Part shown: one piece after another, positions 1 through 57,135 of the stretch
Position numbering within the stretch: the stretch's first letter is position 1
How the letters are laid out: every line of letters starts with the position of its first letter
Virus record (IMG/VR): IMGVR_UViG_3300001336_000023
Location: 1 to 57,135 of that record
Strand: one strand, 5' to 3'
DNA length: 57,135 bases
Source: a virus
Taxonomy: Duplodnaviria; Caudoviricetes
Translations under genes and position numbers: made by a program
The notes under the pieces: generated by a model
Told to the model about the DNA's origin: nothing
Seen by the model: only the letters and a program-made list of their open reading frames with translations
The model's database searches: none

Positions 1-401
1 AAACTTAACAATACCGCTTTGTTGTATTCTTAGAGCTCTAGCGCTTGAAGAATGAATTTCGAACGCATTATCGTCACCACTTTGATGCCCTGTGTATTTG
101 AAAATAAACCCATAAGTATCACCAGCATTGTAACGTAGTCGTAAAAAATCTAAGTTTGTATTGCCAGCGTTGACATCAATTCCACCATCAGTGGCTACTG
201 TTACTCTACCTGTAAATGTAGGACTTGCTTTTGGAGCGAGGTGGCTGATGTCTTGGTGGTCCGTTAAGTACTCACTATGCGTATGTGAGGCCGGTGTGAA
301 CGTTGCAGGGATACCATCAAGATGATCCCAATGAGCCCTGACATATACCAGGGCATCATCGAAATCTCCTAAATCTGAATATTTCTAATTGAGTCGGCCA
401 T
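1..401 (-). CDS. Tail fibre/receptor-binding protein, variant A (3' truncated by window edge; apparent 1-nt frameshift just after the ATG)
   Basis: AGGAGGT RBS then ATG at 401. The ATG frame stops after 10 codons, but the adjacent frame (KYSDLGDFDDALVYVRAHWDHLDGIPATFTPASHTHSEYLTDHQDISHLAPKASPTFTG...) is open to position 1. PASHTH and ASPTFTG are typical tail-fibre motifs. Confidence 0.6.
281..377. repeat. 97-nt exact direct repeat, copy 1 (matches 57039-57135)
   Basis: gtatgtgagg...ctcctaaatctg is identical at both places; similarity extends ~30 nt further with only third-codon mismatches. Confidence 0.95.
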
Positions 402-414
402 GAAAGACCACCTC

Positions 415-1347
415 CTAAACTACTACAGCGACAAGTTTACCTGTTGGGTAATTAGCTGCAGCAGTATTTGCATTAGCAAGACTAGAGAACACAGGGAGTG
501 CAAAATCAAACATTTGTTTTGGAGTAACGACTCTAGTTGTGTCTGTACCTGCTTGCACTTCTGTATCTGTTGCTAATTCTACAGCACCTTTTACGCTTTG
601 TGTTGCATAATCAATATCAAATGTTAATTGAATATCCGAACCGTCTGCTGCACCTTCTATACTTAATGGTCCTGCAGCACTCACTAATTTTAAATTTTTA
701 CCGCTAGTTATGTTTGCTTGATAACTATTTTCAGGCGCACCAATCGCCCAACTTCCATAATTGTCCATTGAGTTTGCTAAATCGTAAGCTGATTTTACAG
801 CACTTGGTGTTGCTGCTTTTGTAGTCGAAGTAGAATCTGTAGCGGTATCTAATTGCACAATACCTTTAACCGATGTGGTAGCACTAACATAAGTATTGTT
901 AATAATACTCCAATAGTATTGGTTAATTCCGGATCCTCCACCATCATAAACTACACGAGATAAAAAGACTAAATCCTCGCTCTCAATTGTTACAGCACCG
1001 CTACTATCGCCTTCTTCTCCATTATCCCAATGATGCTCTTCTCCTGCCGTAGCAGTTGTTGTAATTTCTGCAACGGAAGCAGTACATACGAAGTATTTTC
1101 CTGATGGTTCTTCTCCATCGTTTAAGTCAGCACTAAGCGTGACTAGTAAATCTCCTAACGATGTTCCTGCTGTAATGGTTCCTATATAACGTCTTGCTCC
1201 TAAAATCCAATCAGGAAACCATGATGCGTCAATATTGTCGTCTTCGTCAAGTAATCCAAGAATATTTTGTGGAGTAGTTACAGGCAAATACCTTGTATCG
1301 AACTCCGTTGCACTTTTTATTCTAAGTTCTATGTTTTGGTCTGTCAT
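415..1347 (-). CDS. Tail fibre protein
   Basis: Phage tail-fibre repeat motifs ATTSVKGIVQL...STTKAATPSAVKSAYDLA and ATQSVKGAVELATDTE...VVTPK. Confidence 0.8.
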   Translation of the reverse strand: MTDQNIELRIKSATEFDTRYLPVTTPQNILGLLDEDDNIDASWFPDWILGARRYIGTITAGTSLGDLLVTLSADLNDGEEPSGKYFVCTASVAEITTTATAGEEHHWDNGEEGDSSGAVTIESEDLVFLSRVVYDGGGSGINQYYWSIINNTYVSATTSVKGIVQLDTATDSTSTTKAATPSAVKSAYDLANSMDNYGSWAIGAPENSYQANITSGKNLKLVSAAGPLSIEGAADGSDIQLTFDIDYATQSVKGAVELATDTEVQAGTDTTRVVTPKQMFDFALPVFSSLANANTAAANYPTGKLVAVVV

Positions 1348-1361
1348 AAGTTTTCACTCCT

Positions 1362-1766
1362 TTATGATTTATTTTCTTGTTTTTTCATTACACGTTTATA
1401 AATATAAGAATTGTATCGAACACCCATATCAGAAATACCTTGTAGGGTTTTCAATAAGTCTCCATGTGCGCCAAGAAGCTCATTAAGTTCTTCTTCACGA
1501 CGCTTGATGTGTTCATTTTGTTTTCTAAATGTTGCTTCTGATTGGGCCTTAATACGTTCTATTTCTTTTTCATGCTGTTCTTTCATTGCTGTTATACGTA
1601 TTTGACTTTTATCAGATACATCTTCTTTTTCTAACTTTGTTTGTGCTTTATTAAGTTGTGCACTTAGTTGTGTAATATCATGGTCTTTACTTTTAATTGT
1701 CGACATTTGGCTAGTAATAATTTCAAGTAATTCCGCTTTTGTTTTTCTTTCAAGTTTATTCGTCAT
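1362..1766 (-). CDS. Coiled-coil hypothetical protein (tail module)
   Basis: AGGAGG RBS supports ATG at 1766 (MTNKL...); heptad-like charged sequence. Confidence 0.7.
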   Translation of the reverse strand: MTNKLERKTKAELLEIITSQMSTIKSKDHDITQLSAQLNKAQTKLEKEDVSDKSQIRITAMKEQHEKEIERIKAQSEATFRKQNEHIKRREEELNELLGAHGDLLKTLQGISDMGVRYNSYIYKRVMKKQENKS

Positions 1767-1779
1767 AATTTCCTCCTGA

Positions 1780-2031
1780 TTATACTGCTTTAAAATACAT
1801 TTCACCTTCTTTAACATCTTCTAAATCACTGTCATTATAAACAACTTTTGTAAATCCTCCAATTTCTGATAGAGCAAGTTCCATATCGAGAACGGTTGTT
1901 TTTATATTTTCATTAAGCTGATTCACATAAAGTTTAATACTTGACATTGCATAGTTGAAGTTAATGATGTCTAAATCTTTTGCTTTATAATTTGTTTCTA
2001 ATACTAAATCGTTTAAATCTTTATAAGCCAT
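1780..2031 (-). CDS. Hypothetical protein (tail module)
   Basis: 83-aa ORF tightly packed in the late operon with GAGGTG RBS. Confidence 0.7.
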   Translation of the reverse strand: MAYKDLNDLVLETNYKAKDLDIINFNYAMSSIKLYVNQLNENIKTTVLDMELALSEIGGFTKVVYNDSDLEDVKEGEMYFKAV

Positions 2032-2036
2032 TTACA

Positions 2037-5000
2037 TCACCTCGCTGAGTACTGTCTATAGACAATACCATAATGAGATACTTCAAATCTGTGTGTTGCA
2101 GGCAGATACACTTTGAACCCCGGTAATTTCCCTAAAGCATTCACTTTTGTTTCTAGGTGAATAAACTTATACGTTGTTAAGTACTCTCCGGTGATTGTGA
2201 ATCCGTCTAATTCTAATCCTGCAAACGTAATGAATTTGGTTACTGATGGAACAATGATTTTTACATTAGGATCAGCTTGTTCAACAATGTCACCATATTC
2301 ATCTAACACTGCTTGAATATTTGTCGCATTCTCTAACATGATGCCATCTGTATAAGGGATAATATTGAACGCCAGCTCGACCCCTTCAAAGTTGACAATT
2401 GTTAGAATATGACGACGTACACGTTTCTTATGCAGTGAGTTTAATCCTAATCCTCCTGTATCCATAAAGGATTGTACTTTGGTGATTGCTTCTGTCTCAT
2501 TGGTTTCGCGCCAACTTGAATCCTCATACACAATAGGACGAGCGTCACCTAGTTCATATCCTGTAATGTTTTCAGGAAGATAATACATAAACTCTGCCGC
2601 AGTTACGTGTGGGTCTATTAATGAGTTTTGTAATATGAGTCCAAATCCGTTTGGTCCTGATGAATGATAATCCATAATCGGAAATGCGCCAGCATAAGTA
2701 TCATACATTCTAAACCTTCTGTACTCTTTTTCATATATGTACATAACCATTAACGTATCTTTTACTGTTCCTAAATTATAAGATGCTATTAAGTAAACTG
2801 TGTCATTTTTTACAATACTTCTGTAGGTAACTGTAATGTTGGCCGTCGATTCAGCAATAATCCCGTAAGCGTCTTGCAAACGCTCTTTGATATACGCACT
2901 TGGTTTACGTAAGATATCATTTACAGGAGCTGTAATAGGCATTACATAAATATCACTGCTAGACTCAACTTGATAGTTTGATCTAATAACATACCCTTTA
3001 CTTTCGTGAACGAAGAATACTTCATTACCTAGACTGACAACAGTTGCTTTTTCACTAGGGTCTAACTGTACCCCCGAGTAAGCAAAGGTTTTTAACATGT
3101 TTGTATAATCCATTCCACTATGTAACATCCATATTCCATCTTCACAAAAGACATATAAATTACCTTGATGTGGGTGAACGTGAATAATTGGTGAGTCAAA
3201 AATAATTTGTCCATAAGGGAAAGGCATCGAATCTGTTGTTTCAAATTCTGTAAACTGTAAAGAATAATTCCCCATTGCTTCCCCGTAAAGGATTAAGAAA
3301 CGGTCGTACACTGTAAGATGCGTTGCGTCCCAAACATTATGGTCGTCTAACATATCTTTTGCGTCTAACGTTTTTTCTCCGTTATTAAAGATAGGATAAG
3401 TTGATCCTCGGGCAATCCATTCTTCGTAACGGGCATTCATTAGAACTTCATTACCTAATCGATAAATATTTAAAGGCATATTATCTTTTAAAAATTCAAC
3501 TTTTATTTTAAAGAAGTTAATTTCTAATGTAATCAAAGTATCCTGTACTACTGACTCAATTTCTTCTCTTACAGTTTCCACACTAATATGTTCTGCTCCA
3601 TTAATAATGACACGCACTTCGTAGCGAAAATCAGCGTACATTGTACTTAGTGTAGTAGCACCTAAAAATTTTACATCAGTCTGGACATCATAACTTTGCT
3701 TTGTTCCTACAGGCACCTCATCTTCTATAATTTCATAAGTTGTATCGTGATAGGCAGCATCGTCTGTAGTAGGGGAAGAATTACTTCGAAAAATATTACG
3801 TAACTCAAATTCCACAGGCTTACCACGGACATTAGCAAAATTCCAAACTTTATCTCCGGCACTTTTTATGGCATCAGTTAAAGCTCCACCGAATCCCGGA
3901 CTTGTACTATGGTCTGTTACATCAACCTCTGATTCATCAAAATCAACCCAATCCACTTTGTCACGCTCATCATTAGGTGTAATATATCGGAATGATGTTT
4001 TAACATACCCTGTATCTGAAATCTCAGGAAAAGCAATATAAGGGCGTATATAACAATCTTGTTTTGTTCCTACAGATTGGAGAACTTTATCACCTTTATA
4101 CAAGTATACCCCTAAGATAGAAGGACGGATATACGTCTCTGCATCTGCTCCAAAGTAATCTTCATAAACATATGGATCATCATCCAAAGCATTGAAAGAC
4201 ATACTGTAAGGGTCTTCAATATTGAGTGTCCCTAAATGCACTTCTTTAGGCTCTTGTATCAGAATGTAGTGTTGGTTACCATCATACTGTAAAGTGATTA
4301 AACCCTTGTATTTTACTTCATCTGCTGTACGAATACGTCCTAAGAAACTTACGGCATTTTGCCAAGACATATTCGCATAAGGGAATTCAGTATGCTTATT
4401 TCTTACATGATACTCGCTGTTGCTATAATTATGTTCCAAGATTTCAACAAAATGATCTATAGAAAGATCCCAATCCAATGCAGTTTTGTCTTCATTAAAA
4501 TAAGATTCAGAGCTGTAGATATAAGGATGGATTTCATTTAAAGTGTATATAGGTTTTTTAAAGTGTTTTGTATTTACATCAATACTATATTGAGGAATTG
4601 TACCACTGTAGGAATCATAACATCTGATGTCAAACTCTATGTTTGCCAATAACGTAGAGTCTGTATAGTATTCTGTAGGATATTCTGTACTATAAATACC
4701 TATTTTTTCAGTTTTAGCATATTCACTACAGATAACATAATTATCGTAAAACAAATAATTACTCTGTAAATATTTTATCTCTCCATACCCTCCTGCAAGC
4801 ATATAAGAAGTTATTGCATAAAAGAATCGTTCAGGGTGGTGGTTGCCTAGATTATACCCAAAAACATGAGCTACAACACGCTGATAAGCATCATATTGAG
4901 GGGAGTTTTTATCATAAATCAAAATGTATCCATCGAAAGCATTTAGATGGGTAGTCAATTTAGATTTAGCTGTAGTTGCTCCATTATCTTCATATTCAGG

Positions 5001-5759
5001 AAGAACTCCGACAGATTCAAAAGCAATCTCTATTAGAGTCTTTTCTGTACTATGTATTGTCCCTGTATAATATGAACCGTCATAATAAATGTAATCTTCA
5101 TTAATAAAATCGTACTCCATAAATGTTGTATGGTCAGTAGTTGTTTTATAATCTAATTCCGTCCAACCACTTAAATTTTTTATATAAAGACGTTCAGGAG
5201 ATCCTGATTGAGTAGCATAAATTCCCTTAGGTAAAGGAATTAGTTCAGGCGTATCTATACCTAGTAAACGTACACGCATAGGTTCATTTCCTGCAACTGT
5301 GTGGCAGTCAAATGTATCCCCGTCTATGACCTCATCAATAACTATTTCACGTGAGCCTTCTTCTACAGTAAGTTCTTCTATTCCTCCAGCAAGGGTGATA
5401 ATATGCATACCAAAAGGGTGCTGTAAGTCTATTGCATTTGCATCACTCATAGCACCACTAAGGTAGTCATCAGGGTTCACACTCTGTTCGAAGGAAACAA
5501 GAAAAGGTTTACCGTCACGTGTGACCTGCTTAATTAATTTAGAGGAAATGATTTCTTCACTAATTCCAGTATGTAAAAAACCATTAACAAAAGAGGACCT
5601 AGGTACAGCGACGTCTCCTGAACCTATGATGTCCATATTGCTAATGATTTTAGCCATTCCTTCTCGTTCCATTTCCGTTTTAAAATACATCCCATTTCTA
5701 AAGGGATAGTTTGTGAATACACGACGCGTGTCTGATGATCTGTAACTGCTTATAGGCAT
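2037..5759 (-). CDS. Tail nozzle/stabilisation-like protein with inserted SNase (thermonuclease) domain
   Basis: Follows the adaptor; N-terminal FRNGM motif and beta-propeller-like C-terminal part (GNLYVFCEDGIWML, GNEVFFV) typical of podoviral nozzle proteins; SNase motifs VIDGDT, VRLLGIDTPE, DAYQRVVAHV, AKTEKIGIYS. Confidence 0.65.
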   Translation of the reverse strand: MPISSYRSSDTRRVFTNYPFRNGMYFKTEMEREGMAKIISNMDIIGSGDVAVPRSSFVNGFLHTGISEEIISSKLIKQVTRDGKPFLVSFEQSVNPDDYLSGAMSDANAIDLQHPFGMHIITLAGGIEELTVEEGSREIVIDEVIDGDTFDCHTVAGNEPMRVRLLGIDTPELIPLPKGIYATQSGSPERLYIKNLSGWTELDYKTTTDHTTFMEYDFINEDYIYYDGSYYTGTIHSTEKTLIEIAFESVGVLPEYEDNGATTAKSKLTTHLNAFDGYILIYDKNSPQYDAYQRVVAHVFGYNLGNHHPERFFYAITSYMLAGGYGEIKYLQSNYLFYDNYVICSEYAKTEKIGIYSTEYPTEYYTDSTLLANIEFDIRCYDSYSGTIPQYSIDVNTKHFKKPIYTLNEIHPYIYSSESYFNEDKTALDWDLSIDHFVEILEHNYSNSEYHVRNKHTEFPYANMSWQNAVSFLGRIRTADEVKYKGLITLQYDGNQHYILIQEPKEVHLGTLNIEDPYSMSFNALDDDPYVYEDYFGADAETYIRPSILGVYLYKGDKVLQSVGTKQDCYIRPYIAFPEISDTGYVKTSFRYITPNDERDKVDWVDFDESEVDVTDHSTSPGFGGALTDAIKSAGDKVWNFANVRGKPVEFELRNIFRSNSSPTTDDAAYHDTTYEIIEDEVPVGTKQSYDVQTDVKFLGATTLSTMYADFRYEVRVIINGAEHISVETVREEIESVVQDTLITLEINFFKIKVEFLKDNMPLNIYRLGNEVLMNARYEEWIARGSTYPIFNNGEKTLDAKDMLDDHNVWDATHLTVYDRFLILYGEAMGNYSLQFTEFETTDSMPFPYGQIIFDSPIIHVHPHQGNLYVFCEDGIWMLHSGMDYTNMLKTFAYSGVQLDPSEKATVVSLGNEVFFVHESKGYVIRSNYQVESSSDIYVMPITAPVNDILRKPSAYIKERLQDAYGIIAESTANITVTYRSIVKNDTVYLIASYNLGTVKDTLMVMYIYEKEYRRFRMYDTYAGAFPIMDYHSSGPNGFGLILQNSLIDPHVTAAEFMYYLPENITGYELGDARPIVYEDSSWRETNETEAITKVQSFMDTGGLGLNSLHKKRVRRHILTIVNFEGVELAFNIIPYTDGIMLENATNIQAVLDEYGDIVEQADPNVKIIVPSVTKFITFAGLELDGFTITGEYLTTYKFIHLETKVNALGKLPGFKVYLPATHRFEVSHYGIVYRQYSAR

Positions 5760-6259
5760 TATTCACCATCTCCCAAGAAATAAGGATTTGTAACATCTAT
5801 ATCTTCAACGCCCTCGTTTTCATCAACATCTCCATTGAAAATAGGGACTTCTGTATCTTCTAATACATAGTTGTTAAATTTCGAAATTAATTTTGTATAC
5901 CATTTTGCCGCATGCATTGCTTTTAATCTAGTCACTTCTTCTGCTTCATCTTCTTCAGACAAAATGTCATAAGCGACTTGATGACAAATATAATTCCTAA
6001 TGTAGGCATCAGGAATACGCGTGTACTCATTGTCTACATTATTGTTCACGAAGGTGTGATTCTCGAATTCGTCTTCCGTTCTATCGAACGCTCCTCCACT
6101 ATCGTAAGAGTAAACTGCGGAGATTAAAGGCAAATGGATATTTAAATCTTCGTTTATTGTGTCTATACATGAATCAAAATATGCACTTAAGTTGTCATAA
6201 CTGTGTCCACCACTACCAACAAACTTATTTACAAGTGCAACCATATCGGATATCTTCAT
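5759..6259 (-). CDS. Head-tail adaptor (tail tubular A-like)
   Basis: 166 aa, helical N-terminus, IPDAYIRNYI motif, position between capsid genes and nozzle gene. Confidence 0.55.
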   Translation of the reverse strand: MKISDMVALVNKFVGSGGHSYDNLSAYFDSCIDTINEDLNIHLPLISAVYSYDSGGAFDRTEDEFENHTFVNNNVDNEYTRIPDAYIRNYICHQVAYDILSEEDEAEEVTRLKAMHAAKWYTKLISKFNNYVLEDTEVPIFNGDVDENEGVEDIDVTNPYFLGDGE

Positions 6260-6277
6260 GGATGTCCTCCTTTTAAT

Positions 6278-6308
6278 AAAGAAGGAGGGACAAAGCCCTC
6301 CTCGTTTT
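6278..6308 (-). terminator. Intrinsic terminator after capsid operon
   Basis: GGAGGG/CCCTCC stem followed by T-rich tract on the minus strand. Confidence 0.55.
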
Positions 6309-6888
6309 ATTTACTTGCATCAGCAATGTCAGAAACTTCTGCTGTATCATCGTATCCGCTACGTTCCATGAAGTCAATTTTTTGATCTTCATAGTCCAAT
6401 TTGCGTTGAATGATTGGCAAAAACTTCTTATGAATCTTGTATGAACGTCCATCGATTGGAATTTGGATTACACTACCGTTTAATCCTGCTTTTAGTGCAG
6501 AACCAAAGTATTGTTTGAACACACGCGGGATACGGATAGTCGTATAGTCACTTTCGGGACTACGCGCTAACTTTTCCATAAATCGTTTGTTCTCAGTTAC
6601 TTGGCGGTTGAACTCCCTATTCATCTCGTTGACGACCGCTTGGCGATCATTCATCACTCTTTGGCTCTGCGATGCTTCTCGTTTCGCTTGAGCAGGAGTC
6701 ATGCGTCCACTTTCGACATTACTCATGAGTCTTTCAAACATAGGCATTACTGCTTCTAAAGTTTTCCCAACCGACTCCTGAGAGATACGAGCCATTAACT
6801 CTTCTGTCGTCTCAGGACGGGGTTCTACTTTTTTCGCAGGTGTATTTGCGCTCTGTTCTTTAATTTTTATTGTTGACTTTTCAGCCAT
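6307..6888 (-). CDS. Hypothetical protein downstream of the major capsid gene
   Basis: 193-aa ORF with GAGGAGGT RBS; C-terminal domain resembles 39864-40070. Confidence 0.75.
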   Translation of the reverse strand: MAEKSTIKIKEQSANTPAKKVEPRPETTEELMARISQESVGKTLEAVMPMFERLMSNVESGRMTPAQAKREASQSQRVMNDRQAVVNEMNREFNRQVTENKRFMEKLARSPESDYTTIRIPRVFKQYFGSALKAGLNGSVIQIPIDGRSYKIHKKFLPIIQRKLDYEDQKIDFMERSGYDDTAEVSDIADASK

Positions 6889-6910
6889 ATAATGTTACCT
6901 CCTCTACATT

Positions 6911-8509
6911 TTAGCCGGCTTTAATTGTCTCCACGTCGGCTTTAATTGTAGCAGTAGCTGGAGCTTGTGTAGGCACATGATAGAAGACTGAAACTGCTTC
7001 TTCACGAATTAACTTGAACCCAACAGCATTGATTTTATAACCAATTGATTGACGTTGGTTTACAGGGTCTAAGACTCCCGCAGAACCTTTTTCTTTGACA
7101 AACATCTTAACGTCACCTTCGTTTTGTACACTCAAACGAGCAAGTGCATCTTCACCCAACATGATTGCTTTATGTACAGGTAATTGTTTTGCTGAAGGTA
7201 ATATAGAGTTGAGTTGTGCTTTTGAAATTTCATGAGTACTATTATCTTCTTGAGTAATTGTACCAATTTCTTCATAAGCATCGTCACCAGCAGCATCTGT
7301 ATACTTGAAGTATAACGTTACTGTGTCTTCTGCACTTGTTGAATAAGTTGCTTTGTAATAAATATTTCCCGCAACTTGTGTGTATGCAGTTACTGTTTCA
7401 CTAAGTGTGATGTCATCATCATCATAATCTAGTAAATCTGCAGCTGTAAAGCTCCAAATATTACGAATTGGAATCCAAGAACCGTCTGATAAACGGTTAA
7501 ACGCTGCATTTTCTGCATATGCACCATCTGAATAATCAGGAAGATTTTCTTCCATTGAACGTGATGCATGTCCAAAGTCTGAAGCTGAACGATATTCATC
7601 TGCTACATAAGTGTTCAAGAAACTTGACGCTACGTTACCGTATTCATAACCGTTGTCAAATGCTAAGTAACCACGACATTTAACAGTTGATTCACCTTCA
7701 ACATATTCCCCAGGGTTCCCTAGTTCATATCCATAAGCGAAGTCATCCATTTGCGTTGGGATAAATTTGATTTTGAACAAATCAGGGATTTCTCCTGTTG
7801 CATAATGAGACATACCATTACTTGTTCCTAAGAATGCTTCGATAAGCGGATCGCTCATTAAGTCCCACATATGTTCTTCAGAAGTAATAACAGGGTATAC
7901 TCCACCAATAGGGCGTACTGCCAAACGGCTAAGTTTCAATGCATTTAAACGGAATAATGCTAATCCAGCAGTATCTCCAATAACCAATTCACCGATTGAT
8001 GTTTTGTTGTTTGGATAAAACTCAAACGAACTTGACAACAACTCTTTACGAGCCAATCTGTGTAATGAACGTGTAGCAACGTCTCCATATTCTGAAGCCA
8101 TTTCCATCACGATAGGGTCTAACAATTTGAAATCTACACGATCTGAGAATTCAGCGTAACGTGCATACTGATGATAAGCTCCTTCGATTCTTTCTTTACG
8201 AGTCTTATCTGCTCTTGGTGGAATACCTTCGAGCAATGGTACAGTATGTTCTGTTAAACCAAAGTCTTTACGGATAGTCCATTTTCCGTGACCTTTAGGA
8301 ATACTGTAAGGTTTTGCATATTTTAAATAGACATAGTTCTCTTGTCCAATTTGAATTTTTTCCAACATCATTTGGTCATAATATAAATCTTTTTGCCATG
8401 CTTTAAGATCGATATTATCATTTGCATCTTGGTTAAGCAAGTCAACCATCGTGTTAATACCTAAACGATCGGCTAATGCTACTAAACTTGTTTCTGCCAT
8501 AAAATTCAT
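6911..8509 (-). CDS. Major capsid protein, N4-gp56-like family, with large internal insertion
   Basis: PLLEGIPP, QYARYAEFSD and C-terminal GSAGVLDPVNQRQSIGYK match N4-gp56-type capsid signatures; follows portal and scaffold. Confidence 0.85.
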   Translation of the reverse strand: MNFMAETSLVALADRLGINTMVDLLNQDANDNIDLKAWQKDLYYDQMMLEKIQIGQENYVYLKYAKPYSIPKGHGKWTIRKDFGLTEHTVPLLEGIPPRADKTRKERIEGAYHQYARYAEFSDRVDFKLLDPIVMEMASEYGDVATRSLHRLARKELLSSSFEFYPNNKTSIGELVIGDTAGLALFRLNALKLSRLAVRPIGGVYPVITSEEHMWDLMSDPLIEAFLGTSNGMSHYATGEIPDLFKIKFIPTQMDDFAYGYELGNPGEYVEGESTVKCRGYLAFDNGYEYGNVASSFLNTYVADEYRSASDFGHASRSMEENLPDYSDGAYAENAAFNRLSDGSWIPIRNIWSFTAADLLDYDDDDITLSETVTAYTQVAGNIYYKATYSTSAEDTVTLYFKYTDAAGDDAYEEIGTITQEDNSTHEISKAQLNSILPSAKQLPVHKAIMLGEDALARLSVQNEGDVKMFVKEKGSAGVLDPVNQRQSIGYKINAVGFKLIREEAVSVFYHVPTQAPATATIKADVETIKAG

Positions 8510-8534
8510 CTCCTCATATTTTTAAATTAAATTA

Positions 8535-9233
8535 TTACGCTTTCTCTGCTATTCTCGCGATAGCGGAGCGTACATTTGTTTTAGTTGCTTTACTTCCGGT
8601 ACTTTGGCCTCTTGGACCTGTACCCGGAGCTTGTGCTCCTGAAAGCTCAGCTTTTACACGTTCGACCTCTTTATTCACAAGGTCATCAAAATAAACTAAA
8701 CGATAAAGCTCATCGAAACTGCGGCCTGCTTCTGACAACTTGTATCCTGCTTCTTCAGCGTCGTCTGCGAATTTAATAAGACCTTTATCGTCTAATCCGT
8801 AGTCAGCTTGAAGCTTTTTGAGTTGTGCTACAGTTTCTGCTTGCTGGCGCTCTTGTTGGTTCTGCTCTCTTTCAGACTGAATAGTCTTGAGCTGTTCTTG
8901 CAAAGCTTTTACAGTTTTAGCGAGTTCGCTATCTTCTGTTTTATCAGGGTCCTTTGTTTCGCCTTTTGTTTCTTCCGGGGGTTTTGTTTCTTGTGGTTCT
9001 TCCGGTGGCTTTGTCGCTGCAGCAAGTTGTTCTTCTAACTGCTTAATTTTGACACGCATTGCGGCGAATGCTTTGCCAGCTTCACCTGAAGGTTTAGGAT
9101 CTTCACCTTGACCATTTTCTTCTTCTTCTCCATTTTCTTTTGGATCAGTTTCGTTGGTTTTTGTTGGATCAGTTTCTTCGGTGTTGCCTTCTCCCGACAC
9201 TCTACTGAGTGCGTCTTGGATATTTTTTTCCAC
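8535..9233 (-). CDS. Capsid scaffolding protein
   Basis: Acidic low-complexity N-terminus, AFAAMR coiled coil, directly upstream of the capsid gene; GTG start with AAGGAG RBS. Confidence 0.75.
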   Translation of the reverse strand: MEKNIQDALSRVSGEGNTEETDPTKTNETDPKENGEEEENGQGEDPKPSGEAGKAFAAMRVKIKQLEEQLAAATKPPEEPQETKPPEETKGETKDPDKTEDSELAKTVKALQEQLKTIQSEREQNQQERQQAETVAQLKKLQADYGLDDKGLIKFADDAEEAGYKLSEAGRSFDELYRLVYFDDLVNKEVERVKAELSGAQAPGTGPRGQSTGSKATKTNVRSAIARIAEKA

Positions 9234-9331
9234 TGCCTAATCTACTCCTTTCCTTAAAATTGGCGAGATTTTAAGAGGGAAAATGAGAATTTATGGTGGA
9301 AAACGTAAACGTTTCCCATGCTCCTATCTAC

Positions 9332-9360
9332 ATTATACCTATAAAAAAGAAGGGTGTCAA
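9332..9360 (-). promoter_or_regulatory. Consensus sigma-70/sigmaA promoter for scaffold-capsid genes
   Basis: Minus strand reads TTGACA-17 nt-TATAAT; the -35 lies in an AGAGGGT/ACCCTTCT hairpin just after the portal stop. Confidence 0.85.
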
Positions 9361-9369
9361 ACCCTCTTT

Positions 9370-11187
9370 TTATTTTTTCATTCCTTCTAGTTGCTTTTTC
9401 ATCACGGATGGCTCTCTACGAATCTTACGTTCTTCTGCTAATTGGCTAACCGCTTCTTCTGGGCGAACACCTTGGTCGGTCATACCTGCGAACGATTGAA
9501 GTTCCCCTGTAATCTCTTCCATGTCATTACGCAAACGGTCCAATTTCATACGGTCTAAGATCATATCCTTTTGTGGGAAGTCTTGATAGTAGAGCCACTC
9601 TTCTTCCGTTAATAACTGAATCTGACCTTGGTACTGCATTTGGAATTGCATAATTGTATTCGCTGCTTCTGCAAGTCTTGCACGATTCTTCGGAAGTAAA
9701 GGTGTTGCATTGATGGACATTGGGAACGTGTGTACCCTACGTCCTGCATCTGCTTTATATTTTCCAAAATCAATCTCCAATAAAGCCTGCTCTTCACTCT
9801 GATAAGACTTTGTCGTAATAAACCAACGCTTACCTCCGTGAAGAATGTAAAAGTCCAACATCATTTTTGTTAAATCTTTTGCGTATTTCTCAATCATACT
9901 AATACGTGTGTTGTCCGTCATACTAATTCTAGATTGTAAACGTTCCATTCCTCCGGTTGTGGTGATGGACTTTGTATCTCGTCCTTTATACTCATCATCA
10001 ATACCTGACACACGTTCAATTGATTGTGATAACCCTTCACGAATAGACGCTAAGTTCGGTGGTAAATCAGGGTAGTCCATACGGTGGAAGACATCTTTTG
10101 ATGCAACCCCATTGGTGACAAACAAACGGTCTGGGTTATTCATATCTTTACGGACACGGTTCGGATCAATTCCTGCTCGAATATCCATGACTAATGGAGT
10201 TCTTTGAGAAGCGTACGTGTGGGTGACGGCAATCGAATCGAGCACATTTAAGCTAAGGATGTTTTTCAGATTTCTCTGAATAATCCCCACACTGTACGGG
10301 TTCTTCTCAGGAGGTAAATCATAAAGAGCGACGAGAGGAAAGTACTCCGGTTTGACGCCCGCCTTAGCTTCTAAAATAATTTCTTCATTGATATAGACAA
10401 TGTAGTCATAACGCAACTTTCCATTCTCAATGTGCTTCATATAGGCAACAAAGACAGGGAACATTCCTTCTGAAGTAGGTGCCACCATTTGGTTTCGGTA
10501 CCCTTTCCCAACAGCATCTTGGGAGTGAATGATGGCCACTTCACGATCGTCCTCTTTGTCTTTTTGCTTTTTATCTAAGTAGTCTTGAATTTCATTTTCA
10601 GCTTCTGGGTACTTCGCAACAATGTCTTCAAAACTGTCTTCTGTTAAAACAAACGCTGCACGTCCATCTTGGAAGTCTTCAAAGTTAGGATCGAGTAACA
10701 CTGCCATCGTATCTCGATAAACAGGGTCTAATTCCCCTTTCATTACTTTGTCTCCTACTTTAAAAGAAGAGCTGCTGTCCCAACCAATCTGCATAAATCC
10801 AACATTGAGTCTTGCAGCACGGTTCCCCATGCGCAATTGTTTGTATCCTAGTTCATGGCGGTTGTACTCATACTCAAGGAACTTGTTGATATTTCTTGCT
10901 TCATCTTGTGACTCTGCATCTAGAGGAAGTACATCTGCAATGTATGGTGCGGAATAGACGGAGTTGACAATTGTGTGTGCAATATCAAAAACTAAGTTGG
11001 TGTCAGGGATGATTTGATGCTTTGGCAATTTCTTACGCATCGTATCCCAAAACTGTCCTGAATCGTACGAGTCAATTAAGCGCCAATAATTTTCTGATAC
11101 GCGTCTGCGATTCTTGAACAACTCTTGCAACTTAATAACTCTTTCAATTTCATAGGACATTTTGTCTAGGAATTCATTTTTATTCAT
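9370..11187 (-). CDS. Portal protein (P22/podovirus-like)
   Basis: 605 aa, YDSGQFW near N-terminus, IERVSGIDDEYKG motif, position between terminase and scaffold. Confidence 0.8.
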   Translation of the reverse strand: MNKNEFLDKMSYEIERVIKLQELFKNRRRVSENYWRLIDSYDSGQFWDTMRKKLPKHQIIPDTNLVFDIAHTIVNSVYSAPYIADVLPLDAESQDEARNINKFLEYEYNRHELGYKQLRMGNRAARLNVGFMQIGWDSSSSFKVGDKVMKGELDPVYRDTMAVLLDPNFEDFQDGRAAFVLTEDSFEDIVAKYPEAENEIQDYLDKKQKDKEDDREVAIIHSQDAVGKGYRNQMVAPTSEGMFPVFVAYMKHIENGKLRYDYIVYINEEIILEAKAGVKPEYFPLVALYDLPPEKNPYSVGIIQRNLKNILSLNVLDSIAVTHTYASQRTPLVMDIRAGIDPNRVRKDMNNPDRLFVTNGVASKDVFHRMDYPDLPPNLASIREGLSQSIERVSGIDDEYKGRDTKSITTTGGMERLQSRISMTDNTRISMIEKYAKDLTKMMLDFYILHGGKRWFITTKSYQSEEQALLEIDFGKYKADAGRRVHTFPMSINATPLLPKNRARLAEAANTIMQFQMQYQGQIQLLTEEEWLYYQDFPQKDMILDRMKLDRLRNDMEEITGELQSFAGMTDQGVRPEEAVSQLAEERKIRREPSVMKKQLEGMKK

Positions 11188-11581
11188 CCGGGCTACCTCC
11201 TTCTAGGAACTCATCAACGACTTCCATGGCAATGCTTTGTAAATCGCTATACTCTTCGGTCATCAACTCTGCCTCTTTCTTTCGTCGATCATCCAGCTTG
11301 GTATATTTGTTGACGATTCCGGCTTCGTATTTGAGTTCTTTTTCGAGGAGTTCTTTAATGCGATCTGTAGTTGGACTCGTTGAAGGTCCTTTATCCCTTG
11401 TGGCGGGGTAGTCATGTTTAACCTTGAATTCAGTTGGGATTTCTTTTTCTGCAATAGCGTGAATAAACTTCTCTCGAACATCGAGTTCTCTGTGTTTAAG
11501 CCGAAAATAATTCTGTCCTAAAACAGAAACGACAACGGCTATGGAAAAAACAATTACTGCGGTGGTGATGTATGTAACCAT
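11180..11581 (-). CDS. Hypothetical protein with N-terminal membrane anchor
   Basis: Hydrophobic first ~22 aa; AAAGGAG RBS; overlaps portal start. Confidence 0.7.
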   Translation of the reverse strand: MVTYITTAVIVFSIAVVVSVLGQNYFRLKHRELDVREKFIHAIAEKEIPTEFKVKHDYPATRDKGPSTSPTTDRIKELLEKELKYEAGIVNKYTKLDDRRKKEAELMTEEYSDLQSIAMEVVDEFLEGGSPDE

Positions 11582-11595
11582 ATCTTTCTCCTTTC

Positions 11596-13245
11596 TTAGA
11601 AGTCAAATGCTCCTCCGAATCCTTCGTAGCTTGATTCTTCATAACTCTCACTTACAGGATCGTAGCGCTCACTTCTAGAACGACCAATGTTCCCTTGGTA
11701 TGGGCTGTAGACATCGGTGTTTAGTGGTTTTAATTTATATGGGACTTCCATAATAACAAACTCGGCTGCGTTGATTCCGTGGTTACGTTTATCTTCTGGC
11801 TTGTCATCATTCTTTTTATAATTGCCTAGGGTACGGTCAGGGAACTTGTAAGACTTCCCTTCTTCGTTTGCTTTGGCAAATCCTTCTTCAAAGAAGTATA
11901 CTTGTGCATCTTCAATCATTTGGTTGAACTTTAATACCCTTGCATCGAGATTCATCTGTGCGGCCTTGAAGAAACAACCGTAATCGGCGAAGAGTTTTCC
12001 TAAGGTTTTATTCTCATCAGTTGCAGTTCGCTTTGTAAATGAACGTCCATCCATGACCGGCATACTGTAAAGGGATGTATTCGGTACGTGAATTCTAAGA
12101 TGGCGTTTATATTCCTCAGCCAACTGTCTGATGTTTGCGTTGTTCCGTACGAGCTCGGCAAAGAAAAACAGTGCCGGATGGCCAAAGTGTTCTCCTTGGA
12201 AATCGAATGCTCCGAAAACGAAATGGCTATTGTCACGGAGTCCGTAGTCATACCCAACCGTTCTTGGCCAATGATGTGGAATGTCAAAGTCAGGAATGAT
12301 ACGGTCGCCCCAATGCGGGTAGACAAGCCCTTCTGAATATTGGAAGGAACCTTTTAAGTATCGTTTGATCCACCACGCCGGTTTCCCTGCTGCTAAGTCT
12401 TTGGCAAACGTTGCTGGCAAATGGTAGTTCGCTTTGGTCGGGATGATGTGTGTGCTCATAAAGTCAAGCACTTCCCCCGGGTTGTTGTGGTATTCCTGTT
12501 CTTCACTTTCGTCTTCGTAGATGTAAATTTTCCCGCTCTTTAAAACGACGTCGGTTCTAATCCATCCTGAATCCGGATTCGATTCGATAACAGTCTGCAA
12601 CCATTGGTGTTTGATTTTCTTTTCATATTTGTGTTCTTCTTCATTCCAAATCATCAACGGTACGCCTTTGCTATCCCTCTGTGGAATCACTGCTGCATCG
12701 TTACGCACACGTGACTGTAACTGAATGTATGAATCGTACTTCGTTTCTGATGCCTCGAGAATATGGGCGCGCGTTAAGTTGTATGAACGAATGTCCCCTT
12801 CATCTGCCAACGGTCGCCAATAGATGATATGGTTGTTTTCTAGGGTAATCTTATTTTTCTGGCGGTTGTAAGACCTAACAAAGTCAATTGGGAAGTCCCC
12901 TTCGAAATCTTTACGGATGGTGTTCTCTAGTTGGACTAGGGTATCTGCTCCGATTAAGGTTTCCCCTTTCGGTGTGATGAGGGCGTGTTTCTGATCCATT
13001 AAGTACCCGATGAATGTCTTACCTGATCCATAACCGCCGAAGACCCCCAAACGTCTGGAAGGGTCCTTGGCTATTTTGTATTGGTGTGGTAAAAGTTGTG
13101 CAGTGTTGAGGTAGGTATGACAACGGTAGTCTGAACACTTGTACCAATTCTTACAAGTTGTTTCAATAATACTCGTTGCCGAACGCATTGGTTCCCCACA
13201 TCTCGGGCACTTTAATTTGGTGACATCAGTCCATATGAATTTCAT
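11596..13245 (-). CDS. terL: Terminase large subunit with N-terminal Zn ribbon
   Basis: Walker A GGYGSGKT, ESNPDSGW coupling motif, nuclease GYDYGLRD and C-terminal NHGINA; N-terminal CPRC...CSDYRC. Confidence 0.9.
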   Translation of the reverse strand: MKFIWTDVTKLKCPRCGEPMRSATSIIETTCKNWYKCSDYRCHTYLNTAQLLPHQYKIAKDPSRRLGVFGGYGSGKTFIGYLMDQKHALITPKGETLIGADTLVQLENTIRKDFEGDFPIDFVRSYNRQKNKITLENNHIIYWRPLADEGDIRSYNLTRAHILEASETKYDSYIQLQSRVRNDAAVIPQRDSKGVPLMIWNEEEHKYEKKIKHQWLQTVIESNPDSGWIRTDVVLKSGKIYIYEDESEEQEYHNNPGEVLDFMSTHIIPTKANYHLPATFAKDLAAGKPAWWIKRYLKGSFQYSEGLVYPHWGDRIIPDFDIPHHWPRTVGYDYGLRDNSHFVFGAFDFQGEHFGHPALFFFAELVRNNANIRQLAEEYKRHLRIHVPNTSLYSMPVMDGRSFTKRTATDENKTLGKLFADYGCFFKAAQMNLDARVLKFNQMIEDAQVYFFEEGFAKANEEGKSYKFPDRTLGNYKKNDDKPEDKRNHGINAAEFVIMEVPYKLKPLNTDVYSPYQGNIGRSRSERYDPVSESYEESSYEGFGGAFDF

Positions 13246-13652
13246 TACTTATTGGCTGCTGCCTTTTTCTTTAAGATACGTGTCTGTGCTTCTACAATTG
13301 CCTCATCGGTTAAGCCATCAAACTTATCTTTCTTCTTGTCTGGGTGGAACCTGTCAATCATCAGTGAATACCCTGCGACACTGCGGTCGTATAAGGCATC
13401 TCGGAATTTTGCTGTTTCTTTTTCGATATCTTTTTCAGGGATGTCCTTCGTTGCATAACGTAATGCGTGTTGTAACATTTCAAACTCCACTGTGTGTAGG
13501 GCATCAAGTACCTCGTCAACACCTAATTGCCCTTGTAAGTTTACTTGTACCTGTTTCGTTAATGGGTCTGACCCAATGATGATGACGTGCGGTGACGCCA
13601 TGATTTTCTTGTTGTCTGCTTTAATGTGAACCTTCTTTAGTTCTCTGCTCAT
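13245..13652 (-). CDS. Hypothetical protein, first gene of packaging operon
   Basis: AGGAGG RBS 8 nt before ATG at 13652; stop overlaps terL start. Confidence 0.7.
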   Translation of the reverse strand: MSRELKKVHIKADNKKIMASPHVIIIGSDPLTKQVQVNLQGQLGVDEVLDALHTVEFEMLQHALRYATKDIPEKDIEKETAKFRDALYDRSVAGYSLMIDRFHPDKKKDKFDGLTDEAIVEAQTRILKKKAAANK

Positions 13653-13672
13653 TATAAGCACCTCCTGACTTT

Positions 13673-13701
13673 ATTATATAGTGGTGGCAGGGTTTTGTCT
13701 A
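13673..13701 (-). promoter_or_regulatory. Sigma-70/sigmaA promoter of packaging/head operon
   Basis: Minus strand TAGACA-17 nt-TATAAT directly upstream of the RBS. Confidence 0.75.
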
Positions 13702-14066
13702 CACGGAGAATATTATTTTTAATTATTATTTATTATTTTTTATTATATTTTTATTTTTATTTTGAAAAAAGGAGTGGAATACACTAATGAACGTATATGT
13801 ATATATGTGTGGTGGAACCGATATAATGGTAAATTTGAACCCCACCCCCTTCGATATATTGCGTATCGGGGAAATCTTTGAAAGGAGATAATCATGGGTA
13901 AACACCTATACCGAGTCTTCCATAAAGAACTACAGAAGCCGTTGTACATACACAGCAGTAGTACTAATATGGGAGCAGTCGCAACACAAATGTCAAAGAA
14001 GTACAGTAAGCAGTATGGAAGATTCATTTGGATCGATGCAAAGAAAATAACAAAGGAGGAAAGAAA

Positions 14067-14618
14067 ATGAAACGTAAAGAATTCCTAAGAGGTCTATATG
14101 ATTTCTTAGATGTAAAGGTCGTACCATACATGTCAGACTTAGAACCACAAGAGAAACTGCATGTACGATCACAAGAAGTGGAAGGCTACTATAACAGAGA
14201 TACAAAAACAGTAGCACTAGCACCAAGTGCAGGTTTATTCATCGCACTCCATGAATTAGCACATGCAATACATTACAAGTTGTATCCTGACATACTCACA
14301 GATAATGCAGAAGCAAAAGAAAGAATAGCAAATGTAACAGCAACATTAGTCTTAAAGAGATTAGGTCTAAAGGATATGACTTATAATCACACAAAGAACA
14401 GCACAGTAAGATTCCATATCACAGCAACAGAGATATACTTACACAAAGTGAAAGAAAATATTGCATTCCTCAAAGAAACCTACAAAGATGATCCTGTTAT
14501 GTATGAGTCTTATTACAAAGGACTGTCAATTACGAAAGTGTATGATGTAACACTGAAGATAACTGACCATATATTCCAAGCTGCTGATTGGATTATAGCA
14601 AAACATGTAACAGAATAA
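14067..14618 (+). CDS. Zincin-like (HExxH) metallopeptidase-domain protein
   Basis: GYYN...ALHELAHAIH...E motif as in ImmA/IrrE- or ArdC-like zincins; AAGGAGG RBS supports ATG 14067. Confidence 0.65.
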   Translation: MKRKEFLRGLYDFLDVKVVPYMSDLEPQEKLHVRSQEVEGYYNRDTKTVALAPSAGLFIALHELAHAIHYKLYPDILTDNAEAKERIANVTATLVLKRLGLKDMTYNHTKNSTVRFHITATEIYLHKVKENIAFLKETYKDDPVMYESYYKGLSITKVYDVTLKITDHIFQAADWIIAKHVTE

Positions 14619-14625
14619 TAACCTA

Positions 14626-14658
14626 AGAAGGGGCGTCGTATCCGATGCCCTTTTTTTA
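14626..14658 (+). terminator. Intrinsic terminator
   Basis: GGGCGTCG-tatc-CGATGCCC followed by a T tract. Confidence 0.8.
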
Positions 14659-15383
14659 TGGACAAAGACGTTGACCACCTCCCTCTTTTTTAGGATAAAT
14701 AGCCCACTGAATACGTGTATATCCACAGGTCCTCTTTCCACGTCAAAAATGGAAGAGGGGTGACTGACCGAATCATGCTAATGGTCATGTCATGAAGTAA
14801 AAAAGTAGAACATAGAAGTATCCACTACTAATCTCTAAAAGTACTAACTAAATTATTTATATAGGTAGTAATACATCCATGTTTCTTTTCAACATCCATG
14901 TTCTACTAAATCTACACTGAGAACTTCCATGTATTACCATGTATGTTTTTCACACACTTTGTCCCAACAAGTCATAAAAACACGGACCCCTACATCCAAA
15001 AAATGAAAGGGCACAAACAAACACCTCAAATTCAACACCAAAATCATCACTCAAATTCCCCCTTTGACCACCCCGACCACTTGTGCCGGGGCGCTAACAA
15101 AAAAGACTTGACATACACACATAATTACCTCTTCGTACGACGTACTCTCTCTCACGTCTTCCAGCGCTCATAACACGGCATGTTTTACAACACGCCATTC
15201 GCTAGTCAAGCATACAACGTGCGTCTAGTCAAGTACCGTTCCTTAATGCTCAGGTGCAAGTAACAAAACGCACCTTCCGCTTACCACTTAAAAGCGTGTA
15301 CTTGACAAGCCTCACAACGTATGCTAATCACAAAGCACGTGCGATAGAGCACGAATCTAATATCCTAAAGGAGGATACATATT

Positions 15384-15896
15384 ATGAAACCAATCATCAC
15401 AAACATCGTCAACCAAGGGTACAAAGTAAAACTGATTGCATTCCGCAACCCACGTACCGCGGACAACACAGTCAACAAACGCATGGAAGAATTAGTATTC
15501 CACATTCTAGGTACCAAAAAGACAGCCGTTGTCCCATTCTTTCTAGACAACAAGCAACAAGCTATGGTATCAAAACGCATTTGGTTATCAAATCTTTCAC
15601 GACAAGCAGGATTGCCAAACGACAACCCCGACTTAAACTACCTTATCGACGTAGAGGGTATGAAACGCAGTGAAGCCCTTGAGGAAATTGAAAAACAAAC
15701 ACATGAAGACCTCAACAAATTGATTGGCAAAGAATTCACAGTTTGGTACACATCAACCACATCGAACGGTAGAACATACTTCAACTACCGACCTTATGAG
15801 CCAATCATCGATACCGAAGATGATGAATCAAACGACCTTGAATTTGATGAGTCTGACTTACCTAGCGATGATGAATCACCAGATGAAGAGGCTTAA
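15384..15896 (+). CDS. Putative ssDNA-binding-like protein with acidic tail
   Basis: LIGKEFTVW...NGRTYFNY OB-fold-like end and a long Asp/Glu tail; AAAGGAGG RBS. Confidence 0.45.
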   Translation: MKPIITNIVNQGYKVKLIAFRNPRTADNTVNKRMEELVFHILGTKKTAVVPFFLDNKQQAMVSKRIWLSNLSRQAGLPNDNPDLNYLIDVEGMKRSEALEEIEKQTHEDLNKLIGKEFTVWYTSTTSNGRTYFNYRPYEPIIDTEDDESNDLEFDESDLPSDDESPDEEA

Positions 15897-15916
15897 AAAC
15901 CTCTTCTTTTTTTTTT
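15885..15916 (+). terminator. Intrinsic terminator
   Basis: GAAGAGG...CCTCTTC followed by a long T run. Confidence 0.75.
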
Positions 15917-15949
15917 CATCAATACTAAGAAAATTAGGAGGAAGACACA

Positions 15950-16804
15950 ATGAAACTTGTCACCACAAAAATACCTGAACAAACATTGCTGAATGAAATA
16001 GCCGAAGTCACCAAACTAAAACTAAAAGACACCAAATGGATTACATTGTCCGATACCGGACTAGAATACGGGACACCAATCAAACAAGTCAAAAATGAAC
16101 TCTTCACCATCACCACCGGAATCCCTGTCCTCATCCATTCCACCATGTACCCAGATGATTGGAAACTCATCCCAAGATTTGTCAAGGAGAATCGACCAAT
16201 CATTGCTTACTTCGCCGAAAACGATTACCTCATCTTCCAAAATCAAAAAATCATCAAACGCGAAACCGACTCAAAAGGTGTTGCTAGGTATATATGGAGT
16301 ATCATTAACAGCATGTTGCATCCGCAAAAATATAGTCTACTAGATTTGAACATCATGGAAGTCTTGCAAAAGCACTATTCTGAAAATACCGAAACAGTCT
16401 TCAAAAAATTGATGCAATTACTCGACACCACAAAATACAAAGAACTTCTAGATATCATCATCAAAGGGCTAGATATGAATCTCGACCTATACAGAACAAG
16501 AGGATACACAACCAAGGACCTCTATAAAGCAAAATTGCTTCACGCCCTATACTTCAAATTCAACACACACAAAGATTACATCCGCGAATACCGAGGATTA
16601 TCCGATGAAGATGCACCTGAACAAAACAATCCCCGCGAACAAGCCGAACTATTTGCTGATGCTTGCAAAAAGTTACTAAACATTCACATCAACGTGGATG
16701 ATATCTTCACCGAAGTGGAGTTGGTACCTTACTCTACCGACTACATTGAAGTAATGTTTGATTTAGATAACGATACAGATTTACATTTTGAGGGAGCCGA
16801 ATAG
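15950..16804 (+). CDS. Hypothetical early protein
   Basis: 284-aa ORF with AGGAGG RBS. Confidence 0.8.
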   Translation: MKLVTTKIPEQTLLNEIAEVTKLKLKDTKWITLSDTGLEYGTPIKQVKNELFTITTGIPVLIHSTMYPDDWKLIPRFVKENRPIIAYFAENDYLIFQNQKIIKRETDSKGVARYIWSIINSMLHPQKYSLLDLNIMEVLQKHYSENTETVFKKLMQLLDTTKYKELLDIIIKGLDMNLDLYRTRGYTTKDLYKAKLLHALYFKFNTHKDYIREYRGLSDEDAPEQNNPREQAELFADACKKLLNIHINVDDIFTEVELVPYSTDYIEVMFDLDNDTDLHFEGAE

Positions 16805-16819
16805 CTTCCTCTTTTTTTG
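16790..16819 (+). terminator. Intrinsic terminator
   Basis: GAGGGAGC-cgaata-GCTTCCTC followed by T7. Confidence 0.75.
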
Positions 16820-16862
16820 TTCGGGGCCACTTGTGTCCCGCACGACCAAAATATAGAAAGAG

Positions 16863-17132
16863 GTGTTGACATTGTTATACATTGAAGACCAAGATAGAAA
16901 AACCATCCGTCCGTATACGGGAATCAAAAGATCAGAAGTTAGAATCCGTGACCTTGAAACAACACAATTACTAGGAACATACAAAGACGCCCAACGAACA
17001 GAAGAAGTGTACAAAGAAATTAAAACTGCCTTGTGCAATAGTGAAGTTATATCAGTAAGTCCACACCAAGAAAACCCATCACTTAAATTTTATGTACCTG
17101 AACGTACCATTTATTCAATGCCAAAGGAGTGA
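16863..17132 (+). CDS. Hypothetical early protein
   Basis: 89-aa ORF near GAAAGAGG RBS; exact start uncertain. Confidence 0.6.
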   Translation: MLTLLYIEDQDRKTIRPYTGIKRSEVRIRDLETTQLLGTYKDAQRTEEVYKEIKTALCNSEVISVSPHQENPSLKFYVPERTIYSMPKE

Positions 17133-17136
17133 TAAA

Positions 17137-17517
17137 ATGAATAAGTATAAGTTATTAGAACGTGAAGCGAATGGATTATGTAGAATTAAAGCGTTAAGAG
17201 ATTTTGGTGATGTGAAAAAAGGCGATATAGGTGGGTATGTAGAGAAAGAGAATAACCTTTCACAATTAGGTAACGCTTGGGTATATGGTAATGCTAGGGT
17301 AACAAAAGATGTTGTCAATTTAATTGGGTTAAAATACGACATCACATTATCGGACAATCATGTTCGAATTGGATGTAAACAATTCACATTTGAAAAAGCG
17401 CTAAAATTACATAAACGTTGGAAACAAACGAAAGAAAAATATGAAGAAGCAAGCGAAGTTGAAGACATTAGAAAAGTTGTAGTTGAATTGATTAAATCTA
17501 GGATGAGGGAATTATGA
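17137..17517 (+). CDS. Conserved phage protein with short left-handed beta-helix-like repeat
   Basis: RIKALRDFGDVKKGDIGGYVEKENNLSQLGNAWVYGNA is a widespread phage motif; AAGGAG RBS supports ATG 17137. Confidence 0.75.
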   Translation: MNKYKLLEREANGLCRIKALRDFGDVKKGDIGGYVEKENNLSQLGNAWVYGNARVTKDVVNLIGLKYDITLSDNHVRIGCKQFTFEKALKLHKRWKQTKEKYEEASEVEDIRKVVVELIKSRMREL

Positions 17518-17936
17518 AAATAACATTCATCAAAAAAGAAGGAGAAGTTGTTGCCATCATCCCCCATACCCACGTTACCACAGAAGAAAATGTCCCTATC
17601 CATGAACGTATTGTAGAACTTATAGATAAAGACACAAAAATAGAACAACTCACACCTGACCGTCATCACGATTACATTATGTATGATAAAGAAGAAATGT
17701 ATAGTTTCCAAAATAGTTTGGATTTATATATTGTAGACCTACTACTTACACATCACGACATTCCAAAAGATAAAAATACTTTAATGGCCTACGCTTCAAT
17801 GGTTGAAGAGGTATACTTCAAAGATGAAACACACTTATCTATCGGTAAAATTGTTGATGAAGTAATAAAACATTATGATACATTCAAACACTTATCAAGA
17901 CGTGAAGTACTATACCATATCATAGATAATTTATAA
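17514..17936 (+). CDS. Hypothetical early protein
   Basis: ATGA overlap with upstream gene. Confidence 0.75.
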   Translation: MKITFIKKEGEVVAIIPHTHVTTEENVPIHERIVELIDKDTKIEQLTPDRHHDYIMYDKEEMYSFQNSLDLYIVDLLLTHHDIPKDKNTLMAYASMVEEVYFKDETHLSIGKIVDEVIKHYDTFKHLSRREVLYHIIDNL

Positions 17937-17948
17937 GGAGGAATAAAA

Positions 17949-18368
17949 ATGAAAAAACAATTCAAAAAAGGTCAAGCTATTATATATCTTAAAGAAGATA
18001 ACAGTAGTGGCGTAGAATTAGGCATCATCAAACGTAGAAATAATACGAACAACGGATATTTTGTGAATTACCATACAGGCGACACTGCCGCTAATACACC
18101 CGACCATCTAATTACAGATATTCAAAACGATTATGCTTTTCAAATTATTCGTAAAGACGTAAACAACGAAATACAATCACAAAAAGCAAGACGTATGGCT
18201 TCAGAAATTATCAACCAACTCAAAGAACATGTTGAAAACAACTTTGGTGAACAACTCTTTAACGAAGAAGAAAAGAGTACTGAAGGATTATTCGGTGACG
18301 CTTATTATAGTTGGGAAAATATCATCACCCAAATCATAGAAGACTTTAAAGGAGGGAATGCACCATAG
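17949..18368 (+). CDS. Hypothetical early protein
   Basis: AAGGAGG RBS; 139 aa. Confidence 0.75.
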   Translation: MKKQFKKGQAIIYLKEDNSSGVELGIIKRRNNTNNGYFVNYHTGDTAANTPDHLITDIQNDYAFQIIRKDVNNEIQSQKARRMASEIINQLKEHVENNFGEQLFNEEEKSTEGLFGDAYYSWENIITQIIEDFKGGNAP

Positions 18369-18488
18369 GAACATATGTTGAACACAACAAGCAATCATAT
18401 TATGCTAGTAATGAAAAGCAATTAGATGATTTATTATTCTACTTAGCTATTAAGGTATTAATAAAACAAAAAAAAGAGGAGGAATAAA

Positions 18489-18983
18489 ATGCCAAAATAC
18501 ACAGTAAACAATAAAGGCGCATACTACCTTGACAAAATGGCTGACGGAATTCAACGTTCAACCATCGCTCACGAAGAAGGAATCACAGAACAAGGAGTCT
18601 ACCTTTCGGTTTATGCCCTTATTAGAAACTCAAAGCTTAAAATCAAAGGGATGAAAATGCAAACAGACACAATCAACAAATTAGAAAAAGATTTATTTAA
18701 CGCAAGCAACCTCGTCAGCAGTCTTACAGCAGAACGAAACGACTTACGTAGAGAAGTAGAAAATTTAAAAGTACTAACCAAAGATGCAAAACCAAGTGAC
18801 ATTCAATTTGCTCGATTATCAGACAACAACAAAAAACTTATGGAAGCCAATAATGAACTACGAAAAGAACTTGCAAAAAAAGAAATACTACAACCTATAG
18901 AAAAACCACCAATAACATTCGCCAGCAACCAAGATAGACTTATTGATAGATTATTATCCATCATTGAAAAGGCGGTGGAATAA
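18489..18983 (+). CDS. Putative HTH plus coiled-coil protein
   Basis: STIAHEEGITEQGVY is HTH-like; central coiled coil; GAGGAGG RBS. Confidence 0.6.
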   Translation: MPKYTVNNKGAYYLDKMADGIQRSTIAHEEGITEQGVYLSVYALIRNSKLKIKGMKMQTDTINKLEKDLFNASNLVSSLTAERNDLRREVENLKVLTKDAKPSDIQFARLSDNNKKLMEANNELRKELAKKEILQPIEKPPITFASNQDRLIDRLLSIIEKAVE

Positions 18984-19162
18984 TGCCTAAAATTATAAAA
19001 TACAAATCATTCCCCATCAACCGTCTTGAAATACTTTTTTATAAACTCATCAGACACCACAAAACAATTCATGAAACAGATTCAATAGGAACCAAAATTA
19101 CCCGTAAAGGCATCATCAAAAAAAATCATTTATTTGTCTACGAAACTATCATTCACCAATAG
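18983..19162 (+). CDS. Small basic hypothetical protein (59 aa, not in ORF track)
   Basis: TAATG coupling to upstream gene, GGCGGTGG RBS-like site, MPKIIKYKSFP...ETIIHQ*. Confidence 0.6.
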   Translation: MPKIIKYKSFPINRLEILFYKLIRHHKTIHETDSIGTKITRKGIIKKNHLFVYETIIHQ

Positions 19163-19196
19163 ATAATGTATTATCTATTGGAAAGGAGGAAAATTT

Positions 19197-19625
19197 ATGG
19201 AAGAAAAATACTATCAAATGAAACAAAGACACCAAAAAGAATTTGACAATTTCCAAGGGATTGGATTTGCATTTAGTAACAAACAATTCGAAGAAATGTG
19301 TGAAAAATTAGGTGTTAAAACTGAAGAAGCAAATAAAAAAATTACAAGCATAGGTGCAGGAGCATTTATCCTTAAATATCGTGTAAATGCTTATGTAGAA
19401 TTGATCCAACGTGTAACAAAAGAAACAGAAGAAGCAATGAAAGACCCTGAATTTGCTTACGACGCTATTAATTATGAACTAGACAACCACGAATACTGTG
19501 TTACTTACGATGAAACAGAAGCCCTTGAAGCATTAAGTATCACTAATGAAATACTACAAGACAGTCCTATGTTACAAGAGCAACTGAAAAAAGCAAAGAA
19601 ACACCAACTAACAATCAGAAGTTAG
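19197..19625 (+). CDS. Conserved phage hypothetical protein
   Basis: FAFSNKQFEE...YELDNHEY motif; AAAGGAGG RBS. Confidence 0.8.
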   Translation: MEEKYYQMKQRHQKEFDNFQGIGFAFSNKQFEEMCEKLGVKTEEANKKITSIGAGAFILKYRVNAYVELIQRVTKETEEAMKDPEFAYDAINYELDNHEYCVTYDETEALEALSITNEILQDSPMLQEQLKKAKKHQLTIRS

Positions 19626-19669
19626 CGTCGGGGGGGCACTGTTGGCCCCGCGCCGTTAGGAGGTATATA

Positions 19670-20056
19670 ATGAAAGAAATCCATCATATCATGAAACAAA
19701 TCATTGCTATCCGCACTATTCGCAATGCTTTAAAAACAAACGGACGTGTACGTATTCCCCAAACATACCTCGGTATTTGGGCAGAACAATACTACACATA
19801 CTTCAAAAAAAGATTCCCAGCACTATACTTTGAAACTCAATCCATTTACATAAAAAATTTAATTTTGAATATCACTGAGCACATTTATATGGTACAATTA
19901 ATACGTCAAGGATTTTATCTTAATTCTAAAAATGAATTGAAGTATTGGAACATATTACCTGTACCTTATAAAGAAAATATCATTAAAAAATTAAAAAACA
20001 GCGGAATTGAAACACCGGACAATCTAATGGAAGGAGACTATGTATATGAAGTATAA
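19670..20056 (+). CDS. Hypothetical protein
   Basis: AGGAGGT RBS; 128 aa. Confidence 0.7.
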   Translation: MKEIHHIMKQIIAIRTIRNALKTNGRVRIPQTYLGIWAEQYYTYFKKRFPALYFETQSIYIKNLILNITEHIYMVQLIRQGFYLNSKNELKYWNILPVPYKENIIKKLKNSGIETPDNLMEGDYVYEV

Positions 20057-20393
20057 CATTACAATTGATCTCGATGAAACAATAGTATTTGCTAGAAAAA
20101 TGGCAAAAAGAGTAATCAAATCTTCTGAACAACAAACAAAACAACTCGCTAAAGAAATAGGAATTGATTTTAAAGGGATAGAAGATTTACCACCTACTAT
20201 TGAAATCTTTTTAAAAGAGGAATTAGACAATGCAAAAAAGAAATTAAACAAAGCAACACAAGAACAAATAACAGAAAATATTACAAACATTTTTAATCTT
20301 TCTATAACAGAAACAATTGTAAGCAAAACAGTCAATAAAAGTCTAGAACATTTAGAATTGTTATCAGAAAAAGAAGAAACACAAGCATCGTAA
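20040..20393 (+). CDS. Hypothetical protein
   Basis: AAGGAG RBS; helical, charged; start may be the second Met (20046). Confidence 0.7.
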   Translation: MYMKYNITIDLDETIVFARKMAKRVIKSSEQQTKQLAKEIGIDFKGIEDLPPTIEIFLKEELDNAKKKLNKATQEQITENITNIFNLSITETIVSKTVNKSLEHLELLSEKEETQAS

Positions 20394-20647
20394 GTGTATC
20401 TTCTATAGCACATCCTCAGCAATGTGTTATACAAGGTACATTTGTGTGTATCTACCATCCTAAGACATCTTTCTACAATAGAAAGGTGTCACCTAGAGAG
20501 AATGATAATGTCTGCGTAGTGTAACACAAATTATTATTATTCTTTCTAGGTGGCACGTTCACGGAGAACAATGTCACCCTGACACAACATGAATGTGTGT
20601 ATCAATCCACACATTCGCATCCCCTTCCTTATATGCTTATGCATATA

Positions 20648-20676
20648 TTGACTTGATTGATCCTGAGAGGGACAAT
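20648..20676 (+). promoter_or_regulatory. Putative sigmaA promoter upstream of the tRNA-like element
   Basis: TTGACT-17 nt-GACAAT; predicted start near 20683 coincides with the 5' arm of a 13-bp stem. Confidence 0.45.
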
Positions 20677-20738
20677 CGCCTCAGATAGGCTGTACATAAA
20701 AAATAAAACAAAAGTTGATTAGTGCAGTCTATCTACTT

Positions 20739-20851
20739 GGTTTCGTAGTGTTCAACGAAAGCACATCGTCCTAAAGTACTTACATATTGTGTCAACGTAA
20801 CACAGTAAGAGACAGTGAGCGAGAGTATAGGTTCAAATCCTATCGAAACCC
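20739..20851 (+). tRNA. tRNA-like RNA with ~40-nt hairpin insertion in the anticodon loop (identity undetermined)
   Basis: Acceptor GGTTTCG/CGAAACC, TA at 8-9, D-stem GTGT/GCAC, T-arm ATAGG-TTCAAAT-CCTAT; anticodon arm imperfect and interrupted; no encoded CCA. Confidence 0.65.
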
Positions 20852-21012
20852 CTATTAGTAGAGTATCTTAGCCTAGCATTTAACCCGAGACTTCACCCTT
20901 TTTTAAGTCTTATCCATTGCAAAAACTAAGCTACTCTAAACTACACCCCCGGCACTTGTGCGGGGGTTTTTATTATAAAATTTTATAAAAAAAAATAAGG
21001 AGGAAACAAAGT

Positions 21013-21411
21013 ATGAAAACAACATTATCACCATTTAGAAACATGAATGCATTTATGGTTACCTTTAAGTTTACAGGGAGAGAACTATTACAAGCATCAA
21101 GTAATAAACCTCAATCCTTAAAAATTCTTGACGAAAAAGGTAATGAAAATTATTGTTTGGTAAACGCATCAACAACAACTGCTGATACAGTAGGAGCATC
21201 ATTCCCATTTGCAGGACATGATGAAGACCAAGCAACAAAACCTGTAAGAGTATTATTTCAAATTGAAGGAAACACAGAGGACGTTGTAAAACTTAACGCC
21301 GCAAGAGTTATGACCAATCTGCAAGTAATCGAAGATCAAATCATTAAAGCCGCAAAAGAAGTACAAAAAACCATTGATTCAATCAAATTCGATGATGAAG
21401 GAGCTGAATAA
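21013..21411 (+). CDS. Hypothetical protein, first gene of Ubl cassette
   Basis: AAGGAGG RBS; 2 nt from the Ubl gene. Confidence 0.8.
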   Translation: MKTTLSPFRNMNAFMVTFKFTGRELLQASSNKPQSLKILDEKGNENYCLVNASTTTADTVGASFPFAGHDEDQATKPVRVLFQIEGNTEDVVKLNAARVMTNLQVIEDQIIKAAKEVQKTIDSIKFDDEGAE

Positions 21412-21413
21412 AT

Positions 21414-21638
21414 ATGTTTAGAGTTTATGTAGGTGTTCCTCAAAATGACAAATTAGTTACTGTTACAGGAGAAGAAACTGTTACAGAGTTATTAGAAAAA
21501 CAACAACTAAAAACTTCAGGATTAATCCAACACAACGGTGCTACTTTAAAAGCTCAAGACTTGGGTAAAAAACTTAAAGACATCGGATTTACTGAAGGAG
21601 ACATGTTGTACGTAGTTCAAAAATTAGATAATGCATAG
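21414..21638 (+). CDS. Ubiquitin-like (beta-grasp) protein
   Basis: 74 aa; beta-beta-helix pattern (ETVTELLEKQ), NGATL...GKKLKDIGFTEGDMLYVV parallels the ubiquitin GKQL..GRTLSDYNIQKESTLHLV pattern; adjacent to E2/JAB/E1 genes. Confidence 0.8.
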   Translation: MFRVYVGVPQNDKLVTVTGEETVTELLEKQQLKTSGLIQHNGATLKAQDLGKKLKDIGFTEGDMLYVVQKLDNA

Positions 21639-21665
21639 AAAAGAAGGACCCCCCTTCTTTTTTAT
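21638..21665 (+). terminator. Terminator/attenuator between Ubl and E2-like genes
   Basis: AAAAGAAGG-acccc-CCTTCTTTT followed by further Ts. Confidence 0.6.
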
Positions 21666-21686
21666 TTGTGAAAGGAGGGCGTTTAC

Positions 21687-22961
21687 ATGCCTAAAGTATT
21701 TGATTTAGTAGAGTATCATTTTAGTGATAGCAATATAGGGGTATACAACATAGTACTAAAAACAATTGTTCTATTATCTTCCCCTACCTTATTATCTTTT
21801 TTAGCATATCTAAAAAAAATAGAAAGCCGACCTTTTAAAGACCATAAAATGGTTAACATAGGTAGTGTTCTTAGAAGAAATTCTAACCAAATAGCGACTA
21901 CAGCATTGCACAACAATACCCTCGTACTAAATTTTGAAATGAACCAAGAAACAGTAATATATTACCAAACATTAGCAAAAGAAGTAGAAAAACAAACTTT
22001 TAAAGATCAAATAAGCACAATAGAAAGATTATGGGAAGAAGACGACCCAACCATACGCCATTTTAAAAATTATCCCTTTAAAGACATGTATAATATAGAC
22101 GATAAATTAAGAGACATCCCAGAATTTATCACTTTACCAGAAGCAATTAAATTAAGAATCATTAATCTTGAATTTTTACAAAATTACAACACTTTAGACC
22201 TTATAGATCCTAAAGAGTTGGAAAACCTCATTACTCAATTAACAAAAAATCGATTAAGCGAATTAGAAAAACAAGAAAAAAATATAGCTGATGATATAAG
22301 AAACAAAATACAAAAAATTGAACCGCTATATAGAGTCTTAGAAACAATCAATAAAGAAATAAATAATTTAATAAGTAAAGGAAGAGAAAAAATCCTAGAA
22401 GAACTATTACGTTACTTAAAACAAACAACTGACATAGAAAAAATTAATATAGCATCTAACACAATACACCTTATAACAACACCACTACTTCTAAATTTTG
22501 ATCAAGAAAAAGCCTTAAAATCACAACGTATCAAAGAACAAGTAAAAGAACACATCAAAAAAGAAGGAAAATTTGCAATAGGACGCTATACTATAACAAT
22601 TACTATGGAAAATAAGTTAGCTTTTATTGTAAAACCATTAAATTATCCACATATAAACAGACATATAAACATAGGTTGTTATGGACAAAGAGAGAAAGCA
22701 ATACAAGAAGCAAGACTAGAAGGAAATATAGCTCATCTTATTTCTCATCTTATTGCTGCACTCAAAGGCGCTACAGTAAATGACGGACCAGGAAATAACA
22801 CAATTAATGGTAGTATTTTTATTGAAAAAGACGGATTAAAGAATGTAGAAAATATAGGAAAAGTAAGTTTAAAAAGATACATAGATGAATATCTTAAAAA
22901 ACCAGATGCTAGATATACAACAGGTGAAACAACAATACCAGAAAGAGAGAACCCATTCTAA
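21687..22961 (+). CDS. Coiled-coil protein with C-terminal E2 (UBC)-like domain
   Basis: YPHINRHINIGCYG resembles the HPN/H...CLG active-site region of prokaryotic E2s, followed by two helices; its only Cys is here; context between Ubl and JAB. Confidence 0.6.
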   Translation: MPKVFDLVEYHFSDSNIGVYNIVLKTIVLLSSPTLLSFLAYLKKIESRPFKDHKMVNIGSVLRRNSNQIATTALHNNTLVLNFEMNQETVIYYQTLAKEVEKQTFKDQISTIERLWEEDDPTIRHFKNYPFKDMYNIDDKLRDIPEFITLPEAIKLRIINLEFLQNYNTLDLIDPKELENLITQLTKNRLSELEKQEKNIADDIRNKIQKIEPLYRVLETINKEINNLISKGREKILEELLRYLKQTTDIEKINIASNTIHLITTPLLLNFDQEKALKSQRIKEQVKEHIKKEGKFAIGRYTITITMENKLAFIVKPLNYPHINRHINIGCYGQREKAIQEARLEGNIAHLISHLIAALKGATVNDGPGNNTINGSIFIEKDGLKNVENIGKVSLKRYIDEYLKKPDARYTTGETTIPERENPF

Positions 22962-23560
22962 TGATGATACCAGAAGCATTATATCGTACAAAAGACTTAC
23001 AAAAAATTGTACAACCAAGAGTATTCATAACACCAAAAGCATTTACTGATTTACAAGCAATTATCCATAATGAAAGCAATGAAACTTTAATGACTGCATC
23101 AATAGAAAAAATAGAACAAAGCCACGAGTACTATATCACAAAAATCCATATACCCCCACAAACAGAAGTATCCAAAGCCCACGTCGAAACAGATGATGAA
23201 GAATATGGAAAATGGTTAATGACTTTTACAAGAGAACAAAGAAAGAAAATGAAATGCCATATTCATACACACCCTAGTATGGGAGTAACACCATCAGGAT
23301 TAGATACACACACTATATACGCTGTCATAGAGGATTTAGACGACTTTTATATCCAAGTAATATGTAATGAAGAACATAAATTTTATGTTGCAGTTTGGGA
23401 TATAAAAAATAACAGAATATTCAAAAATATTTGGTTAGAATTAGCAGGGAATAATTTAGTATCTTTTAACACAAAAGGCCCTTATGTACACAATATCTTT
23501 GAACAAGAACAACACAAAAAATTAAAAGAAGATTTAAAAAGCAAAATAAAAAATACCTAA
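22961..23560 (+). CDS. JAB/MPN+ metallo-isopeptidase
   Basis: HIHTHPSMGVTPSGLD = HxH-x7-S-x2-D, with upstream catalytic Glu (SNET). Confidence 0.9.
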   Translation: MMIPEALYRTKDLQKIVQPRVFITPKAFTDLQAIIHNESNETLMTASIEKIEQSHEYYITKIHIPPQTEVSKAHVETDDEEYGKWLMTFTREQRKKMKCHIHTHPSMGVTPSGLDTHTIYAVIEDLDDFYIQVICNEEHKFYVAVWDIKNNRIFKNIWLELAGNNLVSFNTKGPYVHNIFEQEQHKKLKEDLKSKIKNT

Positions 23561-23598
23561 AATTAATACAATTTATGGAAAACTAGGAGGTAAAACTT

Positions 23599-24258
23599 AT
23601 GGTAAATCTTAAAAGACAAAGTGAATTTTTCGATCCTATTGACAACAAAGAAGAAATACACATTATTGGAGTAGGTGCAGTAGGTTCCCACATTGCACAA
23701 AACTTAGCAAGACTAGGAATCAAAAGAATCCATATTTGGGACTTTGATGAAGTAGAAGATCATAACATACCGAATCAAATGTTCCGTCAAACAAATATAG
23801 GTACATTAAAAGTAGATGCAATAGAAAACTACTTAAAAGAAATCAACGAAGAAATCGAGGTGATAAAACATGAGAAATACATAGACGAACAAATTAACGG
23901 AATCATATTCAGTTGTGTAGATTCAATAGAAACAAGACGTATCATTTATACAAACAATGAATTTAACACAGATTTAAAAGCAGTATTCGATACAAGAATT
24001 GGATTAGACGACGGACAAATATTTAGTGCCGATTGGTCTAAAGGAAGTAACATCACAAATTTAATTAGTGTATCAGAATTTACGCATGATGAAGCAGAAA
24101 CAAAAGTATCTAGTTGTGGTAGTAAATTAACAGTATTACCTACTGTACAAACAGCCGCAACACTAGCTACATCAAATTTTATTAATTTCATTAAAACGAA
24201 AACTTTAAAAAACAATATTATTTTCAATGCATTTGATTTAACGATCAAAGCTTATTAG
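23599..24258 (+). CDS. E1-like ThiF/MoeB adenylyltransferase
   Basis: IIGVGAVGS, DFDEVEDHNIPNQ, KVDA, CVDS; candidate thioester Cys in SSCGS; no CxxC Zn pairs. Confidence 0.92.
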   Translation: MVNLKRQSEFFDPIDNKEEIHIIGVGAVGSHIAQNLARLGIKRIHIWDFDEVEDHNIPNQMFRQTNIGTLKVDAIENYLKEINEEIEVIKHEKYIDEQINGIIFSCVDSIETRRIIYTNNEFNTDLKAVFDTRIGLDDGQIFSADWSKGSNITNLISVSEFTHDEAETKVSSCGSKLTVLPTVQTAATLATSNFINFIKTKTLKNNIIFNAFDLTIKAY

Positions 24259-24700
24259 GCAAACTTAAGATTTATTACAAATCATAGTGTAAACTATAAC
24301 CCAAATACTAGATTAGGGGATATTCAAATGAGAAAACGCATATGGTGAAGAAAGAAACTGCACCACCGAACTTGGGAGAGTTTGGATCCAACCACTTAAT
24401 GGCGATTGCGCTGTTAAACAAAGTATCTAAACGACACAATAAGGTTAGTATAAGATGAAGTTAGCATGGCTGCAATAAGTTATAATTACCCATCTAGAAA
24501 ATGAATCAGAATTCTGTACGATGAGGAAATTGAAGAAAGTCTAGTTAATATAAGAATAAAAAAGATCTATATTAATTAAAATAGGTAAAAGCTTAGCCTG
24601 CGAGGAAGAGCTACAAATAGAGAAGTATAACTTATTAGAAACTAAAACACTAGATGCAACATAATTATAAAAGAACCTTCAAAAAACTTAAGAAATGAAT
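24259..24700 (+). ncRNA. Candidate retron-type ncRNA upstream of RT
   Basis: ~450 nt non-coding; hairpins TGGTG/CACCA, CCGAACT/AGTTTGG, TTAATGGCG/CGCTGTTAA; possible closing pair ATCATAGTGT (24281-24290) with ACACTAGAT (24647-24655). Confidence 0.55.
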
Positions 24701-24713
24701 AGGAGTATGCCAA

Positions 24714-26075
24714 ATGAAAACAAAATTTATTATAACCGTACCAAATAATAGAAACAAACACACAGGAGTATCAGCAAAACTAACACGCCCAACTCTTGAA
24801 GAAATACTACTGTATAACGCAAAAGATTTTTGGAAAACATTAAACTATTTACCTGATTATATATCTTATCAAAGAGAAATAGATGAACACAGGTATATTA
24901 AACAATATTTTCCTAGCAAAACAGTATTAACTGATTTATTTTATGCAGCATTCACACACGATGACCAAAAAACATCTAACCGCTTAAACCGTAAGCACAG
25001 CCGTTACGTAGAGCGTTATAATAGTTATGTATATATTACAAACCAATTAAAACCTTTTATTGAAAAAATGGAAAAATTCATTACAACAGATTTTATAAAC
25101 AATAAAAAAGACTATTATGATTATTGGGAAAAGAAAGAATACAAAGGAAAAGATGATGCAGGTAATGATATTTGGAAATACCGTATAATTCAACCACCTA
25201 AAGACGAACTCATGGATTTACATAAAGAAGCTAATCTTCTTTTTCAAAACACATTACAGATACACCCTCACGAAGCAGTTCACTCTTTTCGTAAAGCGCG
25301 TTCCCCTTATACCAATGCAAAAAGACACCAACAAAGTAAACATATTGTCAAAACAGACATCAAAGATTTTTATCCTAATATAACAAAGAAGTTTTTAAGA
25401 AAACAGTTGTGTTCTCTTAAAGAGTTTGCTATAATAGACACAACAACAGATAAATTGGCACCTGAACAACAAGATTATAAAAATACAATCACAAGATTTC
25501 TAGAAGGAATCGTTGAACTTGCAACACTAAATAATGAACTTCCTCAAGGTGCACCGTTATCGCCTTTACTATCAAATTTAGTATTCACACCTTATGACTT
25601 AGCCATCTATGACTACTTAGCAAATAAACCAAAAGAAATAAGTTCAACTTACGTAATGTATACACGTTATGCTGATGACTTATTCTTCTCTAGTCTACAT
25701 AAAATTGACAAAGGTGCACTTATTTTAAAAGTAAATCAAACTATTGCAGATTCAAATTTTACACTACATGAACGAAAAACAAAATACTTTAAAACAAAAC
25801 AAAGAGTATTTATTACGGGTGTTAAAATTAATCAAGAAAACAATTTAACTTATGGATATGAAAAAAAAGAAGATTTAAAAAAACGCATTTTTCAAACTTT
25901 AATTATCATTAAAAACAAACAAAATATAGACGAACACGAAGTACAAATGTTGATAGGTGATATCAGTTTTGCTAAAAGTATTGAACCTCAATACATTAAT
26001 AATGTAATAGCAAAATACGCTAGAAAATTCAATATCCCTGTACATCGTTTCTATAAACATTTGCTTCAAAAATAA
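24714..26075 (+). CDS. Retron-type reverse transcriptase
   Basis: YRIIQPP, NAKRH (retron region X NAxxH), TDIKDFYPNI, LPQGAPLSPLLSN, YTRYADDLFFS, ITGV (region Y VTG-like); ~150-aa N-terminal extension. Confidence 0.92.
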   Translation: MKTKFIITVPNNRNKHTGVSAKLTRPTLEEILLYNAKDFWKTLNYLPDYISYQREIDEHRYIKQYFPSKTVLTDLFYAAFTHDDQKTSNRLNRKHSRYVERYNSYVYITNQLKPFIEKMEKFITTDFINNKKDYYDYWEKKEYKGKDDAGNDIWKYRIIQPPKDELMDLHKEANLLFQNTLQIHPHEAVHSFRKARSPYTNAKRHQQSKHIVKTDIKDFYPNITKKFLRKQLCSLKEFAIIDTTTDKLAPEQQDYKNTITRFLEGIVELATLNNELPQGAPLSPLLSNLVFTPYDLAIYDYLANKPKEISSTYVMYTRYADDLFFSSLHKIDKGALILKVNQTIADSNFTLHERKTKYFKTKQRVFITGVKINQENNLTYGYEKKEDLKKRIFQTLIIIKNKQNIDEHEVQMLIGDISFAKSIEPQYINNVIAKYARKFNIPVHRFYKHLLQK

Positions 26076-26083
26076 AATAAAAA

Positions 26084-26414
26084 ATAAAATTGCTACAAAT
26101 CAGTCAAGTATAAGGTAGGAGAACTTAACCAAAGCAAAGCCGGTGTATGAACCGTCCCGAATTGCAGGGAAATGCATACTGACCTAGTTAAAATACTTTT
26201 ATACGCACCAAGACAACCCAACTACTAACAGTAGGGGATATCTAACAAAATACCATTAATGTATAGGGTAGAAGAAATCTCGACTAGAAAACTAATTTTT
26301 AGTGAGCTACAATTTCGGGATCAGGCTCTTCAAAAAAGAAAAGACTTCAGAGCTTGATCCCAAAATCGCACCGCACCAAAAATTAAACGTCTTGATATTT
26401 ATAAGCGATTTTAT
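26084..26414 (+). ncRNA. Candidate retron-type ncRNA downstream of RT
   Basis: Ends pair: ATAAAATTGCT (26084-26094) with AGCGATTTTAT (26404-26414), plus TCAAG/CTTGA; small 5' hairpins and a 13-bp 3' stem GGGATCAGGCTCT/AGAGCTTGATCCC (26317-26361). Confidence 0.6.
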
Positions 26415-26427
26415 AAGGAGGAACACC

Positions 26428-26892
26428 ATGAATAGAACATTTATCTTAAAAGACCCCGCAGAAAGTACAAAAAAACGAATGTGGGAAGTACAATTTTATC
26501 TTAATATGTTAGAACTTACAGGAGGTACTGTAAACGACTATTATGTGGATAACATTGTAGAAAACATTATGCTAAAAGCAGGAGCCAAAGTTAGTGTTTT
26601 AAACGTGGCTTATAGTGAACTAAGTGGTCGAGTAAATCGTCCTAGTCCATTAGAGCTTATTATGGCTAACCATTATCTAGACATTCCTGTAAGGTCAATT
26701 ACAGCAGTAACACATACTGCAAACCGTACTTTATACAATGCTTTAGAAACTTATATCAAAAATGGAGACTATGATTTACACCCAAAACTTGATGAAAACA
26801 CATTATTAGAGATCAAAAAATTCAATGAATCAATTAGATACATTTTCCCACACATATCAAAACTAGCAAGCAAAGGAGTATGTTATGATTGA
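26428..26892 (+). CDS. Hypothetical protein
   Basis: AAGGAGG RBS supports ATG 26428 rather than GTG 26302. Confidence 0.75.
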   Translation: MNRTFILKDPAESTKKRMWEVQFYLNMLELTGGTVNDYYVDNIVENIMLKAGAKVSVLNVAYSELSGRVNRPSPLELIMANHYLDIPVRSITAVTHTANRTLYNALETYIKNGDYDLHPKLDENTLLEIKKFNESIRYIFPHISKLASKGVCYD

Positions 26893-27364
26893 TTTAAAAG
26901 AGTTTAATCCCGAAACAGAAAAACCACTCTATGAAGCAGTATTAAACTTCAATGAAGAATTTGCAAAAGATTCAGCAATCATGACTTTAGGGTATTATGA
27001 ACTTTATAAAAGATTTAAAAACCGTACTTCATTAACAGCAATCGATTGGAGAAACTTCTATAGAGATAAACGTGTTCAAAACTTCTATAACGATGAACTA
27101 AACATGCAACTTGAAGTAAAAATCCAAAAGTTATCTCATAGTAGTGATTTGTCCACAAGTGATAACACCACCCTGACAAATCTAATTAAACGTAAACGTG
27201 ATGAAGAAGGAATCAATGCTGATGACGGAAAAATCTTTGTATATACTTTCATACCACTAACTTCAGAAGAGGAGAATGCAGAAAATGTCAAAATCTTATC
27301 ATTTGTCCCTAAAGAGATTAAAGGTGCCATACACGTTCTTGAAGGGAATAAAAACAAAAAATAA
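26885..27364 (+). CDS. Hypothetical protein
   Basis: AAAGGAG RBS, overlaps upstream stop; 159 aa. Confidence 0.75.
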   Translation: MIDLKEFNPETEKPLYEAVLNFNEEFAKDSAIMTLGYYELYKRFKNRTSLTAIDWRNFYRDKRVQNFYNDELNMQLEVKIQKLSHSSDLSTSDNTTLTNLIKRKRDEEGINADDGKIFVYTFIPLTSEEENAENVKILSFVPKEIKGAIHVLEGNKNKK

Positions 27365-28934
27365 GTTAGAAGTATTCCCAGCATCACCAACCATCGTTAA
27401 AATCTTGGTAGATGATAAGGCACTTGCTTCACATTTTATGCAACAAAGAAAAGCGTTACTGAACAAGAAAAAGAATCATACAAATGCACCCATCTATGAT
27501 GAAAGATTACGCCCCTACCAAAATGCCGAAGTAGATTTTCTGATAAACTTCAAAAAAGGTAAAGGCGTTTTTGATCAACAAAGAGTAGGAAAGACGCCAA
27601 TAACCTTAGTGACTATGCGTGAACTCAATCAAAACAAATGCCTTATTCTAGTTCCTAAATCTAATATTCATAAATGGATACAAGAGTACAAGAAATGGCA
27701 CGGAGGACCTTGCTACACTACAACCGATTGGTATCCCCCACAACGAAGAAAAGAAGAGTACAGCCAAAATTTAGGCACTTTAATTACAAACTACGAAAAA
27801 CTCATCCAAGACTATGATGAAATCATCGAAAGTTTTGGTTCTTTTGATGCCATAATTGTCGATGAAGCCCATATGCTAAGAAATTATAAAGGTCTTAGTT
27901 TCAAAATTAGTGGAAAAGATAAAGAAGATAACCCAATTAAAAAATACAAAAGCCCCGAAGTAACAAGAGCAATTATGGAAACTAGGTCACTAGCGAAGGA
28001 TGCCTACGCTTTAACAGGTACACCTGCACCTACAGCCCAACATAATGTTTTTGGTATTTTGGCTTTTTTATTTCCCGATTTATTCAGTAGTTACAACAAA
28101 GCAATGAATTATTATTTCAATAGAAAAACCTTTGATTTAAAAGACCAAAACATCAAATTTAGTACGATTGGAAAGTTCCAAAACAAGTTCAAAGAAAAAG
28201 AATTTGTCGAATTTTTAGAAACATTTTCCGTTCAAACAAAACGTAAAGACGTAATGAAATGGATTCCTGAAGTAGATGAAGAAATTTTCATTTTAGAACC
28301 TAGTCCAAATGTGGTAAAATGGCATGAGGAACTTCATAAATATTTTGAAACAGAAGATATTATTTGTCCCGACCAATTATCTGTTATGACTAGAGAAAGG
28401 CAACTATCAACATATCCACGTATTCTAGGATTAAACGACGACGGCCCGAAATTCAAATGGATAAAAAACCACATCAAAGATTACCCGAACACCCCCTTGA
28501 TAATCGCGGGGGCGTTTACTGAAATACTCAAAGCCTTACAAACCTATTTAAAAGATGATAAAAGAGTCAGAATTATGCATGGTGGTACTTCTTCTAAAAA
28601 TAGAAAAAAATTAGAAGACGACTTTCAAGCAGGAGAATACGATATTTTAATTGGAAATATCAAAGTTATTTCTCTAGGATTAACTTTATCTAGAGCAGAA
28701 GAAATTATTCTTTTAGATCCGTCTTTAACACAAGCAGACAACGAACAAGTATTAGACCGTTTTATCCCCACGACCCCTGAAGAAGCAGAAGCCAAAGAAG
28801 GGCAAACCATCATTCGTTTACTTAGTAAAGACACCATTGATGAATATATCGCTAAACAACTGCAAAGACGAAAAACAGAAAACGATATCATCAATGATTA
28901 TACAAGGACTTTAATAAAACATGCCAAACTCTAG
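27276..28934 (+). CDS. SNF2-family (SF2) helicase/ATPase
   Basis: LRPYQ, DQQRVGKT, IIVDEAH, LTGTP, GLTLSRA, EQVLDR; start uncertain. Confidence 0.9.
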   Translation: MQKMSKSYHLSLKRLKVPYTFLKGIKTKNKLEVFPASPTIVKILVDDKALASHFMQQRKALLNKKKNHTNAPIYDERLRPYQNAEVDFLINFKKGKGVFDQQRVGKTPITLVTMRELNQNKCLILVPKSNIHKWIQEYKKWHGGPCYTTTDWYPPQRRKEEYSQNLGTLITNYEKLIQDYDEIIESFGSFDAIIVDEAHMLRNYKGLSFKISGKDKEDNPIKKYKSPEVTRAIMETRSLAKDAYALTGTPAPTAQHNVFGILAFLFPDLFSSYNKAMNYYFNRKTFDLKDQNIKFSTIGKFQNKFKEKEFVEFLETFSVQTKRKDVMKWIPEVDEEIFILEPSPNVVKWHEELHKYFETEDIICPDQLSVMTRERQLSTYPRILGLNDDGPKFKWIKNHIKDYPNTPLIIAGAFTEILKALQTYLKDDKRVRIMHGGTSSKNRKKLEDDFQAGEYDILIGNIKVISLGLTLSRAEEIILLDPSLTQADNEQVLDRFIPTTPEEAEAKEGQTIIRLLSKDTIDEYIAKQLQRRKTENDIINDYTRTLIKHAKL

Positions 28935-29127
28935 AGAACGTATGAAATTAAACGAAGAAGAACAATTTGTACAATATAGTATTGAGGGATTAAGGCGTGG
29001 AGAAATCGTACACATATTTACTGTTAAACAATTGCATTTGATTAAAGCAAAATATAACGGACCAATTACAAAATGTGAATCATTAGACGGGTGGTTTGCA
29101 ATATTTGACCCAACAACAAACTATTAA
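28921..29127 (+). CDS. Hypothetical protein
   Basis: 68-aa ORF overlapping helicase end. Confidence 0.55.
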   Translation: MPNSRERMKLNEEEQFVQYSIEGLRRGEIVHIFTVKQLHLIKAKYNGPITKCESLDGWFAIFDPTTNY

Positions 29128-29155
29128 ATAATGAATTTTAGAAAGGATGGAGTAA

Positions 29156-29338
29156 ATGGGAGACGAAGCGGATTATATAAACAACATTAACGTTGCTTAT
29201 CAAGCGATAGATGATGTTAATGGAAAAGATTATTCCAAAGAGTTTTGTGAGTTTTGTGGCGAACAGTTATTGAAATATGAAAAAGAAACATGTACATCAT
29301 GCAGCATAGAATTAAAAAGAGAACGTGATTTATTATAG
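29156..29338 (+). CDS. Small Zn-finger protein
   Basis: CEFC...CTSC; GGATGGAG RBS. Confidence 0.65.
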   Translation: MGDEADYINNINVAYQAIDDVNGKDYSKEFCEFCGEQLLKYEKETCTSCSIELKRERDLL

Positions 29339-29410
29339 TGAAAGAGTTGGGATACAATGATAATTAAAGCCTATATAAAATATAAATGGAATTACAAAGG
29401 AGAATAAATT

Positions 29411-29827
29411 ATGGGAAAACCAATCACAAACAAGAACAAAACGTACAAACCTTACAGCTGTCCTTTTTGCCACAATCGTATTTATCGATATAACAGAAGT
29501 GGTATAGAAGTAAATTTTTGCAGTACTTGTGGAGAACACTTACATTGGCACAAAAAAATATTTAAAGATGATAGTTATTATTATGTTGCTTTAACCCATA
29601 TAGCAGACACTGAAGACGAATTAAAAAGTGATCTACTTAATAAAACAGATCATCCTGTAGACTTAAGTGTTATAGAAACGTATGAAGTCAAAGGTAGTGA
29701 CCTTAATAAAATACCAAAAAACGTTTACAAATTTGAATATTGGAAAGACTTACTAGATAGGTATCAACACGTCCCTGACGTTGATAATAATATAAAAAGA
29801 ATCAGAAAGGAGGAAACCAATGAGTAG
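29411..29827 (+). CDS. Zn-ribbon protein
   Basis: CPFC...FCSTCGEHLHW; AAGGAG RBS. Confidence 0.7.
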   Translation: MGKPITNKNKTYKPYSCPFCHNRIYRYNRSGIEVNFCSTCGEHLHWHKKIFKDDSYYYVALTHIADTEDELKSDLLNKTDHPVDLSVIETYEVKGSDLNKIPKNVYKFEYWKDLLDRYQHVPDVDNNIKRIRKEETNE

Positions 29828-30797
29828 AGTAACAGTAAAACAAGGAGCAAAGAAAGCAACACGTACACAGGTTAGAGCCGCAATCGGAATTGACGGACTA
29901 AGCGGGAGTGGAAAAAGTGGACTCGCATTATTTATAGCCAAATATCTTGCAAACAAAGCGTGGGAAAAAGTTTATGCTACTGATGCAGAAAACAACTCAT
30001 TATCTTTATATGTGGGAGAAAACTTACACGACAAAGAAAAAGTAGGAGAATTTTGGCACGCAAAACTAGATAAAGCCACAGGATATTCCCCATTCAATTA
30101 CGAATATTATGCAGACGAAGCCTATGAAAAAGGATGCTTAGCACGCGTTCAAGACTCTTACACTCATATGTGGCAAAGAGAAGGAGGAGTACTAGACATG
30201 GTTAACAAAATTCAAGCACAAGGAGACAAAAGATATAATGACTCTTATCGTGCGTGGGGACACCCTGATACAGTTGACGCAAAAAACCTCATCTTTGACC
30301 TTATCCGTGACAATAGAATGCATGTTATATCGACTATTCGTATTAAAGACAAAACCGTAATGGAACAAGGCGAAAACGGTAGAACAGTCATTAAGAAAAT
30401 GGGAGACAAACAAATGCAATCTGAAGGACTTATTTATGAGTTCGACTTAATGCTCAGAACTATAAGAGCAGGAGACAAAGACGGAACACCCCCTAGAGTA
30501 TACGTAGAAAAATCAAGGTACAGTATATTCAAAGTAGGAGAAGAATATGATATAACCCCCGAAGTTATGGATACACTAAAATCCTATTTAGAAGAAGGTA
30601 TTGACATCGATGAACTTAATGAAAAAACTAGAATAGAAATGGCAGAGTCTCTAAGAGAAAGAGCAATCGCCGATTCTGACTTAAAAGTTTTACTTAAGAA
30701 AAAATACCCTGATACAAAATTAGCAGAAATGGATTTAGAAACGTTACGAGAAGTCAATTCAATGTTCATTGATATTGAGTATAGTCGTAAACACTAA
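29820..30797 (+). CDS. AAA_24/Sak4-like P-loop ATPase (recombination)
   Basis: GLSGSGKS, DAEN, DSYTHMW, YEFD motifs. Confidence 0.85.
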   Translation: MSRVTVKQGAKKATRTQVRAAIGIDGLSGSGKSGLALFIAKYLANKAWEKVYATDAENNSLSLYVGENLHDKEKVGEFWHAKLDKATGYSPFNYEYYADEAYEKGCLARVQDSYTHMWQREGGVLDMVNKIQAQGDKRYNDSYRAWGHPDTVDAKNLIFDLIRDNRMHVISTIRIKDKTVMEQGENGRTVIKKMGDKQMQSEGLIYEFDLMLRTIRAGDKDGTPPRVYVEKSRYSIFKVGEEYDITPEVMDTLKSYLEEGIDIDELNEKTRIEMAESLRERAIADSDLKVLLKKKYPDTKLAEMDLETLREVNSMFIDIEYSRKH

Positions 30798-30818
30798 AAA
30801 TAAAAGGAGAAAATAATA

Positions 30819-31259
30819 ATGGCAAACACAGAAAAAGAAGGAAAAGTATTAGTAGCAGAACCGAAAGACCCTGTAAAAAAAGAAGCAGTTGAACCAAAAA
30901 AAGTAACACCAACAATTGATCCTCAAGTAAAAGATTTAAAAGAACAACTAGAAAAAGCAGAAGAAACAATCAAACGTCGTGACAAATCTTTACGTGAAGT
31001 CCGTGCAGAGAAAAAAGAACTTGAAGACCAAGTAGAAGAACAAAAAGCACGTATTGAAAACAACGATAAATATTTAAAATCATTAACTAAACGTTTAGAT
31101 GATGCAGAAGAAATGATTGCAACAAAAGGTAAAGCACTACAAGAAGTTATTACTACAGTATCAGGAACCTTTGACGTTTTAGAAATCACTTTGAACAACG
31201 CAAGAAAAGCAATTCAATTTAATTTACAACCAAAACCAAATCAAAACAGAGGAGAATAA
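30819..31259 (+). CDS. Coiled-coil hypothetical protein
   Basis: AAAGGAG RBS; heptad pattern. Confidence 0.75.
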   Translation: MANTEKEGKVLVAEPKDPVKKEAVEPKKVTPTIDPQVKDLKEQLEKAEETIKRRDKSLREVRAEKKELEDQVEEQKARIENNDKYLKSLTKRLDDAEEMIATKGKALQEVITTVSGTFDVLEITLNNARKAIQFNLQPKPNQNRGE

Positions 31260-31262
31260 ATT

Positions 31263-31790
31263 ATGAAAAAGAATGAAGCAATTGAAATTGATTTTAACGA
31301 ACTTCCTGAAGGAGTTTCTACAGAAGAAATTGAACCGGGGATATACATCCTTAAAATCGAAGACATTATCCTAGAAAACAACGAGGATTTTGGAACACAA
31401 TATCAATTCTCACACAGCATTCCAGGATACCCACAAAAAATCAATTACGATAACTACCGCATCTTTGATGCTGAGGGTAATCCTCATGATTGGGGACGTG
31501 GAAAACTTCGTGCAATGATTGAAGCGTCACAAACCAAAATGGAAAAAATCAACTTAGTTATGTTGCAAAATTTACTTAAAGGGGAATACATCAAAGCAGA
31601 ACTTGAACTTAACAAAAAGAAATACCCACAAATCAAATTTGCTAACCTTTATCCTTTAGATTATGAAGAGCCTGCAATTAACCAAGAGGCTTATGAAGCA
31701 GAAGTAAAAAACAAATCAACGAAGAAAGAAAAGAAAGAAGAAACACCATCAGAAGACATAGCAGAACAATTTGACGATTCAGACATTTAG
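31263..31790 (+). CDS. Putative ssDNA-binding protein (DUF669-like)
   Basis: IEPGIYILKI start, acidic tail FDDSDI, located between AAA ATPase and primase. Confidence 0.6.
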   Translation: MKKNEAIEIDFNELPEGVSTEEIEPGIYILKIEDIILENNEDFGTQYQFSHSIPGYPQKINYDNYRIFDAEGNPHDWGRGKLRAMIEASQTKMEKINLVMLQNLLKGEYIKAELELNKKKYPQIKFANLYPLDYEEPAINQEAYEAEVKNKSTKKEKKEETPSEDIAEQFDDSDI

Positions 31791-31801
31791 GAGATGATGA
31801 T

Positions 31802-34603
31802 ATGGATAGCTTTTATCAATTAGCTTTCCCAGATATAGCATTCAATTACTCAGGAGATACAAAAGTACGTTGTCCCTTTCCACACACAGACCACGTAACA
31901 GGAGAAATATTTTATGACCAAACTCCCTCATTGAGTATTGATATTGAAAAAGGCATCCATCATTGTTTTGCGTGTCATCGCAAAGGTAACGAACTACAGT
32001 TCATTCAAGATTTTATGCACCTTAGTGCTGAAAATGCTATTCAATTAAAAACCATATTATCAAAAGCAACAGAAGACATTGTTGATTGGCAAAAAGCAGT
32101 ACAAATACTTAACAACGATCCTAACAAAATTAAAATGTTGAAAGAACAATACCACTTTAGTGAAAAAGCAATCAAGACATTACAACTTGGAATAGAAGGA
32201 GCGGGGAGAGGAATTGCTTTCCCCGTATTCCTATTCGACCAATTAGTGGACGTCATATCTTATAACCCCGGACAACAACCTAAGTACCGTAAAAGACCAA
32301 GATCAGAAAATGGTCTTATTATGCCTTATGATTCGTGGAAAGAATCAGAAAAGGCTACAGTCATTGTTGCCGGACAAAAAGATTTAGGTATCGCCCTATC
32401 AAATGACATAAATGCTATTGCTATTACAGGTGGTGAAGGAGAAATACCTGAGCTATTTTTAAATGACTTTAAAGATCGGACAGTATTTATTGTATTCGAT
32501 AATGATAAAGCAGGGCAAGATGGGTCTAAGAAATTAGCAACAGCCTTAAAACCTTACACAAAACTTATTAGAATAGTTGATTTATCTTCGGTCTGTACAG
32601 AAAAAGGAGAAGACTTATGGGACTTCTTTGTAAAATACAACAAAACGAAAAAAGACCTTATAAAATTGATCAACGATTCTGAAGAGTTCACCCAAGAAGA
32701 CTTTCAAAAAGAGCGAGAAAAAATCTATCCTACAGTTAGCCTAACTGATGCTTTACAGGCCAAATATGTAAGAAGGGTATTACGTAGTAATATCCAAATA
32801 CTCGCTACAGACGAAACAAAATTCCTCATGCCTACTGCTTATACAGCCAAAAAGTATAAAGTACTAGGTAAATCAGAAAACAAAAACCAACTGAATGAGG
32901 GCGAAGAATTGTATTGGACATTCTCTAAAAAGCGCCCTAAAGAATTATTCTATATGATTGACAGTAATCTAAAAGAAGATACGATTAAAGAATACATGTT
33001 AAAACTTATAAAGTACCCTCAAGAAATAGGTATGTCTATTAACGTTACTTCTCAAATTCCTGTTTATAAATGTAGTGTCACAGACCTACACGAAGCAACA
33101 GAACTTGACGCAAGGATTACTGAGTTCACGGCTTATTCGATTGGTAAACAATTAGAAAGTGGAAAGAAATATAAAGCCACTTACTCTATGGTACAGCATC
33201 CTTTTCAAGGAAATGCATTGTATATGATTATCTACGACATTGAAGAAAGTAGTGATTCGGTAACAAACTTTGTTGTCGATCAAGAAGTAAAAGAAAACCT
33301 CGACATATTTAAAGTCGATATAAACTTAAAAGATACAGTAGACAAACACGTTGACAAACTACGTGGTATAGTCAACGCTGATTACTCAGGCATTCTTCTT
33401 ATGCTTATCGACTTATGGTACCACACCCCTTTACAATTTGATTTGAGAAATCAGAAACAAGCAAGAGCTTATCTAGATATGCTTATTGTGGCAGAATCCC
33501 GTACAGGGAAATCGACAACATCAATGGCATTACAAAAACTATACGAACTAGGTACACGTATTCCTCTTAACGGTAGTAATGCTACTATCGCAGGGATTAT
33601 TGGTGGTTCACAAAAGACCAAAAACGGCTTCCAAACTAGAGCAGGTATTATTCCTCGTTCACATCGTGGAGCAGTTATCTTTGAAGAACTTGCTAAAATG
33701 AACAACGACATTCAAAAAGAACTTACAGAAATACGTTCATCTTATACAGCGTCCATTACTCGTGTATCAGGAACAATTCATTTGCCTGCTTATGTAAGAC
33801 AGTTATCTTTAACCAACGCAAAGACAAAAAGAGCAGGAGCAAGATCAATCTCAAGTTATCCTAACGGTATCGAAGTTATTCTTGACTTAGTAGGACAACC
33901 TGAAGATATTGCACGCTACGACGTTATTGCTATTCTTCCAGAAAAAGGAGCACAAAACATTGACCCTTACTTCAAACCACCGACCCCTTACCCTAAAGAA
34001 GCATACTTAGACCGTATACGTTGGATATGGAGTAGAGAATCACACCAAGTAGAAATCTCACAAGAGGTCTATGTGCATACTATCAACTTAGCAAACAAAG
34101 CAAATGATATTTTTTATTCTTACATTAAAATCTTTGGTACAGAAACGTACTTAAAGTTCTTACGTCTAGCAATTGCTATTGCCGGGTATGTTTGTTCTAC
34201 AGACGAAACGTATGAAAAAATTATCGTGAAAAAAGAACATGTTGATTTAGCAAAAGACATTATTGTAAGTCTGTACGATAACGATGCTTTTAGATTGCGT
34301 GAATTTGTGGAATTAGAAAGACAGTACATTGAAGTAACAGATGATGATATTAAAATCTTAGAAAAATTATGGAATGGAGCATCAGCAACATTAGAACATT
34401 TAGAACGCTATGCTACTACAACATCATCTAATCTAAGAAATGTCTCAGGGAAATCACAAGATGACTTTAGCCGTACTATGAACAGGCTAGCACAAAATTA
34501 CTTTGTAAAATTTGACGGCTATGATATTGTCCCAACAGAAAAATTCCGTAAAGCAATGAAACACATTAATCGAAAAATAGACTTAACGGTGGTGGAAATA
34601 TGA
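31802..34603 (+). CDS. Primase-helicase (Zn finger, TOPRIM, MCM-like AAA+)
   Basis: CPFPH...HHCFAC; TOPRIM IVAGQKD and FDNDKAG; AESRTGKS, IAGIIGG, AGIIP, VIFEEL, ARYD (MCM-like). Confidence 0.85.
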   Translation: MDSFYQLAFPDIAFNYSGDTKVRCPFPHTDHVTGEIFYDQTPSLSIDIEKGIHHCFACHRKGNELQFIQDFMHLSAENAIQLKTILSKATEDIVDWQKAVQILNNDPNKIKMLKEQYHFSEKAIKTLQLGIEGAGRGIAFPVFLFDQLVDVISYNPGQQPKYRKRPRSENGLIMPYDSWKESEKATVIVAGQKDLGIALSNDINAIAITGGEGEIPELFLNDFKDRTVFIVFDNDKAGQDGSKKLATALKPYTKLIRIVDLSSVCTEKGEDLWDFFVKYNKTKKDLIKLINDSEEFTQEDFQKEREKIYPTVSLTDALQAKYVRRVLRSNIQILATDETKFLMPTAYTAKKYKVLGKSENKNQLNEGEELYWTFSKKRPKELFYMIDSNLKEDTIKEYMLKLIKYPQEIGMSINVTSQIPVYKCSVTDLHEATELDARITEFTAYSIGKQLESGKKYKATYSMVQHPFQGNALYMIIYDIEESSDSVTNFVVDQEVKENLDIFKVDINLKDTVDKHVDKLRGIVNADYSGILLMLIDLWYHTPLQFDLRNQKQARAYLDMLIVAESRTGKSTTSMALQKLYELGTRIPLNGSNATIAGIIGGSQKTKNGFQTRAGIIPRSHRGAVIFEELAKMNNDIQKELTEIRSSYTASITRVSGTIHLPAYVRQLSLTNAKTKRAGARSISSYPNGIEVILDLVGQPEDIARYDVIAILPEKGAQNIDPYFKPPTPYPKEAYLDRIRWIWSRESHQVEISQEVYVHTINLANKANDIFYSYIKIFGTETYLKFLRLAIAIAGYVCSTDETYEKIIVKKEHVDLAKDIIVSLYDNDAFRLREFVELERQYIEVTDDDIKILEKLWNGASATLEHLERYATTTSSNLRNVSGKSQDDFSRTMNRLAQNYFVKFDGYDIVPTEKFRKAMKHINRKIDLTVVEI

Positions 34604-36753
34604 TGAATCTACCTACCATATACAAATTAAACATCCGTACAAAAGAAGATTTACTTGAATGTATTTCCCTATGGAAAGCACACCAACCTAAGGATCTGAT
34701 TGCCTTTGATGAAGAATCTAACGGATTAAACATTAAACGAAGTATTCCCTTTTTACACATTTTTGGCTTCTTAAGTAAAACAAATGAAGTCATTTATACA
34801 TTCACCATCGACTTTGAGAAAAGTAACAGACAACTCATTGTAGACACTATGTACACTTTTAATAAGTTCTGCGAATATGCAAAACTCATTATTGGACACA
34901 ACGTTGTATTTGACTTACACATGCTAACCAATGTAAACTTTCCTGTAAATCACTTTGATAAAATTACAGACACAAGTTTTTATATTCGTTTAGCACATGA
35001 TGCAAAACAACAAGAACACGGAGGACCGCCTTTAGGTCTAAAAGATTATGCATCTAGGTACATTGACAAACATGCGAATATCTATGAGAAACGTCTAAAA
35101 AGAGAACAAACCATTATCAAAAAGAAAAACAATATGGAATTAAAACGGCGTTTACGTGAATTTCCATTACCTCAAAGATTTAAACACATCGCAAAGAGTT
35201 GGACAATGGGCGTAATCGAAGATTTCTTCAAAGATAAACTCAACGAGATTGATGATTTAGACCCTGAGATTGCAAAAATTATTCATGAATGGCAAGCAAA
35301 TAGTCTTGATCCAGAAGACTACAGTGTCTTAGACCGTGAAATTGTCACAGAATATGCTCACTACGACGTTTTTTACACTATATGTATATATTTATACCTA
35401 AAAGATAAAGTCGTAGAACGAGAGCAAACCGACGTCTTAGATGAAGAACAACGAGCAATTGAAGGATTCTATGAACTTGAACGCACAGGAACAGTGTTTG
35501 ACATGGAAAAAGCCTTAGAAGCAAAAGAAAATACAAAAACATACATTTTAAAATTACGTACAGAACTTACAGACTTACTAGGTGAATCCATTACTGTCAA
35601 TCAAGGAGAAAAACTAAAAGAAATTTTACTTTACAAATTTAAAGTGAATCTACCTGATACAACAAAAGACACACTCAAATATATGCGAGATAAAAACTTA
35701 CCTAAAGAAGTAGATCGCATTCTTCAAATCGTATCAGAGCTTCGAAGTCTAGAGAAATGGTATTCATTATACCTGCTTCATTGGATTGAAGAAGCAGAAA
35801 AGTTCGGCAATCGAATATACCCAACATACTTTCAAGTAGGTGCTGTTACAGGAAGAGTATCATCACCGTTCCAACAGTTCCCTAAGAAAGCAAAATACAC
35901 CATTGATGAAGAATATTTATTCCATCCTCGAGAATTATTCCGTGCACCTGAAGGGTACGATATCTTCTTCTTCGACTATGCCGCAATGGAGATGCGTATT
36001 CAAGCAATTTATACCATTCTCATTAAGCACCCTGACCTCAATTTACTTCGTGCCTTTGTTCCTTATGACTGTTACAGATATGATGCTACGCATAACGCAA
36101 CATTATTCTCGTTTAAAGACAAAGATTGGGAGCAATACAAATGGTACAAAAAAGAAAATAACGAACTGTGGGTAGAAACAGACATCCATACATCAACGAC
36201 TAAACGTGCATTAGGGATTAGTGAAGACCACGCAGAGTTCCCATATTGGCGAGGAATAGGGAAGAGAATTAACTTCTCAATCATCTATGGCGCAATGCCT
36301 AAGAAAATTAAAGAAGCACAACGCCTTACAATTAAACAAGCAACGGACTTCTACAATGCGTTCTTTGAAGAGTTCCCTAAGCTAAGAAATTATGAAGCAT
36401 ATGTACAAAACTTCTTAGATCGTCGAGGTTATGTGCAAAACTTATTCGGAAGAAAATACTATGGTATCTCAACCCATGAGGGAAAAAATTATCTTATTCA
36501 AGGTAGTGGAGCAGACTATACAAAACGTCTTATCCCATTACTTACTGAATTACTTAGAGATAAAAAATCCCGTATGCAAGGATACTTACACGATGAGTTC
36601 TCATTTATCATTCCTCCTGAAGAACGTTACTTAGTAAAAGAAATCAAGAGGATTATGGAAAGCGCTAAAACACCCATCCTAATGAAAGTGGACGTAGAAA
36701 TTTCCACAACCAATTGGAAGGAGAAAAAAGACTATGATATTTCAGTCCTTTAA
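34600..36753 (+). CDS. polA: DNA polymerase family A with 3'-5' exonuclease
   Basis: Exo AFDEES, GHNVVFD, YAHYD; polymerase motifs DYAAMEMR, KRINFSIIYG, YLHDEF. Confidence 0.95.
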   Translation: MMNLPTIYKLNIRTKEDLLECISLWKAHQPKDLIAFDEESNGLNIKRSIPFLHIFGFLSKTNEVIYTFTIDFEKSNRQLIVDTMYTFNKFCEYAKLIIGHNVVFDLHMLTNVNFPVNHFDKITDTSFYIRLAHDAKQQEHGGPPLGLKDYASRYIDKHANIYEKRLKREQTIIKKKNNMELKRRLREFPLPQRFKHIAKSWTMGVIEDFFKDKLNEIDDLDPEIAKIIHEWQANSLDPEDYSVLDREIVTEYAHYDVFYTICIYLYLKDKVVEREQTDVLDEEQRAIEGFYELERTGTVFDMEKALEAKENTKTYILKLRTELTDLLGESITVNQGEKLKEILLYKFKVNLPDTTKDTLKYMRDKNLPKEVDRILQIVSELRSLEKWYSLYLLHWIEEAEKFGNRIYPTYFQVGAVTGRVSSPFQQFPKKAKYTIDEEYLFHPRELFRAPEGYDIFFFDYAAMEMRIQAIYTILIKHPDLNLLRAFVPYDCYRYDATHNATLFSFKDKDWEQYKWYKKENNELWVETDIHTSTTKRALGISEDHAEFPYWRGIGKRINFSIIYGAMPKKIKEAQRLTIKQATDFYNAFFEEFPKLRNYEAYVQNFLDRRGYVQNLFGRKYYGISTHEGKNYLIQGSGADYTKRLIPLLTELLRDKKSRMQGYLHDEFSFIIPPEERYLVKEIKRIMESAKTPILMKVDVEISTTNWKEKKDYDISVL

Positions 36754-36955
36754 AGACCATTCAAGAGCACTTTTCGAACACTTAATGAGAGTGAAAGCAG
36801 GACGAGAACCAACTGAATTTGAATTCCGAGCATTTATGTTAAAGTACGATCAAGTAGTTGACAACGAATTATACAAGTACCACCTCAGAATGCAAGAACG
36901 AATTTTAGAATACATCGAAGAGGAGGTACTAGATGAACAAGATCCTAGTGTTTGA
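36734..36955 (+). CDS. Hypothetical protein
   Basis: GAAGGAG RBS; overlaps both neighbours. Confidence 0.65.
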   Translation: MIFQSFKDHSRALFEHLMRVKAGREPTEFEFRAFMLKYDQVVDNELYKYHLRMQERILEYIEEEVLDEQDPSV

Positions 36956-37454
36956 CCCTTCAGGAAATTACATTGAAGGACAGGGTACCTCAGGGTGGGC
37001 ACTTTATTACAAAGGAAGCCTCACTTCTGTAGGACAAATCAGAGCCGCAGACTATAATAGTAGACAGGGTTATTGGGACGAACACATTAAACTTATTGAA
37101 GCACACAGTCCTGACATTGTTGTCTTAGAAGACTATGTATTATATGGACAAAGTGCAAGTGCACAAATAGGTTCTGAACTTGAAACCCCTCAACTTATTG
37201 GAATCATTAAGTATTATTGCCTTAGCAATAACATTAAAGGGTATATACAACATGCGAAAATCAAACCAAGATTTAGCAATGAGATTTTATTACATAGAAA
37301 AACCATTACCCAAGATAACACAAAACGTTATTACGCAATCGGAGTACCCTTAACAGGGCATATCCTTGATGCAATACGACATGGAGAATACTTTATTAAT
37401 TTCACTTTAAAGAAAATTCAAAAGGAGGATAAAAATGGTATAAAATCTTTTTAA
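36933..37454 (+). CDS. RuvC-like Holliday junction resolvase
   Basis: ILVFDPSG...TSGWA, VVLEDY, HILDAIRH RNase H-fold acidic residues. Confidence 0.75.
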   Translation: MNKILVFDPSGNYIEGQGTSGWALYYKGSLTSVGQIRAADYNSRQGYWDEHIKLIEAHSPDIVVLEDYVLYGQSASAQIGSELETPQLIGIIKYYCLSNNIKGYIQHAKIKPRFSNEILLHRKTITQDNTKRYYAIGVPLTGHILDAIRHGEYFINFTLKKIQKEDKNGIKSF

Positions 37455-37498
37455 TTTCACATTGAAAACAATAAAAATAAAAACAAAAAGGAGAATTT

Positions 37499-38434
37499 AT
37501 GAATGCACAACTAACAATGAAATTAGACTCAAACACATTTATACCAAAAAATGAGAGTCTAGAAGGAACTCTTCAAGATAGTTTTACAGAGTTCTGTACA
37601 CAATTAGGCTTCCCTGTAGGTGTGGCCAACATTATGGATTTAGACCAAGACGGATTTGCAGAAGCAAGAGCAAATAGTTTTGGAGCAAGTGATTCGTCTG
37701 TAATCCTAGGGGTAGCATATTCTTCTTCAAGAGTAGAAATGAAAACATTATCTCAACTTGTCGATGAAAAAGTCAACAATGTCTTTGATGAAGAAATTGG
37801 AAAACTTGCATCTGTACGTAAAGGAAAAGAACTCGAGGATATGATTATTCATAAAATCGAAACAATCCTTAACGCAACAATTATCAAACCTGACCATATG
37901 TTTATTAATGGAAAAGGACTCGCAACCAACTTTGACGGAATTATCTTTGAACAATTACCTGATGAAGAACATACCATCATTGAAGACTATATGCCTATCC
38001 CTATGGAAATCAAAGTGTGTAGTTTCTTCGGCCGAAAGAATTATGATTGGAACAAAGGATTATCGGAATTTGCAGGAGACTTCAATTTAAACGTATTAGA
38101 TAAACCACGTTTAAGACTAATGAACGATATAGAAATTAGTGAGTATGTGGAACTGCAAGCAGATTACTACGGAATCCCAAAATATTATTACACACAACTA
38201 CAACAACAAATGTTATTCACTGATGCGTCTCATGGTTATTTAGCCGTCATGGATGACATTAATTGGACAATTTACTTTTACAAAATCTTAAGAGATGCAT
38301 ACGTTATCAACACTTTGAATTTACGTTCAGAACAAGCGTATACACAATTGATTGCTAGAAAAGGACTTAAAGACAAAGTCGCATCACAATTTATTGAAGA
38401 ACAATCTAACGGTATAAATAATGAGGACTTATGA
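37499..38434 (+). CDS. YqaJ/lambda-exonuclease family nuclease
   Basis: R..SFGASDSSVILG, GKELE, ATNFDG, EIK, YYTQLQQQM. Confidence 0.85.
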   Translation: MNAQLTMKLDSNTFIPKNESLEGTLQDSFTEFCTQLGFPVGVANIMDLDQDGFAEARANSFGASDSSVILGVAYSSSRVEMKTLSQLVDEKVNNVFDEEIGKLASVRKGKELEDMIIHKIETILNATIIKPDHMFINGKGLATNFDGIIFEQLPDEEHTIIEDYMPIPMEIKVCSFFGRKNYDWNKGLSEFAGDFNLNVLDKPRLRLMNDIEISEYVELQADYYGIPKYYYTQLQQQMLFTDASHGYLAVMDDINWTIYFYKILRDAYVINTLNLRSEQAYTQLIARKGLKDKVASQFIEEQSNGINNEDL

Positions 38435-38777
38435 AGAAGAATCAAAAAAACCTATAGCAACAGCTATAGCACTTTTAAGAAAAGAAATAAGAGAACTCAA
38501 TGAAAAAATTTATAAGACAAGATTAGAAGGTTTTGTCCCAGAAGGAGAGATAATGAAAATGATTCATCCTGAATTTATCGTACGTATACAAGAAGAGCAA
38601 AAAGAACTTAGAGAGCGTTACATAAAATTACGTGACTTTATGCGTTCAAAAAAATACAGTGATTTAAGTACAGCAGAGAAACTCTTACTAGAAAAACAAT
38701 TAGAACATATGGACGATTATGAACGTATTCTTATTATCCGTTTAGCAATATACGGAATTAAAATAGACGAAGAATAA
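38421..38777 (+). CDS. Helical-hairpin protein, crAss001_48-like C-terminal domain
   Basis: RIQEEQKELRERYIKLRDF...LLEKQLEHMDDYERILIIRL pattern. Confidence 0.6.
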   Translation: MRTYEEESKKPIATAIALLRKEIRELNEKIYKTRLEGFVPEGEIMKMIHPEFIVRIQEEQKELRERYIKLRDFMRSKKYSDLSTAEKLLLEKQLEHMDDYERILIIRLAIYGIKIDEE

Positions 38778-38840
38778 GTATCATTTAGTGAAAAAATTTA
38801 TGAGCTGAGGCTACAAAGCCTTATACAGAAAGGAAAAACA

Positions 38841-39101
38841 ATGAATCCATTATTAACATTTGGAGAAGCAATTAAAGCATTAAAAGAAGGTAAAAAAGTT
38901 TACCGTATGGGGTGGAACGGGGTTGGAATGTGGCTTGAACTACAACGACCTGATACACATTCAAAAATGACTGCACCTTATATTTACATTGAATATCCAA
39001 AGAATCCTAAACACCATGCTCACCCAGACGGTTTTCGAGGACCTTGGACAGCATCAATGAACGACATGTTAGCAGAAGATTGGATGATTAAATATGATTA
39101 A
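38841..39101 (+). CDS. DUF2829 / Tad2-like protein
   Basis: TFGEAIKALKEGKKVYRMGWNGVGM...PYIYI...PWTASMNDMLAEDW family signature. Confidence 0.85.
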   Translation: MNPLLTFGEAIKALKEGKKVYRMGWNGVGMWLELQRPDTHSKMTAPYIYIEYPKNPKHHAHPDGFRGPWTASMNDMLAEDWMIKYD

Positions 39102-39864
39102 AAAATTGATCCTAACCCTACTTATTGTCCTTACAGCATTCACATTAACCGCTTGTGAGGAACCTGAAGTTGAAGAACCACCTCAAGAAGAGTACCAAAC
39201 TTTGTGTATCGCACAAGACAATTTCTTATTCTATGAATCAACGATTGAAACAATGCTAGGAAACAAAGACGTACACATGATGATTACCCCTCACGGTGAC
39301 GTAGAAATACCTACAGGAATTTATGAAGATGCAATTGATTGGGAATACCAAGCATTGTGTTATAGGACTTTAAACGGAATTGCAGAAACTTATTTATCTG
39401 CCCGTAAAGCAGAAACAAAACCCGAACCTATTATTGAAGTAATCACAGAAACAGTGGAAGTCATTAAAGAAGTTGAGGTATATACCCACGCAGTAGTAGA
39501 AACAATGCCTGAGCTCTTTGTACAAGATGCTCCAGGAGCAATTTATCTAGATACAAATTTGGCATGGATTTACTTCCCTATTCGAAATAATAATATTGAA
39601 GGTGAGGAATTCCAAGAAGGCGATTTTTTGTTAATTACTTATGTCGCGAATATCAGGACATTCCAACCCAACCAATTGTGGAAAGCATCAGCAACACACT
39701 ACAGATTAGGTATCGCACTCAAAACAGTAACCACCCCCGAAGAGTATATCACTATCGGGGACAACACACTCGAAGAGTATATCACCGGTGTATTCGAGAA
39801 TCCATCTAATTTAGAATCGGTTTATACAGAACTTTATGAATTTTTATATCCGAGTACAGAATAA
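39094..39864 (+). CDS. Lipoprotein
   Basis: MIKKLILTLLIVLTAFTLTAC signal peptide with LTAC lipobox. Confidence 0.85.
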   Translation: MIKKLILTLLIVLTAFTLTACEEPEVEEPPQEEYQTLCIAQDNFLFYESTIETMLGNKDVHMMITPHGDVEIPTGIYEDAIDWEYQALCYRTLNGIAETYLSARKAETKPEPIIEVITETVEVIKEVEVYTHAVVETMPELFVQDAPGAIYLDTNLAWIYFPIRNNNIEGEEFQEGDFLLITYVANIRTFQPNQLWKASATHYRLGIALKTVTTPEEYITIGDNTLEEYITGVFENPSNLESVYTELYEFLYPSTE

Positions 39865-40070
39865 TGGAAGAACAAAATAGTACAACAATCTTTACAGTAC
39901 CGATAAAGTATCGTAAATACCTAGGAGCAAAAGTTTTTGTATACGACGAAAAAACACATATAGGAGGCACATTCCCTATTAACAAAAAGCCTTTTACAAT
40001 TGATGCATTTAGATTAAAATTGCTTAAAGATAAACTAGCAAATGTAGATAAAAATTTAGGTGTGGGCTAA
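39864..40070 (+). CDS. Small protein similar to C-terminal domain of 6307-6888
   Basis: TAATG coupling; shared P..Y..YLG / PI[DN]...F.I / KL...D pattern. Confidence 0.7.
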   Translation: MEEQNSTTIFTVPIKYRKYLGAKVFVYDEKTHIGGTFPINKKPFTIDAFRLKLLKDKLANVDKNLGVG

Positions 40071-40076
40071 GCAAAA

Positions 40077-40110
40077 GAAAAGGTAGAGTTTTCCAACTCT
40101 GCCTTTTTTA
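40077..40110. terminator. Bidirectional terminator between convergent transcription units
   Basis: A tract - AGGTAGAGTT-ttcc-AACTCTGCCT - T tract. Confidence 0.85.
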
Positions 40111-40119
40111 TTTGGTCAA

Positions 40120-43100
40120 CTAGCGTCGATACGGATGCTGTGTTTCTGCCCAGCGATATCTCGTTTTGTCCATTGGGCTATATTGTAGGTGTCCATATGC
40201 ACGGAAGGATGTACGTTCTGAGTTCGTAGGTTTTGCAAAGTTTGCATTTCTTGAAAGAAAAGCTGTTCTAGGATAAGCACTACGTCCTCCGTAGTAAGGG
40301 TCCACCAGACTAGGGAATATGTTGTCTAGACTTTTTGCGTTCCCTGATGCTACGTTTGCTATGTTCTTTACTTGATTTAGCCCTGGACTTCTCATGATTC
40401 TGTCTTGTGTATCTAAGTCAGAGTCCGGTGTGATTCGTGTTGACATGTTTCTAATTAATGGGTTAATCTTTCTAACCAATTGATCAGGTATTCCTGTTTG
40501 TTTTTGCATACCTGTAAAGGTTAATGCGTCTGCAAATGTGAATCCTGTTTGTAAAGCATAATTACCAATAGGGATATTCCCTCGTGACATTTGATATTGT
40601 GCGTAATCATTGTCGTCTATTTCGTCTCCCCAAGCGAGAAGCATTGCTTTAGAAAGAGTTCTTGCAGTTACTGCATCTTGGTAAAACGCTTCGTTCCAAA
40701 ACTCAATACTTCGGATTGGATAAGATACGAATGGAATAACCATCTCAGCCCATACTTCTGCTTGTGTTTTGTTTGCGTAGTTGAAGTGGGTCTTGAGTAT
40801 TTTGTTCAACGATTCATTGACTGTGAGTCCTTTACGTATATCATTGATGTGTAATCCTAGACGTCCTACAGTTTCTGACCAACCATTGATTTGTAAATTT
40901 GCTCCCCATGGTGTGTATTTTCCATATAGACCTTTTGTGTAGGCTTTCATAATTAAAGAGTCTTGTCCTTGGCCAATAATCCCTTGACGCATGTGCATCA
41001 TCATTTGATGAGCCTCGCTTGCTGCTGCCGGTGTACTGACAAAGTCATCTACAAATTTTGTAATTTCTAAGTCTTCTAATTCTTTTGCACTGAATGTGTG
41101 CCCTTGTTTTGTTTTTGCTTCAATGAGTAAGTCTATCCAACTTATTGCATAGTCTTTTTTCCTTGCGGAATAACTTACTAATTCTGCTGCTTCATTATAA
41201 TATTTTGTATAAGTGTTGTGCCAACGCATAGCAACAAATGTATCATACCATACTGACACAGGAGCAAGTACTCCTCCTTCTGCCGCAACTACATTCTTTA
41301 AGTTAATATCAAAGAAGTTGTTTGTGAAGAAATTGACTGTTGTAAGTGAGAATACTTTTAATGGCATAATTAAGCCTTTATGTATTGCTTTTGCTAGAGG
41401 GTTACTCAGTTGATATTTTTGTTTTGTTACACGTTCTAATTCATGGATGCTGTGTTGGTCTAGTACACCCATAGGTAACATCTCTGTATGTGCGCCTATT
41501 CCCCAATCACTTACGTCTGCACGTTTTAGAGCAATGTCTAAAGCGTCTGTTTTTGAGTTTGCACGGAGTAGGTTGTCTAGTTCCATGATATGTTCTACTT
41601 TTGGGTTGTGTACTCTACGCACTGCGTACCCTGATTTTACTCCTTCGTCTTTCACAAGCATTACAACATCATGACCTGCTTTTCTTATATACTTTAAGAA
41701 TTCTTTTGCTCCTTCTCTTCCTTCGCCATACTGTGTACGTATGTGTCTGTAACTGTCACTGAAAGATTTTTGGATATTGTCAATTGTTTGTGCTTTAGTG
41801 TATTTGAATACTTCACTCTCTTTGATGACCCCTGTTTCATACCCTTTAGATAAGGCTTCATAATATTTTTGATCATAAGACCCTGTTAAGTAATCATAAT
41901 AAGTGGCATAGATTCTTTTTTCAAATTCTATATAAGCGTCTGGATCAACCATTTCGCCACCTTGTTTTGTTTTTAAGTATCCTTTATAAGGGTCTCCTCC
42001 CCATTCTCGAATTGGTGCAAACTTTTCATTTAGTTCTTTAAAGTAAGGGTCGTCTACGGCTAATAAGTTTCTCATAATGTCTGCTTTGATATTACGTCCT
42101 TTTGTATTAGCACGATTGCTATATGCAAAGCGCATGATGTCTTCAGGGTCTCCTAAGTTTTCTAATAAGCGATGCATGATTTTTAGTTCAGGACGATTGT
42201 CTTGGTAAGGTATCGCATCTTCGACTGTCTTTGTAATATCATCACTAAATAACATATTCATTAAACGTGTTATTGATCTTTGTGTTCGGCTGTAGTCTGT
42301 TAAGCGTAAAACACTTGCACTACCTTTACGTGCCAAGTCTCCAATATTCACTATGTCTGCGAAGTACTCCGGATTCTCTACACCAATTTCTTTTGGTAAG
42401 CTTCCTTTTTTCAATCCTTCTTGGATTCCTCGGATATAGGCTTTCCATTCTCCTACTTGTACAGGGTTGAGTTCTGATGCAGCATTTTTGTACTTGATAT
42501 CTCTTAATGGTTTACGGATATTTTCCATTGCGCCATGAATGATTTCTGACAACTCTTGGTAAATGATACTTGCTTTTTGTTGTGCAGCATAATCCATAGT
42601 ATTCGTTTCAAAGAATGCTGTAGGGTCTAAGATAGACTGTTTCATTACTTCGTATAACCTGTTCGTATACTTTGTTGTAGGGTTGAGCATTATTGCTTCT
42701 TCAGGGAATCCTCTATCCTTTAGACTACGTATTCTACGCTGTATGTAGGTGTAGAACTCTTGTAGGGCACTGTTCGATAAATGGTCTTCGTCAAACTTAC
42801 TGATCATTTTGTTCGCTTCAGTACCCTTCATGATTTTTATAAAGTCTGTAAATGATTCAAATTCTGAAAACTCAGATACATTTCCTTTTAATAATTGTTG
42901 TCTGTGGTTTCTTATTTTTTTGTTTAACACTTTATCAACGTTGTACATTAAATCGTACATATCGTGATAAATAATCCTTGATCCTAAAGGCCCTTTAAAA
43001 TAAGCTTTATTGCTATCCAAAGTTTCTTTAGTGCGCAAGATTTCGAATATTCTTTCTTGGGTTTTTGTGTAGTCATTTGTCGCCTCCATATTTTCTATTA

Positions 43101-46100
43101 ATTTTGTTAGTGGGTCTTCTTTGAAGTTTGCTTTAAATGAACGTACAAGACCTTTACCTTTTATCTTAGGGTCCACACTGTGTTTAATAATTCCATCGTG
43201 TTGCGCTTGGATTAATTTTTGGTACATATATTCCCTAAAGAAAGCAGACATACGTTGATCGGCTGAGCTGCCTTCTATTCCTTCTTGTAAGACCGCATTT
43301 TGTATACGGTGGTATTCTTCGTTTTTTGTAAATTCGTTGAGGATGCTTATGTGATTCTTCATAGCGGAGTCTTGTAACACTGCAACTTCATTACCATATT
43401 GATAAGATAATTGTTCTGCATAATGTTCTGATTGTTTCTTTGTCAATCCATTAGGCCCTAATATTTTTTCGTCGATAGTCGTACGTAAATCTTCTAATAA
43501 GCGTAATGAGTCTTCTTCTAAAGAATATGTATCATCTAATGCAGAAAGACCTAGACTGTCTAATTTTGCATGTACACGTCCTAGAAGTCCTTCTACTCTT
43601 GTAGCTTCTTGATGTAAAGACTGTAGGCTAAGTATTTGTCTTTCACGCATCGCAGTAATATCTCCTTCACGAACAATGCGAATTGTTTTGTTTAGTTGTT
43701 TACGTAAGTCTTCACGGAACTCTAATAATTCACTGATATCTTCTACTAGTATATCAATATCGGTTCGCGCGTTAATGATACCCTTTTCGAGAAGGTCGTT
43801 GTATACTTCATCAACACGGTAATAGTCTTCAACCTTTTGGCGTATAGTTTGACTTGTTCCATCTAAGTCAGGGATATCAATGTATTTTTCATAGGCTACA
43901 CTATCACCTAACTCATCTGCGATATCCTGCATCATATCAATAATATCTTCGCTATACCCTTCACGTCCTGCAATGTTAAGCTCTTCTAAATCTTTTGCAT
44001 TTAGGTAATTCTTAGCCATACTATACTGTCCTTCAGTGGCTGCCATTTCTGCTATGTCATCTACGCCTGAGTCTGCTCCATAGAGTAATCTGTAAGTTAT
44101 TTCTGCATCATATGCAGCATTGTGGAAGTAGGACTTGCCATCTGGACGTGCGTTTGTTTTTACACCTTGTGCTAATTTGTTTAGTATTGTATCATCATAA
44201 GCTCGTTGAGCAATATCTTTTAATCCGCTTTTACCACCTTTTGAATTGATGCGGAAAATTGGTAAAGTATCAAATATGTATTTATCTTTGATCCCTAATT
44301 TGAAAAGCATGTTCGCATCATGTTTTGCATTTTGTGCAATAACGACATCAATATCTTTTAAAAGTTCTTGCACTTTTCCGCTTACGATATCAAATTCTTC
44401 TGCAACATCTTCATAATGCATAGGGTCAATCCCTGTAAATTCAAAGAAGTAATCTCCGTGATTGTATTTCTTTTTTACTTTAGCAAAAAATTCATGACGT
44501 TCTACCTTAATTGTTCCGTCAGGTAATTTACGTCTTACGACTAAAGCTATTTGTGTAGGGTGTTTAACATTAGGATCGGGGTCCGGCATATCTTCCATGT
44601 CTAGTGTTGCAGTATTGTAATCATAAAGATCGCCCTCTAAAGTTTTGTTTGAGTATTTCCCATCACTATCTAAGTAAGTCATAATAGATGGCGGTTCTTC
44701 TACTTTGTGTCTATAGAACCCTCCTACGTATGTGTTTGTTGTGTATTCATCAATGTTGTTGTGCATCGTGTTAAATATTCCTTCTTTAGAGAAAGGGCCA
44801 CGTTGTCCTTCTAGTTGACTGCTGACCTCGTGAATCTTTTTCCCATCTACCATTTCTGTAGTAATGTTTAGGCTTAATGCGTTTTGGTCTTTTTTAAGAA
44901 GCGTAAATACTTCTTCAAATTGTTCTGTAACATACAGGTCTCTAAAAGTTTCGATTTCACGCATCATGTCTTCTGTACCTTTATATTTGTTCAAGATAAT
45001 TTCACGTGCTTTAGCTTCTCTTGGTGTTGTCATATCTTCTATAGTTTTTAAACGTTCAGCGAGTTCGTCTAAACTTTTGTTGTATTTTTGTACTCGTTTA
45101 AAACGACGCAATAATTCAGGACTGAACTCTGCGATAATATCTTCAGGGATATGTTTATGTAAATCTAAAGTGTAAAAGTCTTCTTGAAAGATTGGGCGTA
45201 AAATACGTCTAGCAAAAGCTTCGATTGCTTCAGCAGTATGCATTCCTCCGAGGCTTGCTTGTTTTTTCATATTGTCAATAACGTTAAACATTTGCCTTAT
45301 TTCAAACTTGTATAATATACCTTTAGTTAAAGGGACATCATCATTAATGAAGATCGATGCATTGATAAAGTCTTCAGGGCTACTGTCCTTACTCATAAGA
45401 ATACGTTCGATTTCTTTTTTTGGGTCATCTTGCATACTGTATAGTTTTACTTTACGGAAAAGTTCTCTTGTTTCTTTTGTATGCAATCTCTTATATAGTA
45501 ATTCTTGGTCTTGTATTTGACGATATAGTTGCGTGTGTTCATTTGCAATTTTGTAAAATGTCGTATGTACTTGTTCGTTTACTTTTTCTAAGAAACGGTA
45601 CAAAGTTAAATCAGTGATTTCTACATCGATATCTTTTGCTCCAGCATATTCTTCAAATGAACGGCGTAACTTATTAATAATGTCTTCCATTTTCCCAAAG
45701 TCTTGACGTTCTGTTTGAATTGCTTTGATGATATCATCTATTGCTAATCGATGCTGTATGTAGTTTTGTCCTTCTAACTGATCAAGGTGTTTTGTAATTT
45801 TAGTATTTTTTATACGACGTTTAACTTTTGTAAAACTTTGCCCAAGTCCTACTGTACGTAATTCTGTGATCAAATTATTGACAGTATTGTGTACACTAAT
45901 AATGAGTTGTTCGATTTCAGAAGGAGTTCCAGCATTTTTATAAGCAACGTTTCCTAAAGAATCTATAGGTCTTATGTGGTGCTTGTAACCTAAGTTTCTT
46001 AATACGTTTTTCCCTACACGTAAATTGGCTATAACTTGAGCAAACATGTTTCCGTTGTGTAAATCTTTTACATAGTACAACATATCTTGTGTAGACATAC

Positions 46101-49100
46101 TTGCAACAAGTTCCGTGTTTAATCCTTCAAATAGTTTCCCCCATATACCTTTATCTGTTTTATTATAAGTTTCTTTTGCTTCTGCAATAGCAGCTTTCCC
46201 AACATCTGTCATGTCATCTGCGTAACGTACTTCGCGTTCTAGTATAGTTTTATACGCTGTGAATGCATCTTCAAAAACTTTGTACTCTTCCATTTGACTA
46301 GCGTTTAAACCATCAGGTCCTTTATTCAGTAATGTCATAAGGAATTGTCCTGCTGCTTTCTTATCTCCCATAATTCCTTCAGTATAGTCTAAGTACAGTC
46401 TGCTTGCACTCTTGTAGTTCATGTATATAATATCTTCTGCTTGATTACGTCCTGCTATATATTTCCCTGTGCGAATTTTTTCAAAGAAATTAATATTTTG
46501 TTGTAAAGTTTTAAATATTTTTGCACTAGGAGCACTTTCAGTAAACTTTTTACTCATAAAGTCTTTCATAAAATTGGCCAATGCATTTTTTGCGTTTTCT
46601 TCTTTTTTGATTTCTTCTGTAAGTTCTTTAATTACCTTTTCATTTTTTGTGTATTCTTTCCCCTTGTTTATCTTTTGTGCTTCAAAACTTTCTTTAAGTT
46701 TCTTTGCATCATTCAAACGAGACTCCAATCCTTCTATCGTTAAGTCCCCTTGTTTAGTGTAAAATATCTCGATATCTTTTGCCGCTTGGAGGATGATATC
46801 TTCTGTGTACATATTCCCCTTCAATGCTTCTTTTAAAATTTTTGTATGTAGATCATCATACAGTTTTCTTTGCATTGTAATATCGTAGTCTAGTCCTTCA
46901 AAACGGTTATTGAGATTGTCTATTAAGCGAATAGCGTCTTTGTATTCTTCTATCATTTCTTTACGCCCATCAGCAGCAATGAAACGTTTAAGGTCTTCTA
47001 TTCTTTTGAAACGTTTGTGGATTTCTTTTAAACGTGCTTCATTGTTTTTGATGAATTTATAATAGTCTTCGATGTATGTATCTGCAAGCGCACGAAAAGC
47101 ACGGTAAGTATTTTCATTACCGGGGCGTTTTAAAAAGGCAATAAGAAAGTCCGCTTGTTGAGTATTCGTTGTAAGGACTTCCAAAACATCTAGAATTTGT
47201 TTAGCGAAATTGTATTCGCGTTCTAAATTCTTTTTTAAAGACATTGCTTTACTTAAAACTTCAGAACCTTTTTTCTCTGTTTCGTCTAAACGTTTTAGAT
47301 GTTCTCCTGCTTCACGTATTTCAGTAGTATATTTTTTCAACCCCTCTTCGTTTGCACGAGATAAGAGACGTTTTGTTGCAGCAGTATCTCCATACTTTTT
47401 AATGTGTGCGTTGATACCTGCAATAGTTTGTTGTACTTGTTTCTCAAGACCTTCAGTCTGGTTACTCTTTAAAAGAGCATCTTCGTATGCACGTTGTTCT
47501 TGTAACAGCTTAACATACTCTTCGGTTTCTTTGTTGAAGTCTTCTCCTGCATCCATACGTCGATTGAAGTTATCTAATAAATTTGTACGTTCTGCTTCCA
47601 TTTGACTAAGGGATTTTTCAAAACTATAAATTTCTTGATTTGCTGTTTGTACTTGTTTAGAATTTTGTACGTTAAGTTCACGTGTACGGTATTCTCTTAA
47701 TAAAGATTCGCGTTCTTGTACTTTACCAAATCGATAATTTCTAAGGCTTTGTCCTTCTTCAATCTTTAAATCTTTACGCATTTGTGCTATACGTTTTGTG
47801 TGTCTATCGATTTCTTTTGCACGAGCGTTAGGGATATTGATATAATCCTCATATATTTTTAACTGTTCTTGTAGTCGCTCTCTACGTTTGAGGATGTCAT
47901 AAATAAGCTCATTATGTTTAAAGGCTTCGTATCTATCTTTAAGAAAAGCAAGATCTTTCTTTGGCTCTTTAAGAGCTTTTTCTATAAGTTCTTTTTTCTT
48001 TTCCATACTCTTAGGCACTTTACGTTTTTTCCATTTTTTCATTTGTTCATGATGTTCTTTTAGTGCTCTTTCATACTCATCGACAGTTTCTTGTGTTTGG
48101 TCTATTGCGTTGCGATAATATTTTGCCGTAACCGCATCATCAGGATTATACTCTGCACCATTATAGTATTCTAGCTCATCATTTGCTTCAGCTAATTGTT
48201 GTTTTATTTTATCTATATTATGCTTAGGGTTTGTGTTTTCTAAACGTAATTTATCTATACTTAGCTCGTACTCTAATGTGTGTATTCGTTCTGACGCTAA
48301 AAGGTCCGCCGCATAAGAACGATCAAAAACTTCTAAACCAGTTGTATAATTTCCTCGTTGTGCTCCAATGTCTTGGATTCTAATATCATACAATTCTTCT
48401 AACTCTGCGATCGTACGTTTATTTTTTTCTATCTCACGAGCCTTTTGGATTTGTAGGTCTTCAATTCTCTTCAATTCTGATTCACTAGGTGCTTCTGCTT
48501 TTTTTAAAGCGTCTTGTAAGTTAATTATCTCTTTCTCTTTAGCAGCGATACTTTCTCTTTGATGCCCAATACGGCTGTACGTTTGTCTTATTTCAAGACG
48601 GACTTCAGGATCATATTTGTTTATATCAAAATTGACTAGACGACTTTTTAAATTCGCTAATCGTTTTTCTTTTTCAGCAATAGCAACTTCCATACCTTTA
48701 CGGTAACTTGCGTGTTTTACACTCTCTAAACTTGCTTTTGTTTTTTCTAACTCTTCAAGTTCGTCTAAACGTTCAATAAGGTTTTCCATTTTTGTAACAC
48801 GTAAATCGAGACTTTCTTTTTCCAACTCATGATGGTCTTTTAAAACACGGATGATGTCGTCTCTTGCAACGATGCTTCTTTCTAAAGCGTCTTTTGTTTC
48901 AGATATACGTGCTTCTATTTCGATTTCTTCTTGTACTAAATCTAGATTAGAATGTTCTTTTGTCATTTTTGCTTTTTTATCTGCAATACGTTTTAATTCT
49001 TTTTCATACGTTTTGATATCTTTCTTTGCTTTTGTAACACGTGCAACACTTTCTTTTTGTTTAATAAGAACTTCTACTTCACGGTACGATATAAACGCTT

Positions 49101-50349
49101 CATCAAACTCTTCTCCTGTCATAACTCCTGAGTTTTTATAAGCGTCTAAGTTTCTTCCTAAATTCTTTTGAATCTTTTCGAGTTCATCTAAAGTGTACTC
49201 TTCAAAGCGTCTGTCTGATTGCCCTCTATAAGCTTGCATTGCTTTTTCAGATTCATTAAGAGTATTACGAAAATTGTTCCTAGAGACTCCTCGTGAGTAA
49301 CGTATTACTTTACGTCCTACAACGAAAGGTACTCCTACAGGGCTGACTTTTAACATGCTTCTTATAAACTTATCTTCAGCGCGATCAAATCCCCACGCTA
49401 AACGATAACCTAAATTACCTTTGTGTGTAGTGTATACTCGTTGCCACATGTTATCTATTTGACTGGTTCTCATATGTGTTACACTTTTGTTTCGGATAAG
49501 TTCTGTCATTGAATCACGAAACGCTTTTTCGTCTCCTCGTTTGGCATATCGTGTTAAACGATCTAACCTTTTGCGAATACCTGTTAAACGTAAGGCGTCA
49601 ATTTTAGTACTCTTTGTAGCAGACTCTCTTGCAAGTAAACCAAGACCAATATCAACAATCTCATCGTTTTGATAAAGTTCTTTTAAGATTGCTTTATTGT
49701 CTACTACAGCTTCTTTACCTAATTTAATACTCTGTTTAAATGCTGTTTTTGTAGCGCTACTTGCTGCTCCTTCAATAAGTCCTGCGATATTAATAAGGGC
49801 ACCTGGGTCAGTAAGAATTTCTATTGCAAAATTGTTTATGAAGTTATCTTTTATACCCCCACTTGTATTGGCAATGATGCGCTCAGAGTCTACACTGAAA
49901 CGTCCATAATCTCCTGTACCAAAAGCGTCTCCTAAAACTTCAAAATAATTTGTTCCTTCTTGTGCTGAAATAATCCCACTTTTTAGAAAGTAAGAAGGTA
50001 TATCAAAAGTACCTGCAACAAATTCAAGCCACGTCTTAAACATATTCCCTGGATCGGTAACATTATAAGCTCTTTTACCTAAGTCCATAGCCGCAGCAAA
50101 AGTGGTGGAGATTGGATCATCTACACCGTATTCACGTTTGATTTTATCTCGTGCTGCTTTGTTTAAAAATATGTCAGTTAAACTACGTATCTTTTTACGG
50201 TCCTCTAACTCTTGTTGCGCATTTTGTCTGTTCTCATTAATCTTGCGTTGTAAGTTATATCCTCCAGCAGTAGGGGGAGCCATACTAGGTACTCCCGGTC
50301 TACTTCTAAAGTTTACATCTGAAGGTCTAATGATAGGTGCTTTGAGCAT
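40120..50349 (-). CDS. Giant (3409 aa) probable internal virion/ejected protein with embedded DEDDh exonuclease domain
   Basis: AGGAGG RBS; long coiled coils; exonuclease motifs LDMED, AQNAKHD, FDTL, HNAAYD; last gene of the late operon. Confidence 0.75.
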   Translation of the reverse strand: MLKAPIIRPSDVNFRSRPGVPSMAPPTAGGYNLQRKINENRQNAQQELEDRKKIRSLTDIFLNKAARDKIKREYGVDDPISTTFAAAMDLGKRAYNVTDPGNMFKTWLEFVAGTFDIPSYFLKSGIISAQEGTNYFEVLGDAFGTGDYGRFSVDSERIIANTSGGIKDNFINNFAIEILTDPGALINIAGLIEGAASSATKTAFKQSIKLGKEAVVDNKAILKELYQNDEIVDIGLGLLARESATKSTKIDALRLTGIRKRLDRLTRYAKRGDEKAFRDSMTELIRNKSVTHMRTSQIDNMWQRVYTTHKGNLGYRLAWGFDRAEDKFIRSMLKVSPVGVPFVVGRKVIRYSRGVSRNNFRNTLNESEKAMQAYRGQSDRRFEEYTLDELEKIQKNLGRNLDAYKNSGVMTGEEFDEAFISYREVEVLIKQKESVARVTKAKKDIKTYEKELKRIADKKAKMTKEHSNLDLVQEEIEIEARISETKDALERSIVARDDIIRVLKDHHELEKESLDLRVTKMENLIERLDELEELEKTKASLESVKHASYRKGMEVAIAEKEKRLANLKSRLVNFDINKYDPEVRLEIRQTYSRIGHQRESIAAKEKEIINLQDALKKAEAPSESELKRIEDLQIQKAREIEKNKRTIAELEELYDIRIQDIGAQRGNYTTGLEVFDRSYAADLLASERIHTLEYELSIDKLRLENTNPKHNIDKIKQQLAEANDELEYYNGAEYNPDDAVTAKYYRNAIDQTQETVDEYERALKEHHEQMKKWKKRKVPKSMEKKKELIEKALKEPKKDLAFLKDRYEAFKHNELIYDILKRRERLQEQLKIYEDYINIPNARAKEIDRHTKRIAQMRKDLKIEEGQSLRNYRFGKVQERESLLREYRTRELNVQNSKQVQTANQEIYSFEKSLSQMEAERTNLLDNFNRRMDAGEDFNKETEEYVKLLQEQRAYEDALLKSNQTEGLEKQVQQTIAGINAHIKKYGDTAATKRLLSRANEEGLKKYTTEIREAGEHLKRLDETEKKGSEVLSKAMSLKKNLEREYNFAKQILDVLEVLTTNTQQADFLIAFLKRPGNENTYRAFRALADTYIEDYYKFIKNNEARLKEIHKRFKRIEDLKRFIAADGRKEMIEEYKDAIRLIDNLNNRFEGLDYDITMQRKLYDDLHTKILKEALKGNMYTEDIILQAAKDIEIFYTKQGDLTIEGLESRLNDAKKLKESFEAQKINKGKEYTKNEKVIKELTEEIKKEENAKNALANFMKDFMSKKFTESAPSAKIFKTLQQNINFFEKIRTGKYIAGRNQAEDIIYMNYKSASRLYLDYTEGIMGDKKAAGQFLMTLLNKGPDGLNASQMEEYKVFEDAFTAYKTILEREVRYADDMTDVGKAAIAEAKETYNKTDKGIWGKLFEGLNTELVASMSTQDMLYYVKDLHNGNMFAQVIANLRVGKNVLRNLGYKHHIRPIDSLGNVAYKNAGTPSEIEQLIISVHNTVNNLITELRTVGLGQSFTKVKRRIKNTKITKHLDQLEGQNYIQHRLAIDDIIKAIQTERQDFGKMEDIINKLRRSFEEYAGAKDIDVEITDLTLYRFLEKVNEQVHTTFYKIANEHTQLYRQIQDQELLYKRLHTKETRELFRKVKLYSMQDDPKKEIERILMSKDSSPEDFINASIFINDDVPLTKGILYKFEIRQMFNVIDNMKKQASLGGMHTAEAIEAFARRILRPIFQEDFYTLDLHKHIPEDIIAEFSPELLRRFKRVQKYNKSLDELAERLKTIEDMTTPREAKAREIILNKYKGTEDMMREIETFRDLYVTEQFEEVFTLLKKDQNALSLNITTEMVDGKKIHEVSSQLEGQRGPFSKEGIFNTMHNNIDEYTTNTYVGGFYRHKVEEPPSIMTYLDSDGKYSNKTLEGDLYDYNTATLDMEDMPDPDPNVKHPTQIALVVRRKLPDGTIKVERHEFFAKVKKKYNHGDYFFEFTGIDPMHYEDVAEEFDIVSGKVQELLKDIDVVIAQNAKHDANMLFKLGIKDKYIFDTLPIFRINSKGGKSGLKDIAQRAYDDTILNKLAQGVKTNARPDGKSYFHNAAYDAEITYRLLYGADSGVDDIAEMAATEGQYSMAKNYLNAKDLEELNIAGREGYSEDIIDMMQDIADELGDSVAYEKYIDIPDLDGTSQTIRQKVEDYYRVDEVYNDLLEKGIINARTDIDILVEDISELLEFREDLRKQLNKTIRIVREGDITAMRERQILSLQSLHQEATRVEGLLGRVHAKLDSLGLSALDDTYSLEEDSLRLLEDLRTTIDEKILGPNGLTKKQSEHYAEQLSYQYGNEVAVLQDSAMKNHISILNEFTKNEEYHRIQNAVLQEGIEGSSADQRMSAFFREYMYQKLIQAQHDGIIKHSVDPKIKGKGLVRSFKANFKEDPLTKLIENMEATNDYTKTQERIFEILRTKETLDSNKAYFKGPLGSRIIYHDMYDLMYNVDKVLNKKIRNHRQQLLKGNVSEFSEFESFTDFIKIMKGTEANKMISKFDEDHLSNSALQEFYTYIQRRIRSLKDRGFPEEAIMLNPTTKYTNRLYEVMKQSILDPTAFFETNTMDYAAQQKASIIYQELSEIIHGAMENIRKPLRDIKYKNAASELNPVQVGEWKAYIRGIQEGLKKGSLPKEIGVENPEYFADIVNIGDLARKGSASVLRLTDYSRTQRSITRLMNMLFSDDITKTVEDAIPYQDNRPELKIMHRLLENLGDPEDIMRFAYSNRANTKGRNIKADIMRNLLAVDDPYFKELNEKFAPIREWGGDPYKGYLKTKQGGEMVDPDAYIEFEKRIYATYYDYLTGSYDQKYYEALSKGYETGVIKESEVFKYTKAQTIDNIQKSFSDSYRHIRTQYGEGREGAKEFLKYIRKAGHDVVMLVKDEGVKSGYAVRRVHNPKVEHIMELDNLLRANSKTDALDIALKRADVSDWGIGAHTEMLPMGVLDQHSIHELERVTKQKYQLSNPLAKAIHKGLIMPLKVFSLTTVNFFTNNFFDINLKNVVAAEGGVLAPVSVWYDTFVAMRWHNTYTKYYNEAAELVSYSARKKDYAISWIDLLIEAKTKQGHTFSAKELEDLEITKFVDDFVSTPAAASEAHQMMMHMRQGIIGQGQDSLIMKAYTKGLYGKYTPWGANLQINGWSETVGRLGLHINDIRKGLTVNESLNKILKTHFNYANKTQAEVWAEMVIPFVSYPIRSIEFWNEAFYQDAVTARTLSKAMLLAWGDEIDDNDYAQYQMSRGNIPIGNYALQTGFTFADALTFTGMQKQTGIPDQLVRKINPLIRNMSTRITPDSDLDTQDRIMRSPGLNQVKNIANVASGNAKSLDNIFPSLVDPYYGGRSAYPRTAFLSRNANFAKPTNSERTSFRAYGHLQYSPMDKTRYRWAETQHPYRR

Positions 50350-50362
50350 AATTTACCTCCTG

Positions 50363-51007
50363 TTATGTTGGCATACCGCCTGCTAATCCTGATCTTTGTG
50401 CTTGGGTTATATTACTAGGCTCACGTTTTTTGTCTTCTTTAGGTTTTAAATATTCCTCAAGTCTTTTCAATTCTTCTTTTTCTAAGCCCATACCGTTGTA
50501 TTTACGTGATAATAATTCAAGCACTTCAGGCGGTGCATCAGGGAAGATACTTTGCATTTGCATTGGTGTAGATGCTGCATACATCTGTCCTTCAATTGCT
50601 GCTTTATCCAATGTATTTTGGTTCAACTGTTGCATCATAAATTGACGATTAGTTGCTTCTTGTCCTGCAAATTGTGCTTCAGCCTGCATACGTTCTTGTG
50701 CATATTCTTGAGCAATTTGCTGTGCACCTATTTGTCCGGTTTGTAAATTCTGCATTTCAAGTGCGGCAAGACCTGATGTCGTCATACCTGAACGTAACGC
50801 TTGTGTTCTACGTTGTTTAATACTTTGTTCGTTCTGTAACTGCATGCGTCCTAAGATATCATACAGTCCGCCTTGTGCATTGTTGATGGCACCCATTGTA
50901 CCTGCACGTTGTTCCTGTGTGGCTATATCACCCCACTTCAGGGCTTCCTGTATCAGCTCGTGGTTCTGGTTCGTCGGTATGTTCGATGTGATTTTGTTGT
51001 CTGCCAT
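50363..51007 (-). CDS. Gln-rich probable internal virion (ejection) protein
   Basis: Q/A/G-rich helical sequence with RSGMTTSG; GGAGGTG RBS supports ATG 51007; precedes giant protein. Confidence 0.6.
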   Translation of the reverse strand: MADNKITSNIPTNQNHELIQEALKWGDIATQEQRAGTMGAINNAQGGLYDILGRMQLQNEQSIKQRRTQALRSGMTTSGLAALEMQNLQTGQIGAQQIAQEYAQERMQAEAQFAGQEATNRQFMMQQLNQNTLDKAAIEGQMYAASTPMQMQSIFPDAPPEVLELLSRKYNGMGLEKEELKRLEEYLKPKEDKKREPSNITQAQRSGLAGGMPT

Positions 51008-51920
51008 CTTTAGCACCTCCTTGCTTTTTTGTACTATCTACTAAATACTGTAAGAAACGTTCCCATAAACCTGCGCGCATATGTGTATCATGTACCCAAG
51101 TTTTCTTCAGCCATGTAGGAGCATAATTCCCTGCACTCCAATGTTGCATAAGAAGTAGAAGGGTCTTGATTCCTATGTTGAAGAGGGTTTCTAGAATATC
51201 TGCATCTTGACGAGTTAAGATCGATCCAATAATAAACCCCACAAAGACTGTTGGAATAGTCATCCCTGCTAAATTATCTTGGATAGCGGTTCTTGTTTTA
51301 CTAGCAGGGTCTTGTTGTTCTGATTTATTTTTCGTATTTACTCCACTCATCATAAATGAAATGGAAATAGGAATAAACTTTACATCTAAGTACTCTTCGT
51401 TTTCTTTAATAAATTTATCATTAAGCTCTTCTTTTAATTCTTCAATACGTTTCAGTCTAGGGTGTTCTTTACTATCGAAGTCTATGTTATTTGCATAAAT
51501 TTTTAATTCATCAAGTTTCAATTTACCAATTTGTTTTTGTAATTCTCTTTGCTTAACTTCCTTATACTTTTCCACACGTCTACTTACGTTTTCAATAACA
51601 ATAAACTTCGCAACTGTAGATTGTTTATAAGTGTTTGGATAGGTTTCTAATGTCCTATCTAAGGTACGTGGTTCTGCAAAGTCATCACTCTCTCGCATCA
51701 ATTCCCTAGAGTATTCAATCAATCGGAAAGAAAAGATGAATATCCCTAAGGCTAACACTGTCCCTACTTCCATTAAATAAGAAGGGTAGAGGAATCGCTG
51801 TGGTTCAAAGCGGAAATTAAATAAGTCTGTAAGACCTAAAACCATTACCGCAATGACCCAGATAATAATCCTTAGCACTATCTGCCAAGGGACTTTATCT
51901 TTTAACCAATTTATGAACAT
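50928..51920 (-). CDS. Multi-pass membrane protein
   Basis: Two N-terminal and two C-terminal hydrophobic segments around a soluble helical region. Confidence 0.75.
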   Translation of the reverse strand: MFINWLKDKVPWQIVLRIIIWVIAVMVLGLTDLFNFRFEPQRFLYPSYLMEVGTVLALGIFIFSFRLIEYSRELMRESDDFAEPRTLDRTLETYPNTYKQSTVAKFIVIENVSRRVEKYKEVKQRELQKQIGKLKLDELKIYANNIDFDSKEHPRLKRIEELKEELNDKFIKENEEYLDVKFIPISISFMMSGVNTKNKSEQQDPASKTRTAIQDNLAGMTIPTVFVGFIIGSILTRQDADILETLFNIGIKTLLLLMQHWSAGNYAPTWLKKTWVHDTHMRAGLWERFLQYLVDSTKKQGGAKDGRQQNHIEHTDEPEPRADTGSPEVG

Positions 51921-52369
51921 TATTTAGCACGCTCCTTTTTATACAAGTCAGCGTAATACTGTTCATACCCTTTGGCTACACTCGCAGCAATCTGCATTCC
52001 TGAAATAATCATGATGTGCTCGTAAGCGTTATTTACACCCATATGAATAATCGAGATAACAGCCATAATGATAATCCAAGGTAGGAAAGAAAACAGACTT
52101 GTTGCTATTGCTTTCTGTCCTAGATCAGGATTATCTGCTGCCAATGTCTTCTCACGAAAGTCTTTAATAAGGACAATACTAATCCAAACAGGGATAACCA
52201 ATACAATTGTTTTAATTCCTTCAGTATGGATTCCTGTTTGAAAAATGTTCGCCACCCATAGGAGGTATAGGGCAGGACCACCTTGACCAATCAAACGTTT
52301 GGTAATGTAAGACATACGTCTTTTCGTTTTTGTTTTAAACCTTTTCTTTTTGGTCTCTTGCGTTTCCAT
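51920..52369 (-). CDS. Membrane protein (holin-like candidate)
   Basis: 3-4 hydrophobic segments with basic N- and C-termini. Confidence 0.6.
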   Translation of the reverse strand: METQETKKKRFKTKTKRRMSYITKRLIGQGGPALYLLWVANIFQTGIHTEGIKTIVLVIPVWISIVLIKDFREKTLAADNPDLGQKAIATSLFSFLPWIIIMAVISIIHMGVNNAYEHIMIISGMQIAASVAKGYEQYYADLYKKERAK

Positions 52370-52370
52370 A

Positions 52371-52955
52371 TTATACCTCCTGAGTTGCGTTTTCCGTATC
52401 TAAACTTTCCTCTTCTTGTGTTGTTGCTTCTTTAACCATATCTTCTAATTGTTGAAGTGCTGTTACACGTTTTTCTGAAGCCATTGTTTCTGCTGTTTCA
52501 ACAAACTCTTTTACTGCTTGTTTGGTTTCTTCAGTTGCGTCTTCTAAGAATTCTGTAGGATCAACCTTGCGTCCTTCTCGAATACCTGCTAAGACTTCAG
52601 TAAGGTAGTCTTTCGCATGTTGTGTCAGTTTAGAATTCTTAAACGCAATACCAAACGCATCACGTAAAGTCAATAAGTCTTGTTTTAAATTCAAGTTGAT
52701 TCCAACAGCCTTATCTAGTTTGGCTTCTAAACGACCAACTAAAGCAACTACATCGTTGAACTGTTTGTTGATAAAATTCGCTTTTGCTAATCGTGGTGCA
52801 ATATATTTAAAGTAGAATATTAACAGCCCAGGAACACCGATCATTCCCATAATTCCTCCGACTGCTTGTAGCATATCGCTACTTTCTAGTACAGCGTGAA
52901 TCGGGTCCCAAAAGTTTGCCCACACTTCTCCTAGGCTTGTTGCTAAAAACATCAT
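52371..52955 (-). CDS. Membrane-anchored coiled-coil protein
   Basis: TM segment AVGGIMGMIGVPGLLIFYF followed by helical region. Confidence 0.7.
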   Translation of the reverse strand: MMFLATSLGEVWANFWDPIHAVLESSDMLQAVGGIMGMIGVPGLLIFYFKYIAPRLAKANFINKQFNDVVALVGRLEAKLDKAVGINLNLKQDLLTLRDAFGIAFKNSKLTQHAKDYLTEVLAGIREGRKVDPTEFLEDATEETKQAVKEFVETAETMASEKRVTALQQLEDMVKEATTQEEESLDTENATQEV

Positions 52956-53374
52956 AGGATTTCACCTCTTTCTTCTAGTTCCTGAATCGCTTTCATAATC
53001 ACAAGAACTTGTTGTTTTACCTCCGCTATTTGGAGCATCATCTTTTTGAAAGCAGCAGGGTATTGTTCCTCAATATTATCACCAAAGAGAAATGCTTTGC
53101 GCAAATTGATTGGATCCATCGGATATTCCACCAAATTTCCCGTCTCCTTGGTTTTTACGCTCACCTTGACATCTAGTTTCGGTTTCAGCAATTCTGCTAA
53201 AGGAATCCAAAATTCGCGGGTTACTGAGCGTGATGGGAGATCGTTTACTTTAACGATGAGGGTTTGTTTACTGAAATCAAGTTTAGGGACGTTCACAAAA
53301 ACTTTGATGTCCCCATAAGGGTAATACCCATCTCCCACTAAATAAGACATGTTATTTTTAATAATAAGTTCCAT
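52952..53374 (-). CDS. Hypothetical protein
   Basis: AGGAGG RBS; ATGA overlap with next gene. Confidence 0.75.
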   Translation of the reverse strand: MELIIKNNMSYLVGDGYYPYGDIKVFVNVPKLDFSKQTLIVKVNDLPSRSVTREFWIPLAELLKPKLDVKVSVKTKETGNLVEYPMDPINLRKAFLFGDNIEEQYPAAFKKMMLQIAEVKQQVLVIMKAIQELEERGEIL

Positions 53375-53384
53375 ATCGTTCCTC

Positions 53385-53948
53385 CTAACTTAAGTATTTA
53401 AGCATTTGATCTTTGATCTCTTTACGATCTTTCTTTTTGTCTCCTGATGACAAACGAATATCTATGTGAACAATTTTTTGATTCTTAACAATGATGATTG
53501 CAGGATAATGCTTAATTTTTAATTCAAGAGCATAATCAATATTTTCTTTTACAGACATATCGATGTGCTCTACTTGAATCTCTAATTCATTAAATACTTG
53601 TTCGTAAATAGGACTTATTTCTTTACAAGCAGGACAAAGCTCTGTACTAAAGAAAACTACAAAATCACTGCTTTCAATTCCTGACCCTTCGCGAGGATCG
53701 TAGGTTTTTCCAATTAAATATTCACGTGCTTCTTTTAATGTCTTTTCCTGTGGATTATTTTGTGGTGCTTGTTCACCACTTCCAAATTCGTCCAATCCTT
53801 TTAACAAGTTTAAAGACTTTTCAATATTATCCACTAAAACACCATATTCTTTTTTCGTCATTAAAGTTCGTCCCAATGTTGTGGTTGTTGCTTTATTAAT
53901 GTTTGAAACCAATTGATCTGCTAATTTACCTAATTCTAATTTCATCAT
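53385..53948 (-). CDS. Thioredoxin-domain protein
   Basis: VVFFSTELCPACKEISP (CxxC) and IKHYPAIII cis-Pro loop; ~85-aa N-terminal extension. Confidence 0.88.
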   Translation of the reverse strand: MMKLELGKLADQLVSNINKATTTTLGRTLMTKKEYGVLVDNIEKSLNLLKGLDEFGSGEQAPQNNPQEKTLKEAREYLIGKTYDPREGSGIESSDFVVFFSTELCPACKEISPIYEQVFNELEIQVEHIDMSVKENIDYALELKIKHYPAIIIVKNQKIVHIDIRLSSGDKKKDRKEIKDQMLKYLS

Positions 53949-53965
53949 AACCTCCTGAGTTATAT

Positions 53966-55915
53966 TTAATATATTTCTGTTGCTTCACAAACTTTTGTTC
54001 TTTGTTCTACGATATAAGTACACTCTGATGTTTCAACTTCCCATTGAGGGACTGCTTCACTTTCAGTCTGTACACAATCGTAATACTTGCGCTGATATCT
54101 TATTTCGTCTGATAATTCTTGACATTCGTAATTGTTTTTCTGCCATTGTGTCTTATCTTTTTCTACACAATCATAATACTTGCGACGATATTCCGTTCCG
54201 TATGATCCGTCACAAAGATAATTTACTTGACGGTATTCTGTAGAATAAGAACCTACGCAATCATAATATTTTCTTCTGTATTCCGTATCATAGCTTTTTA
54301 CGCAATCATAATAATTTTTCTTGTATTGAGTTGAATAGGATCCTACACAATCATAATATTTTTTACGATACTGTGTTTGTGAACTCGCTTGTACACAACT
54401 GTAGGTACGCTTAGTGTAACGCGTCTCACTAACCCAAGTATACCCATTTACCATACAGTCAAACTCATTGTTGTATTTTGAACTTGTACAATACTCGTCG
54501 GTGTATGGCGAACAAGTAATAACTGTGTTTCCAATATCAGTACAATTAATACAATGACCGCTCGAACTACACGAACTAACATCGGTTGTACTTTGTAAAG
54601 AAGTATTTACTGTAGCACAAACTGATCGTGTTTCTACTGAATAATCTGAACTGTTTAAATTAGTATTACATGAGCACGTTCCTAATGATCCTGAAGTATA
54701 AGACGTTGTCCATGAAGTTGTGTGGCTGTACTGCCAAGATGCACTCGAACATACGGATCGTGTTGAGACGCTATAATCTCTACTTCCCGTTGTACACGAA
54801 CAGGTTCCTAATGACCCTGAATAAGTTGTACTACTCCATGAAGTTGAATAATCAAATACCCAAGAAGCACTATCACATACCGATTGAGTCTGTCTAATAT
54901 AATCCGTTTCGTTTAAATTTGAAGTACAAGAACAGGTTCCTAATGAATGAGCCGCAATATAAGATGTAGTCCACGAACTTACATGGCTATAATCCCACGA
55001 CGCACTATCGCATACTTGTTGTGTTTCAACATCATAATTACTTTGTTCTAACTGAGATGTACAAGAACAAGTACCTTTGCTATTTGACATCGCTGACGAT
55101 TGCCAAGTTCCATAACTCGAGAATACCCACGATGCTGAAGTACATACTTGTTGTGTTTCAATATCATAAACGTCAGTAACGTTTGTATTCTCCGTACAAG
55201 AACATTCCATTGTATCGTTCCAAGTAGGGGATTCTGCATTGGTTGACCATGTACCATAATTTGTAAACTCCCAAGCCATTTGCGTACTATCGCACACTTC
55301 TCTAGTGGATACTTCATATTCTATCAAATCAAAATTCTCGGGATGACTACAATCACAAGTCGAAGTTTTATTTGCTGTATACTGACTGTCGCTCCAAGCA
55401 CTGTCTGAAATGTGTACCCAATCTGCACTTGTACAAAATACGTCACTTACAACATCATAATTCTCTTGTCCTAACTGTGAAGTACAAGAACAAGTTCCTT
55501 TCGAATGAGGTCCATCAGGCGTTGCCGACCATACTGTATCTCGATCGTGTTGCCATTCAGCACTAACACAATCAATTCGGTCTGCTAATTGAGTACAGTC
55601 TGACACCCATGTCGTACCGTGATCTGAAGTACTAGAGCAAGCACCGGATGTTGTGTTACAACTCTCTTCAACAGCAGTACTGACCGAAACATTTTGTGTC
55701 GTTTGACATTCAATATATTCATTCCCAACATCTGCTTCTTGTGCACAGGGTGGAGTTGCTACAGAACAAGCACTGACAGAAGCCCAACTATTGAAACTTC
55801 CATAGGCATATTCAAATGTAGGATAAATTTGATTGTCACCTTCGTGAATATACGCTATCTCAACATCGCCTATAGCAACGTGGATAAACGGTTCATCGCC
55901 TTGTCGAATAGGCAT
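53966..55915 (-). CDS. Cys/Trp/Ser/Thr-rich nested-repeat protein (probable virion appendage)
   Basis: Seven ~44-aa repeats (CxSAxW...W...CSC...Y) followed by seven ~15-aa repeats (TxYRxKYYDCV); AGGAGG RBS; in fibre gene cluster. Confidence 0.8.
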   Translation of the reverse strand: MPIRQGDEPFIHVAIGDVEIAYIHEGDNQIYPTFEYAYGSFNSWASVSACSVATPPCAQEADVGNEYIECQTTQNVSVSTAVEESCNTTSGACSSTSDHGTTWVSDCTQLADRIDCVSAEWQHDRDTVWSATPDGPHSKGTCSCTSQLGQENYDVVSDVFCTSADWVHISDSAWSDSQYTANKTSTCDCSHPENFDLIEYEVSTREVCDSTQMAWEFTNYGTWSTNAESPTWNDTMECSCTENTNVTDVYDIETQQVCTSASWVFSSYGTWQSSAMSNSKGTCSCTSQLEQSNYDVETQQVCDSASWDYSHVSSWTTSYIAAHSLGTCSCTSNLNETDYIRQTQSVCDSASWVFDYSTSWSSTTYSGSLGTCSCTTGSRDYSVSTRSVCSSASWQYSHTTSWTTSYTSGSLGTCSCNTNLNSSDYSVETRSVCATVNTSLQSTTDVSSCSSSGHCINCTDIGNTVITCSPYTDEYCTSSKYNNEFDCMVNGYTWVSETRYTKRTYSCVQASSQTQYRKKYYDCVGSYSTQYKKNYYDCVKSYDTEYRRKYYDCVGSYSTEYRQVNYLCDGSYGTEYRRKYYDCVEKDKTQWQKNNYECQELSDEIRYQRKYYDCVQTESEAVPQWEVETSECTYIVEQRTKVCEATEIY

Positions 55916-55927
55916 ACAATCAACCTC

Positions 55928-56122
55928 CTAACTTGTCGTATTTATGATTTCATCGATTTTTTGTCTCACTTCATTTGCTGAAGGAATTTCTGCGACTTCA
56001 TAATTGAAACTTTGCGTCATTCCTAAAAATGGTTCTGCTTGTAGACTTTCTTCAGTCAATGGTGTATCTTTGCGATAAGCAAACTTTTTACCATCTTCTG
56101 TGTAATGTACGTATATAGTCAT
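55928..56122 (-). CDS. Hypothetical protein (possible fibre chaperone)
   Basis: 64-aa ORF directly after fibre gene. Confidence 0.65.
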   Translation of the reverse strand: MTIYVHYTEDGKKFAYRKDTPLTEESLQAEPFLGMTQSFNYEVAEIPSANEVRQKIDEIINTTS

Positions 56123-56125
56123 ATT

Positions 56126-57135
56126 CTATCCCACCCAACTAAAGTATATTGTGTCGGTTGGTCGTCCGGTACCCATTGCATCGTAATCGGATTTTGCACC
56201 AACCCATATTTTCTTGTTACCTGAAGTTCTTTGATCGATTAGACCTTTGACATATTTATCTGAATCCGCTATGTTGTCAACGTTGCCGAGACCAACATCA
56301 GCCTTAATATGAGTATGAGCTAAGTTAACTGTTAAGTCACTAAGACCTTGTCTTGTAACTGTTAAAGTTCCGTCTCCGTCACCGCTTAGTCCAGTTACGT
56401 AGTTGTTGGTAAAACTTGTTATGTAGCCTGCATCATTCGTAAAGTGACTTACATTTGTTGGTTTATCTGTTACTTCATTATATTTAGGCAGATGCCCTTC
56501 TGAAAATACTCTGTTAGAACCTTCATATAATGTCTTTGCGTAAACTTTGTTTTTAAATACTTTAACCCCATTATCATAATTCATTGTAGTTACATTAGTT
56601 GCATCAGATGTGTCTATTCTTAATAATGTATAACTTTTTTCTGTTGGTCTAATATAACCACTAAAATAAGTTTGAGTATTTGAATAAGTTGACCCAGTGT
56701 ATCTAAGCGCAACATAGTCGGAACCGTTATAAGTACAACTAACAACTTCCCAATTTTCACTACCATAAGTCCCTACCGCTTCTTCTAATGTTAGGCTATA
56801 AGCGCTTGAACTTGCAGCACTTGAATATCCTACCTCGACGATTCTTAAACCATAAGCACCAGAGCTTCTTTGACCATATAGCGTTCCTATTACTTCATTA
56901 TTACCCTGTCCCAAAGGACAAAGAAGTAATAACATATCTGAACCACCCAGGCTTACTGTTTTTTGTATTAAGTGATAGTTTCCTACTTTCTCTACTAGGT
57001 TACTAATATCTTGATGGTCTGTTAAATACTCACTATGAGTATGTGAGGCCGGTGTGAACGTTGCAGGGATACCATCAAGATGATCCCAATGAGCCCTGAC
57101 ATATACCAGGGCATCATCGAAATCTCCTAAATCTG
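56126..57135 (-). CDS. Tail fibre/receptor-binding protein, variant B (5' end beyond window edge)
   Basis: Frame open from window end (DLGDFDDALVYVRAHWDH...PASHTH...) through the tracked ORF; KPTNVSHFTNDAGYIT, HTHIKADVGLGNVDN and IWVGAKSDYDA...TIYF fibre motifs. Confidence 0.85.
   Translation of the reverse strand, partial: DLGDFDDALVYVRAHWDHLDGIPATFTPASHTHSEYLTDHQDISNLVEKVGNYHLIQKTVSLGGSDMLLLLCPLGQGNNEVIGTLYGQRSSGAYGLRIVEVGYSSAASSSAYSLTLEEAVGTYGSENWEVVSCTYNGSDYVALRYTGSTYSNTQTYFSGYIRPTEKSYTLLRIDTSDATNVTTMNYDNGVKVFKNKVYAKTLYEGSNRVFSEGHLPKYNEVTDKPTNVSHFTNDAGYITSFTNNYVTGLSGDGDGTLTVTRQGLSDLTVNLAHTHIKADVGLGNVDNIADSDKYVKGLIDQRTSGNKKIWVGAKSDYDAMGTGRPTDTIYFSWVG
57039..57135. repeat. 97-nt exact direct repeat, copy 2 (matches 281-377)
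   Basis: Direct sequence comparison of contig ends. Confidence 0.95.

Follow-up and report, generated by a model that had tools for sequence, protein, structure and literature searches.

The bacterial Bil (BilABCD), CBASS Cap2/Cap3, and Bub operons are built from a ubiquitin-like protein (Ubl) with a Gly/Ala end, an E1 with a ThiF-type Cys, an E2-fold protein with its own Cys, and a JAB protein, all of which have counterparts in the phage locus described here. In CBASS, Cap2 conjugates the CD-NTase. Retrons are defined on the side of the reverse transcriptase (RT) by YADD, NAxxH, and VTG-type motifs, and their noncoding RNA has closing arms, short 5' hairpins, and a variable long hairpin; they are reportedly divided, in a scheme credited to Mestre et al. 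in 2020, into types I to XIII. A literature search found no description of a retron type partnered with a Ubl conjugation cassette, in keeping with what an earlier, sequence-only reading of this DNA had supposed, and the pairing of a retron-type RT with such a cassette seems to be undescribed. Operon type 6d of Iyer, Burroughs and Aravind 2006 (PMC1779556) comprises a Ubl, a JAB, an E1-like protein, an E2-like protein, and an alpha-helical protein, and thus has the same four core components as the phage locus plus an extra uncharacterised protein; in that paper, the terms “reverse transcriptase” and “retron” have 0 occurrences.

The window analyzed here is the whole 57-kb phage record (57,135 nucleotides), and its sequence is present in the source DNA run only. 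Six co-directional plus-strand ORFs (21013-26075) encode protein A, Ubl, an E2-like protein, JAB, E1, and RT, in that order. The spacers within the five-gene cassette are 2, 48, -1, and 38 nt, and long gaps flank the RT gene: one of 455 nt (24259-24713) after E1, and one of 352 nt before the next gene, ending at an ATG at 26428 that is preceded by AAGGAGG. The ORF list and coordinates thus bear out the gene arrangement and RT-flanking gaps reported in the sequence-only reading, but not its statement that long gaps occur only beside the RT, since a 619-nt gap containing a tRNA-like element (20394-21012) also precedes the protein A gene. Its description of the phage as apparently lytic is weakly supported: no integrase family was matched among the window proteins, but most of the ORFs are without any family. 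We favor, with moderate confidence, a single conserved phage module made up of a retron-type RT, one or more structured RNA units, the Ubl-E1-E2-JAB cassette, and protein A, acting in the steps proposed below.

The RT gene (24714..26075, + strand) encodes 453 aa, with the RT domain starting at about residue 155. Retron models match it best, both in PADLOC (3.1e-41 for II-A, 6.2e-40 for VI, and 1.2e-39 for III-A, ranging to 1e-27) and in NCBIfam, where retron St85 scores 2.3e-46 (158.4 bits, below the cutoff of 235) and other classes score less well (group II intron RT at 6e-15, DRT at 1e-11 to 1e-12); Pfam RVT_1 passes its cutoff at 2.8e-17. In the alignment of relatives, Y319, D321, and D322 of the YADD box are invariant and A320 is nearly so, and N201-A202-x-x-H205 and T368-G369 are conserved (alignments A1 and A5). 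By these matches and by the YADD, NAxxH, and xTG motifs, both of which it has in common with bacterial retrons, the protein is predicted to belong to the retron RT lineage, as originally proposed. In a tree built with FastTree only and rooted at the midpoint, 77 RT rows with the cassette and 8 rows at contig edges form one 85-row clade with support of 100, the window RT inside it, and 58 bacterial retron RTs without the cassette fall outside. Cassette-linked RTs are therefore a clade of their own. Membership in a described retron type was considered and rejected on the grounds that St85 falls below its cutoff, that several PADLOC types (II-A, VI, III-A, and X) score alike, that the clade is separate, and that the accessory proteins match no PADLOC retron effector. 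The phage system also differs from bacterial retrons in being encoded by phages rather than in bacterial defence islands and in having as its accessory a five-gene Ubl cassette that is in no PADLOC retron model set.

The identities first proposed for the cassette genes are supported by profiles, folds, and invariant residues. The Ubl (74 aa, 21414..21638, + strand) scores 78.1 bits against its own family profile and has only weak sequence matches elsewhere (Pfam DUF2604 at 0.013, below cutoff, and ubiquilin at 0.16), and its Atlas model (pLDDT 0.80) resembles ThiS (TM 0.74) and ubiquitin (TM 0.71). G42 and K70 are invariant in an alignment of 33 sequences (A4), and the C-termini of these sequences follow the pattern ...K-x-[DN]-[NG]-[AG] plus 0-3 further residues, giving NA, GG, or GA; most end in Asn-Ala, as does the window protein (...QKLDNA). 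The protein is thus predicted to be a beta-grasp modifier with an exposed or processable Gly/Ala C-terminus. The JAB/JAMM metallopeptidase (199 aa, 22961..23560, + strand) scores 173 bits against its family profile, and the full JAMM motif (E...HxH...S..D) is present as E41, H102, H104, S112, and D115, invariant in 29 sequences; database matches are weak (PADLOC JAB at 7.5e-4 and Pfam Prok-JAB at 0.007, the latter below cutoff). The E1-like enzyme (219 aa, 23599..24258, + strand) passes the Pfam ThiF cutoff at 1.9e-24 and, as a further link to the bacterial conjugation operons, matches the E1 half of the PADLOC Cap2 “E1-E2” models at 2.9e-15. Invariant residues in its alignment (A6, 34 sequences) are G29 in the glycine loop, D48, D50, N56, N59, Q60, D108, R113, and C173, consistent with a ThiF-fold adenylating domain that has ATP-binding residues and a catalytic Cys.

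The 424-aa protein (21687..22961, + strand) has a variable N-terminal part, a coiled coil at about residues 175-246, and a UBC/RWD-like domain at about residues 229-380. It scores 37.7 bits against the family profile (70 members), including a His/Cys segment at 321-374, and H322, C331, and G333 are invariant among 41 sequences. No sequence-family match was found in Pfam or among the PADLOC E2 models. The AF2 model is confident over residues 170-370; in a VIA second look, 31 of 50 rows were E2 enzymes by name, with RWD/UEV making up at least another 8 (Z of 4.9-6.9, all VIA Z values being <8), and the top Foldseek match was UbcH7 (E of 0.13, with none at E ≤ 0.001). With fold scores that are moderate throughout, the protein is probably a UBC-fold E2 with a His-preceded catalytic Cys, and the guess of a coiled-coil/E2-like protein is backed by the fold match and the invariant His/Cys pair. 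The His precedes the Cys by 9 residues, the order found in classical E2s, whereas the type 6d E2-like protein is described in PMC1779556 with its conserved His C-terminal to the Cys. The phage operon differs from Bil, Cap2/Cap3, and Bub in encoding E1 and E2 as two proteins, the E2-like one being 400-560 aa long with a coiled coil and without a sequence match to Pfam or PADLOC E2; it is also phage borne rather than bacterial, with a retron-type RT and protein A added. CBASS type II itself was rejected, as the PADLOC scan of nine window proteins (six of the module and three downstream, 21013-28934) matched only JAB, E1 (Cap2 E1 half), RT, and helicase models and placed no CD-NTase or effector model beside the cassette. 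As judged from the alignments, the predicted catalytic residues are retained in the E2-like protein, E1, JAB, and RT alike.

The same proteins could instead form a sulfur-carrier pathway of the ThiS/MoaD-ThiF kind, in which a Ubl thiocarboxylate would thiolate a nucleic acid (the RT product or a tRNA) and no protein would be tagged. The E1 is small, has no E2-recruiting domain, and finds its closest curated families in ThiF and MoeB, the nearest fold to the Ubl model is ThiS, and 160 nt separate the module from a tRNA-like gene on its upstream side. Family searches found no rhodanese, cysteine desulfurase, or thiolase partner in the module, the E2-fold protein with its invariant His and Cys is always present, and the prevailing Asn-Ala tail contrasts with the Gly-Gly C-terminus of ThiS and MoaD; we regard this pathway as very improbable.

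Both gaps beside the RT gene are predicted to be structured. The upstream gap folds better than its shuffles with a z of -2.05 (3 of 100 shuffles as good) and the downstream gap with a z of -4.38 (1 of 100 as good), and neither matches an Rfam family. In the upstream unit (24265..24485, + strand), the 5' arm (24265-24276) ends in the T of the TACAAATCA motif and the 3' arm is at 24474-24485; 8 of 9 arm positions pair in a register shared with the units of the relative L009, which is moderate evidence, and an alternative closing pair spanning the whole gap (24264-24273/24683-24692) is not significant (z of 0.4). A second stem (24474..24636, + strand) is given by inverted repeat I10, with 14-nt arms around 135 nt and 93% complementarity; the minimum-energy structure predicted for the gap includes this stem, which could represent either another unit or a long hairpin. 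The downstream unit, of 331 nt (26084..26414, + strand), has a 5' arm (26084-26094) followed by TACAAATCA and a 3' arm (26404-26414) that abuts the ribosome-binding site of the following gene. The minimum-energy fold and the centroid fold both contain its closing stem, which has 9 of 9 positions paired in the common register and two compensatory positions relative to the L009 units.

The relatives have comparable elements. The gap between E1 and RT is 230-460 nt in most loci, and RNAalifold on 5 relatives gave a closing stem of 10 bp together with two 5' hairpins, 7 of 24 pairs showing compensatory changes. The nearest relative of the window with context (L009/G001) has four tandem units downstream of its RT, with arm sequences that differ yet stay complementary; its RT and E1 adjoin directly, so the RNA has no fixed place relative to the RT. 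The predicted structured RNA adjoining the RT, with closing inverted repeats and, in relatives, a G after the 5' arm, resembles that of bacterial retrons, from which the phage units differ in that there can be several, on either side of the RT.

These gaps could also be something other than RT templates, namely units of mRNA processing, stability, translational control, or promoter/terminator function, with the RT using another template or protein priming. Both closing stems in the window run right up to the ribosome-binding site of the gene that follows, the Rfam search matched no retron-like family, and the units lie upstream of the RT in most relatives and downstream in G001. A G directly after the 5' arm, a retron feature present in 13 of 15 gaps with a terminal inverted repeat at z ≥ 2, is absent from both window units. 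Those 13 gaps speak for templates, as do the fit of the gap architecture to retron noncoding RNA as generally known and the joint loss of RT and gap in two relatives discussed below (L244 and L276), and we give the nontemplate reading a low probability.

In support of the single-module reading that we prefer, the linkage of RT and cassette exceeds chance by a wide margin. By profile search, the cassette immediately precedes the RT in 72 of 80 viral-contig RT rows, the remaining 8 being at contig ends with <2.5 kb of upstream flank; all 72 testable viral rows thus have the Ubl cassette, and on the RT side the refuting condition named in the sequence-only reading was not borne out. In tblastn searches of the 80 viral loci, the RT has E1 immediately before it in 72 and JAB in 67; starting from E1, an RT is downstream in 76 of 80 loci. 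Of the 80 best-matching RT relatives on contigs of bacterial genomes, only 5 have cassette genes; all are MAG contigs, two of them phage sized (55.8 and 106 kb). The pairwise identity of the RTs tracks that of E1, JAB, and the E2-like protein over 61 loci (r of 0.86, 0.87, and 0.92, respectively, values inflated by shared ancestry). Column identity is highest in E1 (48%) and Ubl (46%) and lowest in the E2-like protein (17%).

Another account would have a phage Ubl cassette and a retron-like element as two independent neighbors, held together by the gene order of one lineage. The 455-nt gap between E1 and RT could hold a promoter of its own, and cassettes without an RT exist, in L244 and L276 and, distantly, in phage cr128_1. 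The surroundings argue otherwise: SNF2, primase, and DNA polymerase genes flank the pair in only 34-38 of 80 loci, and RT and cassette are found together both in records of 42-57 kb and in records of 60-139 kb with different flanking genes, a pattern indicating that the module genes travel together across differing phage backbones. Moreover, RTs of this clade go only with the cassette, none of them standing alone, and the RT frame in G001 abuts E1 with zero gap. We consider independent neighbors quite unlikely.

The association is one sided. In L244 and L276, the genes for A, Ubl, E2-like protein, JAB, and E1 are intact and the RT and gap are both absent; since these two loci keep the five genes at about 25% DNA divergence from one another, the cassette evidently persists without the RT. 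The crAss-like phage cr128_1 (Steigviridae; Crassvirales; MT774392.1) has a distant Ubl-x-JAB-E1 set in its replication region, with profile matches to Ubl (1.7e-5), JAB (1.8e-6), and E1 (2.8e-25) and none to the E2-like or A profiles. It differs from the window in having no RT and no long gap, and its E1 is 26% identical to that of the window; the record annotates the set as hypothetical proteins and “metalloprotease domain.” Strict mutual dependence of RT and cassette, as the sequence-only reading would have it, is not supported by these examples. As in bacterial retrons, the RT is obligately accompanied by its accessory genes; one difference from them is that the cassette can exist without an RT.

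This asymmetry also fits a reading in which the RT depends on the cassette as its substrate: RT, RT-DNA, or protein A would be the target of the cascade and not its regulator, with Ubl activating, localizing, or stabilizing it, for example, in the manner of CD-NTase conjugation by Cap2 in CBASS. Protein A (132 aa, 21013..21411, + strand), whose gene opens the module, is conserved, of alpha/beta type, and scores 51.8 bits against a profile built from 38 positional homologues. No family was found in the Pfam search, and its AF2 model (pLDDT 89.6) has no clear PDB fold: the highest VIA Z is 6.0, rows for type III secretion chaperones reach a Z of 4-5, and Atlas gives a CesT-like lead at a TM of 0.51. 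In 5 relatives, Ubl (residues 1-75) and A (from residue 76) are fused, which resembles a linear Ubl-A conjugate or precursor. No invariant Lys is seen in the protein A alignment, which counts against it as a substrate, and loss of an RT that was the sole substrate should be followed by decay of the cassette, whereas all five genes remain in L244 and L276. Protein A is possibly an adaptor or a substrate; the substrate reading as a whole we judge to be unlikely.

In the module that we favor, JAB would trim Ubl precursors, the natural Ubl-A fusions included, after which E1 would adenylate the Ubl C-terminus, form a thioester on Cys173, and hand Ubl on to the E2-like protein at Cys331. Target choice would lie with that protein's fast-evolving N-terminal half and coiled coil, and the target may be host immune proteins, proteins of rival phages, or protein A. 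The RT would copy part of the flanking RNA unit or units into a retron-style RT-DNA, and the complex of RT and RT-DNA would sense or regulate the firing of conjugation, taking the place of the hold of msDNA over the effector in bacterial retrons. We infer on this basis that RT-DNA may gate Ubl conjugation.

The pairing of RT and cassette recurs in many uncultured phages. Because L244 and L276 keep the cassette without the RT, the cassette would be the working core and the RT with its RNA an added layer of control or specificity.

The window record, which comprises 57,135 bases and has a completeness rating of 100%, encodes a major head protein, a portal, a tail-fibre repeat, a primase, a family A DNA polymerase and an SNF2 helicase, all hallmarks of phages. 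No integrase family was matched in the window, and the majority of its ORFs have no family at all. The operon studied here has six genes: A (21013-21411, 132 aa), the ubiquitin-like protein Ubl (21414-21638, 74 aa), an E2-like protein (21687-22961, 424 aa), JAB (22961-23560, 199 aa), E1 (23599-24258, 219 aa) and the reverse transcriptase, RT (24714-26075, 453 aa). The RT gene is preceded by a 455-nt gap and followed by a 352-nt gap that extends to an ATG at 26428 with a strong ribosome-binding site. The sequence-only reading had listed these six genes, and all were found on the plus strand; it had also described long gaps on either side of the RT, which are indeed there, and only there, which does not hold, as a 619-nt gap precedes gene A. 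A Pfam match above cut-off is absent for four of the six module proteins.

The 619-nt gap has features of its own. A tRNA-like element (20739-20851, plus strand), 160 nt 5' of the module, scores 32.1 bits against the Rfam tRNA model (cut-off 29), with intact acceptor, D and T arms and an anticodon region of 51 nt versus the expected 11, which is how a tRNA with an intron would look; ARAGORN called no tRNA, this element included. A 27-nt inverted repeat (20483-20559) lies in the same gap. Within the operon, a hairpin on the plus strand (21635-21665) with 13-nt arms, 92% complementary, and a T-rich 3' arm begins inside the Ubl stop codon and could attenuate read-through toward the enzyme genes. 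A promoter and terminator scan gave fewer sites than were found in shuffles and did not flag this hairpin. The region is flanked by genes for a DUF7659 protein (19197-19625, plus strand; 6e-32) and a crAss001_48-related protein (38421-38777, plus strand; Pfam 3.4e-15), the latter hinting at kinship with crAss-like phages. Farther along, the replication genes are separated from an unannotated minus-strand gene block by a single 3,409-aa ORF (40120-50349, minus strand), to which no PHROG family could be assigned at E <= 1e-5, and a thioredoxin-domain protein (53385-53948, minus strand; Pfam 1.3e-11) sits amid otherwise unannotated minus-strand genes.

Relatives of the RT and of E1 had to be collected with alignment queries, since scans of viral contigs with either protein alone matched nothing. 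In IMG/VR, the RT query found at least 545 stretches encoding an RT, of which the best 80 loci were used. When these 80 loci were searched by tblastn with the window proteins, E1 was found just 5' of the RT in 72 and JAB in 67, while Ubl was found in only two, and no locus gave a match to A or to the 424-aa protein. ORF clustering and profiles revealed that the genes missed by tblastn do occur, in divergent form, and the order conserved across relatives is A, Ubl, E2-like, JAB, E1, gap, RT. Eighty RT rows were compiled from 79 loci and the window, L050 being left out because the ORF caller returned no RT for it. The cassette, i.e., A, Ubl, E2-like, JAB and E1, stands next to the RT in 72 of these rows, and the other eight have <2.5 kb of upstream flank; none of the 72 rows with sufficient upstream flank lacks the cassette. 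One of the edge cases, locus L009, was settled, with the cassette located at the opposite end of the contig. The ends of its record, G001, the nearest relative of the window with genomic context, overlap by 185 nt at 99.5% identity, and the record, though classed as linear, appears to be circular or terminally redundant. From the other side, a search of IMG/VR based on E1 gave at least 518 relatives, and among the best 80 the RT lies downstream in 76, with two more at contig ends. The neighbourhood analysis of RT homologues that the sequence-only reading had suggested, looking for recurring linkage to a Ubl cassette, came out in favour of that reading on the RT side.

The linkage is found in differing surroundings. 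The records carrying the module measure 42-57 kb or 60-139 kb and have different genes beside it, and the SNF2/primase/polymerase block is 3' of it in only 34-38 of 80 loci. The pairwise identity of the RT tracks that of E1, JAB and the E2-like protein over 61 loci (r 0.86-0.92, values inflated through shared ancestry). On contigs of bacterial genomes, the 80 best RT relatives include only five with cassette genes, 58 testable loci being without a cassette and 17 lying at contig ends. The full cassette is present in four of the five (in L112 minus A), and the remaining one, a 4.7-kb contig, has E1 only. All five are from metagenome-assembled genomes labeled Clostridia, Roseburia, Oscillospiraceae or Peptococcaceae; phage-sized contigs account for two of them. 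Other genes are occasionally present within the module: a radical-SAM activase-like gene (Fer4_12, 1.1e-41) sits between E1 and the RT in loci L005 (262-777) and L007, and some relatives have other small genes of no known function inserted between JAB and E1.

The RT matches PADLOC retron RT models at up to 3e-41 and the NCBIfam retron St85 model at 2.3e-46, yet under the cut-off of the latter (158 versus 235 bits). Three residues of its YADD motif (Y319, D321 and D322) are invariant and the fourth, A320, is nearly invariant; NAxxH and xTG are conserved as well. By its sequence, the window RT is of the retron type. In a FastTree phylogeny of 160 RTs, the 77 cassette rows and 8 viral edge rows form a single clade with a support of 100. 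A metagenome scan for the RT subclade of the window gave no relative closer than the L009 record.

The sequence-only reading had regarded RT and cassette as one functional unit, and some results count against strict coupling of the two. In the viral loci the RT was never seen alone, but the cassette alone is present in two phages, L244 (noted at 7663-8100) and L276 (noted at 7663-8080). Both have A, Ubl, E2-like, JAB and E1 with no gap after E1; the usual post-RT genes start ~12 nt after E1, and no RT was found in either by profile or tblastn. Their DNA is 72-75% identical, and the cassette has therefore been kept intact without an RT across a considerable divergence of ~25%. The crAss-like phage cr128_1 (L325, MT774392.1) has a more distant set, Ubl-x-JAB-E1, at 18.7-22.8 kb, also without an RT, in which the genes matching the Ubl, JAB and E1 profiles are annotated as hypothetical or "metalloprotease domain." From these profile matches, named Crassvirales seem to carry a distant Ubl cassette in their replication region that has gone unrecognised. 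Since the RT is never found without the cassette and the cassette is sometimes found without the RT, the cassette is suggested to be the core of the module and the RT an addition.

The enzymes of the cassette retain their catalytic residues. E1 passed the Pfam ThiF threshold at 1.9e-24, and in an alignment of 34 sequences its nucleotide-binding residues are kept and Cys173 is invariant. JAB has weak scores against public models, and the entire JAMM motif (E41, H102, H104, S112 and D115) is invariant in an alignment of 29 relatives. The Atlas model of the 74-aa protein (pLDDT 0.80) has a TM score of 0.74 to ThiS and 0.71 to ubiquitin, and the protein is, as modeled, a beta-grasp Ubl. Its C terminus among 33 relatives reads K-x-[DN]-[NG]-[AG] followed by 0-3 further residues, as in a Ubl precursor.

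The 424-aa protein has no sequence family match in Pfam, and a PDB sequence-profile search gave coiled-coil matches only. The loci collected hold 70 relatives of this protein, and His322, Cys331 and Gly333 are invariant in an alignment of 41 sequences. Its AF2 model has an overall mean pLDDT of 62.6 and is confident over residues 170-370, where a long helix is followed by a four-stranded sheet, a loop carrying the His and Cys, and more helices. Foldseek ranked UbcH7, UBE2L6 and UFC1 at the top, weakly (E 0.13 and up). Matches in a wide VIA search were mostly driven by the long helix, and a second look was more telling: of its 50 rows, with Z scores of 4.9-6.9 over model residues 229-380, 31 are E2 enzymes by name and no fewer than 8 are RWD/UEV domains. 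We read the protein as a divergent E2 with a target-binding N-terminal half, leaning on fold and motif jointly because the fold scores are moderate. Mean column identity is 17% for this protein, compared to 46-48% for Ubl and E1, and a search of 1.84 billion representative proteins with its profile gave 2,648 clusters at the 50% identity level.

Protein A has a very confident model (pLDDT 89.6), for which no clear structural relative was found and no PDB fold stood out; the sole recurring lead is a set of rows for type III secretion chaperones (CesT-like) with Z scores of 4-5 and a TM score of 0.51. A beta-grasp fold for A was considered and rejected, as the clustering of A with Ubl arose solely through Ubl-A fusion proteins. 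These fusions, of 202-235 aa, occur in five loci (L032, L036, L042, L050 and L070) and have Ubl first (residues 1-75) and A immediately after, whereas in unfused loci the order is A then Ubl. Deubiquitinases are known to release ubiquitin from ubiquitin fusion precursors. Either JAB frees both parts of the fusion, or the fusion imitates a linear Ubl-A conjugate; both readings imply that A is a member of the Ubl pathway.

The gaps beside the RT fold better than shuffles, with z -2.05 for the upstream 455 nt and z -4.38 for the downstream 352 nt, and most relatives have an E1-RT gap of 230-460 nt. In two sequence groups the ends of the gap are conserved and complementary to one another; the short 5' hairpins show compensatory changes, and the middle varies. 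RNAalifold, applied to five relatives, gave a 10-bp closing stem plus two hairpins, with compensatory changes in 7 of 24 pairs. A terminal inverted repeat with z >= 2 is present in 15 of 44 gaps, 13 of which have a G directly 3' of the 5' arm (20 of 44 over all gaps), which we take to be the a2-G arrangement of retrons. In G001 the RT abuts E1, and the 938-nt stretch after it holds four tandem units (L009 1364-2300), each a structured stretch of 119-308 nt closed by complementary arms. Their interiors are different, and the arm sequences differ between units with complementarity kept; every 5' arm has a TACAC motif at its end. The window shows this motif and register in two places, one upstream of the RT (24265-24485) and one downstream (26084-26414). 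Over the units of the window and L009, cognate arms form pairs at 8.0 of 9 positions on average (range, 7-9), compared to 5.7 for non-cognate arms, with compensatory changes at five positions; pairs were counted in fixed register by script, as MAFFT failed to align the 3' arms. An 18-nt motif common to the L009 units is absent from the window with up to 3 mismatches allowed, and no Rfam family matches the window gaps. A search of sequencing runs for the window listed the DNA run of its origin alone and no RNA run. Pairing and compensatory changes provide good evidence of structured RNA units, whose reverse transcription is putative.

What has been observed comprises the parts with their conserved catalytic residues, the co-inheritance of these parts and the structured RNA; how they work together may be sketched as follows. 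JAB would mature Ubl, E1 would activate it on Cys173, and the E2-like protein would carry it on Cys331 and pick targets through its fast-evolving N-terminal half. The RT, with its RNA or DNA product, would sense or tune when and where conjugation occurs; in bacterial retrons, msDNA controls effectors. A more direct involvement of RT-made DNA in the chemistry of conjugation, with Ubl covalently placed on the RT-DNA or the RT to yield DNA tagged with protein, or with every RNA unit encoding its own DNA "guide" that sends the E2-like protein to another target, strikes us as a long shot. Were the guide version true, phages would turn on hosts or competing phages a form of ubiquitin-like tagging that is directed by nucleic acid, draws on multiple templates and can be programmed, and the tandem unit arrays, whose interiors differ (four units in G001, two or more in the window), would amount to a target repertoire.

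Both retrons and the ubiquitin-like systems of bacteria are known from host immunity; here the two are united, on the side of the virus. A full-text literature search found no paper joining a retron-type RT with a Ubl/E1/JAB cassette, although supplementary tables might list the association, and reverse transcriptases are unmentioned in a 2006 survey of prokaryotic Ubl operons (PMC1779556). A search of GenBank phage DNA with the whole region gave no match. Nine GenBank phage records (August 2025) match the window E1, and the whole module is present only in MT835544.1, an unverified, uncultured faecal scaffold. The module family is large and largely unannotated.

The module, in which the RT would sense or tune Ubl conjugation, probably serves in conflict with either host immunity or rival phages. 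A functional coupling would define a new class of retron with protein tagging as its output, would be a first case of a phage with a full E1-E2-DUB cascade, and would supply natural combinations of an RT with multiple-template arrays, of interest for retron-based DNA production. The module offers a direct handle on the purpose of phage-encoded retron-type RTs.

Follow-up and report, generated by a model that had tools for sequence, protein, structure and literature searches.

A putative second retron-type RNA module downstream of the reverse transcriptase of a tailed phage

The spacer that follows the reverse transcriptase (RT) gene of this phage appears to hold an RNA module of its own. At somewhat better than an even chance, we read positions 26084-26414 as a structured non-coding RNA (ncRNA) tied to a retron-clade RT, and as a second, reduced copy of the msr/msd-like RNA that lies upstream of the gene. 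Judged from its sequence, this element is probably a divergent downstream ncRNA module of retron type. Retron-clade membership of the RT, together with the covarying modules that relatives carry downstream as well as upstream of theirs, makes a retron-type ncRNA after the RT gene a genuine trait of this phage RT family. The window, the whole 57,135-nt stretch analysed here, is a complete phage genome of 57 kb, and its relevant features are collected in Table 1. A single DNA sequencing run, probably from the source sample, was listed as containing it, and no run of RNA.

Table 1. Features of the RT gene, its two flanking spacers and the following gene
Feature	Position	Strand	Basis or remark
Upstream spacer	24218..24713	+	fold z -2.05; helices with pair probabilities 0.67-1.0
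TTTTCAAT-G-CATT and hairpin, overlapping the ThiF 3' end	24218-24264	+	sequence, fold
Long-range helix covering the RT RBS	24258-24276 / 24694-24711	+	fold
TACAAATCA motif, upstream-spacer copy	24276-24284	+	sequence
AACCC..GGGGATAT hairpin, upstream-spacer copy	24298-24323	+	local alignment
RT gene, 453 aa, retron clade	24714..26075	+	Pfam RVT_1; PADLOC; NCBIfam; motifs
a1-like 5' arm of closing stem, ATAAAATTGCT	26084-26094	+	sequence, pairing
TACAAATCA motif, 5' part of downstream element	26094..26102	+	sequence
AAAT/ATTT extension of closing stem	26097-26100 / 26397-26400	+	sequence
TCAAG/CTTGA extension of closing stem	26104-26108 / 26391-26395	+	sequence
Closed sub-domain GUAUAAGG / ACUUUUAUAC, holding both small hairpins	26108..26204	+	MFE structures
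Small hairpin CGGT/ACCG	26141-44 / 26151-54	+	sequence
Small hairpin TCCC/GGGA	26155-58 / 26167-70	+	sequence
Hairpin AACCC...GGGGATAT	26215..26241	+	paralogous to upstream-spacer 24298-24323
13-pair hairpin	26317-26329 / 26349-26361	+	sequence, pairing
AAAATCGC, competing partner for a2	26362-26369	+	sequence
a2-like 3' arm of closing stem, AGCGATTTTAT, after TTTATAAG	26404-26414	+	sequence, pairing
RBS AAGGAGG	26416-26422	+	sequence, 5 nt before ATG 26428
Gene 26428, 154 aa, all-alpha family conserved after the downstream module	26428-26892	+	homologues, model

Retrons are known from bacteria, which use them against phages, and have a single template RNA that precedes the RT; their msDNA consists of RNA and DNA joined by a 2'-5' bond. 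The RT in the window, which carries about 150 extra aa at its N terminus, falls within the retron clade. Its best 25 of 49 PADLOC matches were all retron RT models (3e-41 to 2e-27). In NCBIfam the best match was retron_St85_RT (2.3e-46), with group II (6e-15), Drt3a (6e-12) and Drt2 (5e-11) models trailing; the St85 score of 158 bits lies below the curated cutoff of 235, indicating a retron RT at clade level that stands outside any named retron family. In the available text of Mestre 2020 (PMC7736814), an NAXXH motif and a VTG triplet define retron RTs. The phage protein carries N201-A202-K-R-H205, Y319-A-D321-D322 and I367-T368-G369, all conserved in a 15-sequence alignment (A1), and has ITG where retrons have VTG, a conservative change of V to I. 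On the strength of these motifs the RT looks catalytically intact.

The RT family is widespread, with at least 550 tblastn-confirmed stretches in IMG/VR. Closer relatives of the window's RT were found there neither with the single protein nor with a profile of four RT sequences, and INPHARED phages yielded only distant RTs of less than 30% identity. The RTs nearest to it (P0002-P0004) are 36-41% identical and come from contigs of 2.8-55 kb. A metagenome scan for closer relatives returned one short contig (L082) and a genome scan one useful contig (L083).

The RT sits in a conserved gene order (JAB, ThiF, spacer, RT, spacer, a 154-aa gene, a 159-aa gene, SNF2), and ThiF was present in 72 of 80 viral loci. 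None of its neighbours, namely ThiF/E1, the JAB-like protein, the two small proteins and the SNF2 helicase, matched a PADLOC retron effector model. Between 23500 and 27500 no terminator was called, and promoter-like sites of sigma-70 type occurred at shuffle level (18 against 19.8). Rfam gave no match in the whole window at gathering thresholds. At E<=5 it gave two matches across 18900-27500, one to a tRNA (20739-20851) and a weak one to the DUF2815 RNA (20175-20232; 22 bits, E 1.8), with nothing in either RT-flanking spacer. We also considered a diversity-generating retroelement and rejected it: a template/variable repeat pair is absent and neither spacer is copied elsewhere in the 57 kb, since the two spacers, searched by sensitive blastn across all of the window, returned only self matches and short chance matches.

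The first-pass annotation had described an msr/msd-like architecture downstream of the RT, and every stem, hairpin and alternative partner it named, together with the RBS and ATG 26428, lies where it had placed them. The element is 331 nt long and is bounded by a closing stem of 11 pairs, one of them U.G, formed by the a1-like and a2-like arms. Within it, the sub-domain holding the two small hairpins has no counterpart in the upstream spacer and thus looks like an insertion between motifs that the spacers share. The 13-pair hairpin, an msd-like long stem with a 19-nt A-rich loop, lies 42 nt before a2 and has no T run after it; it contains one G.U and is therefore fully paired only as + strand RNA. 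The closing stem and the long stem fit the layout proposed for a retron ncRNA. The P1 and P2 hairpins of relatives are absent, and the candidate priming G (G26092, after ATAAAATT) lies inside the helix, where it can pair with C26406 and is followed by two more pairs. A relaxed form of the family signature, ATAAAATT-G ... AAG-C-GATTTTAT, is present; the strict form, a1-G ... AG-a2, is not, the AG being one base off in addition to the helical position of G26092.

The spacer as a whole is more structured than expected from its composition. Its 352 nt (26076-26427) folded at -77.1 kcal/mol against -58.6 +/- 5.2 kcal/mol for 100 dinucleotide shuffles (z -3.55), and none of the 100 shuffles folded as well. 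The closing stem and the 13-pair hairpin, both of which had been claimed from the letters of the sequence, appeared in MFE and centroid structures alike. Pair probability was 0.97 for the closing stem in the spacer alone or with about 16-50 nt of flanking sequence, and 0.99 for the hairpin in all three contexts folded. The AAAT/ATTT and TCAAG/CTTGA extensions, which had been counted as parts of the stem, are present as sequences but reached a pair probability of only about 0.25.

The energy of the closing stem alone was not beyond chance in a cross-locus control. In RNAduplex, the 35 nt with which the spacer opens behind the RT stop found no better partner downstream than did 5' segments borrowed from other loci (window z +0.7), and across 66 loci the mean z was -0.30, with four of the 66 below -2. 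The weight for the closing stem is carried instead by its position and by comparison with relatives.

The upstream spacer is probably an ncRNA module in the canonical position. The first-pass annotation had overlooked 24218-24713 in this role, beside which the downstream element would be an additional copy. The best partner for the upstream a1 is at 24529-24536, with eight pairs including one G.U. A covariance model of the family 5' domain (model R2, introduced below) matched 24218-24264 weakly and without significance (9.7 bits, E 0.25). When the two spacers were aligned locally, the AACCC..GGGGATAT hairpin came out best, with a score of 15.5 that was reached by nine of 1000 dinucleotide shuffles, and the exact 10-mer TAGGGGATAT occurs in the 57 kb only at the two AACCC hairpins. 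The TACAAATCA motif resembles the GTAACAA(A/C)TTG found 3' of hairpin P2 in relatives. As a 9-mer it is not enriched in the window (30 matches with at most one mismatch, 34.5 expected), and what counts is that it stands close to the 5' end in each of the spacers beside the RT. Alignment of the whole upstream spacer with the whole downstream spacer was no better than with shuffles.

Comparison with related phages provided the family context. Around their RT, and on its strand, stand structured RNA modules, two to five per locus. In each, a long-range closing stem encloses covarying hairpins and a variable core, and a2 adjoins the RBS of the next gene. The downstream spacers of eight rumen-clade relatives shared a consensus fold of 41 pairs, 18 of which show changes in both partners; one pair of the closing stem is UA in four relatives and CG in the other four, and a long covarying hairpin occupies the position of the window's 13-pair hairpin. 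In the P2 hairpin of relatives, compensatory changes were seen in 7/7 pairs. Model R2, made from the 5' domains of 29 modules, gave 88 matches in 66 sources at E<=1, all on the RT strand, and 63 matches in 34 loci at E<=0.01, counts to which the 29 seeds, being certain to match their own model, contribute. All 34 loci had a match no more than 560 nt upstream of the RT, and 14 of them also had one no more than 550 nt downstream. Twelve matches at E<=0.01 lay 0.55-4 kb from the RT.

Closing stems of at least eight pairs were found in 41 of 62 modules but in only 23 of 496 controls with swapped heads and tails, indicating that the stems are specific to their own module. With flanking bases unconstrained, 48 of the 62 modules had a perfect stem of at least eight pairs. 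Module length had a median of 319 nt and ranged from 196 to 410 nt.

Two contigs of closer relatives extend this picture towards the window. L082 carries two tandem modules directly after the RT stop (fold z -7.3), and L083 carries three after its RT stop, with conserved ends and compensated closing stems. The arms of the window's element could be aligned by eye to the first L082 module, with three pairs changed on both sides. Model R1, which represents the rumen-clade downstream module, found its own clade as well as L035 and L026 and had no match in the window at E<=10. R2 had no match anywhere in the window at E<=1 and, with filters off, reached only 3.6-6.3 bits inside the downstream element (E 1.3-4.7, not significant). 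An nhmmer search with both window spacers found no similarity in the 80 loci, and all-against-all blastn, which likewise left the spacers unmatched, tied the window to the loci by coding similarity alone (ThiF, SNF2 and others). Layout, length and position agree, and from these we infer that the window's element is probably homologous to the family modules. The original proposal of a downstream retron ncRNA thus gains from the clade of the RT and from the downstream modules of relatives, but the window's element itself is detected by no covariance model.

An element that is independent of the RT and never reverse-transcribed, serving instead, within a polycistronic early transcript, in mRNA processing or stability or in the translation of gene 26428 as its leader, is an unlikely alternative, though one with several observations on its side. 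Here a2 abuts the RBS, and in the family 32 of 48 modules have an RBS and start codon no more than 45 nt beyond a2, compared with 127 of 1240 positions chosen at random. Neither a terminator nor a promoter signal separates the spacer from its surroundings, so it lies inside a transcript, and the window's copy is without P1 and P2, the likeliest parts for RT recognition. Such a leader would have no need, however, of the Gs at the inner ends of the stem. Among the 48 modules with a perfect stem, 44 have a G directly 3' of a1 and 44 have (A/T)G before a2, matching the priming geometry of retrons. The distribution of the modules also argues for a tie to the RT: in five whole contigs (15-85 kb), all 16 R2 matches fell within about 7 kb around the RT and at no other intergenic site. 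Finally, the central part of a module can be wholly different between near-identical phages (L014 and L017), which is unusual for a leader.

We consider it improbable that only the upstream ncRNA is real and that the downstream spacer is the remnant of a module or of a tRNA, with stems formed by chance in AT-rich DNA. The tRNA version takes its appeal from relatives, which had tRNA genes in 10 of 12 loci scanned, often at the post-RT position; ARAGORN called none in the window. Rfam, however, had no tRNA-like match in 26076-26427 even at E<=5. For a decayed module speak the missing P1 and P2, the failure of the covariance models to match, the duplex-energy control that was not significant, and the universal upstream placement among model matches compared with a downstream placement in 14 of 34 loci. 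Chance stems would not be expected to outdo every shuffle in fold energy, to include a hairpin as stable in the ensemble as the 13-pair stem or to share with the upstream spacer a motif that so few shuffles equal. The L082 spacer, in the same place, is more structured still and has arms that align to those of the window.

If the element is a retron-type module, it would be transcribed from the + strand within a transcript running from the RT to the next gene. Pairing of a1 with a2 would bring G26092, at the stem's inner end, next to the template's 3' end. If the RT behaves as retron RTs do, it may prime on this G and make single-stranded DNA from the sequence 5' of a2, the 13-pair hairpin included. 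With the end of a2 only 1 nt before the RBS, the downstream module is also the leader of gene 26428, and cDNA synthesis or RT binding could affect expression of that gene. Reverse transcription of this or any other family module, the priming G and the regulatory effect are all putative.

A conformational switch, which is compatible with a retron-type module, would go further: a2 would toggle between a1 and AAAATCGC, and the RT or its cDNA would set translation of gene 26428. We regard this as a long shot. Part of the original suggestion stands, in that the competing pairing exists in silico and the adjacency of a2 and RBS is a trait of the family. Both pairings are perfect or near-perfect, and which of them prevails varied with the length of flanking sequence folded. 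No close relative has a sequence that can be aligned at AAAATCGC. With about 100 nt of flanking sequence, pair probability of the closing stem fell to 0.23 and that of the alternative (26362-69/26405-12) rose to 0.47, from 0.00 in the spacer alone. Neither pairing covers the RBS, however, which was mostly unpaired in the spacer-only fold (0.83-1.0), and sequestration of the RBS is thus not evident. When 50 nt of coding sequence were added, unpaired probability was only 0.12-0.18 at four of its seven bases. A precedent comes from the hyRNA of Retron-Vpa2, whose msDNA derepresses the effector according to the available part of the preprint (bioRxiv 10.1101/2025.10.22.683967). There the repeats enclose the RBS and coding sequence of the effector, whereas here a2 is 5' of the RBS.

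The family modules have much in common with the ncRNAs of bacterial retrons (types I-XIII in the available text of Mestre 2020, PMC7736814). Both stand on the same strand beside an RT with NAxxH, YADD and (V/I)TG motifs. Both are closed by variable inverted repeats with a conserved G at the 5' arm's inner end, contain small 5' hairpins followed by a long variable 3' hairpin, and have their 3' arm just before an RBS. By contrast, the phage modules occur on both sides of the RT and in multiple copies, whereas retron ncRNAs were searched for or found upstream of it in the accessible portions of Mestre 2020 (PMC7736814) and of the SPIRE survey (PMC13712802). The phage RT is moreover a core gene with conserved synteny in the early/replication region rather than part of a defence island, it has no known effector adjacent, and its msDNA is putative; the window's downstream copy departs further through its lack of P1/P2 and the G inside the helix.

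The type VI Retron-Vpa2 hyRNA, as far as the preprint's available part describes it (bioRxiv 10.1101/2025.10.22.683967), shares with the phage element a transcript joining the template to the coding sequence that follows, long-range inverted repeats, a proposed link between cDNA and translation and an adjacent small helix-rich protein. It differs in that the Vpa2 RT gene lies downstream, while here the RT lies upstream of the element. Diversity-generating retroelements likewise have a phage RT and a nearby non-coding template region, but the window's RT is not of their clade and their template/variable repeat pair is absent. In the available passages of a 2024 survey in hLife (PMC13681634), clusters of virus-encoded RTs share ancestry with bacterial retron RTs, and the window's RT family is presumably among those clusters. 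Those passages contain no analysis of ncRNA, synteny or modules, unlike the present work, and no description of ncRNA modules belonging to retron-clade RTs of phages was found in the portions of the literature at hand.

A broader model can be offered tentatively, and we would put it well short of even. In these widespread tailed phages (at least 550 IMG/VR stretches), a core retron-clade RT may serve two to five interchangeable template RNAs that flank it, each leading the next gene and each with a swappable core. The resulting repertoire of RT-DNAs would benefit the phage, and the window's downstream element would be one extra template. If true, this would be the first retron-type system that works for a virus rather than against it, raising the question of what a virus does with retron DNA. 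The RT-DNAs might, for example, counter host defences as decoys or guides, or time the expression of early genes. Natural architectures with multiple templates would also interest those who use retrons to produce DNA. Annotators, too, would have reason to scan the long "empty" spacers before and after a phage RT gene, beyond the upstream 300-600 nt covered in the available text of published surveys (PMC7736814, PMC13712802).

A purely coding reading, in which GTG 26302 (in frame and open through to 26892) starts a longer 26428 protein or the spacer holds a small ORF such as the 32-aa frame at 26259-26357, can hardly be right, since a strong RBS stands 5 nt before ATG 26428, the extension would cross the 13-pair hairpin, and the homologous proteins of L082 and L083 start at the Met aligned with it, which in L082 is preceded by a stop. 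The extension that the first-pass annotation had named as a danger to its reading is thus not conserved. The 154-aa product of gene 26428 belongs to no recognised family in Pfam, PADLOC or NCBIfam, had no closer relatives in IMG/VR and gave no clear fold match with its predicted structure (pLDDT 88; Foldseek against PDB E>=0.36, VIA-align Z<=4.0). It is 33% identical to the L082 protein (E 1e-27), and a jackhmmer search with it recovered 39 ORFs in the loci. Their alignment (A8) has an invariant R17 and starts that match ATG 26428.

The RT of the window matched Pfam RVT_1, and the best 25 of its 49 PADLOC matches were all retron RT models (3e-41 to 2e-27). Its best NCBIfam match was the retron St85 RT family (2.3e-46), at 158 bits under the model cutoff of 235, with group II (6e-15), Drt3a and Drt2 models far weaker. 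The motifs NAxxH, YADD and ITG were kept in an alignment across 15 RT relatives; in passages of Mestre et al. 2020 (PMC7736814), NAXXH and VTG are given as the retron-specific RT motifs. Identity to the closest proteins was just 36-41%.

A profile search of IMG/VR with the RT returned at least 550 confirmed related stretches, from which 80 loci were retained; L-numbers below label loci of relatives. ThiF/E1 was encoded upstream of the RT in 72/80 loci, the remaining 8 being mostly too short on that side, and a JAB-like gene preceded ThiF. 3' of the RT, the ~50-kb clade carried the 154-aa gene, a 159-aa gene, SNF2 and a 325-aa gene. These conserved neighbours indicate that the RT is a syntenic core gene of the phage group and no sporadic island. 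The window itself (a complete virus record of 57,135 bp, G+C 36% overall) encodes portal, major head and tail-fibre genes on the minus strand, and an early/replication block with an SNF2 helicase, a primase-helicase, a family A DNA polymerase and a RecE-like exonuclease on the plus strand. Among listed sequencing runs, one DNA run and no RNA run carried the window. The genes directly upstream of the RT module look like a phage-carried ubiquitin-like conjugation set; the C-terminus of the 74-aa protein is not GG.

Features around the RT in the window
Feature	Coordinates	Content
Gene block directly upstream of RT module	21414-24258	74-aa protein, 424-aa protein without family, weak JAB-like, ThiF/E1-like adenylyltransferase
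RT gene	24714-26075	
Downstream element (plus strand)	26084-26414	
154-aa gene	26428-26892	

The downstream element lies in a 352-nt spacer that separates the RT and 154-aa genes; the first-pass annotation had interpreted this element as a retron ncRNA closed by an a1/a2-like stem (the 5' and 3' arms of the module). All of its named stems were found at their coordinates in a sequence check. The folding energy of the spacer was -77.1 kcal/mol, compared with -58.6 +/- 5.2 in 100 shuffled versions (z -3.55, 0/100 as good), and the closing stem and a 13-pair hairpin were both present in the MFE and centroid structures. The hairpin had a pair probability of 0.99 in every context. The closing stem reached 0.97 when the isolated spacer, or the spacer plus short flanks, was folded; extending the flanks to ~100 nt lowered it to 0.23 and raised an alternative pairing, 26362-69/26405-12, to 0.47. 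By energy alone the closing stem is not significant: in a duplex-energy test, the first 35 nt 3' of the RT stop codon paired with the downstream sequence no better than did 5' segments from other loci (window z +0.7), and 4/66 loci fell under z -2.

Arrays of covarying, retron-like modules around the syntenic phage RT are well supported by the relatives and are a more interesting outcome than the window element. Downstream spacers of eight rumen-clade loci were alignable, with a consensus fold of 41 pairs, 18 of them changed on both sides. In this fold, a closing stem runs from the RT stop codon to a few bases 5' of the RBS that follows, and there are one long and two small hairpins. Across the family, the 5' domain follows the plan a1 (often ...TGTAAT), G, CAT(A/T), hairpins P1 and P2, GTAACAA(A/C)TTG and a purine-rich run, with compensatory changes at 7/7 pairs of P2 in 29 sequences. 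With R2, a covariance model built on this domain, 88 matches from 66 sources were obtained at E<=1, every one on the RT strand. At E<=0.01 there were 63 matches in 34 loci, counts that include the 29 seed sequences, which match by construction. An upstream match no more than 560 nt from the RT was present in all 34 loci, and 14 of these had another no more than 550 nt downstream; 12 matches lay at 0.55-4 kb. In five whole contigs (15-85 kb), 16/16 R2 matches fell within ~7 kb around the RT; the modules are thus RT-linked rather than general intergenic elements.

A stem of at least 8 pairs of the form a1-G ... AG-a2 was found in 41/62 R2 matches, compared with 23/496 head/tail swaps between loci. 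With flanking bases unconstrained, 48/62 had a perfect stem of at least 8 pairs, its sequence varying by locus; in these 48 modules G occupied the base immediately 3' of a1 in 44 and the base immediately 5' of a2 in 44 (AG 37, TG 7). Anchored on the RT stop codon alone, the signature occurred in 32/66 non-redundant loci versus 104/2215 random anchors. Median module length was 319 nt (range 196-410). An RBS and start codon followed a2 within 45 nt in 32/48 modules (21/25 upstream modules, 11/23 others) versus 127/1240 random positions. Free-sequence inverted repeats, a conserved inner-end G, hairpins in the 5' part and variability in the 3' part are shared with the retron ncRNA plan; unlike that plan, the modules are multiplied and lie on both sides of the RT. 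In passages of Mestre et al. 2020 (PMC7736814) and of the SPIRE survey (PMC13712802), retron ncRNAs are placed or searched for upstream of the RT, and the examined text of a 2024 survey (PMC13681634) covers retron-like RT clades in viruses with no ncRNA analysis. In full-text literature searches, covering listings, abstracts and the passages cited here, modules flanking the RT in several copies were not described for any phage.

Between L014:4340-4800 and L017:4346-4800, identity is ~96% across the 3' end of ThiF, the 5' domain and 3' end of the module, and the 5' end of the RT, yet the ~160-nt cores of their upstream modules are wholly unrelated, a hypervariable cassette within the module. 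In L070, positions 4161-4460 recur unchanged at 5911-6210 (direct repeat, at least 300 nt; spacing 1750 nt), so that one module sequence flanks the RT on both sides; this could be a true duplication or an assembly effect. ThiF-RT non-coding gaps in relatives measured 230-460 nt, with more gaps 3' of the RT, often holding tRNA genes (10/12 loci scanned). L056, L024, L023, L053 and L022 have up to 13 tRNA genes in arrays 3' of the RT, interleaved with RNA modules; tRNA-Gln (ttg) is frequent there, and ARAGORN called one tmRNA in L056.

The closest relatives with available DNA are L082 and L083. In L082, whose RT C-terminus is 39% identical to the window RT, the 411-nt post-RT spacer (fold z -7.3) forms two closed domains, each with one common small hairpin. 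The arms of the first align with the window a1/a2, three pairs being changed on both sides (alignment by eye), and the second terminates at the RBS of a gene with 33% identity to 26428-26892. In L083 (35% identical), the 700-nt post-RT spacer (1360-2058) contains three modules in tandem, with conserved ends, compensated closing stems and differing long G+C-rich hairpins. Between modules 1 and 2 of L083 lies a pyrimidine-rich stretch, where an 11-bp inverted repeat closes ~1562-1642; the contig is in an archaeal MAG bin yet has phage-like content.

The downstream element begins 9 nt past the RT stop and stops 1 nt short of the RBS. Its 331 nt are near the family median, a robust long hairpin lies 42 nt 5' of a2, and it has a relaxed junction, ATAAAATT-G ... 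AAG-C-GATTTTAT, with the same offset form in L082. It shares TACAAATCA near the 5' end with the window's upstream spacer, as well as an AACCC..GGGGATAT hairpin (24298-24323 and 26215-26241; score reached by 9/1000 shuffles) whose exact 10-mer occurs only at these two sites in the window. At 24218-24264 the upstream spacer carries TTTTCAAT-G-CATT and a hairpin, a weak canonical 5' domain (9.7 bits, E 0.25, not significant), and it is closed by a long-range helix covering the RBS of the RT. In our reading, the downstream element is a paralogue of the upstream module in reduced form, and its ~97-nt closed sub-domain 26108-26204 is an insertion between shared motifs.

The downstream retron ncRNA proposed at first pass is partly upheld: layout, length, position and the family modules favour it, whilst P1 and P2 are absent and neither R2 nor R1, the rumen-clade downstream model, detects the element. 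Sequence similarity to any locus was likewise undetectable, and the candidate G sits within the closing helix. On balance we favour an additional, divergent ncRNA module of the retron type that belongs to the phage-borne, retron-clade RT; its copying by the RT, priming on the G and any role as a switch are proposals. An RT-independent leader or processing element is a less probable alternative; Rfam and ARAGORN found no known RNA families or tRNA in the RT-flanking spacers. The suggested conformational switch, in which a2 would toggle between a1 and 26362-69, has a published counterpart, the type VI retron hybrid RNA (bioRxiv 10.1101/2025.10.22.683967), but neither pairing covers the RBS in the window. 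A coding extension from GTG 26302 is contradicted by its lack of conservation, by homologues beginning at the aligned Met and by a strong RBS before 26428. A terminator plus promoter was rejected, with no terminator found and promoter-like sites at shuffle level. A DGR is excluded because neither spacer has a second copy in the window.

Two small conserved proteins (26428-26892 and 26885-27364) are encoded 3' of the downstream element. The first was modelled confidently as all-alpha (pLDDT 88), its alignment shows an HTH-like centre, and no PDB fold matched the model (Foldseek E>=0.36; VIA-align Z<=4.0). Elsewhere, 20739-20851 (113 nt) scored 32.1 bits with the Rfam tRNA model (gathering score 29, E 0.0011) and has a TPsiC-like GGTTCAAATCC; called by neither ARAGORN nor a gathering-mode Rfam scan, it could represent a tRNA-like element or a tRNA carrying an insertion. 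At ~20948-20975 there is a strong hairpin with a T run after it. On the minus strand, 40120-50349 is an ORF of 3409 aa; it matched no PHROG at 1e-5, and its size is reminiscent of giant virion proteins known from some podoviruses.

Follow-up and report, generated by a model that had tools for sequence, protein, structure and literature searches.

Two of the closest described counterparts of the locus analysed here are stalks in which a polypeptide chain returns on itself. In the needle of the T4 long tail fibre protein gp37, the base domain D10 is built from residues 811–881 and 1010–1026 and encloses D11 (882–1009), as laid out in the consulted part of the structural report (PMC6957217). According to the same part of that report, the chain extends outwards, has its receptor-binding tip in the middle of the sequence and then comes back, and cross-links occur at regular spacing along the shaft (PMC6957217). 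Both features would be shared with the stalk proposed below. However, gp37 is described there as an intertwined trimer held together by His-Fe sites, whereas our protein is characterized by CxC/Cys units and a 3:1 ratio of outbound to return repeat length, and a PDB sequence search (nothing below E = 0.5) gave no similarity between the two. In streptococcal antigen I/II (AgI/II), A repeats and shorter return P repeats flank the V region and form a tip-projecting stalk, as far as the consulted sections of the source describe it (PMC3178794). The flanking of a tip domain by outbound and shorter return repeats again resembles the proposed architecture (PMC3178794), but AgI/II is presented there as a wall-anchored bacterial adhesin composed of an α-helix/polyproline pair, in contrast to a Cys-rich, non-homologous protein with predicted strands encoded in a phage tail cluster. 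Disulfides are documented in phage tails, as structural disulfides in tail parts of the cyanophage Pam3 fibres (PMC9942802) and as a disulfide-linked tail in Agrobacterium phage Milano (PMC10811340). In the consulted parts of both accounts these are a small number of bonds that join subunits with known folds, unlike the repeat-by-repeat staple within one orphan protein considered here.

The protein in question is encoded in a window of 57,135 nucleotides, i.e. the whole stretch of DNA that was analysed, which corresponds to IMG/VR record IMGVR_UViG_3300001336_000023, a virus rated as 100% complete. Together with a single relative it is a new protein family of two members, and its sequence organization suggests a type of fold-back stalk that has so far not been described for phages.

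Results

The gene (P0001) occupies positions 53966..55915 of the window on the minus strand (start ATG, stop TAA) and encodes 649 amino acids including 44 Cys. It forms part of a phage tail-fibre cluster, with a fibre-like gene on one side and other late genes on the other. A Phage_fiber_2 gene and the genes for the portal and the major head protein belong to the same strand block. The upstream tail-fibre-like gene (56126..57133, minus strand; phrog_35419, tail fiber protein) has its 5′ end beyond the window; on the marine metagenome contig L001, which carries the relative (P0004), a homologue of it directly precedes the relative's gene in the same order. On the other side lies a gene for a 187-aa protein (53385..53948, minus strand) consisting of a conserved N-terminal part and a thioredoxin fold with a CPAC motif. 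It scores 44.8 bits against Pfam PF00085 (cut-off 23.5) and stays below the NCBIfam equivalog cut-offs, hence it is not a canonical TrxA. Its homologue on L001 (CPYC, 32% identical, 29.9 bits) adjoins the gene of the relative and is encoded there on the other strand. The reverse transcriptase gene at 24714..26075 raised the idea of a diversity-generating retroelement aimed at our gene, which was dropped as a template/variable repeat pair of at least 50 nt was not found.

Searches with the 649-aa protein yielded no Pfam family at E≤1 (none at E≤0.01 for the relative), no match in PHROG or NCBIfam, no PDB sequence below E = 0.5 and no tblastn match among 50,697 phage records. Protein homology searches for further relatives using the 649-aa protein, the two-row alignment or residues 760–1122 of the relative, as well as scans of viral contigs, for which the protein, the alignment, a pair of DNA patterns, the alignment of the thioredoxin-like proteins and the database protein P0003 were used, returned nothing beyond the query itself or the 649-aa protein, and the same holds for scans of genome contigs. 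P0003 has 236 residues with eight 15-aa R..YY.CV-like repeats, and long modules are absent from that open reading frame; it has only the 15-aa R..YY.CV period in common with the short array of our protein and was not counted as a family member. In the literature searched, limited to the articles proper, neither a Cys-rich repeat fibre nor a nested-domain phage stalk was found described.

The polypeptide starts with a Cys-free segment (residues 1–48; 55772..55915, minus strand), the part best kept in the relative, where 23 of the 47 aligned residues are identical. It is followed by two outer three-Cys modules of the pattern C-x6-C-x12/13-C (residues 49–108; 55592..55771, minus strand), whose Cys at 50/57/70 and 86/93/107 are all six kept in the relative. 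Residues 109–425 (54641..55591, minus strand) form seven long modules M1–M7 of 45, 47, 50, 44, 45, 42 and 44 aa (range 42–50, mean 45.3) with the pattern C-x4-W-x7-W ... CxC. The early Cys resides at positions 116, 161, 208, 258, 302, 347 and 389, next to W-x7-W, and the CxC motif at 142, 187, 238, 283, 328, 372 and 414. This long array bears a net charge of −29 and 15 of the 20 Trp of the protein. Then a shortened eighth module with Cys433 and a tip with six further Cys (449, 455, 458, 468, 476 and 487) are found in residues 426–491 (54443..54640, minus strand); the relative has the same seven-Cys pattern, with variable loops between the Cys. Eight short strands s1–s8 of 15–17 aa (residues 492–615; 54071..54442, minus strand) are each closed by one Cys (507, 523, 538, 553, 568, 583, 598 and 614). 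All of them carry a Tyr two residues ahead of the Cys; strand s1, adjoining the tip, is a variant, and s2–s8 have a mean length of 15.3 aa. The short array contains 22 Lys and Arg in 124 residues and has a net charge of +5. Two terminal one-Cys strands (Cys632 and Cys643) and a C-terminal tail complete the protein (residues 616–649; 53969..54070, minus strand). In total, 2+7+1 modules with an odd number of Cys are thus opposed to 1+7+2 single-Cys strands, i.e. 10:10. Overall the protein is rich in Cys, Ser and Thr, contains 4.5% Ala and 1.7% Pro, and is predicted to form strands.

This dissection bears out the repeat architecture of the original prediction, which had named seven three-Cys repeats of ca. 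44 aa, a variant eighth with a small tip, an eighth-type strand followed by seven one-Cys repeats of ca. 15 aa, and two outer modules per terminus; only the proposed CSC motif is confined to six of the seven long repeats, M2 having CDC instead. For 19 of the 21 pairs of long modules the alignment score was not reached in any of 500 shuffles, and the remaining two pairs gave 1/500 (M1–M3) and 8/500 (M2–M3). Comparisons of one half with the other within the long array, and likewise within the short array, gave 0/500 each, and the control comparison between long and short array 55/500. At the DNA level the repeats appear as six copies at a spacing of 126–150 nt; a 45-nt tandem array is seen in addition at 54233–54364. 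At word lengths of 21 and 31 nt the gene shows no exact recurrence, so that an assembly collapse is not to be expected here.

AlphaFold2 produced a model of the full protein without alignment at pLDDT 40.6 and pTM 0.39, and one of residues 340–539 with a two-row alignment (the relative as second row) at pLDDT 28.0. A two-chain prediction of residues 109–491 against 492–615 scored 0.00 twice in runs without controls and bears neither way. Feature matches in the ESM Atlas were unusable, and its structure matches, derived from a poor model, all had TM ≤ 0.25. Given the low confidence of all models, a nested, disulfide-stapled hairpin is an arrangement that we infer from the repeat patterns.

The relative was missed by protein searches due to four in-frame TGA codons at Trp positions. 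Its gene is one open frame across 1122 codons in which every internal stop is TGA, and the terminal strands and tail of the 649-aa protein find their match only if the fourth TGA is read through. Reading of TGA as Sec or Gly was rejected, because for three of the four codons the alignment places a Trp of the sister repeats or the 649-aa protein at exactly the same position. A pseudogene was also rejected, considering the single open frame interrupted by TGA alone, the C-terminus conserved beyond the last TGA and the identical letters in L001, L002 and the sequencing runs X1 and X2. As assembled, the relative comprises 2+14+1 modules and 1+16+2 strands. Its modules and strands have mean lengths of 46.5 and 15.2 aa, corresponding to a ratio of ca. 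3:1 as in the 649-aa protein, and the net charges of its long and short arrays are −65 and +15. A unit contains 5+1 Cys, compared to 3+1 in the 649-aa protein. The two extra Cys occur together in 12 modules, are both lacking in nine (seven of the query and two of the relative) and never occur singly. The Cys total, 99 as assembled, is odd, Cys465 being the extra one. Superrepeats are present on L001 in the form of four copies of a two-strand 90-nt unit and four copies of a two-module 255–273-nt unit.

The contigs of two runs from different studies bear on the number of modules in the relative. In run X1, the piece covering 2534–2799 of L001 has a depth of 20.6 compared to 9.95 and 9.73 in its flanks, and a 49-nt piece lies on 2770–2815 with two other letters and three letters unplaced. 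A script that inserts one extra 255-nt (85-codon) unit into L001 predicts the X1 piece ends 2563, 2534, 2799 and 2770 and also yields the 49-nt junction and the 2+2 mismatches. In run X2, a 285-nt piece of depth 10 is positioned on 2516–2799 between flanks of 6.3 and 5.93; it deviates in four letters, the number expected on entry through the loop, and its length equals 19+266. Presuming an assembly with 31-letter words, the contigs of X1 and X2 fit one extra, collapsed two-module unit, which leads to long and short counts of 16:16 and to 19:19 overall. Runs X3 and X4 contain one short piece each that is nearly identical to L001, from which nothing was drawn.

The original prediction had set as a test that homologues keep as many long as short repeats. 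The outcome is in its favour, as with the collapsed unit included the query and its only relative have 7:7 and 16:16. The two counts therefore co-vary, in a comparison of two proteins of which the relative's point is corrected from contig pieces and reads 14:16 as deposited. The arrays also correspond in kind. According to a rule defined after the data had been looked at, CxC modules are associated with an aromatic residue shortly before the strand Cys; this applies to all seven pairs of the query, and the CxC-type strands of the relative have Tyr at −2 in five of six cases and Trp at −3 in s10. For the relative as assembled, an antiparallel assignment matches 14 of 14 types with two strands skipped, versus 11 of 14 for the best parallel one, and 14 matches were reached by 15 of 20000 and 15 of 5000 shuffles. 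At 16:16 the types agree in 15 of 16 pairs, equalled by 7 of 8008 arrangements, with M6–s12 as the failing pair.

Mirror symmetry is likewise visible in sequence similarity within the arrays. In the relative as assembled the antiparallel correlation amounts to r = 0.50–0.62 and the parallel one to −0.03 to −0.12; r = 0.521 was reached by 7 of 20000 random assignments. At 16:16 r increases to 0.734, a value reached by none of 50000. Register shifts of 1 or 2 also produce r = 0.49–0.61, thus shifts cannot be separated by the correlation, and the mirror correlation in the 649-aa protein alone is weak (r = 0.48; 516 of 5040 permutations as high or higher). Such mirrored similarity could arise from both arrays merely growing beside the tip. 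The most recent duplications of the relative can be located individually: an exact repeat at 3250–3354 recurs at a shift of 90, making s4 and s6 identical, and the collapsed unit doubles M12. Both newest pairs occupy positions 3 and 5 counted from the tip. The postulated paired duplications at two distant sites are thereby met with in the relative as one letter-identical event per half at corresponding positions.

Discussion

We consider a tail-associated fold-back stalk, in which each return strand closes one outbound module by disulfides and the length changes by matched duplications, as the best explanation of these sequence data, with a probability of roughly 60%. In the uncultured marine phage concerned, the protein probably serves as distal fibre or receptor-binding protein, and it would as such be part of the virion. 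In this scenario, residues 1–48 might dock the stalk at its base, from which the chain would leave via a row of acidic, Trp-bearing modules of ca. 45 aa. It would reach a small seven-Cys knot at the tip, the presumable site of receptor binding, and return as a row of basic, Tyr-rich strands of ca. 15 aa, each completing one outbound module. The lone Cys of the strand would satisfy the one unpaired Cys of the module, both at 3+1 and at 5+1 Cys per unit, the bonds presumably being disulfides rather than metal sites. Modules three times as long as the strands would fit three strands out and one back over an equal axial rise. As the halves must keep register, the length of such a stalk could only be changed by matched duplications in both arrays, and the thioredoxin-fold neighbour might manage the numerous disulfides.

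TSP_1 domains (PF00090) are also elongated and rich in Cys, one of their strands bearing Trp and another one basic residues; they are defined by a WxxWxxW strand together with six Cys in a single uninterrupted stretch of ca. 60 aa. In the 649-aa protein Trp is concentrated in the long and Lys/Arg in the short array, and the 5+1 Cys of a complete unit in the relative recall the six of TSP_1. However, the modules of our protein follow C-x4-W-x7-W, contain three Cys and have their fourth Cys 100–500 residues away. The TSP1-like assignment of the original prediction was thus not sustained, Pfam TSP_1 being unmatched at E≤1 and the Trp spacing being W-x7-W instead of WxxW.

The nature of the cross-links and the partner of each strand might be conceived differently. 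The pairing could be retained with one Cys4 metal site (Zn or Fe) per module and strand in place of two disulfides, for which 3+1 gives the appropriate four Cys in the 649-aa protein. Phage proteins are produced in the reducing cytoplasm, a circumstance that also speaks for metal. The T4 gp37 needle moreover carries seven iron sites along its fold-back fibre, according to the consulted part of the report (PMC6957217). Nevertheless, we regard metal sites as quite improbable, because the relative has 5+1 Cys and gains or loses the additional Cys exclusively as a pair, which is the hallmark of a disulfide. In addition, the spacing between the two neighbouring Cys (1, 2, 5, 6 and 10 residues) varies unlike that of a chelating knuckle, and both loci have a linked gene with a thioredoxin fold. 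Somewhat less improbable, yet still unlikely, is a one-to-one pairing between chains, such that the strands complete the modules of another subunit and the fibre is a trimer or dimer, like the classical intertwined fibres of phages. Trimers are the rule among phage fibres, and the matching counts, the mirroring of types and the complementary charges agree equally well with pairing within and between chains; the monomeric state put forward in the original prediction is not supported. The gp37 needle, too, is an intertwined trimer in the consulted description (PMC6957217). Pairing within one chain is favoured by the location of the tip between the arrays without a linker and by the tip-adjoining strand, a special variant in both proteins that is most simply understood as a turn within a single chain.

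A more radical alternative dispenses with pairing altogether and treats the arrays as independent domains, an N-terminal Cys/Trp and a C-terminal Tyr/Arg one, whose equal counts are a coincidence or a by-product of expansion near the tip. It draws on the lack of contacts in the models, all of low confidence, on the deposited 14:16 of the relative, on P0003, which may carry a strand-like array alone, and on the poor outcome of the mirror test in the 649-aa protein. We judge it the least probable of the readings, since it would leave unexplained the odd Cys number in every long module and the single Cys in every strand, the counts of 7:7 and, with the collapsed unit, 16:16, the type matching and mirror correlation of the relative at 16:16, and the newest duplications at equal positions from the tip.

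Assuming that the fold-back pairing is true, the family would provide a clean natural case of two arrays within one protein forced to co-evolve in step, the relative apparently having been caught shortly after matching duplications in the two arrays, whose copies have not yet diverged by a single letter. The few fold-back stalks, which so far include the T4 gp37 needle and AgI/II, would gain a disulfide-based, β-type member. Fibre design would also be extended beyond the usual trimeric β-helix and coiled-coil types, which would help to annotate the many marine phage tail genes still lacking an annotation. A further-reaching and tentative view, to which we attach somewhat less than even odds, sees a new structural class of host-recognition fibre, namely a length-tunable, nested and disulfide-stapled stalk that could evolve solely through compensated mirror-image duplications and would be served by a dedicated thioredoxin-like enzyme, without counterpart among solved folds. 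The linked thioredoxin-fold gene poses the question of how ca. 22 disulfides, or ca. 50 in the relative, would be made in or after a reducing cytoplasm. A practical lesson concerns the search for such genes, as TGA read-through hid the only relative from protein searches and its repeat number was under-assembled as well.

Architecture of the cysteine-rich protein

The ORF 53966..55915 on the minus strand of the window begins with ATG, terminates in TAA and encodes a 649-aa protein (P0001) rich in Ser (15.6%), Thr (12.3%), Tyr (7.9%) and Cys (6.8%, 44 residues). A Cys-free segment (residues 1-48) is followed by two outer C-x6-C-x12/13-C modules (49-108), seven long modules of 42-50 aa (109-425), each with an early Cys preceding W-x7-W and CxC, a truncated eighth module leading into a tip with seven Cys (426-491), eight 15-17-aa strands with one Cys at the end of each (492-615) and two more one-Cys strands (616-649). 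This anatomy agrees with the original prediction, whose coordinates coincide exactly with the ORF. The repeats are far above chance level: with 500 shuffles per comparison, the observed score was never attained in 19 of the 21 pairs of long modules (1/500 and 8/500 in the remaining two) or in the comparison of the array halves with each other, while the control of the long against the short array was matched by 55/500. An assembly artefact in the repeat number is unlikely because the copies are only 61-86% alike in DNA and no 21-nt word occurs twice within the gene.

P0001 found no match in Pfam, PHROGs, NCBIfam, PDB sequences or 50,697 phage records, and the presumed likeness to TSP1 was not upheld, given the lack of a Pfam match and a repeat motif of W-x7-W. 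When 1.84 billion representatives were searched exhaustively without a profile, two matches emerged. The first, P0002 (278 aa), aligns to residues 1-268 with all six N-terminal Cys kept. Scanning metagenomes with P0001 and P0002 aligned led to the marine contig L001 and a second contig, L002; the two do not differ in a single letter across 1408 nt. Every other homologue search (protein databases, viral and genome contig scans) yielded no further relative. The second match, P0003 (236 aa), carries eight near-identical 15-aa repeats, shares only the R..YY.CV period with the short array of P0001, and contains no long modules in its ORF.

A relative probably encoded across in-frame TGA codons

The P0002 ORF is just the start of a single frame of 1122 codons in L001 (650..4015) with four internal stops, all TGA (codons 279, 475, 552 and 1098). 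Three of them fall exactly on Trp positions in the alignment, either in sister repeats or at Trp625 of P0001, read-through of the fourth regains a P0001-like C-terminus, and the same letters were found in contigs of two public sequencing runs from two studies. Together, these observations suggest that TGA is read as Trp in this gene, giving the full product P0004. The recoding seems to be restricted to this late gene of L001, as the five other ORFs of the contig lack TGA and terminate in TAA; one preprint describes phages that recode a stop codon in their late genes (bioRxiv 10.1101/2021.08.26.457843). The TGA reading hides the relative's gene from protein databases, where it is stored as a 278-aa fragment. 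The window phage itself appears to use the standard code, as TGA terminates 5 of the 27 ORFs that were checked, twice as part of an ATGA in which the following ORF starts. No tRNA gene, and hence no suppressor tRNA, was found in window 1-57135.

P0004 follows the plan of P0001, with two outer 3-Cys modules, long modules, a tip bearing the same seven Cys, 15-aa strands and two terminal strands. Its strands carry one Cys each and its long modules mostly five. At the sites of the two extra Cys, P0001 has Tyr and Val/Ser. These Cys occur as a pair, both being present in 12 modules, neither in 9 (seven of P0001 and two of P0004) and a single one in none. Because they are gained or lost together, the Cys number per module stays odd, with one Cys per strand; module M8 has one additional Cys.

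Conservation of the gene neighbourhood

The window is a complete virus record (rated 100% complete) with genes for portal, major head protein, DNA polymerase, helicase and primase, and the P0001 gene is placed within a minus-strand late block. Upstream are a tail-fibre-like gene (phrog_35419) and a 64-aa ORF, downstream a 187-aa thioredoxin-fold protein with a CPAC motif (53385-53948, minus strand; PF00085, 44.8 bits). The order of fibre-like, Cys-rich and thioredoxin-fold gene is common to the window and L001, and the fibre-like genes of both end in the same weak Phage_tail_C match. In L001 the thioredoxin-fold gene (4056-4607, minus strand; CPYC, 32% identical to that of the window) keeps its place beside the Cys-rich gene but is inverted, lying on the opposite strand and convergent with it, next to exonuclease-type genes. 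Conservation extends to its first ca. 90 residues, which do not belong to the thioredoxin fold.

Repeat numbers in the relative

In its assembled form, P0004 contains 14 long modules versus 16 strands, which would speak against a strict one-to-one matching. However, letters 2534-2544 of L001 (11) are identical to 2789-2799, and in sequencing run X1 the contig piece over 2534-2799 has a depth of 20.6, twofold that of its flanks (9.95 and 9.73). One flanking piece ends at 2563, another begins at 2770, and a 49-nt piece on 2770-2815 differs in two letters and contains three letters without placement. Calculated from L001, one extra 255-nt tandem copy (85 codons, two modules) yields exactly these signatures, the 11-letter identity predicting the four piece ends, the 49-nt junction piece and 2 + 2 mismatches, provided that the contigs were built from words of 31 letters, a length which we in part presume. 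A 285-nt piece of run X2, which stems from a separate study, covers 2516-2799 (19+266 = 285) at a depth of 10 versus 6.3 and 5.93 in its flanks and differs in four letters, the number expected for entry via the loop. As a control, an exact repeat present in L001 (3250-3354, again at a shift of 90) also appeared as a double-depth piece (21.4). The pieces of both runs thus fit one extra unit, so that the gene most likely encodes 16 long modules and 16 strands, and the deposited L001 and L002 are probably one 255-nt unit short at 2534-2799 due to collapse of the repeat in assembly. Including tip and outer units, the totals become 10:10 in P0001 and 19:19 in the relative, in line with the predicted equality of long and short counts for these two members.

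Mirror symmetry between the arrays

In L001, a 90-nt unit of two strands and a 255-273-nt unit of two modules each occur four times. Modules were classified as CxC or non-CxC, and strands according to whether an aromatic residue shortly precedes the Cys (Tyr at -2, or Trp at -3 in s10) or Arg/Glu occupies -2; P0001 has the first type alone in both arrays. Read from the tip outward, the types of P0004 agree in 14/14 cases with two strands skipped, compared to 11/14 in the best parallel reading, and shuffles reached 14 in 15/20000 and 15/5000; with the extra unit 15/16 agree without a skip, a score equalled by only 7 of 8008 arrangements, these figures being weakened by a type rule picked after inspection of the data. 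Pairwise identities among the P0004 modules correlate with those among its strands at r = 0.50-0.62 in reversed but -0.03 to -0.12 in parallel order (r 0.521 reached by 7/20000 random assignments). At 16:16, r rises to 0.734, a value reached by none of 50000 random assignments, although the correlation cannot fix the register, shifts giving r = 0.49-0.61. For P0001 alone it is weak (r = 0.48; equalled or exceeded by 516 of 5040 permutations). The most telling mirror evidence is the newest duplications, which are still letter-identical: units 3 and 5 from the tip are identical in both arrays of P0004, M12 occurring twice (with the extra unit) and s4 equalling s6. Such copies at matching positions correspond to the anticipated paired duplications at two distant sites.

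Proposed fold and its relation to known systems

Based on the comparison of these two sequences, in which one-to-one matching and length change by paired duplication both appear to hold, we assign a probability of roughly 0.6 to the fold-back mechanism as a whole, according to which each outbound module would be closed by a return strand in reverse order. In a trimer, one-to-one pairing between chains would produce sequence signatures no different from these, and the monomeric state originally proposed is not supported. In the fold-back arrangement, three strands might run outbound and one back across the same rise, a geometry fitting the ca. threefold length of modules relative to strands in both proteins (45.3:15.3 aa in P0001, 46.5:15.2 aa in the relative). 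Three strands per long module were also drawn by an AlphaFold2 model, which we do not count as evidence as both runs were of low confidence. If strands were fully extended, 10 and 19 units would roughly correspond to stalks of ca. 50 and 95 nm, respectively. The long array is acidic and contains most Trp, the short one is Tyr-rich with most Lys/Arg, suggesting that the arrays might pack face to face, which would allow cation-π contacts.

The nearest known cases in function and topology are the T4 gp37 needle, whose base domain is built of segments flanking the shaft-and-tip domain (PMC6957217), and the antigen I/II adhesins, whose A and P repeats, located on opposite sides of the V region, associate to form a stalk (PMC3178794); neither is related to P0001 by sequence or chemistry. 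Seven iron sites provide cross-links in the shaft of the T4 needle (PMC6957217), and structural disulfides have precedents in phage tails (PMC9942802; PMC10811340). For P0001 and its relative, metal sites are less favoured than disulfides, since the extra Cys come and go as a pair, the spacing between neighbouring Cys is variable and both loci carry a thioredoxin-fold gene next to the Cys-rich one. No Cys-rich two-array phage fibre was described in the literature searched. P0001 and its relative constitute a new protein family and probably a new version of a fold-back stalk or fibre.

Further features of the window phage

Beyond the thioredoxin-fold gene follow several orphan ORFs and, directly downstream of the tail block, a 3409-aa ORF (40120-50349, minus strand) without Pfam or PHROG match, whose product is a candidate for a giant protein of the virion or of ejection. 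Among the replication genes is a reverse transcriptase gene (24714-26075, plus strand; RVT_1, phrog_2825); a template/variable repeat pair of at least 50 nt was not found in the window, which thus gives no sign of a diversity-generating retroelement. A 139-nt direct repeat is present near both record ends (239-377 and 56997-57135, 131/139 identical), both copies encoding the same ca. 46-aa segment on the minus strand. The copy at 56997-57135 belongs to the fibre-like gene cut by the right end, whereas that at 239-377 is part of an unlisted open frame which extends past the left end and diverges afterwards. The frames do not meet in frame when the ends are joined as a simple circle, and the arrangement suggests two fibre genes with one common segment near the N-terminus.
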